Notes: generated from the letters alone by a model not told the origin. Positions 1 through 64,000 are shown, counted from the first letter of the stretch. The stretch is DNA of 64,000 nucleotides from Gigantopelta aegis (GCF_016097555.1 NW_024532772.1:67754-131753); one strand, 5' to 3'. Program-made: numbers and translations.

Positions 1-120
1 ATAAAGTAAACGAGATTCCTCTTTTTTCCAGGGACGAGACTTGTACCGAGAGGAGAGTGGTGTTAACTGAGACCAGTCTCTGAGCTCTACAGTACCTCCA
101 TGAACTGTAGGAGAGAAAGG

Positions 121-150
121 GGGAGAGAGAGAGAGAGAGAAGGAGGAGGG
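121..150. repeat. (GA)n microsatellite
   Basis: gggagagagagagagagagaaggaggagg seen directly. Confidence 0.8.
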
Positions 151-289
151 TAAGAGAGCATGTACTAATGTTGTAACTAACATAGTGAACAAGAACATTC
201 CATTAGACAAAAATTTGTTCATACATGTGTGTACATACATTGTATGACACATCCCTTCCTTTCTTATATTAATATGAATTGACATTCAT

Positions 290-470
290 CCATCACTCTA
301 TCTATTTATACATTCATCAATTGATATCTCCATCCATCCATTCATCTATTCATCTACCCATCCATTCATCTATCCAGTAACCCATCCACCCATTCATCTA
401 CTCATCCATACATCCTGCATCTAATTCATCCATCTGTCCATCCATCCATCCAGTTATAGATACATCCCAT
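290..470. repeat. degenerate CATC/CATT (TGGA-like) satellite
   Basis: catccatccattcatctattcatctacccatcc repeated. The same motif recurs at 2560-2620, 3110-3130, 24200-24240, 44640-44660, 57870-57940, 58440-58510, 59940-59960 and 61200-61290. Confidence 0.7.
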
Positions 471-724
471 TAAAATTATGACCACAATAATAAATTTATT
501 AATTACTTTGAAATATTATAACATATCATAGCCAACTATCTCATACAATTGCTTAATAATGTGGTTTTGTAAGTTATGCAACTTTTCTGTAAACTACTAT
601 TAACCAACTAGTAAAAGCAACAAATAACTGACATTAGTAGCATAACAGCCATATTTACCAGTAGTTTAGATTGGTAATATAAATGTTGTTACAGATAAAA
701 ATAAGATTATTGAGATTAGATAAG

Positions 725-1200
725 GTCTAAACTAGTGAACATCAGTACTTATCACAGTGATCTAGGATAGCTACCATTAGTAATCTCTAGACTAGTGAAC
801 ATCAGTACTTACCACAGTGACCTAGGATAGCTACCATTAGTCAGCTCTAGACTAGTGAACATTAGTACTTTTACAGTGACCTAGGATAGCTACCATTAGT
901 AAGTTCTAGACTAGTGAACATCAGTATTTACCACAGTGACCTAGGATAGCTACCATTAGTCAGCTCTAGACTAGTGAACATTAGTATTTACCAGTGACCT
1001 AGGATAGCTACCATTAGTAAGTTCTAGACTAGTGAACATCAGTACTTACCACAGTGACCTAGGATAGCTACCATTAGTAAGCTCTAGACTAGTGAACATC
1101 AGTACTTACCACAGTGACCTAGGATAGCTAAGCTCTAGGCTAGTGAACATCAGTACTCACCAGTGACCTAGGATAGCTACCACTAGTAAGCTCTAGACAT
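725..1200 (+). repeat. tandem array of a ~60-bp unit (about 8 copies)
   Basis: The unit tagactagtgaacatcagtacttaccacagtgacctaggatagctaccattagtaagctc repeats head-to-tail. Confidence 0.9.
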
Positions 1201-1518
1201 TCACATTAGCAATTGTCCTATTAATGAACTATGAACTGGTGATATCACAACTAAACAAGTCACAATTTATGTAGTAAAGTTGCCACTTCATCATAAACCA
1301 GTTATTATATGGATACTGGAGGAATGTGTATTTACTGTATTACTTACTTTTGGGAAATAATTACCTGCTATATTAAAAAACAATAATATTATGTTATTAT
1401 TAGTTAATTCTATCTGTAGGATATATTATTATTAGAACTAGGACATTGTACTATCAATACTAAATTAGAACTGAATTATTACTCTAAACAATGTAGCCTA
1501 ATGGTAATTATGTGGTAA

Positions 1519-2075
1519 GTAGTGATGTTGACTAGTCTAGAGCTTACTAATGGTAGCTATCCTAGGTCACTGTGGTAAGTACTGATGTTCACTAGTCTAG
1601 AGCTTATTAATGGTAGCTATCCTAGATCACTGTGATAAGTACTGATGTTCATTAGTCTAGAGCTTACAAATGGTAGCTATCCTAGGTCACTGTGATAAGT
1701 ACTGATGTTCACTAGTCTAGAGCTTACTAATGGTAGCTATCCTAGATCACTGTGATAAGTACTGATGTTCACTAGTCTGGAGCACTGTGGTAAGTACTGA
1801 TGTTCACTAGTATAGAGCTTACTAATGGTAGCTATCTTAGGTCACTGTAGTAAGTACTGATGTTTACTAGTCTAGAGCTTACTAATGGTAGCTATCCTAC
1901 TGACGTTCACTAATCTAGAGCTTACTAATGGTAGCTATCTTAGGTCACTGTGGAAAGTAGTGATGTTCACTAGTCTAGAGCTTACTAATGATAGCTATCC
2001 TAGGTCACTGTAGTAAGTAGTGATGTTTATTAGTCTAGTCCAGAACTTACTAATAGTAGCTATCCTAAGTCAGAA
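1519..2075 (-). repeat. the same 60-bp unit in inverted orientation (about 9 copies)
   Basis: tagtctagagcttactaatggtagctatcctaggtcactgtggtaagtactgatgttcac is the exact reverse complement of the 725-1200 unit. Confidence 0.9.
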
Positions 2076-4075
2076 CCGATTGTTCATCTTATTAGTACTA
2101 TAATAGTTTTAATAATTAGATCATAAAAGTGACCACAACAAAAATCAGTCATTACCATATATGGTATAGTGCTTAAGATGTTATAGTGACAAATATTCTT
2201 AGTGATATATTCAATTTAATCCACCCTCACTATAGAAGAGTTATTAGATTACACATCTTCACATATCATCAAACCATATACCACCTATAACCTTTAATGG
2301 TAATACTTGTCTAGTTTACAGAGTATATCAATTGACCATCTGTTACATAAACAGGAGGATATATGGTCTATTAAAGGAGATATATATATATATACATCAT
2401 GTTTGTTGTCTCTACGTTAATTCATCCAATTATCAATATGTTAGAATTTGTCCATTGTCACAACATTATATTAAAAACAATTTCAATACAAATAGAATGT
2501 TAGTAAATTATGAATGGATGGACAGAGAAATTCAAATAAAATGATGAACAAAATTGATGTGTGGGTATTAAAATGGACAGACAGGATGGATGGATAAGTG
2601 GATAGACAAGCACACAAATGACAAGGGGATAAAACAGTAGATTCAAGAACACTACATATAGACCACATCATATTTACCACCTGCTACCTAACTCCACAAA
2701 ATCCCAAATGCACAATATAATAAAATTATATCACTTTATGTAGATATACATAACATATGTACATGTACATGGTATTAAGTGTTAATGCTACACTAGATGA
2801 CACATTGAGAGAACAGAAATAATTTAAACAGATGTGATCACATCAGCAGATAAACAGGAATAACTAACTAATTAATACACGTGGACTAATATGTACATTT
2901 AATTAAAGGAACAATATTAATTACATGTGTACCTTCAAATATTTTGGCAGTAATTGCGTAATAAAGTCTGTAAGCCTCCACACTCATTACGTAATATCAC
3001 AAGAAGATCTCGATCAATCAGGTCAGGTATTTCACAAAGATGTAATTTTCCTTTAAAAAAAAATTAAAATAAATTATTAGTTATAAAAACTGAGGGCATT
3101 ATCAGACTGTCATCTATCCATCCATCCATCCTCCCCCACTAAACTATTAAAACTATTAAACAAAATTATTCATTACAACACACACATACACACACACCAT
3201 AAAAGTGCTTTAGCAAAATCAATTTTTTGGCCAATGGAATGTACTCATTTGTAGTTCTTCTCAATAAAATGTACTACAATAACTGACATTAGTGTGCCAA
3301 AGAATGATCATTTCATGTTCAATACCATAAATATCTACTACATATAAAATGTACATATATCTTTTAATGGCTGAATAACTCCAAGAGTATGGCATGCATG
3401 TTGTATGTAGTGTGATTTTAACCATCAAAGGATCGAAGTTAATATTTGTTCTGAATAAATGACAATTATGTAATGGACAGTTGAACACTACAAATTAAAG
3501 ATGTCCATATTTAAAATAATTTAGCTGTTTTTTGATTTATAAGACTATATTATGTCACTATTATAATTAGTTGGCAGACCTAAGCAGTGTCAATTGGGGG
3601 TTAAAAACAGAATACAAGTCTGTTTTTAAAGCCAATGGACTCTCTAGGGAGATATTAATAAATACTATTATTGATTAATGTCTATATATAACATTGTGAA
3701 CTACACTGATGTAGTTCTAACTACATGTAACTATGGTGTATAAATTGTTTCAAATTAAAGGAGCATTGATTACTACCAAATTGAGAGCATGAAATAGCTT
3801 TGTAGGAGATTACAAAGTTAATGTATACAATTTGTGTACCTCCTCTGTTCCATAGTTTTACTTCTGTCTTGTCTTGTGATAGCTCTATCCATCTTGGTGG
3901 TCCTTCTAATAATGCCTTGGTAACTATGGTAATGATGTCCAATTGGACAGATCGATCCACTTGAGAACAATTTTTGACTACTTCTGTGGTAGGTCGAGGT
4001 TTGAAATGTTCAGCCCAAGGTTTAGGTAAAGTGGTGTCATCAGTCTTAGACTTTACCTCCTTAGGGAGTTGATTA

Positions 4076-4828
4076 CTAGGGGTTGTCCTCATTAGATAGG
4101 TGATTACTATGGGTTGTCTCATTAGATAGTTGATTACTATGGGTTGTCTCATTAGATAGTTGATTACTATGGGCTATCTCATTAAATAGTTGATTACTAG
4201 GGGCTGTCTCATTAAATAGCTGATTACTATGGGCTGTCTCATCAAATAGCTGATTACCATGGGCTGTCTCATCAAATAGCTGATTACTAGGTGTTATCTC
4301 ATCAGGTAGCTGATTAGTAGGGGTTGCCTCATTAGATAGTTGATTACTAGGTGTTATCTCATCAGGTAGCTGATTACCAAGGGTTCTCTCATCAGACAGT
4401 TGACTACTAGGTGTTATTTCATCAGGTAGATGATTAGTAGGGGTTGCCTCATTAAATGGCTGATTACTAGGTGTTATCTCATCAGGTAGCTGATTAGTAG
4501 GGGTTGCCTCATTAGATAGTTGATTACTAGGTATTATCTCATCAGGTAACTGATTACCAAGGGCTCTCTCATCAGACAGTTGACTACTAGGTGTTATTTC
4601 ATCAGGTAGATGATTAGTAGGGGTTGCCTCATTAGATAGTTGACTACTAGGTGTTGCAAGTAGTTGATTATAAGGTTCTTGGTTATCACATTTATCATTA
4701 GGTAGCTGATTACAATAGTTCACTTCATTTGGTTTCTCGCAAACAAACTGTTTACCACATCTACTATTGATAAATGCTTCTCTCTCTTCATCAATTCTCA
4801 GCTCGTCTTCAGGAGAATAATTTCTCAT
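4076..4828 (-). CDS. exon encoding a Ser/Thr/Pro-rich protein with about 10 copies of a 20-aa repeat (NQLPDEITPSNQLSNEATPT)
   Basis: 250-aa ORF over a 60-bp tandem DNA repeat. An acceptor-like ttttcag lies just upstream (minus strand) with a GTAAGT donor beyond it. Confidence 0.35.
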   Translation of the reverse strand: MRNYSPEDELRIDEEREAFINSRCGKQFVCEKPNEVNYCNQLPNDKCDNQEPYNQLLATPSSQLSNEATPTNHLPDEITPSSQLSDERALGNQLPDEIIPSNQLSNEATPTNQLPDEITPSNQPFNEATPTNHLPDEITPSSQLSDERTLGNQLPDEITPSNQLSNEATPTNQLPDEITPSNQLFDETAHGNQLFDETAHSNQLFNETAPSNQLFNEIAHSNQLSNETTHSNQLSNETTHSNHLSNEDNP

Positions 4829-4894
4829 CAGTCCAATCTGGCATACCTGAAAAAGAGAAGAAATACAACTTGCCTAAACAGATATAAACTTACT

Positions 4895-5002
4895 CTCTTA
4901 CTGGATGGTATTCTTAATGTGTCTTCCTCTACATGAAATCCCATCACATGACCAATTTCCCGTACATAATCTAGATAGCAACGATACTGACTTTGTGATG
5001 AT
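4895..5002 (-). CDS. possible upstream exon with a zinc-metalloprotease-like motif (YVREIGHVMGFHVEED)
   Basis: Minus-strand translation RTTSSQSQYRCYLDYVREIGHVMGFHVEEDTLRIPSSKR. It is flanked by the acceptor ttatctagttcag and the donor GTAAGT. Confidence 0.25.
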
Positions 5003-5029
5003 GTAGTCCGACTGAACTAGATAAAAATA

Positions 5030-5285
5030 ATCATTGTGGTAAATACTAGTATAGAGCTTATTAATGATAGGTCACTGTGGTAAGTACTGAAGTTTACTAG
5101 TCTAGAGCTTATTAATGATAGGTCACTGTGGTAAGTACTGAAGTTTACTAGTCTAGAGCTTACTAATAATAGGTCACTGTGGTAATTACTGATGTTTATC
5201 AATAGTCTAGAGTTTACTAACGGTAGTTATCCTAGGTTATTATGGTAAGTACTGATGTTCACTGATGTTCATTAGATTCTACTAA
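5030..5285 (-). repeat. dispersed partial copy of the same repeat family (3-4 units, 12-bp deletion variant)
   Basis: tagtctagagcttattaatgataggtcactgtggtaagtactgaagtttac repeated. ORF 5017-5202 is a translation of this repeat. Confidence 0.85.
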
Positions 5286-5534
5286 TGGAAGGAGCTAACT
5301 ACAATAAACATTATGTCATTGTTAAGACTACCACATAAAGTATGTAAGAAGAGCTTGTACACAATTACAAGTGTAACTTAATCCCAACCTTTTTATCAAA
5401 GTCATAAGCACAACATGGTAGAAACAAAATATCTTGTTTTATACGATGACCTAATGATATAACCATATATGGCATAATATGAGATTGTGTATTGTGTACA
5501 TAAAATAACTGAATGAAATTAATTATTAATTTCC

Positions 5535-5641
5535 TCCGATAACAAACAAATTTAAACTCATTATCAATCAAATGGTTTCTGTCCATAATAGTGTGTGCCA
5601 TCGCTTATACACATACCTGGCAGCCATAACCGGTATCCATG
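5535..5641 (-). CDS. candidate exon (LSLTPSSTTCFPEFDWLIGNHSDELTPWIPVMAA) ending at a GTATGT donor
   Basis: Minus-strand translation with a canonical donor. Possibly methyltransferase-like. It may belong to the same gene as 3721-5002. Confidence 0.2.
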
Positions 5642-6879
5642 GTGTTAGTTCATCACTATGGTTACCAATCAGCCAATCAAATTCGGGAAAGCATGTGGTG
5701 CTGGAAGGAGTGAGAGACAATACCTAATAGAAAAGCACTATAATACAGCAATAAACAATAATTTGTTGACTGTACTTCCAATCTTGCTGTTGGTTGTAAC
5801 AGCTGCCATATTTTTCGCATTCTCAAGTCAATACCTTTGCCATAATGCTAGGAGAGGATAAGTATCTTAAAGGCAGTATAATGCTAACATCAGTACTTAG
5901 TATAATATTATATGAACAGTAATAAAAGACGATTGTTTAATACATGATTTATCTGATCAAAGAGACATGGACTCAGACTTCATGTGGTGAGTATACAGAT
6001 CTTAATCCACAAAGAAAATGGGTATTGTCACAATGATTAGCATACTACATCTAGCAACAATATTGCTGTCAATGATGTTTTCTCTTCTCTATTGAGACAA
6101 TGCTATCTCTTATTGCTTCTCAAAACTATTGGAAAGCAGTTTTGCAGATAAATTTTAACCTGAAAGTGTCCCAAAAATCATATCATGTCAGTTGTTTACG
6201 CATGTCAGTTAAATAAGACCTCAAATGATGGGGGACTTACTCCTTCCGATGATAGAATATAAACCAATAAACCATTTCCACATCCTAGATCAATAAATGA
6301 CTGTTTCTCTTGTAAACCACACCTCTTTCGCTCGCTCCTCCTCCCATAAAACCTAATTAATTAACACAAAATAAAAATACTACATTGTTTAGTATTACCA
6401 ATAGATATGTTGCTATGGCGATATCCTCATAGACAAATTTATAAGGATCAGTTGACTCTGGCCAGTTCTAAAATAAGTGATAAGTAATAAATTAATATCT
6501 ATTATCACATACTTCAATTAACGAGGGTCCATATTTTGTTTTCATTTCTTTATAAAGGCTACTATAACGACCAGTAGGGACCACCTCCTCCTCAATTAAT
6601 GTGCTACTAGTGGGTGTAGCACTAGGTTCTTGATCTGCCCACTTACATATCTTTGTAACAGAACTGTTTGTAACCATTCTTTTTTAGGATGAGACACACT
6701 AATAGTTTTAGGATTGTTGTCCTGCTGGTCTGAAGGAGGTTGAAAGGATAGGTATATACTGGAAAAAGAGAGTAGCAGAAAAAACAATTATATAATGTAG
6801 AAAGTTATGTGAAGGATAAATAAATTAATGTTGTGAGTTAAAGAGAAAAAAAGATTAGAAATAGCAAATCAATGCATAG

Positions 6880-7045
6880 ATGGATAAGAATGTATAAATG
6901 GATGCATATGAATGTGTAAATGGATGCATAGGAATGAGTAAATGGATGCATAGGAATGATTAAATGGATGTATAGGAATGTGTAAATGGATGCATAGGAA
7001 TGAGTAAATGGATGCATAGGAATGAGTAAATGGATCAATAATAGG
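6880..7045. repeat. ~30-bp minisatellite x5 (aaatggatgcataggaatgagt)
   Basis: Direct tandem repetition. ORF 6838-7038 is its translation. Confidence 0.85.
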
Positions 7046-7249
7046 ATTATTGTAAGACTAGAGGTTTATAGTGAAAGAAGGTAAGTATAACATAGTGTTT
7101 CTAATATACCTGATTGAATTGTTTAACACACAATTGAACACACAAGTCATTTCTTATTTAATATAATAATAAATATAAACCTTGAATTTCCATCTTTATC
7201 TGTTACTATATGTTTAAATGAATAACTGGTGTATTCACTTTGAGGAATA

Positions 7250-7400
7250 AAGGGAGTAAATATTACTTCACCCCTATCATTATCTGTAATAACAAAATAA
7301 AACAAGAGTAAATATCACCTTGCCCCTATCATTATATGTGATAACAAAATTTAACAAAGAGTAAATATTATTTTTCTCTTATTAGAAGAGGGAATAAATG
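7250..7400. repeat. ~55-bp tandem repeat x3
   Basis: gagtaaatat...cccctatcattat...gtaataacaaaat repeated. Confidence 0.7.
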
Positions 7401-8126
7401 TTATCTCACTACTACATAATTTTAGAGCATGATCTTAAAGTTTTAGAATAAAAATAAAAACATTTTGGACACTCTAAATGTTATTGAACTATCTCAAATA
7501 AGTGAGTCATTTATAAAGTAAAATTTTTTGTCATATCCTCTAAATTTGTCAAATTAATCATTTGCAAGCATTCGTTTTCATCTTTAAAACTCACCTATGG
7601 ATTTGCTTAGCTATAATTTAGCAGGTGATTTTTTTAAAAAAAATACAAAACTATATTGTATAATGATGTATTAATAACATAATTGTGTCACATAATTGAT
7701 TTCTCATTGGAAAGTGTCACTATGAGAAGTTACAAATATAGTATATTGTATAGGACATACCAATACAAACCATTTCTTGTTCTGGCTCAAACATATTAGA
7801 TTTAGGTATCATTTCCCTTACAAAACATTTCTTGTGGGTGGAGACAATATGAGAGTCATCCTCAAAGTGTGATGAGGTGTTGTCTTTAATAACAGCGCAT
7901 AGGACGCGCTTGTTAATAACTTGAGGCCTCTTTATCCAACATAGAGAGCAGAGAGAAAGCTACAATAACTTGCTGTGCTGCTAGTCTTGGCCACACAGAA
8001 CCATTTCATCACATCCAGCCGCCATGTGACTCCACCTGCTACAAGAATTACGGATGTGTACGGAAACATTCTGAAATTTTGTACAGAAATACAATGCGAG
8101 AAAACAGCTCCGTATACTTAAGGGCC

Positions 8127-8858
8127 ATGGACAAAATGATATTGACTTTCATACTAATACTTTCCATTGGAGCAGTGCTTTGTGACAAACCTGACTACAA
8201 AGATGACATCATTGACACACCAATCTTCAATGTCACTAACTCTGAAGCTAAGAAACCCAATCCAGTACCAGAAGACAAACATCAGACCCAACCCACAAAA
8301 CAACCCCTTCCAGAATATTACAACCCTCCTTTTGATCCTGAGAACCCATCAGAACCATTATTTACAAAGTCAGGGGCTCGTCTTATAACAATCAATGAAC
8401 TATCCGCACATGGTAGTGTTAATGGTACCTTACGTCCAATATGGCTGGCAGTAATGGGGCGTGTCTACGATGTAGAAAAAAGGCTATGATAGCCATTATG
8501 GTCCAAAAGGAGGATACAATTTTTTCACTGGACGTGACGGATCAAAAGCTTTTGTTACTGGAAAATTTGATGATGAAGGCCTCACAGACGATGTCTCAGA
8601 ATTAACACCTATACAACTCAAAGATATTGAGGACTGGATACACTTTTATGACAAGGACTACACATATGTTGGTAAACTTATAGGACGTTACTATGACAAA
8701 ACAGGAAACCCTACCAAAGAATTGTACAAATATCAGAGGAATCTGGCTAAAGCTGAAGAGATCAAAGCAGAGCAGCAAGCCCAAGAAAAGCAGTTCCCTC
8801 CTTGTAATTCCCGTTACACACCTGCTGAAGGAGGATTAGTCTACTGTTCTACAAATAG
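8127..8858 (+). CDS. CYB5D2: neuferricin / cytochrome b5 domain-containing protein 2 homolog, exon 1 (signal peptide + cyt-b5-like heme domain). Carries a 1-nt frameshift in an A6 run at 8476-8481
   Basis: MDKMILTFILILSIGAVLC signal peptide, then ...LRPIWLAVMGRVYDVEK / GYDSHYGPKGGYNFFTGRDGSKAFVTGKFDDEGLTDDVSELTPIQLKDIEDWIHFYDKDYTYVGKLIGRYY. The family motif reads only if one A is removed from the run. GT donor at 8859. Confidence 0.75.
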
Positions 8859-8920
8859 GTATATACTGTATTAATAACTACTTATAACAAGTTAACCACA
8901 CCCATTAATTTCCTCTTTAG

Positions 8921-9107
8921 TGGTGGTATTCAACGAGACTGGGAGGGACTTCCTCGAAGGTATTTCATTCCTGGTACAAAGGACTGGTGTTGTGCTTGTG
9001 TTAATGACAAAGACTTAGACAATCCTCACATTAAATTGTATCCTGGGTGTGCACCTAATGCTCCTAAATGCAAAGTCGATAAACAAAAAATGAGAGAGGA
9101 ACTCTGA
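8921..9107 (+). CDS. CYB5D2: neuferricin homolog exon 2 (C-terminal Cys-rich tail, stop at 9105-9107)
   Basis: Acceptor tcctctttag at 8911-8920. The phase-2 junction gives ...STN-S-GGIQRDWEGLPRRYFIPGTKDWCCACVNDKDLDNPHIKLYPGCAPNAPKCKVDKQKMREEL*. Confidence 0.65.
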
Positions 9108-9454
9108 AACTAAATATCATTGTATTAATGCTATTTATATGCTGCTGCTGTTTATAATGCAATTTCATTTAGGTTGGATAGTACAACCACAATAGTTGTC
9201 CGATATTCTTTCAATTTTTTGATGCAATTTCAATATCAAAATTGTGATAGTTTTCTCAAATAAGATAGTAATTAACATCATACAAGACTGACAGTGTATA
9301 CAAATAATATCTAAAAAGCCTTTGTTATATGAAGAACAAAATATAATAAGTGATAGTAGAAATAATAATGAACATACCCTAACTAAATGATATTATATAA
9401 TAGGTAATTATTACCTATTGTGTTAGCCAGGGATGAGACTTTATAATTTCTCTA

Positions 9455-9629
9455 CTCCTTTCTCCATAATCATATTGTAATTCTTCTCCAGGTGTTATGT
9501 TTCTTGTGGCCATGAGACAAAGGTATGGATGGTCGTCTACTGGAATTAATTTTGTTGTTACGTTTGCTGATGTTTTTGCTGTGGTTTAAAAGACGTCCAA
9601 ATCTTCCATTATCTTTTGTTGCATCAACA
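9455..9629 (-). CDS. KMT5A: KMT5A (SET8/PR-Set7)-like histone H4K20 methyltransferase, last exon (SET C-terminus). Frameshift at an A5 run near 9575
   Basis: VDATKDNGRFGRLLNHSK / TSANVTTKLIPVDDHPYLCLMATRNITPGEELQYDYGERSREIIKSHPWLTQ* closely matches the SET8 C-terminus ...RLINHSK..GEELLYDYGDRSKASIEAHPWLKH*. The two halves are in different frames. Confidence 0.8.
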
Positions 9630-9893
9630 CTAAAAATAAATAAAACATACTATACTAAATCTAGTATTTGAAACCAATTCCTATATGATAGTTTAGGAAT
9701 GAGGCTCCTTGATATATTGTAGACTCATTCCAAACCATTTTCCATTCTATTTATGCAAAAATTGTCATTTCACTATGTTAAGTTTCATACTGAATTGATA
9801 TTCCGGGAATGAGGTTGTTACAAGACCTTTAAATGTAGAGACTCACTCCCAGGCTCACAATCCAGCATGAAAGTATAAGAATGAATATATTAC

Positions 9894-10097
9894 CATAGTT
9901 TTTTATTCTTGTATTCAAAGTAGTACATATAACAGCCAATGGAAGTATCTCTCTCATAATCTTCCTCTCTCTTCTTTTGCCTCCTCAAAAAAGATACCAA
10001 TTCTCCAGAATACTCACAAACCAGTTCACCTTTTGAGAATGGTCTTGTAGCTACTACACCTCTCCCTTTACCTTCAACATCAACAGCCTATATATTG
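9894..10097 (-). CDS. KMT5A: KMT5A-like exon (SET domain N-terminal half)
   Basis: AVDVEGKGRGVVATRPFSKGELVCEYSGELVSFLRRQKKREEDYERDTSIGCYMYYFEYKNKKLC. Flanked by acceptor atatatag and donor GTAATA. Confidence 0.75.
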
Positions 10098-10265
10098 TAC
10101 ATTTATAATACATGTACATAGTAATTGTTGTATAAGGCCTTTAACACTGGTGTACAAAGGTACATACAATTTGTTATCTACTGGCTACTAAAAATAGAAT
10201 GATACTATTTATAGAACAACATAACCATCATGAAGCATAGTATAACACGATATAATGTCACTAAC

Positions 10266-10325
10266 TTCTAGTCCATCCTCAATTTTGTTCTTTAATTTGT
10301 AGACCACATGTTCAAACTTCTCTGT
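10266..10325 (-). CDS. KMT5A: KMT5A-like 60-bp exon
   Basis: TEKFEHVVYKLKNKIEDGLE between acceptor ttattaatag and donor GTTAGT. Confidence 0.6.
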
Positions 10326-10364
10326 CTATTAATAAGATAATGAATGTACATTACTCTCTGTCTG

Positions 10365-10374
10365 TCTGTGTCTT

Positions 10375-10407
<33 letters not shown>

Positions 10408-10420
10408 TTCTCTTACTTCA
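10365..10420. repeat. (CT)n/(CA)n compound microsatellite in a KMT5A intron
   Basis: ctctctctctctcacacacacacacacaca. Confidence 0.85.
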
Positions 10421-10489
10421 ATGTCTGATTTACATCTTCTTGTACTTCTTCTAACTGGAAAATGATCTCTTATACTTTGCTGTACAACT
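10417..10489 (-). CDS. KMT5A: KMT5A-like exon
   Basis: RVVQQSIRDHFPVRRSTRRCKSDIE matches SET8 ...KLTDFYPVRRSSRKSKAELQ. Donor GTAAGA. Confidence 0.65.
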
Positions 10490-10592
10490 CTATTATAAGT
10501 TAAGACAATATGCTATAATATTTTGAACAAACTTGTTAATAATAACTATGAAATATTTGATATAGTAAACTATATTTGATATAACAGATTGC

Positions 10593-10594
10593 TG

Positions 10595-10625
<31 letters not shown>

Positions 10626-10640
10626 TATATATATAACAGT
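10593..10640. repeat. (AT)n microsatellite
   Basis: atatatatatatatatatatat. Confidence 0.85.
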
Positions 10641-10707
10641 AGTATTAGCAGGGGTCTATGATTTCAAGGATCTCATTAAGTGATTGGGCAGTTGGAGTAA
10701 TATTTAC

Positions 10708-11177
10708 CTTCTCTGTGGTTTTGTCTGATCATCTTTCTTGGGTATTGCTGCCTGTGCTTTTTGTTTTGGTCTCTCTCTACGACTACGAACACTAGATGAA
10801 GGTTGGATCGTTGATGATGGCAATGTCTTCTTAGTGTGAGGTATGTCTTTTTGTTTCTCTTGTCCTGTTTTCCTGGTAACTATAGCAACGTCTGTTGATG
10901 ATGGCAACGTCTTCTTAGTGTGGGGTATGTCTTTTCGTTTCTCTTGTCCTGTTTTCCTGGTAACTATAGCAACATCTTTATCAGATAAGGTTAAATCAAT
11001 CACAGTTTCAGTTTCAGATTTCTTTTCAATTGAAGCAGCTGCTACTGGTTGTCTGTCTGTCTCCTTCTCCTCGGAGATCATGATACATTCACCTGTTGTT
11101 GATTTTTTAGAGGAACATGGCACATCATCTTGGAGTGTGTCTTTAGTTGTGTCCTGATGTTTAGTAGAGCCAGACAT
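10708..11177 (-). CDS. KMT5A: KMT5A-like first coding exon (basic, low-complexity N-terminus) with an internal 84-bp tandem duplication
   Basis: ORF MSGSTKHQDTT...KPQRR ending at a GTAAAT donor. DVAIVTRKTGQEK(R/Q)KDIPHTKKTLPSST occurs twice. Confidence 0.65.
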
Positions 11178-11266
11178 TCTTATTATCCTTTAAAGAGACC
11201 CGCCTAAAATTATTAATTATTATTAAAACCACGCCTTTTAAATAATTAGAGAAGGGCGTGGTTTTG
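11178..11266. promoter_or_regulatory. 89-bp head-to-head intergenic region (putative bidirectional promoter) with an 11-bp inverted repeat AAAACCACGCC(N19)GGCGTGGTTTT
   Basis: The minus-strand KMT5A-like ATG is at 11175-11177 and the plus-strand dehydrogenase ATG at 11267. IR arms at 11225-11235 and 11255-11265, plus gacccgcc at 11204-11211. Confidence 0.5.
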
Positions 11267-12508
11267 ATGGCTACGGAAGAAACTTCGGATACAGAAAGAG
11301 ATGGGCATTCTTCGTCCAAGTATAAGAATACTTCAGAAAACAAAAAGAAAGTAGCAGCGAAACAGGACAGAGACTGCCTTTGTGGTATGAAAGTTGTCAT
11401 TACTGGAGGCTGTGGTTTTCTGGGCCTCCATCTTGCTCGACTGCTTTACCAAAAGGTTCAAGACATTCATATAATGTTGTTTGATAAGAGTCCTGCTGAT
11501 GAAGCTGCCATGAATTTTATTACTAATGGAGTACCTAATGGAGATCGTGTCAGTTATGGTGGAAGACACAATGACATTATGATTCTAGAACATCTCAATG
11601 CAGCTTTTCAAGATGCTGATGTTGTCTTCCATTGTGCTGCAATAACATCCTCGTGTGCTAAAATAGATTTCAATAAAAAAATGCAGAGAGTCAATGTAGA
11701 AGGCACAGCAAATGTTGTCAAAGCTTGTCAGAGACAAGGTGTACGAGCACTAGTCTTCACTGGTGACTTAGCTCAGGTTTTAAGATCTGGACTTCATGTA
11801 CAAGAGGGTATCACTGAAGATGTCATAGTTCGTGATCATGAGGAATTAGTAATGGATCATTTTGGACGTTCAAAGACTGAAGCAGAGAGGAAAATCCTCC
11901 AAGCAAATGGGTTCAAGACAACCTTATACACGTGTTCAATACGTTGTCCTCCTTTATATGGAGAAAATGATACCACATTCTTACCAAATGCTTTCTGGGC
12001 TGCTGAAAAGTTCTACAAATATTTTCCTTTAATTGGGCATCCTTCTGTGAAAATGACTGCTATGTATGTGGAAAATGCAGCCTGGGGTCATATATGTGCA
12101 GCAAAGAAGCTCCTGGATGAAAATGCCAGACTTAGAGTTGGTGGTCAGTTTTATTATGTTACAGATGACACTCCTTCTGAAAGCTACAGTGATTTCTTTA
12201 AGCGATTTCTTAGCTCTCTTGGTTATAGGACTTTACCTATTCGTCTTCCTGTCCTCCTTCTTACATGTTTTACTTACTTAATGGTTGTCTTGATTGTATT
12301 CTTAGTGGCTGTCTTTCAATATAAAAGTCTGGGTCGTGCTTTAAACTATCGTCGTCAACTTAAAATGCTATCTACCAGTCATACTGTTTCAAGAGAAAAG
12401 GCAAGGATTGAGTTGGACTATGAGCCTCATGTTCCATTTGATGAGGCATTCAAACAGTCTTCTCGATGGTATCTTTTTAACATTGGAATGCTTCTAACTA
12501 GAATATGA
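11267..12508 (+). CDS. intronless 3beta-hydroxysteroid dehydrogenase/isomerase-family (extended SDR, NAD(P)-binding) protein with C-terminal transmembrane helices
   Basis: VVITGGCGFLGLHLARLLY Rossmann motif, DVVFHCAAITS, and hydrophobic LPIRLPVLLLTCFTYLMVVLIVFLVAVF. The GTG-started ORF at 11258 actually begins at ATG 11267. Confidence 0.75.
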   Translation: MATEETSDTERDGHSSSKYKNTSENKKKVAAKQDRDCLCGMKVVITGGCGFLGLHLARLLYQKVQDIHIMLFDKSPADEAAMNFITNGVPNGDRVSYGGRHNDIMILEHLNAAFQDADVVFHCAAITSSCAKIDFNKKMQRVNVEGTANVVKACQRQGVRALVFTGDLAQVLRSGLHVQEGITEDVIVRDHEELVMDHFGRSKTEAERKILQANGFKTTLYTCSIRCPPLYGENDTTFLPNAFWAAEKFYKYFPLIGHPSVKMTAMYVENAAWGHICAAKKLLDENARLRVGGQFYYVTDDTPSESYSDFFKRFLSSLGYRTLPIRLPVLLLTCFTYLMVVLIVFLVAVFQYKSLGRALNYRRQLKMLSTSHTVSREKARIELDYEPHVPFDEAFKQSSRWYLFNIGMLLTRI

Positions 12509-12539
12509 GTTAAACGATTTCTTAAGTATCTTTAATTAT

Positions 12540-12830
12540 AGAGTTTTATTTATTCGTCTTCCTGTCCTCCTTCTTACATGTTTTACTTATTTAATGGTCG
12601 TCTTGATTGTATTTTTAATGACTGTCTTTCGATATAAAAGTCTGGGTTGTGTGTTCTAAACTATCGTCATCAACTTAAAAATGTTATCTACCAGTCATAC
12701 TGTTTCAAGAGAAAAGGAAAGGACTGAGTTTGGACTATAAACCTTGTGTTCAATTCGATGAGGCATTCAGACAATCTTCTTGATGGTACAATTTTAATAT
12801 TAGAATGCTTCTACTAGAATGTAAACAAAA
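12540..12830 (+). pseudogene. orphan duplicate of the dehydrogenase 3' end (TM region + C-terminus), frameshifted
   Basis: About 85% identical to 12215-12508 and 15780-16060. Confidence 0.7.
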
Positions 12831-12983
12831 ATTAAATATTAATAATTATCATTAATTAATATTTGTTTTTAATTATATTTATTATAGTCAACAAAACGGA
12901 AGCGAATAATTAAATTTTAGTTCGTACTCAGGCGGTGTCTTTGTTGCTTGGCAACGCGAGACCACGCCCAATATTCGTGGTTC

Positions 12984-13017
12984 ATGATGGCTCGTCCTCT
13001 CAGTTCAAAACAACTAA
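12984..13017 (+). CDS. possible first coding exon (MMARPLSSKQL) of the death-domain gene, preceded by a gagaCCACGCCcaat promoter motif
   Basis: ATG followed by a GTAAGA donor at 13018. CCACGCC + CCAAT at 12953-12968. Confidence 0.25.
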
Positions 13018-13235
13018 GTAAGATTGATTGATGTAAATTAATGTGTGATAAGTTGCCAGAACTGATTATATATACTCTTTTGTGTGATTACTTTGCTCTA
13101 GCTACTGTTTAACTTAGGTTGAGTCCAGATAACTGGGGCCTAAGAAATACTTAGGGCTAATAGTTGTTGTTTTTTTTTACTATCGTTTAGTTTGCTCTCA
13201 TCAACTGAGAATGTACCTATCTCATATTCTTACAG

Positions 13236-13470
13236 ATATTACTCATTAAATGAAATACTGGAAGTGTTGAAAGCCAGTCATTTTTTTGGAACGAAACTGG
13301 CTAACCCTTGGTCTCAATCTTGGTCTATTAATGGACACATTAACAACTGTTGAGGCACAATATGGGCCAGATATTGGTCGATGTCTTAAGGAATGTTTGT
13401 CTTTATGGTTACAAAGAATGGACAGGGTTGACGAGAGAGGTGGAACCACTTGGTATGCATTAGCTACTGC
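13236..13470 (+). CDS. death-domain exon. Frame breaks at a T7 run at 13281-13287
   Basis: LNEILEVLKASHF / LERNWLTLGLNLGLLMDTLTTVEAQYGPDIGRCLKECLSLWLQRMDRVDERGGTTWYALATALSK shows the death-domain pattern W..LA..LGL...I..I....L..W....G..AT...L..AL. Acceptor cttacag at 13229-13235. Confidence 0.5.
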
Positions 13471-13562
13471 TCTTAGTAAATAGGAGACAATGTTTCTGCT
13501 GAAAATGCCAGACAGAAAGGTATGTATTAAATGCTTGCATAAAGTCTGATTAAATTTTTTAG

Positions 13563-13866
13563 CACAAGAAGTTGAAAAAGAAAGAGAAATTTTCTCAGCA
13601 CCAGTTTGTCCAAATGCTCAGAAAATACTCCAACAGACTTTCACTTCCAGAGAATATTGTCAAAATATTGTATGAAGAGGGAGTGATCTCAAAAGAGATG
13701 TTAGATGAAGTAAATAGATTGGGAGGTGTACTATGTGATGGTCCATTACGAGCACTGTGTACTAGTGTGTATAAAAACCCTTATATATTAAAGGTGTTCG
13801 CTAGTGTCTTGTTGAAATCTGAACAAACAGTGTCAATTGCTAAAGATATATTGAAGGAATATGGTA
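13563..13866 (+). CDS. CARD/death-fold-like exon
   Basis: HKKLKKKEKFSQHQFVQMLRKYSNRLSLPENIVKILYEEGVISKEMLDEVNRLGGVLCDGPLRALCTSVYKNPYILKVFASVLLKSEQTVSIAKDILKEYG. Acceptor ttttttag, donor GTAAAA. Confidence 0.45.
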
Positions 13867-14018
13867 AAATAAATTATAACTATGTATATATAATTAATTA
13901 TTTTTATAGACCAAGTCTTTCCTTTACAAATCAGTCTCCATCCAACCTACCAATATGATTTTGATCAGATGAGAGTGAACTTTGGCAATCTCATTCACAA
14001 GGTTGCACCTCTCATTGA

Positions 14019-14586
14019 GGCTGGTATTCTTCATTAGAAGAGCTCAAAACATATCTACGGAGATGTTTTAGAGAGCTGAGACCTCAATTATCTGTGGCTA
14101 AATCATTTGATGACATTATGGACCTCGTTCAAGATACATGTACTATCATTAATATTTGTTGCTTGGAGGCCATTGTTGACCAGTATGATATCACAGAAGC
14201 TAAACACCACATTGAAAAGTTCAAGAAAGCAGTTGATGCATTTTGTGAGAAAGTCAAACTGAGCATATGTTGCAATCAGAATTTAAAGATAACTTCCTCA
14301 TCTGTGTCATCTCATCTATGAAACTATTGTGTTTGTTCTTGAATGGGAAGCAGACAAGTACACACTTAATAGCATCAGAGGATTGTTAGCAAAGGCCTTT
14401 GGAAATGTGGCAAAGAGTGTCCAAGTTAGAGCAATAAAAGAAGGCAACTCCATCATTGTTACTTGTTATGCTCCACATTATATATTGGATAATCTACTAA
14501 CAGTAGCAAAGAAGAATCTTGATGTACTAAAAGCTATAGGATTAACAAAACTAACTATTAGCTACCAGACCATTTACAAGGTTAGA
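14019..14586 (+). CDS. further exon(s) of the same gene (Cys-rich helical segment, then ...VQVRAIKEGNSIIVTCYAPHYILDNLLTVAKKNLDVLKAIGLTKLTI)
   Basis: ORFs 14094-14321 and 14329-14589 in adjacent frames. Donor-like GTTAGA at 14584. Confidence 0.3.
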
Positions 14587-14926
14587 TAGTACTATATGAC
14601 CACACCAAGCTTAGTATAAAACATGTTACACTAGCTAGACAAATATTATTTCTTTATCTGTTATTTTCTAGACTATACAGCTACTGAAGATGAAATATGT
14701 CAAATAGAACAAATGAGTAAGGAAGGGAAGGAATGTTGAATATTAAATTTTAATGCCTAATATGATAAACATGTTTGTATGTATAATATATCATATATCT
14801 TTAATATTACAATACTATCCTACCTTATTTAGGAGAGAACATAGAAGTGGCACAAGAAAGTGAAAGTGGGGTGATAATGACAAGTAGATTAAGAGACATC
14901 AAAGAAGATCAGTATCATCTGAGGGA

Positions 14927-16065
14927 ATGAAATGGCATAATTATAATGTTGTTATTACTGGAGGTTGTGGTTTTCTGGGCCTCCATCTTGCTCGACTGCT
15001 TTACCAAAAGGTTCAAGGCATTCATATAATCTTGTTTGATAAGAATCCTGCTGATGAAGCTGCCATGAATTTCATTACTAATGTAGGATATAATAAAGAT
15101 CGTGTCCGTTACAGTGGAAGACACAATGATATTACGATTCTAGAACATCTCAATGCAGCTTTTCAAGATGCTGATGTTGTCTTCCATTGTGCTGCAATAA
15201 CATCCTCATTTGCTCAAATAGATTTCAATAAAAAATGCAGAAAGTCAATGTAGAAGGCACAGCAAATGTTGTCAAAGCTTGTCAGAGACAAGGTGTACGA
15301 GCACTAGTCTTCACTGGTGACTTAGCTCAGGTTTTAAGATCTGGGCTTCATGTACAAGAGGGTATCACTGAAGATGTCATAGTTTCATGATCATGAGGAG
15401 TTAGTAATGGATTGTTTTTGGACGTTCAAAGACTGAAGCAGAGAGGAAAGTCCTCCAAGCAAATGGGTTCAAGACAACCTTATACACTTGTTCAATACGT
15501 TGTCCTCCTTTATATGGAGAAAATGATACTACATTCTTACCAAATGCTTTCTGGGCTGCTGAAAGATTTTGTAAGCATTTTCCTTTAGTTGGACATCCTT
15601 CCGTAAAAATGACTGCTATGTATGTGGAAAATGCAGCCTGGGGTCATATATGTGCAGCAAACAAACTATTGGATGAAAATGCCAGACTTAGAGTTGGTGG
15701 TCAGTTTTATTATGTCACAGATGACACTCCTTCTGAAAGCTACAGTGATTTCTTTAAGCGATTTCTTAAATATCTTGGTTATAATGTGTTACCTATTCGT
15801 CTTCCTGTCCTCCTTCTTACATGTTTTACTTACTTAATGGTTGTCTTGATTGTATTTTTAATGGCTTTTTTTCGATATAAAAGCCCGAGTCGTGTTTTTT
15901 AATTATCGTCGTCAACTTAAAATGTTATCTATCAGTCATACTGTTTCAAGAGAAAAGGCAAGGACTGAGTTGGACTATGAGCCTCACGTTCAATTTGATG
16001 AGGCATTCAGGAAATCTTCTAGATGGTATAATTTTAACATTGGAATGCTTCTAGACATAATATGA
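14927..16065 (+). pseudogene. tandem paralog of the 3beta-HSD-family gene, disrupted by several indels
   Basis: MKWHNYNVVITGGCGFLGLHLARLLYQKVQGIHIILFDKNPADEAAMNFITN... is about 90% identical in nucleotides to 11390-12508. Breaks at 15236 (A6 against A7), 15372-15390 and others. ORFs 14927-15253 and 15609-15902 are its pieces. Confidence 0.7.
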
Positions 16066-16161
16066 CTTTTATTAATATATTTTTATGCGTTAATCTGTTT
16101 CATTTTTTATTAATAACATAATTTTATACTATGGGTGTTGTAGTTTTGACTGATCGCTAGA

Positions 16162-16229
16162 ATGATGTCTTCTGAGGAATGGAGGAGTCTAGGAGACACA
16201 GAAAAACGGCAGGCATTTGTCAGAAAAAC
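16162..16229 (+). CDS. MED15: MED15-like (KIX-domain, Q-rich) locus 1, exon 1
   Basis: MMSSEEWRRLGDTEKRQAFVRKT then donor. Resembles the Mediator-15 KIX start (..DWRS..FRQK.V..I). The same ~400-bp exon1-intron-exon2 module recurs at 26875-27280 and 33700-34100. Confidence 0.5.
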
Positions 16230-16399
16230 GTAGGAGTAATTCAAAAGATGTGTGAACAAAGAGGTGAGTAATTTGATGATATATAATCGAAAGACCCACT
16301 CGTTGTTAAGTTACTTTATAACAAGCTTTGATGTTGATATCTCTCACAAACTGACCTTTAAAATAGAACTATTACTATATTGTTATTGTTCTTGTTCAG

Positions 16400-16487
16400 T
16401 GCTGCGGCAGTGAGGATATTTCCTGAAGTCTTAACTCGTAATCCAGGAGATATAGAAGCTACTATCTACAATAAAGCTAAATCTGAG
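16400..16487 (+). CDS. MED15: MED15-like locus 1, exon 2 (KIX continuation)
   Basis: AAAVRIFPEVLTRNPGDIEATIYNKAKSE between acceptor cttgttcag and donor GTAAGT. Confidence 0.55.
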
Positions 16488-17692
16488 GTAAGTCTCACTT
16501 TGTATATTGACCACTAATGATTACTGTATTGTTTAATATTGTAAATATAACAATATATAATTGTATATTGTATATATTATATAATCTTATCATAATTGAA
16601 ATATTTAAGACTTCTTTGAGCGAAGATACCAGACTATCTTTCGCCATGGAACATGGTAGACTGGGGACAAGACTAAAATAATTAATAAATGTCCCTATAT
16701 GAACTAGGGCACTAAATAGAACACTGTTATTTATTTAGACTTTTCAAAGTATATATCTTTGCTAACTTTTTTACAGAAAGAGTATATGAACTTGGTATAT
16801 AGGATAGTTTTAGCCATTAAATTAGGCCTGTACGATATTCGGATAGATTTAGAACCTCAAGACAGTATGTTCTAATATATATATGGTCTGCTTTTATCAC
16901 TAGAAGCATTGGATACGTCTCAACCGGCATTATAGAGAATGTCTTCTTACGATCAGGACCGGAGGAGGCCCGAAAATGTCTGGTTTCAAGACTTATCTAA
17001 TAATTGATTTGGGAGATACTAACTTTATAGTGAAATATAATTATACCAACTATAAAGTTACAAAGTTTGGATAGTTAGTAACATTGTCTATACTGATCAT
17101 GATAGAATACTATAGAAATGTAACTATATAGGTACCTAGAGAAGCAAAACAGTTTGAGCCTTCAAATTAGTCCCACTGTAAATAATGAAATTAACTATGG
17201 TCACATCCATCATCATACTGAACACTTGCAGCTGGAGTTATATGTTTTGGCAGTTAATGGATGTGGTTTATTTTATATGGTACTTTCAATTATCGCATAC
17301 AACAATAATTATGTTAAATCACAAAACATACTATATATACCATTTGGTTCAAATGATTGTAGGACAGTATGCCAGGCAATAAAAATTGATGCACATACCA
17401 TCCTTCAAGAGATATAATTGTAACCAAAAGGAAGAGTGTATGGCTCTATTATCATATATACATGATCATGAGCAAACAGTATATTCCTGTTTTGCATAAT
17501 TGCTTAGAATGATAATGAAACTATGACATTGCTATAGTAACACTTCCATGTGGATATCTTATGATGTTAACTTACTATGTATAGCTGGCTGTGTTATCTT
17601 CCATCTTTTGGTTACAAATGCATGTGGGCCTATGAACATACATTAATTTTATATGTACATGATAGGACTGTTACTATTGTGGTATTTCTCCT

Positions 17693-17788
17693 ATTTAGTG
17701 CTAAGGCAATGAGAACCTTTTCTGGTGTCTCAGCTAATAATCCAGTTCCTATAGAAACTACTAGTTTTAGTAGTGCAGAGTCTGAGGT
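17693..17788 (+). CDS. MED15: divergent duplicate of exon 2 (AKAMRTFSGVSANNPVPIETTSFSSAESE)
   Basis: Paralogous to 16400-16487 and ends at the same GTAAGT donor. Confidence 0.4.
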
Positions 17789-18428
17789 AAGTGTTTACTT
17801 TTGCTTTTCAAATGTATCCCATAATGTCAAACCACACACTGTCTAATCTCTGACATAGTCTTTAATAAGTCTTTTGGTCTATTGTTGTCTCATTTGATTG
17901 ACTTAGCTGTAGCCTACATGTACATTTACAGTTTAATGTTATTATAAGTTCATTGTTAAAATTGCAAATTCATTGTTAATAGTGTACATGTAGTTAATTC
18001 TATACTGTATATGTATTTTAGTTTATGTCAAAAATGGAACTACAATAAAATGTTAAATAAAAATAAAATTAAACTTTACAATTTGTTGGAGCATTCAACC
18101 TAATCTTTGTTCTTTCTGTGGGGGTTCATTTCTTACTGTGCAAGCTAGGAAGGTGGAAGGAGTTCCATACTCTAACCAATTTATACTCTAACCAATTTGG
18201 TTGTCTTTTTTCATTTCTTGGGATTCTACACATAATTGCATCAATAAGGCATTAATCTAGTTGCTCATCAATCTTATAATTTCACTGACACATATAATAT
18301 ATATGAATGAATGTGACACTGATAATGGAGGATATAGTCATTACTATAACAACACTGCTGTTGTATTCTAACTACACCAAACATTTACTACTTTTCTACT
18401 GTTATTGTTTTGCCTGTAGGATGGATGC

Positions 18429-18500
18429 ATGAGCACAAGAAATGTGGCAATTCAGCTAATGCAGCAACAACAGCTTTATGTTGGATACCAACCGCAAACA
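18429..18500 (+). CDS. MED15: Q-rich exon (DGCMSTRNVAIQLMQQQQLYVGYQPQT)
   Basis: Acceptor tgcctgtag, donor GTATAT. Confidence 0.4.
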
Positions 18501-18888
18501 GGTATATGCATATTCATTTATTATATAAGTAAATTAAAATTAGACTAAAAAAATAAATTCATGAAATTTATTACCTCCAAATTTAATGACCCAATCAAAT
18601 GTAAGTATTCAAATCCTCATCCACAGATTTTATAGCAAATGGGAAGGTTTTTAACAGAGTGCTAAAATGGCATAGAATGGCTAAAATGGCTAATTTTGCC
18701 AAATATAGTTTTCAAAAGTTAGTTGTGTATAGCATTGTATTTTTGAAGTTATCATGGTGTATAAGAATTATGGATAAAGAAGAAATAGAAAAGGACATCA
18801 TAGCATCCCTACTACTATAATTACATAATTTACCTTGAATTACATGTCTCATCTTGTATCATGTAAGGTCTTTATACTATACATGCAG

Positions 18889-21800
18889 GAGGCGAAATGA
18901 TGCAAAGACCGCAAGGAATGAGGGAAAGGAATCGTGTGAACCATAATGTCCCGGTAGATCCTACAGGCCTAGGATATTCCAGCTGTCCACCTGGAATGCG
19001 TCTAATGCATCCACCAGTACATTATGAACAACCTGCTGGTATGCGTATGGTAAACCAACCTACTCCTCAGCTGACAATGCACAATATGACACAGCAACAG
19101 GAACAACAGGAATGTCAATATCCACGGCAACCAGATAGATGGCAACCACAATCAGGTAGATTTATAATTCTTTTACTCAATCACTGATTTTGTCAGTTCA
19201 TACACTTTTGTAATAACAATAATTTATAACAACACAGTTTCAAATCCATATATTGAAAGTCTCATACAAGCATTAGTCTCACACACATATACTTTAAAAG
19301 TATTGTACCCTACCTTAAAAATCTAATGTGTACCTCCTCAGCCATACATTAATAGTCTCATACTAATACATATATACAGGAAGTGAAATGATACAAAACC
19401 CACAAGAAATGACAGAAAGGGATCATGTGGACCAGAATATTCATGTAGCTCCTACAGGATATTCCAACTGTCCAACTGGAATGCATTTAATGCATCCACC
19501 AGTACATTATGAACAACCTCCTGGTGTGCGTATGGTAAACCAACCTACTCCTCAGCTGACAATGCACAATATGACACAGCAACAGGAACAACAGGATGTC
19601 AATATCCACGGCAACCAGATAGATGGCAACCACAATCAGGTAGATTTATAATTCTTTTACTCAATCACTGATTTTGTCAGTTCATACACTTTTGTAATAA
19701 CAATCATTTATAACAACACAGTTTCAAATCCATATATTGAAAGTCTCATACAAGCAGTAGTCTCACACACATATACTTTAAAAGTCTTGTACCCTACCTT
19801 AAAAATCTAATGTGTACCTCCTCAGCCATACATTAATAGTCTCATACTAATACATATATACAGGAAGTGAAATGATACAAAACCCACAAGAAATGACAGA
19901 AAGGGATCATGTGGACCAGAATATTCATGTAGCTCCTACAGGATATTCCAACTGTCCAACTGGAATGCATTTAATGCATCCACCAGTACATTATGAACAA
20001 CCTGCTGGTATGCGTATGGTAAACCAACCTACTCCTCAGCTGACAATGCACAATATGACACAGCAACAGGAACAACAGGAATGTCAATATCCACGGCAAC
20101 CAGATAGATGGCAACCACAATTAGGTAGATTTATAATTCTTTTACTCAATCACTGATTTTGTCAGTTCATACACTTTTGTAATAACAATAATTTATAACA
20201 ACACAGTTTCAAATCCATATATTGAAAGTCTCATACAAGCATTAGTCTCACACACATATACTTTAAAAGTATTGTACCCTACCTTAAAAATCTAATGTGT
20301 ACCTCCTCAGCCATACATTAATAGTCTCATACTAATACATATATACAGGAAGTGAAATGATACAAAACCCACAAGAAATGACAGAAAGGGATCATGTGGA
20401 CCAGAATATTCATGTAGCTCCTACAGGATATTCCAACTGTCCAACTGGAATGCATTTAATGCATCCACCAGTACATTATGAACAACCTCCTGGTGTGCGT
20501 ATGGTAAACCAACCTACTCCTCAGCTGACAATGCACAATATGACACAGCAACAGGAACAACAGGAATGTCAATATCCACGGCAACCAGATAGATGGCAAC
20601 CACAATCAGGTAGATTTATAATTCTTTTACTCAATCACTGATTTTGTCAGTTCATACACTTTTGTAATAACAATCATTTATAACAACACAGTTTCAAATC
20701 CATATATTGAAAGTCTCATACAAGCAGTAGTCTCACACACATATACTTTAAAAGTCTTGTACCCTACCTTAAAAATCTAATGTGTACCTCCTCAGCCATA
20801 CATTAATAGTCTCATACTAATACATATATACAGGAAGTGAAATGATACAAAAACCCACAAGAAATGACAGAAAGGGATCATGTGGACCAGAATATTCATG
20901 TAGCTCCTACAGGATATTCCAACTGTCCAACTGGAATGCATTTAATGCATCCACCAGTACATTATGAACAACCTCCTGGTGTGCGTATGGTAAACCAACC
21001 TACTCCTCAGCTGACAATGCACAATATGACACAGCAACAGGAACAACAGGAATGTCAATATCCACGGCAACCAGATAGATGGCAACCACAATCAGGTAGA
21101 TTTATAATTCTTTTACTCAATCACTGATTTTGTCAGTTCATACACTTTTGTAATAACAATAATTTATAACAACACAGTTTCAAATCCATATATTGAAAGT
21201 CTCATACAAGCAGTAGTCTCACACACATATACTTTAAAAGTCTTGTACCCTACCTTAAAAATCTAATGTGTACCTCCTCAGCCATACATTAATAGTCTCA
21301 TACTAATACATATATACAGGAAGTGAAATGATACAAAACCCACAAGAAATGACAGAAAGGGATCATGTGGACCAGAATATTCATGTAGCTCCTACAGGAT
21401 ATTCCAACTGTCCAACTGGAATGCATTTAATGCATCCACCAGTACATTATGAACAACCTCCTGGTGTGCGTATGGTAAACCAACCTACTCCTCAGCTGAC
21501 AATGCACAATATGACACAGCAACAGGAACAACAGGAATGTCAATATCCACGGCAACCAGATAGATGGCAACCACAATCAGGTAGATTTATAATTCTTTTA
21601 CTCAATCACTGATTTTGTCAGTTCATACACTTTTGTAATAACAATAATTTATAACAACACAGTTTCAAATCCATATATTGAAAGTCTCATACAAGCAGTA
21701 GTCTCACACACATATACTTTAAAAGTCTTGTACCCTACTTAAAAATCTAATGTGTACCTCCTCAGCCATACATTAATAGTCTCATACTAATACATATATA

Positions 21801-23016
21801 CAGGAAGTGAAATGATACAAAACCCACAAGAAATGACAGAAAGGGATCATGTGGACCAGAATATTCAGCTCCTACAGGATATTCCAACTGTCCAACTGGA
21901 ATGCATTTAATGCATCCACCAGTACATTATGAACAACCTGCTGGTATGCGTATGGTAAACCAACCTACTCCTCAGCTGACAATGCACAATATGACACAGC
22001 AACAGGAACAACAGGAATGTCAATATCACGGCAACCAGATAGATGGCAACCACAATCAGGTAGATTTATAATTCTTTACTCAATCACTGATTTTGTCAGT
22101 TCATACACTTTTATTTATAACAACACAGTTTCAAATCCAGTCTCATACAAGCATTAGTCTCACACACATATACTTTAAAAGTATTGTACCCTACCTTAAA
22201 AATCTAATGTGTACCTCCTCAGCCATATATTAAAGTCTCATACTAATACATATATACAGGAAGTGAATAACTGGTATGCAACCACCTATGATACAAAACC
22301 CACAAGAAATGACAGAAAGGGATCATGTGGACCAGAATATTCATGTAGCTCCTACAGGATATTCCAACTGTCCAACTGGAATGCATTTAATGCATCCACC
22401 AGTACATTATGAACAACCTCCTGGTGTGCGTATGGTAAACCAACCTACTCCTCAGCTGACAATGCACAATATGACACAGCAACAGGAACAACAGGAATGT
22501 CAATATCCACGGCAACCAGATAGATGGCAACCACAATCAGGTAGATTTATAATTCTTTTACTCAATCACTGATTTTGTCAGTTCATACACTTTTGTAATA
22601 ACAATCATTTATAACAACACAGTTTCAAATCCATATATTGAAAGTCTCATACAAGCAGTAGTCTCACACACATATACTTTAAAAGTCTTGTACCCTACCT
22701 TAAAAATCTAATGTGTACCTCCTCAGCCATACATTAATAGTCTCATACTAATACATATATACAGGAAGTGAAATGATACAAAACCCACAAGAAATGACAG
22801 AAAGGGATCATGTGGACCCAGTAGCTCCTACAGGATATTCCAGCTGTCCACCTGGAATGTGTCTAATGCATCCACCAGTACATTATGAACAATCTCCTGG
22901 TATGCGTATGGTAAACCAACCTACTCCTCAGCTGACAATGCACAATATGACACAGCAACAGGAACAACAGGAATGTCAATATCCATGGCAACCAGATAGA
23001 TGGCGACCACAATCAG
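18889..23016 (+). CDS. MED15: array of 10 tandemly duplicated symmetric exons (261 bp, phase 1-1) spaced about 485 bp apart, each encoding an 87-aa M/H/P/Q-rich module
   Basis: For example exon 20349-20609 lies between acceptor atatacag and donor GTAGAT. It encodes (G)SEMIQNPQEMTERDHVDQNIHVAPTGYSNCPTGMHLMHPPVHYEQPPGVRMVNQPTPQLTMHNMTQQQEQQECQYPRQPDRWQPQS. Units begin near 18889, 19380, 19864, 20349, 20835, 21320, 21805, 22280, 22765. Units 21805 and 22765 carry small deletions. Confidence 0.7.
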
Positions 23017-23187
23017 GTAGATTTATAATTCTTTTACTCAATCATTGTATTTTTGTATGATAAAAATACAAACAAGCCTTAGTTTTATACCCATACAGTA
23101 AACGTTTCATACCCATGCATTGAAGTCTCATAGTCATTAATTAAAACTTTGATTCTTGTGTACACAGGAGGTGAAATGATGCAAAGG

Positions 23188-24340
23188 TCACGAGGAATGA
23201 AGGAAGGGAATTATGTGAACCATAGTATGCCAAGAGGTGTACGTCAACCAGATCCAACAGGATATCCCAGGTTTCAACCAGTAATGGATCTAATGCAGCC
23301 ACCAGCACATTATGGACCACATTCTGGTATGGGTATGCCAAGAATGATAAACCAACCTACTCCTCGGCCTGCATTGTATAACATGCCACAGTCAGGAGGC
23401 TCTGTGATGCAAAGACATCCACATATGGGAAGTCACCCTAGAATGGTTCGTCCACCTATGAACCCTCCTCCATTCATGACAAGGGGAATGCAACTAGGAA
23501 CAACTGTAATGCAGCTTTCTGGAGAACATTGTCAAATGATGACTCATCCTTATACTAGTGTAGTCAGCTCTTTACATCATCCTCCAAGTCATTTGCCAGT
23601 GGTGTCTCACTTTCTCTCTGAAACCCCTTCGACATTCTTTTCCAAAATGTTTCAAACACCGCAAAGACCCATTAGTGGTCCTCGATCATCTGTATCTCAT
23701 CTAGTTATTCAAGACAAATCAAAATCACTCCTCATAAACGAAATCTACACTCTCAATGTGATAAACTAAGCAAAAGACCAATTAATCCTCTCCTATCTTT
23801 ACCATTATCATCAGCTTCATTAGTGAATTCTGAAACTGTTATTGTATCTCCAAATGATTCATCTGGTTTTGTTTATAATAGTGTAGATGTGCCAATATCA
23901 TCAGAGCATCAATATGAAAGAAAGAAATCCATTGAAGAGGAACAGAAAAATGGCAGAAAATCACCAAAACAAGTGAAAACAAAAGAACCTCCTGACATAG
24001 CGCAATGTAAGATCACATCTAGTGCTTTTAAAAATGTTTCTTCTTTGGTGGTGGTATCATCAGATCATGAACATAATGTAATGACTACTCAAGAATCATT
24101 AGTTAGGCAGGGTCATCTATATTTTAAAGACCGTTCAAGGAAGCAATCAAATGAAATTGCATGTTGTAGTGATACAATCAATCAACAGTCATGGAAGGAG
24201 GGATGGGCTGATGGGTGGATGAATGGATGGATGGATGCATCAAAAGGTCTACCTCTGAATCCTGAAATACCGTTCAATTATAAAAATTTACCTCCAGAGC
24301 TAACAAGACCATCATCACTACCAAATTTTCAATTAACTAT
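23188..24340 (+). CDS. MED15: downstream M/P/H/Q-rich low-complexity exons of locus 1
   Basis: GGEMMQRSRGMKEG...MMQRHPHMGSHPRMVRPPMNPPPFMTRGMQLG... Paralogous to 27741-28195 and 34568-35158. Confidence 0.45.
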
Positions 24341-24945
24341 AGTAAGTAACCCATGTTATTGTGATAGCAAATTGCATTTTTGAGCAAGAATAGTACATTA
24401 TATTTAAAGGATAATGATTTTTCATTATTAACAAATGTTTGTATATGTCATGCTGTCGCTGCTACAAATGTATCATTCAGAGGAACCAAGTATATATGAA
24501 ACTACAAATCAAAATTGTGTGTTATATTGTATATATATATGAACCAATTAATAATATTCAATAATTTGTATGCTTTAATTTGTTTTTGCACAATAAATGC
24601 TTTACCAGCCACAATTAAGACAATGCATTGATTTCTTTTATTTCAGTAATGTATAAGAGAAACAACCTTATCAATGAAATTCATCATGCATCCTATTGAT
24701 GTTAGTGATCAGTTTATGCCACCATTAGCAAGCAATTAGCTTGAAAAAGTGATTTGAGGCCACAAGTCCCACTTTGATATGCCTGCATATCAAACAATAA
24801 CTAATACTAATGCACTCTTCTTTATATGTAGTGTTCTCACAAAATACTTTGACACAAAGTGTACAAGAGGGAAACGTCACAGGAACACACCAATCCATTG
24901 GTAAGTATAATGAAGCCAACAATGGATGAATATTTTCATATTTCT

Positions 24946-25160
24946 AGATAAAATATTTCAAACCTATTTTGATGATCTTTGTGTGGCAATCGAAGCTTAC
25001 CCACTCCGCATTGTTAATAAACTTATTTCTTCTCAACTAATAGATTCTACTGTTAGAAAAGATGTAACAGATATGCAGAGTGCATATCAAAAGGCTAACA
25101 AAATTGTTATGAGTATTGAGAGCTGTTTAAAAGGTAATAATAATCAACTTGAATATCTGC
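24946..25160 (+). CDS. helical death-fold-like exon of unknown family
   Basis: DKIFQTYFDDLCVAIEAYPLRIVNKLISSQLIDSTVRKDVTDMQSAYQKANKIVMSIESCLK between acceptor tatttctag and donor GTAATA. A degenerate paralog lies at 33165-33460. Confidence 0.3.
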
Positions 25161-25837
25161 AAAAGTTTTGCGACTTTCTTCAAAACAAAGTTGATTATAG
25201 AATTCTTAATATATTGGTGCTAAAATGGGGACTGATTGTAAATTAGCTTACCCCTTTCTTCTGTAGAAAAGAGGGTCTGGAATTAGACTCTTTTAATAAT
25301 TTATATTATAAAATCATACATTCTAGGTTATTTATTTGAAATTTATAATCTAAACCTAACATTATAGTAAAAACAGTTTCTATAGAAACTATACAAGAAC
25401 TCCTAAAAGTATTATTCCAAATATGTATATAATAATTATCTGTATTTTTTGTTTTAAACAATAGCAAAATTTTTATACTTTTCTATTATTCTGTCAATCC
25501 GAAAATCAGTTCATTGCTGATGTTGGAAAAAATATTAACATTTAGATAGTGTGGTAATGAATGTTTAATATAGGGGGTGGTGCATTTTACGACCAGTTTA
25601 GAAATCATGATGTCTGTCACGGAATATCTGGACCCCCGAAATAATTGTTACCCGGAACAATTATTTCAAAGTTTTAAATGAAAGGAAACGGCCGCCTTTG
25701 AAATGTAGTGACCCCCTTTATATATTTCACACTTTTTTCAAGTTCTCTGTCAGATGCTAGTAACATATCATTGAGCGACCATAAAATGGCATGCTTGAGC
25801 GCTTGGTGTTACAGTAGATCTACTGGACGAACGGAGC

Positions 25838-26629
25838 ATGGACTCAGAAAGTGAAATCAGTACCACTGAGCCCGAAGACCTGATTTTAGATCTAGCCATC
25901 CATTATGCTGTACATCGCAGCTATCCACCAGGGTCGTCAAAGGAGAAAGCAGTACTTATTAATAATGGCTGGCTGACAGACAAGATCATCAATGAAGCTC
26001 AAAGTTTACTGAAGAAAAAATACCCCTATGTTAATGGACTTCAGGATGTGACACTAGGACTACTTTGTCATTTGCTATACAAACAGAGGAGTTTGTTCAA
26101 TTTTTCATACTGGACATGCCCACTGGGTAACAGTTACCAACATTGGTTGCAAAGATGGGGAAATCAACATCTTCGATAGCTATCCCCCAGTCACTACAAC
26201 ACACCTACTAGACCAGATTGCAGCACTGCTTGCAACTCCAAGATCTACCAGATATATGGACACCCAACTGCAGTGTGGTTCAACAGACTGTGGCATCTTC
26301 GCCATTGCATTTGCTGCAACCCTAGCAAATGGGATTAACCTGGGGCTTTCCATTTTGATCAGCCACAAATGCGAAAGCACTTGATACACTGTCTAGAAAC
26401 ACAGTGTCTCTCAGACTTTCCAGTTCAGCGAAGAAGGAGAAGAGGAAATGTAGTTAAGCATTCATATGCTCTGTACATCTACTGTTCCTGTAGAATGCCT
26501 GAACATCCAGGATGTACAATGGTGCAGTGCTCTACCTGTGGAGAGTGGTTCCATGTTGGTGTATGTGTGACTATACCCACTGAAATTTTAGACTCATCTA
26601 CAAAGTGGTCCTGTAACAAGTGTATTTAG
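25838..26629 (+). CDS. intronless Ulp1/SENP-like (C48) cysteine protease with a C-terminal PHD-type zinc finger. Frame slips at a T5 run near 26104
   Basis: LINNGWLTDKIINEAQSLL (the WLND-type motif), FHTGHAHWVTVTNIGCKDGEINIFDSY (His and Asp), QCGSTDCGIFAIAFAATLANG (Gln and Cys), then CSCRMPEHPGCTMVQCSTCGEWFHVGCVTIPTEILDSSTKWSCNKC. Confidence 0.6.
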
Positions 26630-26881
26630 TATAGTGTCAACACATTGCAACATAGAGATTATTAATTATTCATGGTGGTCTTTATGTTTTAGTTTTGTTG
26701 AAATATTAGTTCCAGGGGGGGGGCAATATATTATGAAAAAGAAGGACCTAGGGGGGATTTATTATTTCAGAGAGGGTTCATATATTTCAACATGCCACTG
26801 AAATATAAGTTCCAGGGGGATCAAATATTGCAAAATATTAGGACCGGGGGAACAAATTAAGGGGAACCAATTTTTTGTGAC

Positions 26882-27193
26882 ATGTCTTCTGAGGAATGGA
26901 GGAGACCAGAAAAACGACAGGCAATTGTTAGGAAAATGTAAGAGTAATATTAAAAGATGTATGGACAAATAGATGAATGAACTGATGATATTGAATCGAA
27001 AGACCCACTTGTTGTTAAAGTTATATTATAACAAGCTTTGATGATATTCTTACAAACTGACCTTTAGAATAGAATTGTTACTATATTGTTATTGTTCTTG
27101 TTCAGTGCTGAGGCAGTGAGAATGTTTCCTGGAGTCTCAACTTGTAATCCAGGAGATGTAGAAGCTACTATTTACAACAAAGCTAAATCTGAG
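26882..27193 (+). CDS. MED15: MED15-like locus 2, exons 1-2 (KIX)
   Basis: MSSEEWRRPEKRQAIVRKM..., then intron, then exon 27106-27193 AEAVRMFPGVSTCNPGDVEATIYNKAKSE. Confidence 0.5.
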
Positions 27194-27740
27194 GTCAGTC
27201 TCACTTGTATATTGACCACACTACTGATTACTTTATTGTTTAATATTGTAAAGATAACAATACATCATTAACACAGTATTTATTGTTATATCAAAAAAAT
27301 ATATAATTATAACAAATATAAAAAATATCACAACAATCACTATAATATGAATACAAAATGTTTAATTATAATAAATTACAGTTTAATAATTGGGACATTA
27401 AATAGAACATCTTAATGGGTCTATATTTTTCCTAATCTATTTTATAGCATGAGTATATGAACATGGTTGGTAAGATAGATTTGTCTATTAAGCATAGAGG
27501 AATGGGACTGATCCAACAAACAACAACATCCTGCACAGCAACCAGGCGGATGGCAACCACAACCAGGTAGATAGATAAATGTTAAAGATCTTGTACCCAT
27601 CCAATGAAAGTGCGATACCTATAAATTAAAACTCTCACACACCTGTTCAGTAACCTCTTACTCATACATTAAAATGTCTCATACTCATACACTTGAACTC
27701 TCATACCCATTATTAAGAGCTTTCATTCTCATGTGCACAG

Positions 27741-28195
27741 GGGCACATTGTAGACCACATTCTGGTATTGGTATGCTAAGAATGATAAACCAACCTACTC
27801 CTCAGCCTGCAATGTATAACATGCCACAGTCGGGAGGCCGTATGATGCAAAGACATCCACATATGGGAAGTCACCCTGGAATGGTTCGTCCACCTATGAA
27901 CCTCCCTCCATTTATGACAAGGGGAATGCCACCGGGACAATGCCTCCAATGAGACCTGTAATGAATATGGCCTCGATGCAGGGTTCTGGGAAAACAAGTG
28001 GTGACAGCATTACCTAATCCATATATCACTGGAGTTGACCCTGCCCATCAACCTCCCGGCCATCCATCTGGTGCTCCCTCCCCTTATTCCAGAAGTGCTT
28101 CCTCGTCTGTTTATCAACCCTCTCATCCAACAGCTTCTTCAGGTGCACCTCCTCCACAACCACATCCTCCTCAGACCAATTCTCCAAAGCCTCGT
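27741..28195 (+). CDS. MED15: MED15-like locus 2, Q/P/M/S/Y-rich exon with two apparent 1-nt frameshifts
   Basis: ...MINQPTPQPAMYNMPQSGGRMMQRHPHMGSHPGMVRPPMNLPPFMTRGMPPG / MRPVMNMASMQGSGK / VTALPNPYITGVDPAHQPPGHPSGAPSPYSRSASSSVYQPSHPTASSGAPPPQPHPPQTNSPKPR, then GTAAGT. Confidence 0.45.
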
Positions 28196-28282
28196 GTAAG
28201 TTTGATAATTACCAATACATGAACGATCCTCCTTTTCCATATAGCCTCATATCCCATATCTCATATCCCATATCCCATCTCC

Positions 28283-28325
28283 CAATACTCCTTGGAATCC
28301 AATTAAGAAACTCTTTGTTGAGAAA
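28283..28325 (+). CDS. MED15: locus 2 remnant of the conserved Med15 C-terminal motif exon (..LRNSLLRKKR). The preceding ~320 bp present in locus 3 is deleted
   Basis: Alignment of 28270-28330 against 35270-35680. Confidence 0.35.
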
Positions 28326-29959
28326 GAAACGGGTAACTGCTTTGATAATCTAAGATCATCCACTCTCTATCTCTTTCCATTTATTTCATATTACTTTGTC
28401 TCCAACTTCCTCTCTTCTCATATGCCTTTTTCTATATCCAAATACAGCCCTTCTGATAAGTCACCTCCTAAGAAGAAAGCAAGTTTTGAAAACCAAAGTT
28501 GTTTACATAAAGTATATTATGAATTTATATATTCTTACCTAATACAGTTACATAAGGTATTATTATATATAGTAAAACACTTAATATAATATAGTAATGA
28601 GGAGCATATTAGCTTGCAACATTGGTACTATTATTTAAAGGAGAAGGTTGGGTATAAAGCAGTATGTGTGTGTGTGGGGGGGGTGTTACTATAGCAACAA
28701 TATTATAAATTGTTAATTGCAAGTAAACATTACTTCTTTCTTAACAACCAAGTAGGCTATTTATAGTATATCCTGTGTTTGATCATTTGTAATTATATTA
28801 AATGATAGTATGGGACTGTATACACTTCTTGGTTATGTTCTCTTACGAGGCAATTAACTATTAAATAAATGGTGTGAATATATTATTTATAATTCAAGAC
28901 TATTAGGCAATAGATTAAACAAGAGTATAAATCGAGATTGTCTTGACAGTACTAGGCTCTTATCTATGCTATTGTCTATAATACACAATGAGACTTCTCT
29001 ACCTAAGTGCTTGAACCTAAGCGTTTTTGTTAGCACCCTACTTAGATATTCAGTCAAGTTAAATGATTAACTAAAGATTCCAAGTTGGCAAAAGTAACAT
29101 CTTTCTTTGTCACTTACAAATGGAATCATTAGCTTCTATGTAAAAAAGCAAGGTTTCATTTTTGACAGTTATTATAGTGAAAAAAGCTTTATGGCTAAAG
29201 TTTGAAGTATTTACTGACTACATCAGAACTGTACCCATAATTCAATTTCTTAGCATTAACATCATATATTATCAAATTTTAATCTGCCTTACTTAATTTT
29301 ATATCTCTCCATTTTCCCACATTTTTTCCTTTATAATATCTTAAGGTACTATTAAGGAACAACAAGCCAATAAATTAGAGTTTGAAGAATTTAAAATTGC
29401 CACAGAAGTACAGAGTAAGGTTCGAATTGTTATATTAAGTAAATAGGATCAATTACAATGTCATTTCTTTAGATGTATCTGTTCTTCAAAATAATGCACG
29501 TTTTAGACAAGTATTTGAAAAGGCTACACCAGAACAAAGAAAGGTATGAAGATGATTAGTGACTATATGTTTATTATTATATTCTCTTTAAGATGTTAAT
29601 GGCCAGATTTGAACAAAAAGCACGACAGCAAGAACAAATCAGTATGTTTATAGTCTTCTAAATAATAAGTGTTACTTTGATGGTTATGTGCAGTGATGAA
29701 AGCTTTATGGCTAGTTAAATTCTAAAGAATACATCAGAACTGTACCCATAATTCAATTTCTTAGCATTAACATCATATATTATCAAATTTTAATCTGCCT
29801 TACTTAATTTTATATCTCTCCATTTTCCACATTTTTCTCATCCTAAGTCCTTGATCCTTTTAATGGCAATGAAGTAGTGTAACTTTTAATCATTATTTAT
29901 TTTGCATTGTCCATGTGTGTGACATTAAGAGAGGTTGGGGAATAGCATACCATAGAAAT

Positions 29960-30007
29960 TCTAAATGATGTCACAGCACTGTATCTGGATACAATGCTGT
30001 GACATCA
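29960..30007. other. perfect 13-bp inverted repeat TGATGTCACAGCA(N22)TGCTGTGACATCA
   Basis: Seen directly, 30 bp upstream of the Roc P-loop ORF. Confidence 0.6.
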
Positions 30008-30038
30008 CTTTATCAAGTGTAAGCACCTTTTTGTCATT

Positions 30039-30263
30039 ATGAAAATTGAAATTGTATCATGTCGAGTTTTTACTATATCTTGTTGTCCTTATTGTAGAGA
30101 TCTCACAACAGACTTTCACACGAAGTCTACAGAGGGATATGTCCGCCTTACTATTTTAAAAATTATTTCAATTGGACCTCCAGGAGTAGGAAAAACGTCA
30201 TTCAAGTCTCTCCTTTTTAATTGGCCTCCAGTTTTACAGCACCACAGTACTGGTATAGACTAG
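30039..30263 (+). CDS. Ras-like/Roc GTPase P-loop exon (G1 motif)
   Basis: LKIISIGPPGVGKTSFKSLLFNWPP. Confidence 0.45.
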   Translation: MKIEIVSCRVFTISCCPYCRDLTTDFHTKSTEGYVRLTILKIISIGPPGVGKTSFKSLLFNWPPVLQHHSTGID

Positions 30264-31094
30264 TCGTCCTGTTAAAAGCCATTGAAAGAATGATTGGAAC
30301 AAAATGATGAGAAGATCTGGGAAAATGTCACAGCAGAGAGATTATTAAGTATATAACAGGTGCTATGAACGCACTCGAAACTATAAACCCAGCTGTTTCT
30401 GATCTGTTACTGGAAGTCATAGTGATTATTTGGTAGAAAATCCTACTTTCCTCCAATCTTCCACAAACAAGAAGTAGAATTTCAGTCCAGAAAGTATCAT
30501 CTGAGCTACAACCTGACCCTCATTTATTCAACAAAAATATTAGAGCCATTGGAAAAAGAAGGTATCTGAAGAGCTCTACCAGTCAACTTGGATCTATTTC
30601 TTGTGATAGTGGTGGTCAACCACACTTTGCTGATGTATCTCCGAGCTTTATTCGTTTTCTAACACCATTTATACTATTGCTATCAAATTAACTGATAGAC
30701 TATCAGATAGACCTGCATTTTGTTATTCTTTAAAAGGCAAGTACTCACCAATCCTAGTGAACTATGTATGAGCAATTTACAACTTATCAAGCATTTTGTT
30801 CGCTCTATGGTTTCATCAAAATCAGATGCACCTTCTAAGAGCAGTAAATCTTTGATATTTATTATTGGTACTTGTTCTGATCTGTATTATTCTAATGTGT
30901 CAAATATGGAGTCTATTAAAGAAAAAGATAATCGCTTATATCTGAGTTAGGTGAGTTCGGGGAGCACTTAATTTTTCATAATGAACTCTCACATGAATTG
31001 ATTCATCCTGTCAACAATTTGTGTGAAGGGGAGTATCGTGAGAAGCTCTCTCTAAGTTAAGGCAAGTATTTATGAGTCGGATAAAGAAAGCTGA

Positions 31095-31354
31095 AGTGGA
31101 GGTCCAAATACCAATACGATGGTTTGTATTTGAAATTATGATGAAAGACCAGGGTGTCAGGTGAGGGGAATAGTTACTTTGGAGATTATGTTATTACAAT
31201 TGGCCGAAAGTTGGGTATAGAAGAACACGAAGTAACAGAATGTTTGAAGTACTTTGATTCTTTGTCATTAGTTCTTTATTTTCCCAAGATCCTTCCCAAT
31301 ATAATCTTCTCTAATTTTCAGTATCTTCAACTTGACATGCTTTCAAATCTCTGA
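31095..31354 (+). CDS. COR-domain-like segment, frameshifted
   Basis: IRWFVFEIMMKDQGVR / GEGNSYFGDYVITIGRKLGIEEHEVTECLKYFDSLSLVLYFPKILPNIIFSNFQYL resembles the COR-A motif L.FLHDLG.LLHF....L...VFLDPQWL. Confidence 0.3.
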
Positions 31355-33699
31355 TAAGCATTTCATTTGTAAATTATAGTTTAACTCTGGTGCTCAAATT
31401 AAAACTACGAGACGAGGGAATATATTGAAGAATCATTATTGGATGAGTTACCTACACTGAAGTTGTTCCATTACACTTCACAAAGACAGAGTTCTTAAAA
31501 TTACTCAAATATCTTGTATTGTCGCTCCTATTTCATCAACATTGATTTATTCCTGTTGTTTATCAGTGAAGGAGAAGAAGAAAGAAAAGTTAAAGAATGA
31601 TAATATAGAAACAAATGATTATTAAGTTTCAAAATCGGGAGTAGTACCTCAGGTAAATAAACACAAAGCTAATAAATTACTCTAATAAACAGCAACAACG
31701 ACACTATTAATGACTAATCAATGGCCACTGCATGATTGTATGAGGGTTGTCTGTCTGTTTAGATATATGACAAATATAACATGTAGGTAATAATACAATA
31801 ACAATAATATATAATATGTCAACTTTGTAGTTGTTGTAATCCATTTCCACCAATCGGGACCAAATAAAAACCAGCTGGTAAAAGCATTAGCTACTACAAC
31901 TAACTAAATAATTTTGGATATATTGTCATGTATCTGTTGAATATTATATGTCTGCATAGTGTGACTCGTGAATGTTGATTGCTAAAAGTAAACAAGAAAG
32001 AGGAAGAGGAATTTTAGATGAGGATTCTGAAGTTTAATATTTCTATTCTTTCTAGGGTGTATTTCTGGCAGAGTAGTTGTGGGTTGTAAACAGGAGAAAT
32101 TATCCAAAGTTCTCTGTAGATTTAAAAGTAGAACAAATGAGACAAGCAGTGGAACTCTTCTATCATGATCTCAGTGCAACCACTTGTACTAATTGAAGAA
32201 TTTCAATGGATTGAAGTACATTTTTTTGGTGACAGAGAAAACGTGTCATGATTTAAAGAAGCTATCAGTGAAACTATATTATCTTGTGCTGATCTACTTG
32301 CTTATGATTTTTCAATAGTGGGAATTGTTATTTCAGTGCCCTGTCGGCTACCACATGAGGAAGGGTTCTTACCCATTTCATCATTTTCCGTTATCAATAA
32401 AGAATCCCTTATCATCAATTGCCCATATGAAAAGCGTTTTTTTTTTTTTGCGTTCAAGATTATCACCTAACCAACAATGCTGGTTTAACCAGGGTTAAGT
32501 TAGTAGTCAAAGTTAGTTACATATTTCAATTGTAATTGACATATGTACAAGATAGCAGGTTGAGTATTGGTCATGTTTGTAAGTATCCTCCATGTCAATC
32601 AATTGTGTATTAACTTGGTCCTTCTATGCTTGTAGACACTTGCCAAATTGTTTCTAAAGCTCTGACAAACAGAGATGCTTTGACACTACTAATGCCTATT
32701 AAGTATGAATCGATTTTTAATGTTTTCATCCATGTTTTTGTGTGTGCCTCATGACAATGCTTTTACATTATAAATAATACAACTATAAGTAACTGGAAAA
32801 CTGTCACAACATATTGATTACAGACTCATACTACATTAACATATATGAGTGATTTGATAACTATATAGTTAGTTTTTAACAAGAGTGGCAGAAGGTCAAA
32901 GTTAACATGAACAGACTCTTAAGTCTTTGATTTTGCAGGTTGATGTTAACAATAATAATACTGTACTACATACTACAGAGGTAAGTTTGATATCTCTCAT
33001 TTCACTTTGTACTAGATGCAGTTCAGAAATCTTTCAGGAATTATTTGCTATTACTGATTTTGCAGGGTTGTACTATTACTGATTTGCCAATACCATTGGT
33101 AAGTATATTAAAGTCATCAGTATAATTATATAAACTTATAATGCCTTTTCTTTCAAAGATCCTCTTAATATATTTCAAACCTATTCTGCTAATCTTTTGT
33201 GATGCTATTGAGCTGATCCCCTTCGTATTGTTAATAGGCTTATTTCTCATAGACTGGTACGACCAAGTATTAGAAAATGAATATTACAACAATGACTGGT
33301 ACAGCATATGACCAAAGCTAGCAAAATTACTCAAAAGTATTGAGAGCTATTTAGAAGGCCAGTAATGAACAAGTCAAATTTCTACAAAATCTTTGTGACT
33401 TTCTTCAAAACAATGTTGAAGATAGAACTCTTAATGATATTGGTGCTAATATGAGGAAACTGTTGTAAATCACTTTTCATAAAGTCAGTGGAAAAGCTAT
33501 CACCTCTCTTCTCAGAAGGCATGGCTACACAAGATTACCACTTGACATTATCTGTTGAGTCAATGCAAGAGAGATATTAGAAACATATTATTTATTATAA
33601 TAGACACAATTTTGACAATTTTACTGAATGGGTGTGGCCTCGGTGGTGATTATATTTGTGGGGTGGGCATTCCATGACTACACAACTATTCCATGACTA

Positions 33700-34349
33700 A
33701 GAAATCATGATGTCTTCTGAGGAAGGAGGAGACCAGAAAAAGCGACAGGAATTGTCAGGAAAATGTAAGAATAATATTAAAAGGCCCACTTATTGTTAAA
33801 GTTACATTTATAACAAGCTTTGATGTTGATATCTCTCACAAACTGACCTTTAGAATAGAACTATTACTATATCGTTGTTTGTTATTCTTTTTGTTCAGTG
33901 CTGATCCCCCGGGCAGTGAGGATGTTTCCTGAAGTCTTAACTCGTAATCCAGGGATGTAGAAGCTACCCTATCTACACACAAAGCTAAATCTGAGGTAAG
34001 TGGTCACTTTGTATATTGACCACTAATGATTTACTTTATTGTTTACATATTGTAAATATACCAATACATCATTAATTAGTATCATATTGGTATGTCTAAA
34101 ATATATATGGATTATAACAAATGTAAAAGATATCATATCAACAGTAATGTGAATAAAAAATACCCTCATTTAATGATAATTAATAGATTTACTGATAATA
34201 ACAAGATTGTAAGATTAGTAATTGGGACATGTAATAGAAACGTACTTAATGGGTATATATTTTTGCTAATCTCTTTTATAGCATGAGTCTTATGAACAGG
34301 GTTGGTAAGATAGTTTTGTCTATTAAGCATAGAGGAATGGGACTGATTG

Positions 34350-34380
<31 letters not shown>

Positions 34381-35673
34381 CTCCACAGCAACCAGGTGGA
34401 TGGCAACAACCAACAGGTAGAACATAATTGTTAAAGATCTTGTAACCCATCCATGAAAGTTCTCGATACCTATAAAATTAAAAACTCACACTATTCATTT
34501 AACCTCTACTCATACATTAAAAAGTCTCATACCCATTCATACAACTTTTTTTCATTCTCATGTACACAGGAAGTGAAATGATTCAAAAGACCACAGGGAA
34601 TGATAGAATGGGATCATATGAACCAGGGCCTGACTGGAGGTGTACCTCAACCAGATCCAAACAAGGATATCCTGGGTTTCAACCAGGAAGCCACCCAATG
34701 CAACCACATTATGGACAACATTCTGGTATGGGTATATTGCCAAGAATGATGAACCAAACCTACCTCAGTCTGTATGTATAACAATGCACAGTGGGGGGGA
34801 GGGCCTATGATGCAAAGACATCAACATATGGGAAGTCACCCTGGAATGGTTGTCAACCTATGAACCCCCTCCATTAATGACACAAGGGAATGCCACCGGG
34901 ACCAATGCTCCTAGGAGACCCATAATGAATATGACCTCGATGCAGGGTTCTGGAGACACAGTGGTGACGGCATTACTAATCCATATACACATGGAGTTGA
35001 CCCTGCCCATCAACCTCCGGCCATCCATCTGGTGCTCCCTCTCCCTTATTCCGGAAGTGCTTCTCGTCTGTTTATCAAACCCCTCATCCAACAGCTTTAC
35101 AGGTGCACACCTCCTCCAACACCACATCCTCCTAGACCAATTCTCCAAAGCCTCGTTGTAAGTTGATAATTACCAATACATGAACGATCCTCCTTTTCCA
35201 TATAGCATCCTCAAGCACCTTCCCATCGTCAGCCCTTATCCCACCCCCCCCCCCCCCATCTCCCAATACTCATTGGAATCCAAATTCTCATCAATATATA
35301 CCAGCCCTGGTCAAACCTCAGGCCAGCCATCTATCACACCAGAAGCCAATACAGTGTTCTTGTTTAAAACTTCAGGAAAACTACGCCTTATATACCACTG
35401 TTAGCTAGAATGATTGACAGATTAAATCGAGCTAAAGGATCAAGTGATGAGAAGAAGTCGGTTGACCAGCTCTCAAAGTTAAAAAACAGTCTTTACAATG
35501 TTGCAATCAAAAAATATGAGTAAATAGATATAAACTTATATGATGGAATTAGCATTTTGAGTTAATGAAGTTTGGGAGTGTTAATAACATCTTCTTTCCT
35601 TTAGGTTCCTTTGCAAAACTTTAGAAAAGTGCCATCAAGCTCTTAAGAAACTCTTTGTTGAGAAAGAAAACAG
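33700..35673 (+). pseudogene. MED15: MED15-like locus 3: KIX exons, a Q/P-rich exon and two conserved Med15 C-terminal exons, with multiple frameshifts
   Basis: Exon 35376-35518 LKLQENYALY / IPLLARMIDRLNRAKGSSDEKKSVDQLSKLKNSLYNVAIKKY(E) and exon 35605-35673 FLCKTLEKCHQALKKLFVEKEN match Med15 ...YLDKLKQLSKYIEPLRRMINKIDKNEDRKKDLSKMKSLLDIL..KRCPLKTLQKCEIALEKL. Frames break at 33935, 34790-34870 and 35390. Confidence 0.55.
35240..35256. repeat. poly-C tract (C14)
   Basis: cccaccccccccccccccatctc. Confidence 0.8.
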
Positions 35674-37654
35674 GTAACGCTTTGATAATCTAAGATCATC
35701 CACTCTCTATCTTTCCCCCCCTCTCTCTCTCTCACACACACACAGGAGTACCTTCATTGGCTCCTTCCACATCTACAGCTCCAACTAAACAAGTGACTCT
35801 TTGATCGCTCCATCGACTCCCAATCTCGTCCTCCTATCCCATCCACTCCACCCATCTCATCCACTTCGCTACACAATTTCAAAAATGCTACATTCGCCAC
35901 CTCCCCTCTCCTCGTATCTCTATCCTACCCTTGATTCTGATGAAGATCTCTGATAGGTTACACCAGAGAGAGAGCAAAGCTTGAAGAACAAAGTAGTACT
36001 GAACATTACTCTCTATCCTGTTCTAACACGTTTGTCCTTTAGTTTCACAGTCTTTTCACTATGCCTTGAAGAGAGAAATTAATAATTTGAGACACTTTAA
36101 AGTTAAGCAGATACAACCCTTAACAAGCACGAAATGGACGCCACTCAGTAAACACTAGAATGTACTTTAAGTAAGTATCGGAAGAAAATCTCTCTCTCTC
36201 TCTCTCAGTCTCTTTCTCTCACAGTCTCTCTCTTCTCATAAAAAAGCTAACATCTCATTTTCCTTTTTTTAGTTGATGACAGCTTACCAAACAAATGCTC
36301 CTTTAATTGTTAATATCCCACGTGGAATATCCTCAGTTCTCCGAGTGTCAACTTAACAGTACTATTGCAAAACAAAGATGACTCTCCTGCTATCACAGCT
36401 GTCATTGAGGGTTTGTGGAGAAAGAAGCTGTTAAAGGAGAAACTATCACATTGTGGACATAATTATACACTAACTTCTACTTTTACAAAATTGGGAAGTG
36501 CTATAATTGAAGTGGTAGCGAGGAGATTTGAGTGATGATAAAGAATAATTGGTTTTTTTGTTTAGTTTTTGTTTTTGTTTTTGTTTACTAAACAAGCTCA
36601 AAAATTAATTTCAATTTTTTCCCCTATTGTAACTGCCATTGTCCAATTGTATCAATATTGTTATGATAATTAAAAGTACTTGTTAAACGTTCTATCAGTT
36701 AAATGGTATAGAGAGGATACTTCAGGTCAATGAAGTCTAAATGTTTCAGTGTGTATACCTATCTGAATAATTTGAGTTAGTAATCATCCCAACTCCAAAG
36801 GAACAGTAGATGCTTATCAACAGACAACTAACACTGTTTCCAAAGTTTGAAATCCCTCTGATGGTTGTAAATGCTAGAAATACGAGAGTACTTACAGCAG
36901 AGTGTCTGATTTTAAACTTTTATCGTTAATAGTCTTGGCAATCTCAGTTCCTATTATAAGTGACAATATTTTCTTATTTGAGACCAAATTCCTTTCGGAC
37001 TATCCATAAACCATTACTCTCATTCAGTCTTTTGTTAACACTCAATGTATTGATTAAATTTTCTTCATAGGACAGGACTATGGATAATGGATATGACAAC
37101 TCCCCTTTCCAGAAAAATGTACCATTGATGATGTATCATCAAATACTTTCCCACGTACATGTTTGGCTATAATAGGTACATGTACAGGATCATGTGGACA
37201 GACGTGGGTACCAAAGCATCCATTAAGGTTAGATAAACATTTAGAGTGTGTTTTTTGAACCATTTGGAAAGCAATACCTTATCATTTGATCATAGTGTAA
37301 ATATGTAATTAAATATATGTTGTTTAAAAGAAATTTAGCTTAATACTTATATGATATTTAGTTCTTTGTGGCTCCTATTAATTTAAATAATGATTTAAAA
37401 ATTAATATATCTAATGAGAGTTTAACAAATGTGTCATTTAGTTTAGACAAATTCAATGGGAAAAGTTCAGTAAGAGATGTTTGGTTAGTCAAATCGATAC
37501 TGTAGAAGTGGGGAAAAAATTATAAATTGTCTTTATATATTTTTACCTTTTGAAACTATCCACTCAGCATCTTTCAAGGCTTGTGAATAATTTGTTGAAT
37601 TCTTTCAGTATCTCTCTCATCAGAGTAAACTACGAAACTCCTATACCAAACAAC

Positions 37655-37686
37655 ATGTAATAATAATAATAATAATAAACAATAAC

Positions 37687-37731
<45 letters not shown>

Positions 37732-37735
37732 GTGT
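37655..37735. repeat. (ATT)n/(AAT)n microsatellite
   Basis: aataataataataataat... ORF 37630-37860 is its translation. Confidence 0.9.
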
Positions 37736-40259
37736 CTTATTCTGTGCTTATAATGCTGCTGTACATCTTCTGGTAAGAGTTGTAGCCTCCTCAGCAAGTG
37801 TCTGTAGAGAGCTAGAGGAGTCCTCACTACCAAGGTACCTACGAGTGCCATTAGCTTCAATTTTTAACCATTTCGTTCAATAATGGTCCACGCATGCGCA
37901 AACTATATACGTGTATTCGTGAAATAAAATTATAGTCATGCTGATTACATAATTATATACAGCCTCCTTGTATCACCAACACAGTAGCACTGCAATTGCT
38001 ATGTTAGTGGTGTCCTCAATGTCTGATGAACCATCCTATTTTTTAGAATTCCTGTAATCAACCAGCAAACAGTATGTTGTGAATGTACAAAGTCAGGTAT
38101 AATATTTTAAAGTTAAAAAAATTCAAATTAATGCAAAACTTATGCTGTCACATAGGAGTATGTTTACTGAAGGTATTACTAAACTTATACAGGATGTACA
38201 GTTATAGCAGTGGTACAACAACACTTTTATCAGAATCTCTTGTTCAAACTCTATCATGTAAAAGAAAAAAATACAATAAATATCAGAGCTTATTATTGAA
38301 AAACAGATACGAATTAATCATTGTTCCTGATAGATACCAAGATGTCATGAGTATTATGTTCAACTAGTCAATAATTAACTGAATTATTGATGCAAGGTAA
38401 GGTCTTGTATCACATTTTAAAAATGTTATTATTGACTACAGGACAAAACAACTAGTAGAACAAATTTCTAATGACGGATGGAAACAGGTTAACAAGTCAG
38501 TAATATTTTTATCAGCTATCGGGGGGACTCATTTTATCACAGTGACATGTAAAAATGTAATTACAGCAACAATAAGACACAGATAGTAGTGTGTGCTTGT
38601 ATTGAAAATACATGTTAGTAATGATATTAAGAGTGATACTCAATATTATGTTGAACAGTGTGTAACAAGAAAAATTCACCTTCAGGACTTGATTTTTGAG
38701 TTAGATAATTCAGTCAATATTCTAGACTACATTTGTGAAGGGTATGCACCTATAATCCTGTTATTTGACAAGATCAGTCATAGACTTGTCCCTAAGTTTA
38801 ATATAATATAAATTTAGGTATGGAAGCTGTGGTGAATCTCTTCAGACTATTGATGTAACAAAAAACATGCCAACCTTTATGTATTCACATAACAAAGACT
38901 TCAACATCGTTAGTCAAATATATTGTAACAAATAACATTTATAACATCAATTGTTATGTTTAATAGAAACTGAGTGTCCAGTTGTTCAAGTACAGGTATA
39001 AAACCTTAGATAAGATGTATGTAGCTAACACATACATCTGTATATTAACAATGTATGTATGTTATTTGCATATATCACATTCAGAAAACTACATTAAAAG
39101 GCCAGTGCCATTATAAACTTGTGGGGATAGTGAATATCAGAAATAGACACTACTCTTCATTATATACTCCACAAAAAAACAATACTTAATAGTTCTATAT
39201 CAGTAATACTAATGTATGTGCAAAATTGTATTTTTGTACAATTAATCACCAGTAATATAGGTTTACTCCTGTTAATACAGCAAAATCATTCAACAAGATA
39301 ACTTCTGCTTACATAAGAGAATGCAATAAACTTAAAAGGGGTTAAAAATTTGGATAAATAGCTGTGGGTAACCTACCTACTTGCCAGCCATTTTATTATT
39401 GAGAAGTAAACACCCCAAAATAAAATAAACGTACTTTTCAATTAATACACTTATATATAATATATACAGTCCACATGATAATCACATGATTTATCAGAGA
39501 GGTACTGATTCACATGATGCATGATACACATACATCTTTGTTCTCCTCTGGTCTACTGGTGATGAATTAAAAGAGTACAAATATTTAAATATAGGTTCAT
39601 TCATACAGCAAACCATTTGAGGTTGAGATAATTCATTCTCCTATCCAGTGTGGCCAGACATGAACGAAGAGGGTAGAGAAGCAGCAAATGTTGCTAGGGA
39701 TTTAAGTTCTGTCGAAAGGGAGGTAAAAGGGATATGAAAAGTGGGGTGTTGGTCATAAACTCCTCTGATTGGAACGTTGTTGATAATAGTCTAATGCTTT
39801 CTTAAGAAATGTGGAGACAGAGGCTTTGGACAATGTAACAAATGTTAACAAAACAGCTGCTAGTTCTAGAACACAGTGGAGATGACAAAGTCGCTGACAA
39901 CAGTCAAGTATAGTACCATCTGACGAGAAAAAGACCTCCACTTCTGATTGGGGTAGCTAGTCCATTTGAAGTAAAATAGATGACATAATCACGTTGCATT
40001 TTTTCAAGACCTTATTTCTGCTAGACATTGAATGGCTTTCTTTCTGTTAAAAGTAATTGTAATTTAGAGGCAACAACTTGTCGGTTCATCGTTAGATTTA
40101 GCTGAGAGCGCTTGACGAAAGAGATTTGCTAAAGTACTATTCTTATTATGATGAATGTAGGGTTGTGTACGACCAAGCAATACAGCTGTAAAAAACTAAT
40201 CCAAACGTATCAAAACTAAGTCACTAGGGTCAGCTGCATGTTTAGCACAAAAACATCCA

Positions 40260-41491
40260 TAATTGACCAACAAAATCAAGATCTTTCACGAGGTTGAAAA
40301 GGAGAACACTCGATAGCCGGAGAGAGGATTGATACTTCAAATGCACGTAACATTTGAGAGGATGCTTCTTCAAGAAAACCAGCTGTTTTGGGTGCTATAC
40401 TTGTCGGGGTTTCCAAAACATTTTCTTCATCTGACAAAGACCAGTAGAAACAGCAGAAGCAACTTTACAAAACTCCAAAAGGGACTCTATTTCTTTATAA
40501 ACATTGTAAAACTGGTGAATATTGAAAACCCAGGAGTTGCTTGGACTCTCAAAATAACGTCAGCAGTGTTAGGTGGAGGAGAGAAGACAGCATCTACTCC
40601 TTGCCACATGAACTCTATCGCTAGTTGACTATTAAGATATTCACTAGTCTCATCGACACATGGACCAATGGGTAGAGACTGGTCATCCAAACTAGTCTGT
40701 TTCGTAGTTGCTCAGATGATGATTTTTTCCGCGTAGGAAGAAGAGTTTTGGGTTTAATAGAGTAGGGCTGATTAGGATCAATTAACAGGGACTTCCTCTC
40801 TTGTATTCTGTAGAGGATCAAAGTGGATTGTCCCGATAATTTGTCTATATTAATTGAACAACCAAGTGCGACAGTATTTTTTGCATTTTTACTGCAAGGA
40901 ATCCATAATTCTGGTGCTTCTTCTAATGGTATGTTTCCACGACACCAAATAGCATAGCACGAACATAAATAATTAGCCAAATGTAGTGGGAGGGGCTTTT
41001 ACATCAGTATCCATGGCAATCGATAATGATGGTACTTCAAGTGGGCATGATTGTTTGTGTTGTTAAGTAGACCTTTTGTTGTTTTAGTACATGAGAAATT
41101 GATACCTGTGAATGGGCAGTAATATTGAATGGAGCTTTGTATGGGGTGGGTGTGGTCATGTCGGGACTCTCCTGTATTATTGGTTCTTGAGGGGTACTTG
41201 AGGATAACTGGTGACAAATACTGGCTTTCTGTTGATGAGGACCTACAATATGACTAAAAGGAGTCACAGTCCCCTTATCAAATGCAGTTAATATGTAGCG
41301 GTCTTTGTATAGAGTTGATGGAGTTGTTGGTCATGACTGATGTTATGGCTACACACTAACAGTGCTTGGCAGAATTCTTCTATCAAGCCATCTTCTAACC
41401 TGGTGAATGTAAATGAAGTCTCATCTAGTTCGTTTGTGACAGTACCAGCCTGTCTTAATTCAGATGAAAGATCCATCTTTGCACAATCCAC
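40260..41491 (-). CDS. unidentified multi-piece minus-strand gene, frameshifted or spliced, that shares a promoter with the XBP1-like gene
   Basis: Consecutive same-strand ORFs 41491-41288 (MDLSSELRQAGTVTNELDETSFTFTRLEDGLIEEFCQALLV..), 41267-41037, 40980-40621 (..APELWIPCSKNAKNTVALGCSINIDKL..) and 40690-40487 (..YLNSQLAIEFMWQGVDAVFSPPPNTADVILRVQ..). No family recognised. Confidence 0.3.
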
Positions 41492-41744
41492 CCTCTTTTA
41501 ACAGTCTTCAAAGTTCAAATTAAAATTTCCGCAAAAAATTGTAAACACGCCTAACTACCACGCCCTTAAAATTGACCAAATCAGATTCAGCCAGATCAGA
41601 ATAGCTACGGTATTGTCACTATTGTGTTGCATCAGTTACAATTGACCAATCAAAGGTAAACAAAGTTAGCAGAAGTACTAGAGAGAAGAGTATTAATAAT
41701 GACAATAATTATTAAATGATTCCTCATCTCAAGAAGTAATAGAG
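41492..41744. promoter_or_regulatory. ~250-bp bidirectional promoter region with GC-box-like CCACGCC motifs and CCAAT boxes
   Basis: aaACACGCCtaactaCCACGCCCtt at 41544-41566. attgaCCAAAtcag at 41571 and caattgaCCAATcaaagg at 41640. Confidence 0.45.
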
Positions 41745-42050
41745 ATGGATGCAAGTTTACTTACCAAAGGATTGTCGCCGAAACCAAAGATTCCTACTAC
41801 AACTGGTGACAATCAATTATTATTGTTGGGACTACAGCTCCTCAATAAATCATTAAAGTTACCTTATGCTGTGGTCAAACCTCAAGTTCAACCTCCTGAA
41901 AAAGGTGGAATTGGAGCTCTAAAGGATGGAGGAGAAGAGTTCGATAAAAATGATTCTCGTGAAAGTACACCTTCACCTCCGATGACTGGGAACAGCCGCA
42001 AGAGAAAAACATGATGGAGAACTGAGTGAAATGGAGAAAAGAGAGAAACG
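41745..42050 (+). CDS. XBP1: XBP1-like bZIP transcription factor, exon 1 (N-terminus + start of basic region). 1-nt frameshift at the A5 run at 42006-42010
   Basis: MDASLLTKGL...SPPMTGNSRKRK / HDGELSEMEKREKR matches XBP1 ..RKRQRLTHLSPEEKALRRKLKNR. GTAAGG donor at 42051. Confidence 0.7.
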
Positions 42051-42098
42051 GTAAGGTCCACAAGTTCACTCAAGACAATCAATTATCACTACATTTAG

Positions 42099-42194
42099 GA
42101 AAATGATGAACAGAGTAGTAGCACAGAACGCTCGAGATAGGAGAAGAATTATCTTGAGAGCTTAGAAATGAAGGTTGCACAGCTAGAAAAACAA
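42099..42194 (+). CDS. XBP1: XBP1-like exon 2 (basic region and start of leucine zipper). 1-nt frameshift near 42150
   Basis: KMMNRVVAQNARDRRR / KNYLESLEMKVAQLEKQ matches NRVAAQTARDRKKARMSELEQQVVDLEEENQ. Acceptor catttag, donor GTAAGT. Confidence 0.75.
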
Positions 42195-42241
42195 GTAAGT
42201 AATTGATGAATTACATCGATGTTGTCATATGTTATTATTAG

Positions 42242-42477
42242 AAAAGGAACTCCTTGAACAGAACAAAGAACTAAAGAGCAAAACAGATACTTTAGTTACT
42301 GAGAAAAGAGCTCTAGAATTGAAACTAGCACAATCATCATCTTTGGAGGCAACTCAAGATGGAGTAAGTATATCTAGTGTGACGGAAGAGAGTGGAATGG
42401 AGTGTGCTGGTCTGCCGTACCCTCAATTTCTCTGCAGCAGAAATGCACTCTTGTTCTACTCTCCCAAACCTGGATGA
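42242..42477 (+). CDS. XBP1: XBP1-like exon 3: zipper end, IRE1 splice site, unspliced-frame stop at 42475-42477
   Basis: KELLEQNKELKSKTDTLVTEKRALELKLAQSSSLEATQDG...AGLPYPQFLCSRNALLFYSPKPG* matches ..LLLENQLLREKTHGLVVENQELRQRLG. Confidence 0.7.
42415..42434 (+). other. XBP1: candidate 20-nt IRE1-excised unconventional intron
   Basis: 5' loop CUG|CCGU at 42412-42418 with stem GGU/ACC. 3' loop CUG|CAGC at 42432-42438 with a perfect 6-bp stem AUUUCU/AGAAAU at 42426-42431 and 42439-42444. Both loops fit CNG|NNGN. Intron length 20, which is 2 mod 3. Confidence 0.65.
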
Positions 42478-42649
42478 TCCTCAGGTCAGTAATCCACCAT
42501 TTGTCCAATATAATAGGACTTCTCATACTTTGAGTTGTGGACACTTGTGTACTAAACAATGGTGTTAGCAATGTCCACTCATCATTTCTCTCGAACACAG
42601 CAAGTCATTTACTTTCTTCTCTTTCTTTCTCTCTGTAGTCTCAGTTGCT

Positions 42650-42839
42650 TGCTTTCCTGTATAACGAACTGGCAGGAACCAAACAGTCTCCCACACAAAC
42701 CCTCATCAGAGCTTTTCATCACTACCGAACCAACTACCAGATAGCTACCAAGAATTTGTTTCCATTAGAGCGACAACGCCCACCAATAACGACTCTGGTG
42801 GGGACCACATCAACTCAGTTGGAACCACCCATGAACTAA
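42650..42839 (+). CDS. XBP1: downstream exon in the alternative frame, likely the activation domain of the spliced form
   Basis: Acceptor ctctctgtag. SQLLAFLYNELAGTKQSPTQTLIRAFHHYRTNYQIATKNLFPLERQRPPITTLVGTTSTQLEPPMN*. A further acidic segment at 42900-43035 (SELDKFLLDLNL) is in yet another frame. Confidence 0.4.
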
Positions 42840-44284
42840 CATCTAATTTTTCCCCTTCTCCTAATATTGCTACTGACTTTTCGATTTCTTATCAAACACA
42901 CCAGATACCTTCCAGTATCCTTATCAACCATTGACTCCAGAGAGCGTCAGGATGTCCCCAAAGGGATTTATGTCTGATAGCGAACTGGACAAATTCCTAT
43001 TGGATTTGAATCTGACAATGGCGCGATACTGGTTTTGATCTGGACAGTTTATATGACTTGTAAATTGTAGTATTATATATAGTATTGTAATATTTGTTTA
43101 AAACTAACTGTTATTTGTTGCAGTATATTTTTCTTTGTTCAATTAATTGCTAATTTTTTTGTCATTCAATGATTTTCTATTAATTTCAATATTCTAACAT
43201 ATGTTGTCATAGAGTGGAGGATATTTACATGAAGGTCTGTGCTACTGATGAACTGAGCTTTCCTGAGTTGTTTCTCTTTCTTTCTCTCCTGAGTTTTACG
43301 AGTCTGTCTAGTTCTTTCTCTAACTCTTACACTTTTCTTCGTTCTTTCTAACCCAGTGGTTTCCTTGTACCAAAATCCTAGTCCGCCCTCCTCCCAGTAT
43401 TCCGATGCTTAACGCTAATACACGACCTCCTGTTGACATTTCTCTCCAAAAGAGGGGAGAGAGCTTTAATTAGAATTTTAGGGTTATTTTTTTTTTAATT
43501 ATTTTTTTATTGTTTGTTCTTCCTTTGCTGCTTTTTTCCTTTCTTCTTTGATTTTCAATGGAGGTAGTGTTGGTAGTTTGAAGTGAGTTCTGAGAATAGG
43601 AAAACAGGAAAACAATCAACTATGATCTATTGTATCACAATAAACTAGCAAGATATGTTGGCAAACTCTAATAGTACTGGACACATCTTATAAGCCAATA
43701 TCAACCTAAGTTAGGGCTGGTTCGTAATATTACGCAGTATCATAAAGAGAGATATTGAAAATTGACTTACTGGACAGACTGAACATATTGGAATGAAGTT
43801 ACAGAATACTAGTGAAAAATAATGTTATATAAATATTATAATATTGGGTACTTACTTGCTAGACATACTGAACATACAAACCCTATATCAACTAATTTCT
43901 GATGACAAAAACCAAGCTGCTCTATAATCAACAACAGATGTAGAAGGAAGAGAGAGAAGAGATCGTGTACTAATGTCAGGTAGAAAAAATCCACTGAATA
44001 AAAAAAATGAAAAGTAAACAATATCACATGTAATGTAAAGATCTTCCTATACAATTAAAAGATTGTTATATCAGTATTATAAAGAGATTGTACTAACAAA
44101 ATGTGTTATTGTTATTGTTAATTACCAGTAGAAATTGTAGTAATGCAGCAGGTTCAGGGACTTTGATATAAATACCACCAGTAAGATCAGCTGCCTGTTT
44201 GTAGATAACTAGACTCCTCCCCACAATACACAACAGTCAATTATAATGTTCTGTGTATAGACCATGATAACAATACTAGTATAT

Positions 44285-44432
44285 AAGAAAATCTCTCTCT
44301 CTGGCTCTCTGTCTCTGTCTCTGTCTCTCTCTCATCGTTCTCTCTCTCTCTTACTCTCTCTCTCCTCTCTCTCTCTCTCTTCTCTCTCTCTTCTTTCTCT
44401 CTCTCTCTCTCTCTCTCTCACTTGTTTTTGTG
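44285..44432. repeat. (CT)n compound microsatellite
   Basis: ctctctctctggctctctgtctctgtctctgtctctctctc... ORF 44264-44467 is its translation. Confidence 0.9.
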
Positions 44433-44758
44433 CTGCAAAAAGACAATTCATAGTTGCCATATGTTGAGCTGCCATATCGGGAGCTGATCTGATGACTACA
44501 ATATATATATAGTTTTTAAATGTATTATGTCAGTTTAATACTTACTAAAATTCGTGGCTTTATAGTTTTTCCCCTGCTTGAGCTTCTCTAATACATCTTT
44601 GTATATCTTAAAATATGAGTCAAAGAAATAGCTACTTTCTCCATCCATTCATCCATTTATTAAAACATTCATTCAGATACAACAAAGACATCTACTTAAT
44701 CCACTAGACAATAAAGTAGAACTCGCCATTAATACCGGAGGATTCTCTATAATAACAT

Positions 44759-45261
44759 CTATGACATCATTATGACATCATCATATAACACACCTGCTAT
44801 TGATGCTAACACGCACTTCATTTCTTGTCTCAACAGACCATTCATGTGAGCGAGTGGTTCATACTTTCCTGACATTAATTCTTCATCTGTTTCCTCAAGT
44901 TCCAAACGACCGGCCACAGGATAAATAATATGACTATTTAAAGCAATTGCAATTGGTTGTTTCCATGGTAACCATGTTATGTTTTGTTGTACCTTCCAGC
45001 TTGATGACACAGAATGACACTGGACTGAATTAGAGTGACAAGAGAGCAGATATGAGTTGAGAAAAGTGATCACATGATCTACACATTGCTGAAAAGTTAA
45101 CTATATAATTCAAAAAATTGTTAAATAAAAAATTTAAAATGCATTGTTGAACAGCAATAACGCACAGTCTGTGAAGAGTCTTCTAATGATGTGCTTAGGT
45201 CATAATATTCTGAGAGGTCCAATACAACTAATAGAGTTTTTTTCTCTGCAGATGCAGCCAT
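44759..45261 (-). CDS. unidentified small minus-strand gene, at least 2 exons, transcribed divergently from MVP
   Basis: Exon 45261-45120 MAASAEKKTLLVVLDLSEYYDLSTSLEDSSQTV.. and the 104-aa ORF 45073-44759 (..ITWLPWKQPIAIALNSHIIYPVAGRLELEETDEELMSGKYEPLAHMNGLLRQEMK..). Confidence 0.35.
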
Positions 45262-45584
45262 CTTGTTTCATTGTTAAAATTTAATTTCAATGTTTCTAAA
45301 ATGTCCTACAATTAGATCATTTACGGTAATATGTTCAAGCACTCCGTTTTATTAGATTGAACTTCCGCAGGCGTTGTCGCTGCTTAGCAAGGGTCGTCTC
45401 ACTAGTTTGCTGTATCATTCTCTCTCCTCTCGCAGCTCGCAGATTAGTGGTAAGTTCTATTTGCATGCTTACACACACGCTTTGACTGAAAAGTGATGAT
45501 AAATGTTTTGCATGAGTAATGCGTAATCTGTTTGTGGGGGGGCGGTTCGTTTATTGCTTTTTGCTTGCAAGTAGGTTAACCATT
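45262..45584. promoter_or_regulatory. divergent promoter region including a non-coding MVP 5' exon and a 5'UTR intron
   Basis: ..tctcgcagctcgcagattagtg then GTAAGT at about 45449, and acceptor ttgcaagtag at 45572 just before the MVP ATG. Confidence 0.4.
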
Positions 45585-48500
45585 ATGGAGAGGACTGGCG
45601 TAAAGAAGGACGGAGAATCTAAAAGTATCTACCGTATACCACCACACTACTATCTTCATGTTCTTGACCAAAATACCATGTTACAAAGGTAAGTGAATGC
45701 AAACCAATATCACCACTCTTATCTTAAATAACAGGTTGAAGTCGGACCTAAGACCTTCATTCGTCAAGACAATGAAAAGGTCATCGTTGGTCCTGAAAAA
45801 ATGATTGTGGTACCTCCACGTCACTATTGCATTGTTGAGAACCCAATACTAAGAAATAAGACAACTTACCTATTGTTGACAGCCACGGACAAGTCAAGTT
45901 ACGTCATGCTGATCAAGAAATTAGGCTGGCTCAAGACCCTTTCCCGCTATTTCCAGGAGAGGTTCTAAAACAGGTATATATAACTAATGTTAGCAAAATA
46001 GAATGCATTATCTCTCTTTCTCATTTCAGGCTGTGACACAGTTGAAAGTAGTACCAGCTAAACTCCGCCCTTCGTCTGCGTGCTATTTTGGACTTTGAGG
46101 AGTTTGATGGTACTAAGAGAATTGCTGGAGATGAATGGCTGTTTGAAGGACCAGGTAAACATATCATTGGTTTGTGTTGTGTGCCCTAAAGATTAAATTA
46201 GTTTCATTATGAGTGCCACAAATTTATCAATTGTTTAGTGAAATTAAAAACGGGAATAAAGAAGTTTAGTTTGAGTTTAGTTTCTTAACTTGACCTTCCC
46301 TCTCATGATCTTCTCTTGTTTGCTCTCATTGAATGATACATTTAGTAACACTAAGAGATTGTTCACTATAGTAGGAGTTGTGTGTACTGAACATATTACA
46401 TTAAACTATGTGGCATTCTAGAGTTACAGATAATGCATAGACATTACTATCATTACACCTCTGAGGATAATCCTGCTTACCAAATTTCTAACTACCCACA
46501 AACAGAACTAAATTTAAAAGTATATTATACATCAAACTCTCTTCTCTTTCTTGGAAGACATTTTCAGCCCTGACCTAGCCAGCTAAATTAGGTCAAAGTG
46601 TGTAATTAAATTCATTCTAGTTATCTTAACCAGTTTAGCAACAAGTACAAGTAATAGCAACACTTAACAGGTGTTTGTGTTTTGAATAAACCAGCACCTG
46701 TCAAGACCTTATCCATTCCTCTTCCTCCCTCCTTTAGGGACCTACATACCTTGCAAGGAAGTGGTTGTTGAAGAGACTATCAGAGCTACCGTCATCCGAC
46801 CTAACCAGGCGATCAAGCTGAGAGCACGCAAAGAGACAACTGTGCGTTAAAATGTTGCTTCAAATTGTTTTTAATTATGTTTTCTTTTATAGGATCGTGA
46901 TGGTAATCCTCGTGTTACTGGTGAGGAGTGGCTTGTAAAGAAAGTTGGTGCATATTTGCCAGGAGCTTATGAAGAAGTTGTCGATGTTGTGGATGCCTAC
47001 GTCTTGACTGAAAAGGTAAACTGACAAAATACTAACTAAATTAAATACTGACCAATCCTTATTTGGAACTTACTCATTTCTCCATGTCAATTAGGTTGCC
47101 CTGCATATGAGAGCCACTAGAACATTTACAGATCGTAACGGAGTGACAAGAAAGAATGGAGAAGAATGGCTGATAAAAATGGAGGACACTGAAGCTCATA
47201 TACCTGATGTTTATGAGGAGGTAAGACAGAGAGACAACAGACAAGTAACAGGCTGATTGTTGTATGACAGATACCTATTTGATAAATTTTTAGAATCTTT
47301 CTTCTCTATTTCTAGGTTGTCGGGATCGTCAACATTACTACTCTCAACAATCGACAATACTGTGTCATTTTAGATCCTGCAGGAGATGATGGCAAACCTC
47401 AACTGGGTCAGAAGAAGCTTATAAAGGGAGAGAAATCATTCTTCTTGAGACCTGGAGAGAGATTGGAGAAGGGTATTCAAAATGTCTATGTTTTGGGTGA
47501 AGACGAGGGTCTTATTTTGAAAGCCAGTGAAAGTTTTGTGGACAATGATTTGGTGAGTTCGTGTTACAAATCTGAAACCCAATCCACAAGTTTCAGACTT
47601 GTTCCAAAATCATAATTAAATTCCATGATTCTAGGGAGCTGAGCGCAGACCAGGAGATCGTTGGATGATCCGAGGACCTTTGGAGTATGTTCCACCAGTT
47701 GAAGTTGAGGTACTGACAAAACGCAAGGCAATCCCTCTTGATGAGAACGAGGGTATCTATGTGAGAGATATTAAGACAGGTCGTGTACGAGCTATCTGTG
47801 GTGCCACCTACATGCTAACGCAAGATGAAGAACTATGGTCTAAGGAACTTCCTCCTGGTGTCGAAGAGCTCCTCGCACAAGGGAAAGACCCACTGGCTGA
47901 TCGCTCAGATCGAAGTAAGAGATTTTAATTCATAGTTTTACTTTGCCGTTATTTATGGTAATTCAGAATTCCATTCCTATTATTTCATATCTTCATTTCT
48001 AATATTCCATTCTTAGTTCTATTTGTGACTTATGTTTTTCAGGTCGTCCCTCTGCTCAAATAAAACGTGACAAAACAAAGTTGTAAGCTTCAGAGTACCA
48101 CACAATGCAGCTGTCCAGATATATGATTATAAGGACAAGATGGCTCGTGTTGTATTTGGTCCTGAAATGGTCATGTTAGGACCTGATGAGCAGTTTACTC
48201 AGCTTAGTCTTTCTGGCGGGAAACCAAAACGACCCAATCAGATCAAGTCACTCTGCTTGTTGCTAGGACCTGATTTCTGCACTGATATCATTACCGTGGA
48301 AACAGCTGATCATGCTCGTCTTTCTCTACAGCTTTCCTACAACTGGTCAGTCTTGTTTTAGTCATAGCAGCTGTTTTATTTATCAATATGTTTTTGGTGT
48401 AGGCATTTTGAAGTTGACAAGACCAATGCCGATGATGCTGCTAAGATCTTTTCTGTTCCAGATTTTGTTGGTGACGCATGCAAAGCCATTGCCTCTCGTG

Positions 48501-49671
48501 TCCGTGGTACTGTTGCTGGTGTCCAATTTGATGACTTCCATAAGGTAAGTATCAATCAGTCACTTGTTATATAATGTGTCCTCCTCTTTCTTTGTAGAAT
48601 TCTGCTAGAATTATTCGCTCGTCTGTGTTTGGTTTAGATGATCGTGGAAAAGTCAAAGATCGTTTCTCCTTCCCTGCCAATAATCTTATCATTACAAGTA
48701 TTGATATCCAATCTGTTGAACCTGTTGATCAACGTACTCGTGATGCCCTACAAAAGTCTGTACAATTAGCTATTGAGATCACCACAAACTCACAAGAAGC
48801 TACTGCTCGGTGAGTCAAAGAGACGCATGTATAAATATGACCTCTGTCTCTTTCTTTAGCCATGAGGCTGAACGTTTGGAGCAAAAAGCAAAAGGTGCTT
48901 TGGAAAGACAAAAGATTACTGACGAAGCTGAAGCAGAGAAAGCTCGTAAAGACTTGTTGGAGCTCCAGGCCAAACAGGTCAGGATACTCTTAATAAATTG
49001 TAACTGTTTAGTTTTGTACTCTTGTTATACAGTGCTGCTGTGGAGTCTACTGGTCAGGCCAAAGCTGAGGCTCAGTCTCGTGCTGAGGCTTCAAAGATCG
49101 AGGGTGAGGCTGCTGTAGAGCAAGCTAAGCTAAAAGCACAGGCCTCTAAGATTGAAGCTGTAAGTTAGGACTTACTTAGTATCAAAAAATTTAATCGTTT
49201 CTATCTCTAGGAATCTGAGCTTGAACGTCTCTCGAGGGCACGTGAAGCTGAAATCAAAGTACATCGGAGAACAAAATGAATTAGAGATTTCAAAATCTCG
49301 TGAGCTCTCTGATATTGAAACTTCAAAATTTAAAAAATATGGTTGATGCCATTGGAGCTGATACTATTGCAGCTATTTCTACAGCTGGACCAGAAATGCA
49401 GGTCAGTGGTAACAAAGAACTGTAATAATGATACACTTAATATATTGAAGTATTGATACCAAACTAAGTTTAGTATTTTAGCTATTTTGATCATGTAAAC
49501 TATATTTACTTGACCTTCTCAATTTTATAGGTGAAGATGTTACAAGCTCTTGGTCTACGTTCTACACTCATTACTGACGGAAGTAATCCTATTAATCTGT
49601 TCAATACAGCTCATGGTCTTGTTGGCTCACTTCAAAGTGCTCCGAGAATTATTGAAGAGCCAGAGGATTAA
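45585..49671 (+). CDS. MVP: major vault protein gene (MVP), about 15 coding exons, with several 1-nt frame breaks
   Basis: Approximate exons 45585-45688, 45735-45963, 46031-46148, 46738-46843, 46893-47027, 47097-47220, 47316-47556, 47633-47919, 48051-48346, 48401-48545, 48598-48819, 48858-48967, 49033-49164, 49209-49401, 49532-49671. Peptides match human MVP: [297 protein letters not shown]. Frame breaks near 45686/45735, 45865, 46070 (aaa run), 48086 (aaaa run), 49250 and 49335. Confidence 0.85.
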
Positions 49672-50689
49672 GAGAAGAGACTGATAAAATTTGAAATGGC
49701 TACAAATTAGACAGCCTTTATCTTGTAGGAAGTATGTTTGTTTTAAACCCGTTCTTTTTTAGTTCAAATGACATAATAGAATTTATATTACATTTGTTTA
49801 TGCAAATTTATAGAATCCCTTTTTACAATTAAGAAAAGTGTCTAAATACAATAAAACAGTGTTTGTTTTGTCTCTCTACAATAGCTGGGTCTTTGCTAAG
49901 ACGGAGGAAATATCCCTAAGTCCTCTCCAACGATGACGAACAGCTAATAGAAGTACTTGAACTGATGACTCACCTGGTTTACTACAAATGGACAGATGAA
50001 TAGATCAATGTATCTGTTTGACATATAGACAAACAGATACACACCCATACCTTGATAACCTCATAAATGTAATAGAACCGACCAACCTATCTTCTATTCC
50101 AATTGAAACAAAATCTAATGGATCCATGTTCCTTCTCTCTTTAACTCGAGTCAAAAATCTGTCTCGTTCTTTGTCATAAGTTTTTACTTCTTTTCATTCT
50201 CTTCCTCTTCCTCAGCCCTATAATAAAGAAATAATTAATAAGTTCATCCAATTAATGTCTTACTTACTTACTTGTTATCATTTTATATCATTATATTTAA
50301 TGTTTTGTTAAATTGCTTCTAGTTCCATGTCTGGAAAGCAGCTGAATAGAGAGTTAGCTGCCATGGAGTGAAAGAGATTACATGAATCGATGTGTGGGGA
50401 GACACCACGGATAGGACTCCAGCCATTAGAACTCTCTCTTTTCTCTCTTACTTCATCATCACCATGACCTTTTAAACAATAAAAAATTAATTGATTTTTT
50501 ATTTGTTGTAACATAAAAAAGAGACAATGATACTTTGCATTAGTAATATGAAATTAGCACAATAAAACAAATATTCTGACACAAGCAGACAACTATGCTA
50601 TTTAGTGCCACATTAGCATTAACTTTACTTTGGATTGACTGACATTTCTTGTAGTTTATTTAAAAGTTAAGATTTATTAAAAATAATAA

Positions 50690-51140
50690 TAAAAAACATG
50701 TTGTGTTGCCCAAACGATTCCTACTCGCTCACCCACTCAGGCTTCCACTTAGGCTCCAGGATTCCCTGCTATTGCTAGCTGGGACCGCCACCTGGCTTGG
50801 TAACCCTCGTCTTCGCGAGGTAATCCTGGCTGGAGCATCGCCCTAACTTAAAACCAGCCGTACGGGATTCCAGCTCTTAGGGAATGTCGCATTCAGGAAC
50901 CGGGAACCACAAATACACCAGCCTCTTCTCGTTTAAAAGGGAGACTACCAGCCCTATCCTAGTCGGCCTTTCGGATACTCCGTAGAGTATGCTGGTAACC
51001 ATCTCAGAGGTCTGATGCATTGCAGAACGCTGGCCCACAACACAACCTATCCAAGGTGGTTTTCATTTCCTTTTATATGTACTGCAGATTTTGTCTTCAG
51101 TCTCTTGTGGGGCGGCTCTGTGTACGCTTATGAATCTCAT
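50690..51140. other. ~450-bp GC-rich, CpG-rich, ORF-free island in AT-rich surroundings. Candidate structured ncRNA or SINE
   Basis: There is a compositional jump (tcgtcttcgcgagg, ccgtacgggattcc, ggcctttcggatactccgtagag) and the duplicated motif gggattcc/ggaatccc. No ORF of 60 aa or more lies between 50514 and 52278. Confidence 0.3.
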
Positions 51141-51639
51141 TAACGGTACCGATGAATATGATTACTATCATCGATGAACTAAAAAGACTGTTGAAAATTA
51201 GTTCTACTTAAGCAAACTAGAACAACATTACTAATTATAATAATCTTTATCATATCTTAATTTTATAGGGCTTAAAAAAATAAAAATCATTACCTAAAAC
51301 ATTCTTCGTTATCTAAATTTATAACAGCTCCTTTAGTTCTTCAAGTCCTCCAGCTTTGGATAACTTTCTTCAGTTAATGGCTATTGACTTACCTTGTCGT
51401 AGCTATAATTAGCTAATTATATAGGGTCAACCTAAGACTGTTTTATATAACAACAGTTAATACAGAAATGGACATTCATAATTTTATGTCTCAATTTTAT
51501 AAGAAGTGGTGGCATAATCTTTAAGCTTTTAAAAAGTTGCAATGGTACATCGAGAAGCCAGATAAATAATAAGTTATAGGACAAAGTTAAAAATACCAGT
51601 CAAACAGGTTTTGGATATAATAAATCTATATTATCAGTA

Positions 51640-51930
51640 GCAACAAGGGACAGGGGTCAACTCCCTTCTGGAAGTGGAGATAAGGAAAGAGGTGAAGCTC
51701 CATTTTATCTCTCTTTAGTAGGTGTAAGTCCTTCAGGTACTTCTAATATTAACTTCTCAATTGTACACATATCTTGTGAAGGGACAATGTCCTGATCTTG
51801 GTAGTTTGATGCCTTTCCCATTATGATGTCTGTATACACTTGAATGACCTGAAATCATTTCTTCAGACTGACCATATAGTATAGTTGTAGTATTCACCTC
51901 AGTTACAACCAAGACTTTGAAACATGGTGG
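51640..51930 (-). CDS. terminal exons of an unidentified minus-strand gene
   Basis: ..PCFKVLVVTE | VIQVYTDIIMGKASNYQDQDIVPSQDMCTIEKLILEVPEGLTPTKERDKMELHLFPYLHFQKGVDPCPLLLLIIDLLYPKPV*. Acceptor aatgatttcag, donor GTGAAT. Confidence 0.3.
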
Positions 51931-52715
51931 AGTGAGTAGTCATCAAAAAGTAAATTATTCTTAATAGAAGGGGTAATTATATGTAATTATATGTATACCT
52001 ATGTTACTGGTGATTGATTGTACAAAATACAATTTTGCACATACATTACTGTTACTGATATAGAACTATTAAGTATTGTTTTCTGTGGAGTGTATAATGA
52101 AGAGTAGTGTCTATTCTGATATTTCACTATCCCACAAGTTTATAAATGGCAGTGCCTTTTAATGTAGTTTTCTGAATGCGATACATACATTGTTAATATA
52201 CAGATGTATGTGTTAGCTACATACATCTTATCTAATGTTTTTATACCTGTACTTGAACAACTGGACACTCAGTTCTATTAAACATAACAATTGATGTCGT
52301 AAATGTTATTTGTTACAATATGTTTGACTAATGATGTTGAAGTCTTTAAGATGTGAATACATAAAAGCAGTAGTGAATTAATGATATATAAGGGGTTAAA
52401 ATCACTAGGTGGAGTTATATACACAACTAATGGAGCAAAAGGTTTATGGCAAAGACAAATGGTACCATGGATTAGAGGTATAGGTGGTTTACTATGGTAA
52501 CAGTATATATGGTTACAGGATGTTAACATAGTCATAGGAAGTAGAAAGGTATACATTAAATTATTGTTATTACATGTGTAGTTACAATGAGTATACTATA
52601 TATGTTGTTTGTATTAGTCTTGTCATTAGATTTTTTTAAAGTTGAAGGAAATTTAGAATTTATTACAAAATACACATTGCTGTGTTTGTTGTCGGTTAAT
52701 TCACTCCACCCACAC

Positions 52716-54380
52716 TGAACCTTTAACTATCTTTTTTAAATCGATCTATCTTAAAGTATGACAGATCATAAGATGGTGGTAACTCCAGAGTTAATTCAGT
52801 GAGTATCTTGCCTACAACTGGACCTAATTTAAAACCATGTCCTGTAATTAAAGGGTTAAAATTAACTGTCCAGTTTGACCGTTATTTTACCTGAAAATCC
52901 AGCTCCTATAATATATTAGGATGGTTTGGGTGTCTGTCCAAGAATGGGTTTTTTGTCTGACTATAGAACATAGAAATTAAATTAACTCCTTCCTATACAC
53001 ATATTCTCACTGTCATTGTGTACATGCAGAATTCCATTATAGCAGGTTCACTAGAAACCACACCCTTAAAATGATCTTTAACAAATTGTGACGTAATCTT
53101 AAAAGAGTAGCTGTCAGGACTGGCATCACGACTATCAGGATCAACGTCAGGACCATGATGTAGACAAACCTAATATAATATAACTATATGATATTAATAT
53201 TCATTAAAATGTCATATTATAGGCTCAATCCCATACTCCATATTATGTACAATACCATAGGCTCAATCTCATACTCCAAATTATGTACAATACCATAGGC
53301 TCAATCCCATATTCCATATTATGTACAAAACCATAGGCTCAATCCCATACTCCATATTATGTACAATACCATAGGCTCAATCCCATACTCCATATTATGT
53401 ACAATACCATAGGCAATCCCATATTCCATATTATGTACAATACCATAGGCTCAATTCATACTCCATATTATGTACAATACATAGGCTCAATCCCATACTC
53501 CATATTATGTACAATACCATAGGCTCAATCTCATACTCCAAATTATGTACAATACCATAGGCTCAATCCCATATTCCATATTATGTACAAAACCATAGGC
53601 TCAATCCCATACTCCATATTATGTACAATACCATAGGCTCAATCCCATATTCCATATTATGTACAATACATAGGCTCAATCCCATACTCCATATTATGTA
53701 CAATACCATAGGCTCAATCCCATACTCTATATTATGTACAATACCATAGGCTCAATCCCATACTCCATATTATGTACAATACCATAGGCTCAATCCCATA
53801 CTCTATATTATGTACAATACCATAGGCTCAATCCCATACTCCATATTATGTACAATACCATAGGCTCAATCCCATACTCTATATTATGTCCCATACAATT
53901 CCATACTCCACAACACACTCATTATTTCATATTACAATAATACCATAGTCTGCTCTAGTTACGCCATACTACAATCCTCAGGCTCATTCCCATTATTCCA
54001 TACCTTTAAAAGCCCAGGATACTCATATATAGGAAGACCATAAAATTCAGTCTTGTTGATAGACTTGCAAATAAAAGTTGGAAACTCATTGGCAGAGAAG
54101 ATCTTTGGATCCTCAGTTTGCCAATATAGAACTTCTGTTCTTATTGGCTATTGGAGACATACTGTTAGTACGAATGTATGTATATCGTTGTTACCTGAAG
54201 TGGTAATGTTAATCCAGTGAGTGTTGTTAATTTATTAGTCCATGCTCCAGCTGTTAAGATTAGTCTCTTAGTTTTAAAGTTGTTACCTCTCTCAGTTTGA
54301 ACAGTGATAATATCTCCTGGAATTATATCAGTAACTTTATGATTGTCTAATAGTTGACCTCCATGTTGAATAAAAAGATC

Positions 54381-54435
<55 letters not shown>

Positions 54436-55109
54436 AGAGATACAGAGGTCATTTTTTACGACCTGTATTGTAGCAACAGCTTTACTAGCTCGTAGTACTC
54501 CACCATGTTCCTCAAAGACACAGGTATAGTCATTAGGAAGTTGTAACTGATGAGTATATTTCAAGTTAGCTTCTTCACCAGATAGAACTTGATGTGGTGT
54601 GTTGTTAGCTTCTAATGACTTAATAAAATGATCAACATCACTGCCTCCAAATATGATGGTACCAGTTTTACTGACGGAAGAGAGAGAGAATGAAAAGCAG
54701 AGAGACAAAGACATATTTAACTTACACAAACAAGGTGTTGTTCCAGATTTAATCTCAATTTCTGACCACATTTTGAAAGCTTCATCCATCATTTTAACAT
54801 AATAACTTTGATGATAAGCTTTCCTTGTAATACGTGATCCGCCATGAGAAACTACCACGTACATGACCTCTATCAAACTAAGAATAGAAACATATTTTAG
54901 TGACTATAATTCTGTCTATTCTAGTCTCATTTCTATAATATTCTAATATCTATGTTCCTAGTCTCCTTGGGACTATTTATTTCCTTACTTGTTCCAAGAG
55001 CAGTACATTTTGTGTACCTCTAGAAGTAAGGTAGTAAGCAGTAGAACTTCCCTCTATACCAGCTCCAATAATAATGACATCATAAACACTAGATTCCATC
55101 TCTAGAGAC
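52716..55109 (-). CDS. PIPOX: peroxisomal sarcosine oxidase / L-pipecolate oxidase-like (MSOX family, FAD-dependent), copy A, about 8 exons. Appears intact
   Basis: First exon 55109-54989 [37 protein letters not shown] (GxGxxG). Then [76 protein letters not shown]...[10 protein letters not shown]. Last exon ..[40 protein letters not shown]. Introns contain (GA)n/(CT)n microsatellites. Confidence 0.75.
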
Positions 55110-55152
55110 AAATTGTTCTAAATGATATGTGTGTATGTTAACAAAAATTATA

Positions 55153-57250
55153 ATATTATTTCAAAGTTACTTTAAATCGATCTATCCTGAAGTATGACAG
55201 ATCATATGATAGTGGTAATTCCAGAGCTAATTCAGTGAGTATCTTGCCTACAACTGGACCTAACTTAAAACCATGTCCTGTAATAAAGGATTAATTAAAA
55301 AAACAACCATTTTGGTATGGGTTCACCTGAAAATCCAGCTCCAATAATAATATTAGGATGGTTTGGGTGTCTGTCCAGGAATGGGTCTCTGTATGGCTAC
55401 AGGATTACATGTACATGGTACATATAGTTACATATACCCCACTTACAGTATATGTGTTATGCAAGTTTCATATATTGCAGGTTCTGAGAACACCACACTT
55501 TTAAAATGACCTTTGATAAACTTAGACACAGACTTCCACGTGTATGAACTAGGATTATAATCTCGAGCATCAGGATCAATTTTTGGTAAGTATCTCCACA
55601 AACCTAAGGAGTAATATTGCAGAGTACAATGGACTCATTTCCATACCTTGAAAAGACCAGGATATTCAAATATCGGTTGTCCATAAATCTCTAATGTTTA
55701 GACTTATATGCAAAAACTGGAAACTCATTGGCAGAAAATACTTTTGGGTTTTCAGTATTCCAATAAAGAACTTCTGCTTTATAAGGCTAAGAGAGAGAGA
55801 GAGAGAAAGATAACAATATTAGTTGTATATCATTGTTACCTGAAGTGGTAATGTAATCCAGTGAGTTTTATTATTATTATTAGTCCATGCTCCAGCTGTT
55901 AAGATTAGTCTCTTAGTTTTAAAGTTGTTACCTCTCTCAGTTTGAACAGTGATAATATCTCCTGGAATTATATCAGTAACTTTATGATTGTCTAACAGTT
56001 GACCTCCATGTTGAATAAAAAGATCCTGAGAGAGAGAGAGAGAGTTAGAGATACAGAGGTCATTTTTACTGACCTGTATTGTAGCAACAGCTTTACTAGC
56101 TCGTAGTATTCCACCATATTCCTCAAAGACACAGGTATAGTCATTAGGGAAGTTGTAACTGATGAGGATATTTCAAGTTAGCTTCTTCACCAGATAGAAC
56201 TTGATGTGTGTGTTGTTAGCTTCTAATGACTTAATGTATGACCAACTATTTCACCATCACCAAATACAGTAATACCAGTTTGTCTGAGAGAGAGAGAGAG
56301 AGAGAGTAACATTAAATTTAGTATAATTTTGTTAATAAACCCCACAATCTCTTTCTCTAGTTAAAGCATAGGGGTGGAGCTTATGTAATAACTACTGGGT
56401 ACTATAAAGATATCCGTAAGGGTACAAATTTTCGAGGGTTTAAATTTTCGTGTTTTTTAAATTTGCTTTATTATTTAAATTTCGTGGGTATTAATTTTCG
56501 TGTTTAGTGGGTGTGAAGTATTAATTAATGGGTGTGGTGTCAGACACAGTGTTGTGTTAACACAAGCGTGATTTTCCCGAAGTATGGCTACGTATTCCAA
56601 TTAAATCCATGGTGAGAGGGTACCATGTATACAAGAAAATCTGGGAGGCAGTTGATGGAGAGTACTTCAGTGTAAAATAGAAAGAAGTAACCCTTTACAG
56701 TAGCCGTTATTTACACGCTTATTGAGATCACGTGATTATGCGTGGGTGGAATAAAAGTTAAATTTCGTGTTAAAACAACAACCCACGAATATAGCGAAAA
56801 TAAATCCCCCCACGAAAATTTATACCCTTACGTATAGCAAAGGTCAACATTAAAGGTATGTGACTTACTGGTATAGCTGATTTCCTGATTTGATCTCAAT
56901 TTCTGACCACATTTGAAAGCTTCATCCATCATTTTAACATAATAACTTTGATGATAAGCTTTCCTTGTAATACGTGATCCACCATGAGAACTACCACGTA
57001 CATGACCTCTATCAAACTAAGAATAGAAACACATTTTAGTGACTCTATAATTCTGTCTATTCTAGTCTCATTTCCATGATATTCTAATATCTATGTTCCC
57101 ATTCTTCTTGGGAATGAGACTATTTATTTTCCTTACTTGTTCCAAGAGCAGTACATTTTGTGTACCTCTAGAAAGTAAGGTAGTGAGCAGTAGAAACTTC
57201 CCTCTATACCAGCTCAATAATAATGACATCATAAACACTAGAAGAAATAG
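55153..57250 (-). pseudogene. PIPOX: PIPOX-like copy B: near-identical tandem duplicate of copy A with a lost start codon, indels in the FAD motif and a MITE insertion
   Basis: 55700-56100 is about 95% identical to 54050-54460. The first-exon remnant at 57140-57250 reads [19 protein letters not shown]... with no ATG. Confidence 0.55.
56415..56832. mobile_element. ~418-bp MITE-like insertion with 20-bp terminal inverted repeats (1 mismatch) and subterminal AAATTTTCGTG repeats
   Basis: Left end cgtaagggtacaaattttcg. Right end cgaaaatttatacccttacg, whose reverse complement is cgtaagggtataaattttcg. Absent from the equivalent intron of copy A. Confidence 0.6.
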
Positions 57251-57492
57251 TGCCTGCACTGGTAGACATTTTAAGCAGTGATATCAGCTGATTTTTATGA
57301 ATGCTAACTCCTCAATTACAATTGTTGATATGTAATATATATACATCTGATATTAGGTAATTACTCGTGTGGGATTTAAGAAATACTTATAAACAAATAA
57401 ATAAAACATCTATGATAATATAAATATGCTCTAATATCTATGATGAATAGTGATATAGGAATATTAATAATTAAAACTCGGGACAATTTGTC

Positions 57493-59400
57493 ATGGCTGT
57501 TAGTGATAAATTAGGTTTTGTTATGTATGATGTTATTATTATTGGTGCTGGTATAGAAGGTAGTGCTGCTGCTTACTACCTTACATCAAAATCCAACAAG
57601 AAAGTTCTTCTTTTGGAGCAAGTGAGCTATCTCTCTCTCATATATTTCCATCTATATTGTTTTCAGTTTGAGGTACTACACACTCGTGGTAGTTCTCATG
57701 GAGCCTCTAGGATAACGTCGATTAGCTTACAATGAAGCTATTTATGTTAATATTATGAAGGAGGCTTACCAGTTATGGGAGGAGATAGAAAAGAAATCAC
57801 AACGTCAAACTTTACTGGTACATCTCATTGTACATGATGTCTTTATTGTAACTAGTCATATTCATCTATTCATCCATCTGTCCATTATACACATGTCTAT
57901 TTGTCCATTTACCAACCATCCATCCATCCAACCATCCTTTATATGGTTTCTTCAAATAGGAAGACAGGAATATTGGCTCTAGGCAAAGCTACTGACTCTT
58001 CAATAGACTTATATCATAATTCCTTAGATTTGAATGGAGTACCGCACATAAAGTCCTTACTGGGAGAGAAGCCAAGAAACTCTATTCTTGTCAACTGAGT
58101 ATTCCTGATGATAACAGGTGTATTTTTGAACCAAATGGAGGTGTATTAAAAGCCTCCAAGGCTTTGAGAACTTTACAGGTATTTAAGGATATTACACATA
58201 TTTATTTTGACAATCATAATTTATAATTATTATTTTTATTATAATACAGGAGTTGTTTCTACAACAAGGGGGTTGTCTCCTTGACAACCATCAGGTCACC
58301 AAGTTAATTCCTGGAGCAGTTGTTTACCGCTGTGACTGATAAAGGTAGTTTTCAAGCATGGAATGTGATCTTAACAACTGGTGCTTGGACAAACAGGATA
58401 CTGAATCAACTGGACTAACATTACAATGAAAGTATGGGAGAAGAACACTAACATTCTGTCTATTTATCCATCCATCCATATATCTATCTGTCCATCCATC
58501 CATGTATCTATTTACTTATGACATATAGAGCTGAAGTTCTTTTATTTTAAAGTTGATGAACCAGATGCTTTCTCAGCTGACAATTTCCCTGTCTTTCTAA
58601 ACTGCACATCCACCTGTTACTAATGTACCATCTATATATGGGACACCAATATTGGAAATATCCTGGACTACTAAAAGTAAGGTCATCACATGTAAAGTAT
58701 CTTTTTTATTTGTTATGGTTTACATGTAAAGTATCTGTTTACTTGTTATGTTTACAGGTAAAGTATATCAATTGTTTACTTGTTATTTTACATGTAAAGT
58801 ATCTTTTTTACTTGTTATGTTTACACGTAAAGTATCTTGTTTACTTGTTTGTTTACACATAAAGTATCTTGTTTACTTGTCACATGTCATCTATTCTTGT
58901 AGCAAACACATGTTCTGTTATTAAAAATTAATGATATACTTTCTCAGGTTTGTCAGTTTTTTGGAGATGACAAAGAGATTGATCCTGAGACCAGAGATTC
59001 CATTCCTCAGAGTTTGACTCTTGAACGAATTAAAGAATTCATCAAGAATCATTTCAAAGGAGTGAGCACTGAACCTGCTATTTTTGAGCTATGTCTCTAT
59101 GCAGATACTGTGAGTTGGTCTCATTCTATTTTCAGATTTTTGTTCAAGATTTCCATTCTCATATTTCCGTTCATGTATCTTTTTCTTCTTTATAGCCAGA
59201 TAACAATCCCTACATTGACAGACATCCTAAATATTCAAATATCATCGTAGGAGCAGGATTTTCTCATGGTTTTAAGATGGCTCCTGTTATCGGCAAGTTA
59301 TTAAGTGAACTGGTACTGAATTTGTTACCATCTTATGACCTGACACCTTTTAAGGTTGACCGCTTACAAGACCCCCAAGGCAGGATTGTGAGAAATTTTA
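57493..59400 (+). CDS. PIPOX: PIPOX-like copy C on the opposite strand, about 7 exons, with several frame breaks
   Basis: [43 protein letters not shown] (57493-57623). [17 protein letters not shown] / [31 protein letters not shown]. ..[44 protein letters not shown].. ..[91 protein letters not shown]. Confidence 0.65.
58690..58900. repeat. ~31-bp minisatellite x6 in an intron of copy C
   Basis: ttacatgtaaagtatcttgtttacttgttatg repeated. ORF 58623-58862 is its translation. Confidence 0.85.
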
Positions 59401-60399
59401 AACTTTATTGTATTTGTAAAGTCTATTATTGTCATTTAAAACTTTATAATGTTTTTGTTTTTTCTTCTTTAATTGATACTACATTTGACGGTATTATTTA
59501 CTAATTAATCATCATTAATGGGCGTGGTAGATAGAGAGACACAAAGAGATCACAGGAGGAATAAATAATTTATTTCTAGCTAATTACATGTTTCATCATT
59601 GTCATATACAAATATAGACAAGTCCTACAAGTATAAAACAAATGTAGTTATACAATAGATAATAGCCCATCTATTCTATTGTTATACATACATATATCTA
59701 AATGTACATGTATATGTTTGTTTAGTATTAAGTAAACTAATATCTTTGGAGCAATCCAATATAATATATGTTATTATAATATATTATTATAATTGTAGAA
59801 CTGTGTGTGTGTAGAGATTGATATCTTAATGTGTGTTATCACTTACTTATCTATATCTATTTCTTCATAACAATTGTTCTTTAATCTACTAAATAATTTT
59901 ACAATACAATTAAAACAACAAAATAGGTAAAAAATTACTCAATTACTCAATCCATCCATCCATCAATTTTTACCATTCTAGTCCAGTTCTAGTTAAAGTA
60001 GTATATAGTATATTGGCATAGTAGTTATGCGATCATTCCATACTTTGTGGCTGGAGTATTTCTAAAAGTAACAGTTAGTTCTGTAAATAAATATTAAAAT
60101 ATACTGTCCAGTTAATTAAGTAAAGATTAAGCATTATAACTTGTAATTGTATCAATAATAAAATACTTTAGATATTAATAATTATAAATAATTCCCTTGA
60201 TTTAATAAGAAACACTAGGTATCTATCTACTGAGAGAGGTTTACTAATAAACACAAAATATCTCTCTATTTCCTAGGTTTGATTTGGTGGTACGAGTGGG
60301 CTAGCTTGGGTTTGCTCAAAATTGGTTAAAACAATGCTTACAGGAAATAGGGCAAGTCTATTTCTTGTAGAAACCTTTAATCTTATGTCTAATCTATTA

Positions 60400-60700
60400 A
60401 TGATATTAATTCTAAACTGATCAGATTTTAGTGAGCACTGATCTTATAAGGCAATATACTAGAGTCTATTTCTTGTAGAATGACTAATTTTAATACAGTA
60501 GTAATTCTAGTAGCTGATCAAACGTCAAAGTTCAATTCTACTATAGTACTTGTTCTGGTAGTTGGCCGAAGGTCAATTCTAGTACAGTAATAGTTCTAGT
60601 ACGTGGACGAACATCAAAATTCAATTCTGCTATAGCACATGTTCTAGTAATTGGTCAAACGTGTAGTACTACATAGTACCAATACTAGGACACTAATATA
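60400..60700. repeat. ~60-bp tandem repeat, about 4 units
   Basis: gatcaaacgtcaaagttcaattctactatagtacttgttctggtagttggccgaaggtcaattctagtacagtaatagttctagtacgtggacgaacatcaaaattcaattctgctatagcac. Confidence 0.6.
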
Positions 60701-60849
60701 TAGTGATAGTCATGTGACTTTATACAAACAATGCCTTTGGAATATTGGTATCAATTCTAACAAGTTATATTGAGATGACCAAACTAGTTATCCTAGAAAT
60801 ATCAACATAATAGTCAAATAAGTCCATATATGGTATAGTTCTAGTATTT

Positions 60850-60895
60850 TCTACTAAAATAAAAATAAAAATAAAAATAAAAATACTAAAATTAT
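60850..60895. repeat. (AAAAAT)n microsatellite
   Basis: aaaataaaaataaaaataaaaataaaaatactaaaat. Confidence 0.8.
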
Positions 60896-60949
60896 ATTTA
60901 GTCTAATATCAATATTAGAACAAACACTTTAGTATTCTATTTATTATAT

Positions 60950-61080
60950 ATTATAAGTAATATTATATATATAGTGTATAGGTGTATTATATAACATAGT
61001 GTATTATATAATATATTGTATAGTGTGTATTATATATTATAGTATATATGTGGATTATATATTATAGTGTGTACTACATG
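60950..61080. repeat. low-complexity (TGTATTATATA)n-like repeat
   Basis: gtgtattatataa / tagtgtgtattatatattatag repeated. Confidence 0.6.
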
Positions 61081-61734
61081 TAGTGAAAAATTACACAAAG
61101 AGATTTAATTTAAATAATAATTACTCACTCTTACTTAAAGATATCTGATATAATATTGAGATCTTTCTAAGTTATTGAACATCTGTCATCCTTAAAAAGA
61201 AATATTAGTTCAGCTGGTCCATCCATTTTTTCAATTAATCTATCCATCCATTAACTCATCATCCATTAATCTATCCATGCCATCAATCATTCATCCATTT
61301 TCACTCACTAGATACCAATCTGCAAACCTAATATTTAACCCTATCTACACACGCGCGTGGTAGAATAATTAACTCCTAGTATGTGCAGTTGACTGAAGGG
61401 TCAAGAAAATTTAATAAATTTTCCCCAAATCACACACACACACATGATAGGAACTTAATAAGGTAATATTTAATTATAAAAAATTATCAAAATTATTATA
61501 AATGATTATTACAGATGACGGTGGTTGCCAAAGGTAAGGATTGAATTACAACATTCAAATTTAACAATCATATAGAAACTAACTATTGACAGTTACTTTT
61601 AAGAACTGGTCTCAGTCTCCTTAACATCGGAACCAGTCTCTTTATCACTTGATTTAGTCTCAGACATAGTGACTCAGACTCACTGCAAGAAGGCACAGAC
61701 TCATCTCTTCATCACCAAGCTTAGCTTTAGGACA

Positions 61735-62900
61735 TCAGGAGGGTACAGACTTGTTTACACTATCCTCAGACCCAATACATTTATTAGGCCTCGGACTCAG
61801 TACCTTCAGTAGACTCAGACTTGGTCTAATGTCAGACTTTTCTATCTGAGAAGCAGCACTAGGAGGTTGAAAACTCTTAAAAAACACTACTATTGCAGTG
61901 AGGTTATCGCCTGATCCCTCACTACGAGCAAATTTCACTACACTCTTAGCAGCATTAACCATAGTTCCTCCATTTAGGAAATGCTTCCTCATGCAATCAC
62001 TCATCTCTTCTCCGTTAACAACATCCCATATCCCATCGCAGGCAACCACTAAATAATCCTCAGAACCGTCCAAGTCAACTGTCGTCACTTCCGCTTCGCC
62101 AATTAATATTTTTTATCTTTAGCATCACCAATAGCTCGAGATACAGCAAGGTTACCATTAACTCTCCATGCTCCCAAAAAGATGACAAGTCCTCCTGATT
62201 CTTCAATGCGTTTCTGTGTCATCTGTGAAAGGAGAAAGAAAGGAAATAAAGAGCGGAATTTAGGAAGGAACAGGGAAATGTAATGTAATAACTTAAATGT
62301 GAGTCACTCCCAGGTGGTATGAGGGTAAGAAGTGACTGGGCTGCCGGGGATGTAAACTAATAATGTTTTGTCAACATCTTTATCAGGCAATTTTAAATTT
62401 TCCCTGTATGGTAATTTAATTCCATTGGTACTCTCTATGACTTCTATTATCATGCTTTAGCACTCAACGTTAAACATTCAAAGACACAATCTTTCCCCTC
62501 ATTTCTCCCTTTCACTTTCTCTCTTTCCCTTACTCTCGTCTCTCCCGATGCATACCTACTCTATCTGGCTTGTGTGGGTACCATAATTTCTACGGCTTGA
62601 CCTTTACGGAACACACATAGCTTGAGAATCTCCTAGCCAACGATGTATAGCTTAAGTCCTCTAAGTAAAGCAACAACAGCTGTAGCACCAGCTTTGGTGT
62701 CCTGAAAAGAGGAAGGAGAGAAGTGAGCTATAATAGTCCCAAATAAGGAAGTGGTACAGACAAAAATCAATTTAATGACAATGGATCTTAGGATGGTAAG
62801 TTCAAAGAGGAGGCTTCTAACTGGAGACAGTTTCTATTCTAATGTCTCAAGGATTCATTACAAAGAGGTCATGTCTTGCTGGTGCTTTGATGACTAGGAG
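61735..62900 (-). CDS. PP2C-family (PPM) Ser/Thr phosphatase, 3' exons. Frameshift at a T7 run near 62103-62109
   Basis: [60 protein letters not shown] / [77 protein letters not shown]. These are the classic PP2C motifs. Confidence 0.7.
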
Positions 62901-64000
62901 ACCACATTATTATGACATCATCATATAGAAACTGCTTAAACCACATTATATGTCATCGTAATTGGTATTATAACCTTGGGGCAACTGAGCATCTCAACAG
63001 GTGCATACCTTTAATACTACACTAAAACCACATAGTTTATTAAAAACCAACTTATCTAGCTAGTCAGTGGTATTTTTATTGTGACTTTTGTCTCTTTAAC
63101 ATAACTCGTTCCTTTTTCCTTTTAAATATTCTATGAAATAGCTTACAAGAGAACAAAAATGAATTAAAATCACCATAACATCAGATTAAAAAGGTCAAAA
63201 GATAATGTGAACAGACTTCAAGTCATTCAGTCAAGTACTGTTATATAGAGGGCTGTCACTAAGACTTACTATCTATATTATTGTCATTTGTCTAATGAAA
63301 GAGTCAAAAACATCTTATTTGAATGCTATAATAATGGTCTACTATATCATCATACAATCCCACATTTCAATAGTAGCTTTGACCATTTACAGTACATTAA
63401 AATTACGTTAAGAATGATGAGAACTGAATGTCATTGATGAAAAAAATGAACATGGGTTCAAAGCAATCTAGATATCAGGTGGGTCGGTACCAGATAAACA
63501 AACAAAGACATGATGGTACATAGAGTCTGCCCGCCACTTTATATCCATCTAGTTTCATGACAAAGTTATATATTGGGGTCAAGTTTGTATAAAAGAACAT
63601 GTATGGTAAATTTAAAAAAATATAATAAGATACTACAAACCACTGCAGTACCCTATATATACACAGTACAACTATATATGTGCTATAAGGTTGCTCACCC
63701 TTTTATCACACATCTAATTCACAACCCATAAGCTGGAACCAAAACGTAATGTAAGCTGAAGTTTAAAGGGATACTTACAAGACTTTAAGTCATTTTCATT
63801 TTTCCCGGAAAAAAATTTTTGTCTTAGTACGAATGCCTTTAATGGCCACCGGACGAAGGAAATGGGATGGCGAAATGTTTGATGGGGGGCGGCGAAGAAG
63901 GCTTCCACTCACAGCCATATATAACCAAAGAAGGACGGTCATGGGTAGCCTAGGAGAAAAAGAAAATTTATAATTAGATTAAATAAGAATTTACAAAAAT

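What the first reader, a model, noticed from the sequence alone, without database searches (positions are those of the whole stretch)
52716..59400. Tandem triplication of PIPOX-like sarcosine/pipecolate oxidase genes with one inverted copy and a MITE insertion
Copies A and B are head-to-tail on the minus strand and about 95% identical over long stretches, introns and their (GA)n microsatellites included, which points to a recent duplication. Copy C lies divergently on the plus strand. Copy B has lost its start codon and carries a 418-bp TIR element (56415-56832) absent from A. Copy C carries its own intronic 31-bp minisatellite. This is a snapshot of duplication followed by inactivation by transposon.
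Basis: seen in the sequence. Interest (0 to 1): 0.5.

Follow-up and report, generated by a model that had tools for sequence, protein, structure and literature searches.

The report
Ordinary three-copy sarcosine-oxidase gene cluster
Three neighbouring copies of a sarcosine/pipecolate-oxidase-like gene really are there, one with a small mobile element in an intron, but the story that a transposon killed a freshly duplicated copy does not hold, because the element sits harmlessly in an intron and the broken reading frames are largely the kind of one-base errors that also riddle obviously working genes in this assembly.

Summary
The layout is confirmed. There are three PIPOX/MSOX-like genes: A 52726-55099 (-), B 55156-57269 (-) and C 57493-~59400 (+). 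B and A lie head-to-tail, and B and C lie head-to-head.

1. A and B are not uniformly about 95% identical. Exons 1-4 are 95% identical (dS 0.14) and exons 7-8 are 93%. Exons 5-6 are only 77% (dS about 1.4), and introns 2 and 5 cannot be aligned. This is the pattern of old paralogues partly homogenised by gene conversion.
2. B has an in-frame ATG 12 codons upstream of YDV.
3. The TIR element (56411-56836) is a real MITE. Six further copies, 81-89% identical, exist in public assemblies. It lies wholly inside intron 2 of B, clear of both splice sites.
4. All three copies carry 1-nt frameshifts. So do the major vault protein gene (5 in 2.6 kb, 93% identical to a homologue) and a 3β-HSD paralogue. 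All of those changes are in homopolymer runs.
5. No copy has a nonsense codon, every intron is GT-AG, and dN/dS is 0.2-0.5.

B and C do carry 3-5 times more frame breaks than the control genes. Young pseudogenes therefore cannot be excluded. This is an ordinary gene cluster of low interest.

The parts
52726..55099 (-). PIPOX/MSOX-like copy A. It has 8 exons: 55099-54989, 54877-54728, 54670-54463, 54380-54195, 54147-54004, 53169-53011, 52960-52891, 52841-52726. There are 2-3 one-nt frame breaks (about 54851, about 52913, and a possible phase problem at the exon 6/7 junction). There is no nonsense codon. AATAAA lies at 52664.
   Evidence: All seven introns are GT-AG. Identity to P0001 is 60% at the protein level.
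55156..57269 (-). PIPOX/MSOX-like copy B. It has 8 exons: 57269-57137, 57016-56869, 56283-56074, 56025-55840, 55786-55647, 55603-55447, 55396-55327, 55277-55156. The in-frame ATG is at 57269. There are about 12 one-nt frame breaks, including a compensated pair in exon 4, and no unambiguous nonsense codon.
   Evidence: Identity to P0001 is 62% at the protein level, no lower than for A. All seven introns are GT-AG.
57493..59400 (+). PIPOX/MSOX-like copy C, the divergent and most distant copy. Its exons are 57493-57621, 57667-57817, 57960-58178, 58250-58431, about 58531-58676, 58948-59109 and 59196-59400+. It lacks intron 7 of A/B and one Gly of the GFSGHGFK motif. It has about 7 frame breaks. 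Its stop codon is uncertain, because the frame stays open to 59504.
   Evidence: dS against A and B is saturated (about 1.8), with omega about 0.2.
56411..56836 (.). MITE-like non-autonomous TIR element inside intron 2 of copy B. The TIR arms are 56411-56438 and 56809-56836. AAATTTTCG(TG) subterminal repeats are present. An internal ORF fragment, SMVRGYHVYKKIWEAVDGE, lies at 56561-56677 (+).
   Evidence: Six other copies in public ENA assemblies are 81-89% identical, and the homology ends at the TIRs.
53219..53896 (.). 38-bp x 18 minisatellite. It makes up most of the 834-nt intron 5 of copy A. The homologous intron of B is only 43 nt.
58688..58880 (.). 32-bp x 5.8 minisatellite in intron 5 of copy C.
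54383..54433 (.). (GA)25 in intron 3 of A. The homologous tract in B (56027-56044) is shorter.
54195..55093 (-). High-identity A/B tracts, interpreted as gene-conversion tracts. They run from exon 1 to late exon 2 (A 54745-55093 = B 56886-57242) and from mid exon 3 to exon 4 (A 54195-54640 = B 55840-56252). A divergent island around intron 2 separates them.
52961..54194 (-). Old, unconverted A/B block running from intron 4 to intron 6 (B 55397-55839). Nucleotide identity is 77%, dS about 1.4 and omega 0.25.
52735..52960 (-). Third high-identity A/B tract, covering exons 7-8 (B 55171-55396). Exon identity is 92.6% and dS is 0.18.
55100..55155 (-). 56-nt spacer between the stop codon of B and the ATG of A. 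It contains no AATAAA. GT at 55170 and AG at 55118 would define a 53-nt in-frame intron joining B to A.
57270..57492 (.). 223-nt AT-rich spacer between the divergent start codons of B and C. It is presumably a shared or bidirectional promoter region; this is an inference.

Best explanation
This is an ordinary three-member family of FAD-dependent sarcosine/L-pipecolate-oxidase-like genes (MSOX/PIPOX family). It sits in a compact, AT-rich (35% GC) metazoan genome, probably that of a sponge.

History of the copies. C split from the A/B ancestor long ago. A and B are also old tandem paralogues, and both evolved under purifying selection. Their 5' two-thirds (exons 1-4 with introns 1 and 3) and their last two exons have since been homogenised by gene conversion. 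The block from intron 4 to intron 6, and the region around intron 2, escaped. Those escaped regions coincide with large heterologies: the MITE-expanded intron 2 of B and the minisatellite-expanded intron 5 of A.

The element. A roughly 420-bp non-autonomous TIR element of a multi-copy family inserted into intron 2 of B. It enlarged that intron from the local norm of 45-120 nt to 587 nt without touching an exon or a splice site. It therefore did not inactivate the gene.

The broken frames. The disrupted reading frames seen in all three copies are mostly, perhaps entirely, homopolymer-length errors of the assembly. A is most likely intact. B and C carry an excess of such breaks and may be young unprocessed pseudogenes, but this cannot be decided without reads or transcripts.

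What is shown and what is inferred. Shown: the layout, the family membership, the mosaic divergence, the intronic position and multi-copy nature of the element, and the assembly noise. Inferred: gene conversion as the cause of the mosaic, the heterology-barrier idea, and the functional state of each copy.
For: Family:
- Full-length DAO domain.
- MSOX structures at E 2e-55, with His45/Arg49/Arg52, Lys265 and the FAD-linking Cys aligned.
- More than 2000 PIPOX homologues; the best named one is Halichondria panicea at 55%.

Layout.

Mosaic divergence:
- dS is 0.14, 1.40 and 0.18 for exons 1-4, 5-6 and 7-8, with omega 0.25 in the old block.
- Heterogeneity is significant at p 5e-15 for all sites and 4e-13 for synonymous sites.
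- A and B remain each other's closest relatives in every block.

Element:
- It is intronic, 31 nt from the donor and 126 nt from the acceptor.
- Six further copies on ENA contigs are 81-89% identical, and the homology stops at the TIRs. Three of them lie on 280-673 kb contigs of one assembly.

Assembly noise:
- MVP is 93% identical to P0121 yet has 3 frameshifts in 687 codons, plus 2 more in its N-terminal exons.
- The corrected N-terminus of MVP aligns without gaps to PDB 3gf5.
- 3β-HSD copy 2 has 4 frameshifts and no stops.
- Every one of these changes, and every 1-nt A/B difference, is a change in homopolymer run length.
- The 485-bp tandem array shows about 1.5 one-nt indels per kb.

Constraint on the copies:
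- After frame correction there are no nonsense codons in A, B or C.
- All introns are GT-AG.
- Nonsynonymous changes in the converted tracts are split evenly between the A and B lineages.
Against: - B (about 10 frame breaks per kb) and C (about 6 per kb) exceed the control rate of 1.3 per kb set by MVP plus HSD1 (Poisson p 9e-8 and 1e-3).
- B exceeds A, 12 breaks to 3 (p 0.035).
- At least two of C's breaks are not in homopolymers.
- B carries a compensated frameshift that rewrites 8 conserved residues.
- C lacks a Gly of the conserved GFSGHGFK motif.
- Together these points suggest that some of the lesions in B and C are real.
- Gene conversion is inferred only from the pattern of divergence. 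No donor-recipient polarity or population data are available.
- No clean target-site duplication or empty site could be defined for the element.
- The organism was not identified.
Confidence: 0.7

Rival explanations
1. One reading: a recent tandem duplication produced A and B, and B was then inactivated by insertion of the TIR element and loss of its start codon.
For: The element is present only in B. B has the most frame breaks. B has no ATG at the position of A's ATG.
Against: The element is entirely intronic and spares both splice sites. B has an in-frame upstream ATG that gives a normal-length N-terminus. dS of about 1.4 in exons 5-6 shows that the duplication is old. B is as close to the outgroups as A is.
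Confidence: 0.04
2. A is the working gene. B and C are genuine young unprocessed pseudogenes that decayed by small indels, independently of the MITE. Assembly noise adds only about 2 breaks per kb on top.
For: Frame-break density is 3-5 times higher in B and C than in MVP, HSD1 or A. Some of C's indels are not in homopolymers. B has a compensated frameshift and C has lost a Gly in a conserved motif. Omega is about 0.36-0.5 in the recently converted tracts, which is intermediate between constrained and neutral.
Against: There is no nonsense codon in 375 codons of either copy. All splice sites are intact. The derived nonsynonymous changes are not enriched on the B lineage. In the converted exons there are 12 one-nt gaps to 31 substitutions, a ratio of about 0.4. 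From general knowledge of neutral DNA, where the ratio is roughly 0.05-0.2, this is too high for ordinary neutral decay.
Confidence: 0.4
3. All three copies are intact, expressed genes, and every frame break is a consensus error. Under this model errors are worse in B and C because of locally low or hemizygous coverage, or because reads were cross-mapped between near-identical tracts during polishing.
For: The same homopolymer-type breaks occur in MVP and in HSD copy 2. There are no nonsense codons, all introns are GT-AG, and the long-term omega is 0.2-0.25. B's breaks are concentrated in the tracts that are 95-99% identical to A: 9 of about 12 fall in exons 1-4.
Against: Cross-mapping should damage A as much as B, but A has only 2-3 breaks. 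C has no near-identical partner yet has about 7 breaks, two of them outside homopolymers.
Confidence: 0.3
4. B and A form one transcription unit. A has no promoter of its own and is expressed from the B/C bidirectional promoter, either as a bicistronic read-through transcript or, after removal of a 53-nt intron, as a two-domain B-A fusion protein.
For: Only 56 nt separate the stop of B from the ATG of A. There is no AATAAA in that spacer, whereas A has one 60 nt past its stop. GT(55170)...AG(55118) defines an in-frame intron of typical length for this locus. The repeat unit begins and ends within the coding sequence.
Against: None of the 120 best homologues is double-length. The six open codons and the GT/AG could easily be chance in AT-rich sequence. 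A has its own ATG. The fusion would require an open B frame, which the assembly does not show.
Confidence: 0.07
5. A and B are an assembly artefact: two haplotypes of one gene placed in tandem (a false duplication).
For: The assembly is demonstrably noisy, and the spacer between the units is very short.
Against: Exons 5-6 are only 77% identical with dS about 1.4. Introns 2 and 5 are unrelated in length and sequence. The two copies have different N- and C-termini. This is far beyond allelic divergence.
Confidence: 0.02

Closest known systems
Peroxisomal sarcosine oxidase / L-pipecolate oxidase (PIPOX) and bacterial monomeric sarcosine oxidase (MSOX), Pfam DAO PF01266
   Same: The copies have the full-length domain and 45-62% identity to animal PIPOX-like proteins. 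The GxGxxG motif is present. The His/Arg/Arg, Lys and FAD-linking Cys positions align with MSOX.
   Different: As read, no copy ends in a PTS1 tripeptide: A ends ...KKDS and B ends ...VTLK. Peroxisomal location is therefore not supported. The substrate is unknown. There are three clustered paralogues here, where vertebrates have a single gene (the vertebrate state is from general knowledge).
Tandem paralogues homogenised by ectopic gene conversion (the general phenomenon, for example globin or opsin clusters)
   Same: Blocks of low and high synonymous divergence alternate sharply along two adjacent paralogues. The high-identity tracts include introns.
   Different: No population or outgroup-locus data are available to show direction or timing. 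The tract boundaries coincide with large intronic insertions, which is suggestive only.
MITEs (miniature inverted-repeat transposable elements; non-autonomous class II elements)
   Same: The element is about 420 bp long with terminal inverted repeats of about 25 nt and subterminal repeats. It has no transposase. It is multi-copy, with homology ending at the TIRs, and it is located in an intron.
   Different: The superfamily is unassigned, because no consistent target-site duplication was found across five independent copies. The family carries a conserved ORF fragment (SMVRGYH[VI]YKKIWEAVDGE...) of unknown origin, with no Pfam or PDB match.
Unprocessed (duplicated) pseudogenes
   Same: The copies retain introns and have disrupted reading frames, and B and C carry an excess of frame breaks.
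   Different: There are no nonsense codons, the splice sites are intact and omega is well below 1. The same class of lesion occurs in clearly functional genes of the window.

Membership tests
MSOX/PIPOX (FAD-dependent amine oxidase, Pfam DAO) | Full-length DAO domain | tested here: met
   In frame-corrected copy A, PF01266 scores E 1.5e-48 and covers profile positions 1-353 of 353. B and C align end to end with P0001 and P0002.
MSOX/PIPOX (FAD-dependent amine oxidase, Pfam DAO) | N-terminal GxGxxG dinucleotide-binding motif | tested here: met
   A and C read [12 protein letters not shown] has the same codons with a 1-nt G deletion (GG to G) at 57214.
MSOX/PIPOX (FAD-dependent amine oxidase, Pfam DAO) | Cysteine for covalent 8α-S-cysteinyl FAD (MSOX Cys315) and active-site His45/Arg49/Arg52/Lys265 | tested here: met
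   In the alignment to 3m0o, A's EFCMYT aligns with [21 protein letters not shown] aligns with GSHHGDTRIIR, and GLLK aligns with the K265 position. B (ETCI) and C (ELCLY) keep the Cys. The residue roles come from knowledge of MSOX and were not tested here.
MSOX/PIPOX (FAD-dependent amine oxidase, Pfam DAO) | Peroxisomal targeting signal PTS1 at the C-terminus (applies to the 'peroxisomal' PIPOX label) | tested here: not met
   A ends KKDS* and B ends VTLK*. C's stop codon is uncertain. The Halichondria homologue ends AKL. A homopolymer error next to A's stop codon cannot be excluded.
MSOX/PIPOX (FAD-dependent amine oxidase, Pfam DAO) | Sarcosine or L-pipecolate oxidase activity | not testable with these tools
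   This needs an enzyme assay.
MITE / non-autonomous TIR transposon | Terminal inverted repeats | tested here: met
   The arms are 28 nt and 25/28 complementary. The 19-nt core occurs twice in the window against 0.04 expected.
MITE / non-autonomous TIR transposon | Small size and no transposase | tested here: met
   The element is 426 bp, has stops in all six frames and has no Pfam hit.
MITE / non-autonomous TIR transposon | Multiple dispersed copies whose homology ends at the TIRs | tested here: met
   L020-L025 are 81-89% identical over the whole element, and their flanks are unrelated to the window. Three copies lie in one assembly, although L021 and L023 also share flanks with each other. 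There is only one copy in the 64-kb window. The copy number in this organism's own genome was not testable.
MITE / non-autonomous TIR transposon | Target-site duplication | tested here: inconclusive
   TA, AAA or none are all possible for the window copy. L020 has ACTAC on both sides. No register fits all copies.
MITE / non-autonomous TIR transposon | Empty (pre-insertion) site in a paralogue or allele | tested here: inconclusive
   Intron 2 of A (57 nt) cannot be aligned with the flanks of the element in B.
Unprocessed pseudogene (claimed for B) | ORF-disabling mutations beyond the sequencing error rate | tested here: inconclusive
   B has about 12 one-nt frame breaks and C about 7, against 1.3 per kb in the control genes. 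The breaks are of the same homopolymer type as the assembly errors in MVP and HSD2. There are no nonsense codons.
Unprocessed pseudogene (claimed for B) | Relaxed selection (dN/dS approaching 1, lineage-specific excess of nonsynonymous change) | tested here: not met
   Omega is 0.25 in the old block and about 0.36-0.5 in the converted tracts. Derived nonsynonymous changes number about 2-3 on the B lineage and about 4 on the A lineage. Power is low, with only 19 differences.
Unprocessed pseudogene (claimed for B) | Loss of expression or of a translatable transcript | not testable with these tools
   No reads or transcripts of this organism are available. The closest transcript, P0001, is only 59-62% identical.
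Gene conversion between tandem paralogues | Significant alternation of low- and high-divergence tracts, at synonymous and intronic sites as well as overall | tested here: met
   (p 4e-13 at synonymous sites).

The most novel reading that the evidence does not exclude
B and A are not two genes but one transcription unit. A whole-coding-sequence internal tandem duplication left A without a promoter, 56 nt behind B. A 53-nt in-frame intron (55170-55118) would then splice the two into a double-domain PIPOX-like oxidase, or A would be translated from a bicistronic message. The frame breaks in B would in that case have to be assembly errors.
Probability: 0.06. Interest if true: 0.4.

Novelty: new member of a known kind. 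Interest (0 to 1): 0.12.

Why it matters
Biologically it matters little. Clustered paralogues of a metabolic oxidase, patchy gene conversion and an intronic MITE are all routine in invertebrate genomes.

The practical value is cautionary. This assembly carries roughly 1.5-2 homopolymer-length errors per kb even in coding sequence. Any frameshift-based pseudogene or 'inactivation' call made from this genome, including other findings from the same scan, is therefore unreliable until the sequence is polished.

The MITE family defined here (TIR consensus about TACYRTAAGGGTAYAAATTTTCG, roughly 420 bp, with at least seven copies across public assemblies) could be added to a repeat library for the host lineage.

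Tried and rejected
1. Other copies of the element in the window. Pattern search with 3 mismatches and blastn with word size 9 found none.
2. Metagenome scan with the 19-nt TIR core. It returned 14 loci (L001-L014). All are unrelated beyond the 19-mer, and several belong to a different repeat, so they are chance matches.
3. Pfam and PDB searches with the element's internal peptide, following a remembered resemblance to HIRAN-like motifs. Nothing significant was found, and the lead was dropped.
4. Exact-protein look-up of the intact 3β-HSD ORF to identify the organism. It is not on record. Literature searches for the sample names and for PIPOX in sponges found nothing relevant. The organism remains unidentified. 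'Sponge' rests on the best named PIPOX hit and on an SRCR neighbour in the closest transcript.
5. The bacterial promoter and terminator scan is uninformative for a eukaryote, and its counts equal the shuffles.
6. Rfam and tRNA scans of the whole window found nothing.
7. A systematic search for a TSD over all registers, in the window copy and in five independent copies, gave no consistent answer.
8. The apparent in-frame TAG in exon 5 of B and TGA at the end of exon 4 of C were considered as nonsense mutations. Both lie beside obligatory frame corrections, and both disappear under an equally parsimonious placement of the 1-nt indel. They were therefore not counted (reasoned).
9. The collapsed-allele or false-duplication explanation was rejected on divergence.


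Full report
WHAT IS THERE

The region 52.7-59.5 kb of an AT-rich (34.8% GC) intron-containing eukaryotic window holds three genes, and only three, related to peroxisomal sarcosine/L-pipecolate oxidase (tblastn with two homologues). A frame-corrected translation of copy A supports the family assignment in three ways.
- It is a full-length Pfam DAO domain (PF01266, E 1.5e-48, profile 1-353/353).
- It matches bacterial monomeric sarcosine oxidase structures at E 2e-55, with the FAD-linking Cys and the His/Arg/Arg/Lys positions aligned.
- It has more than 2000 PIPOX-like homologues. The best is an unnamed JGI transcript (59%), followed by Halichondria panicea (55%).

The three genes are:
- Copy A, 55099-52726 on the minus strand.
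- Copy B, 57269-55156 on the minus strand, directly upstream of A.
- Copy C, 57493-~59400 on the plus strand, head-to-head with B across 223 nt.

A and B have eight exons. C has seven, because it lacks the last intron. Every intron in all three copies is GT-AG.

CHECKING THE STATED OBSERVATIONS

The layout, the (GA)n tracts, the TIR element and C's minisatellite (period 32, 5.8 copies, 58688-58880) are all real. Three statements are not accurate.

First, A and B are not about 95% identical throughout. Segment-by-segment alignment gives the following identities.
- Exons 1-4: 95.2%.
- Introns 1 and 3: 94%.
- Exons 7-8: 92.6%.
- Exons 5-6: 77%.
- Introns 4, 6 and 7: 77%.
- Intron 2 (57 vs 587 nt) and intron 5 (834 vs 43 nt) cannot be aligned.

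Second, B has not lost its start codon. It lacks an ATG where A has one. However, it has an in-frame ATG at 57269 ([18 protein letters not shown]...), which gives an N-terminus of the length seen in C and in the Halichondria protein.

Third, the element is not a clean insertion relative to A, because the surrounding intron differs completely between the two copies.

AGE AND HISTORY OF THE COPIES

I built frame-corrected codon alignments with a small protein-to-DNA dynamic-programming aligner and computed Nei-Gojobori distances.
- A-B dS is 0.14 in exons 1-4, 1.40 in exons 5-6 and 0.18 in exons 7-8.
- The heterogeneity is highly significant (p 4e-13 at synonymous sites).
- In the old block omega is 0.25. 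A-C and B-C have saturated dS (about 1.8) and omega about 0.2.
- A and B are each other's closest relatives in every block (61% against about 50% amino-acid identity in exons 5-6).

The simplest reading is an old A/B duplication, long purifying selection on both copies, and later gene conversion over the 5' two-thirds and the 3' end. The unconverted parts contain or flank the two big heterologies: the MITE-expanded intron 2 of B and the minisatellite intron 5 of A. That fits heterology limiting conversion tracts, but this link is an inference. 'Recent duplication' is therefore not supported.

THE READING-FRAME PROBLEM

After optimal frame correction the counts are as follows.
- A has 2-3 one-nt frame breaks.
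- B has about 12, including a compensated pair that rewrites NKLTTLTGL to NNNNKTHWI.
- C has about 7.

The decisive control is the rest of the window.
- The major vault protein gene (45586-49668) is 93% identical at the protein level to a homologue. It nevertheless needs three frame corrections in 687 codons and two more in its N-terminal exons.
- With those corrections, its N-terminus aligns without a gap to PDB 3gf5.
- A 3β-HSD-like paralogue (14948-16053) needs four corrections and has no stops. Its neighbour (11267-12508) is an intact 413-codon ORF.
- Every one of these breaks, and every 1-nt difference between A and B, is a change in the length of a short homopolymer run.
- The 485-bp tandem array at 19-23 kb shows about 1.5 such events per kb.

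The assembly therefore carries roughly 1.5-2 homopolymer errors per kb, and frameshifts here are not evidence of pseudogenes.

In keeping with this, none of the three PIPOX copies has an unambiguous nonsense codon and all splice sites are canonical. B is as close to the outgroups as A is (62% against 60% to P0001). The few nonsynonymous differences in the converted tracts are shared evenly between the A and B lineages.

Against a purely technical explanation, several points stand.
- B (10 per kb) and C (6 per kb) exceed the control rate significantly (p 9e-8 and 1e-3).
- Two of C's breaks are not in homopolymers.
- C has lost a Gly from the conserved GFSGHGFK motif.

My judgement is that A is probably intact. 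The status of B and C cannot be settled from this sequence. The odds between young pseudogenes and locally poor consensus are roughly even.

THE ELEMENT

The inverted repeat is 56411-56438 / 56809-56836 (25/28 complementary). It carries AAATTTTCG(TG) subterminal repeats and has stops in all six frames.

The element is the only copy in the window. A metagenome scan with its 19-nt core returned only chance matches.

A profile-free search with the 39-residue ORF inside the element found P0242, a spurious ORF called through another copy. Using it as a query and fetching the contigs gave six further copies. They are 81-89% identical over the whole roughly 420 bp, and the homology stops at the TIRs. 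Three of them lie on 280-673 kb, 32-34% GC contigs of a single ENA assembly. Two of those three also share their flanks, so they are not independent insertions.

The TIR consensus is about TACYRTAAGGGTAYAAATTTTCG. No target-site duplication fits all copies, so the superfamily is unassigned.

In B the element lies wholly inside intron 2, 31 nt past the donor and 126 nt before the acceptor. It lengthened an intron and did not interrupt the gene.

A LOOSE END

Only 56 nt separate the stop codon of B from the ATG of A. The spacer has no AATAAA, whereas A has one 60 nt past its stop. A GT (55170) ... AG (55118) pair would make a 53-nt in-frame intron joining the two ORFs. The repeat unit also begins and ends inside the coding sequence.

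A may therefore depend on B's promoter. A B-A fusion or a bicistronic transcript is not excluded, but it is unlikely. None of the 120 best homologues listed is double-length, and the signals could be chance.

COMPARISON WITH WHAT IS KNOWN, AND VERDICT

Everything here belongs to well-known categories: an MSOX/PIPOX-family gene cluster, concerted evolution of tandem paralogues, an intronic MITE, intronic mini- and microsatellites, and an error-prone long-read-style assembly.

The copies are members of the MSOX/PIPOX family on every sequence criterion tested except a C-terminal PTS1, which is absent as read. The label 'peroxisomal' is therefore not warranted.

The evolutionary story of recent duplication followed by transposon inactivation is not supported. 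Interest is low (0.12). The main usefulness is the warning about frameshift-based inferences in this assembly.

Noticed in passing
window 45586-49668 (+): A major vault protein gene of about 15 exons, 93% identical at the protein level to JGI protein P0121. It is interrupted by five 1-nt homopolymer frameshifts at about 45858, 46065, 48073, 49256 and 49332. It is a clear marker of indel noise in the assembly.
   Followed up: yes
window 11267-12508 and 14948-16053 (+): A tandem pair of intronless 3β-HSD/NAD-dependent epimerase-like genes, 92.8% identical at the nucleotide level. The first is an intact 413-codon ORF. The second has four homopolymer frameshifts and no stop codons.
   Followed up: partly
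window 18971-23053 (+): A 485-bp x 8.5 tandem array, 95% matches, whose units each carry an open frame encoding a Pro/Gln/Met-rich repeat (...HPPVHYEQPPGVRMVNQPTPQLTMHNMTQQQEQQ...). Related single units lie at about 23.1-23.8, 27.6-28.2 and 34.5-35.2 kb. Function unknown.
   Followed up: partly
window 26058-26626 (+): ORFs with a Ulp1/C48 peptidase domain (E 2.6e-5) followed by a PHD finger (E 1e-6). This may be one gene, or a domesticated or transposon-associated protease gene.
   Followed up: no
window 53219-53896: A 38-bp x 18 minisatellite (93% matches) makes intron 5 of copy A 834 nt long, against 43 nt in B. Copy C has an unrelated 32-bp minisatellite in the homologous intron.
   Followed up: partly
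window 55100-55170 (-): The stop of B and the ATG of A are only 56 nt apart, with no poly(A) signal between them. A 53-nt GT-AG interval would join the two ORFs in frame.
   Followed up: partly
window 56561-56677 (+); L020 5001-5372: The MITE family carries a conserved ORF fragment (SMVRGYH[VI]YKKIWEAVDGEV.QCK.ER.N). The motif also occurs, repeated, in an unrelated predicted protein (P0241). This suggests the element derives from, or captured, a coding exon. It has no Pfam or PDB match.
   Followed up: partly
L021 2872-3287 and L023 2810-3232 (ENA ERZ21830300): Two MITE copies on different long contigs share about 40 nt of flanking sequence on both sides. In that genome the element therefore sits inside a larger repeat or a segmental duplication.
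   Followed up: no
L015-L019 (JGI 3300046521, Ga0499339_0868xx): The closest PIPOX homologue (P0001) comes from intronless transcript isoforms. In them the PIPOX ORF is followed immediately, with a 1-nt overlap, by an SRCR-domain ORF. These are read-through or chimeric transcripts from a very compact genome.
   Followed up: no
window 61738-62112 (-): A 125-codon open exon containing ...[10 protein letters not shown]...[11 protein letters not shown].... From memory this looks like the C-terminal part of a PP2C-type phosphatase. It was not tested.
   Followed up: no
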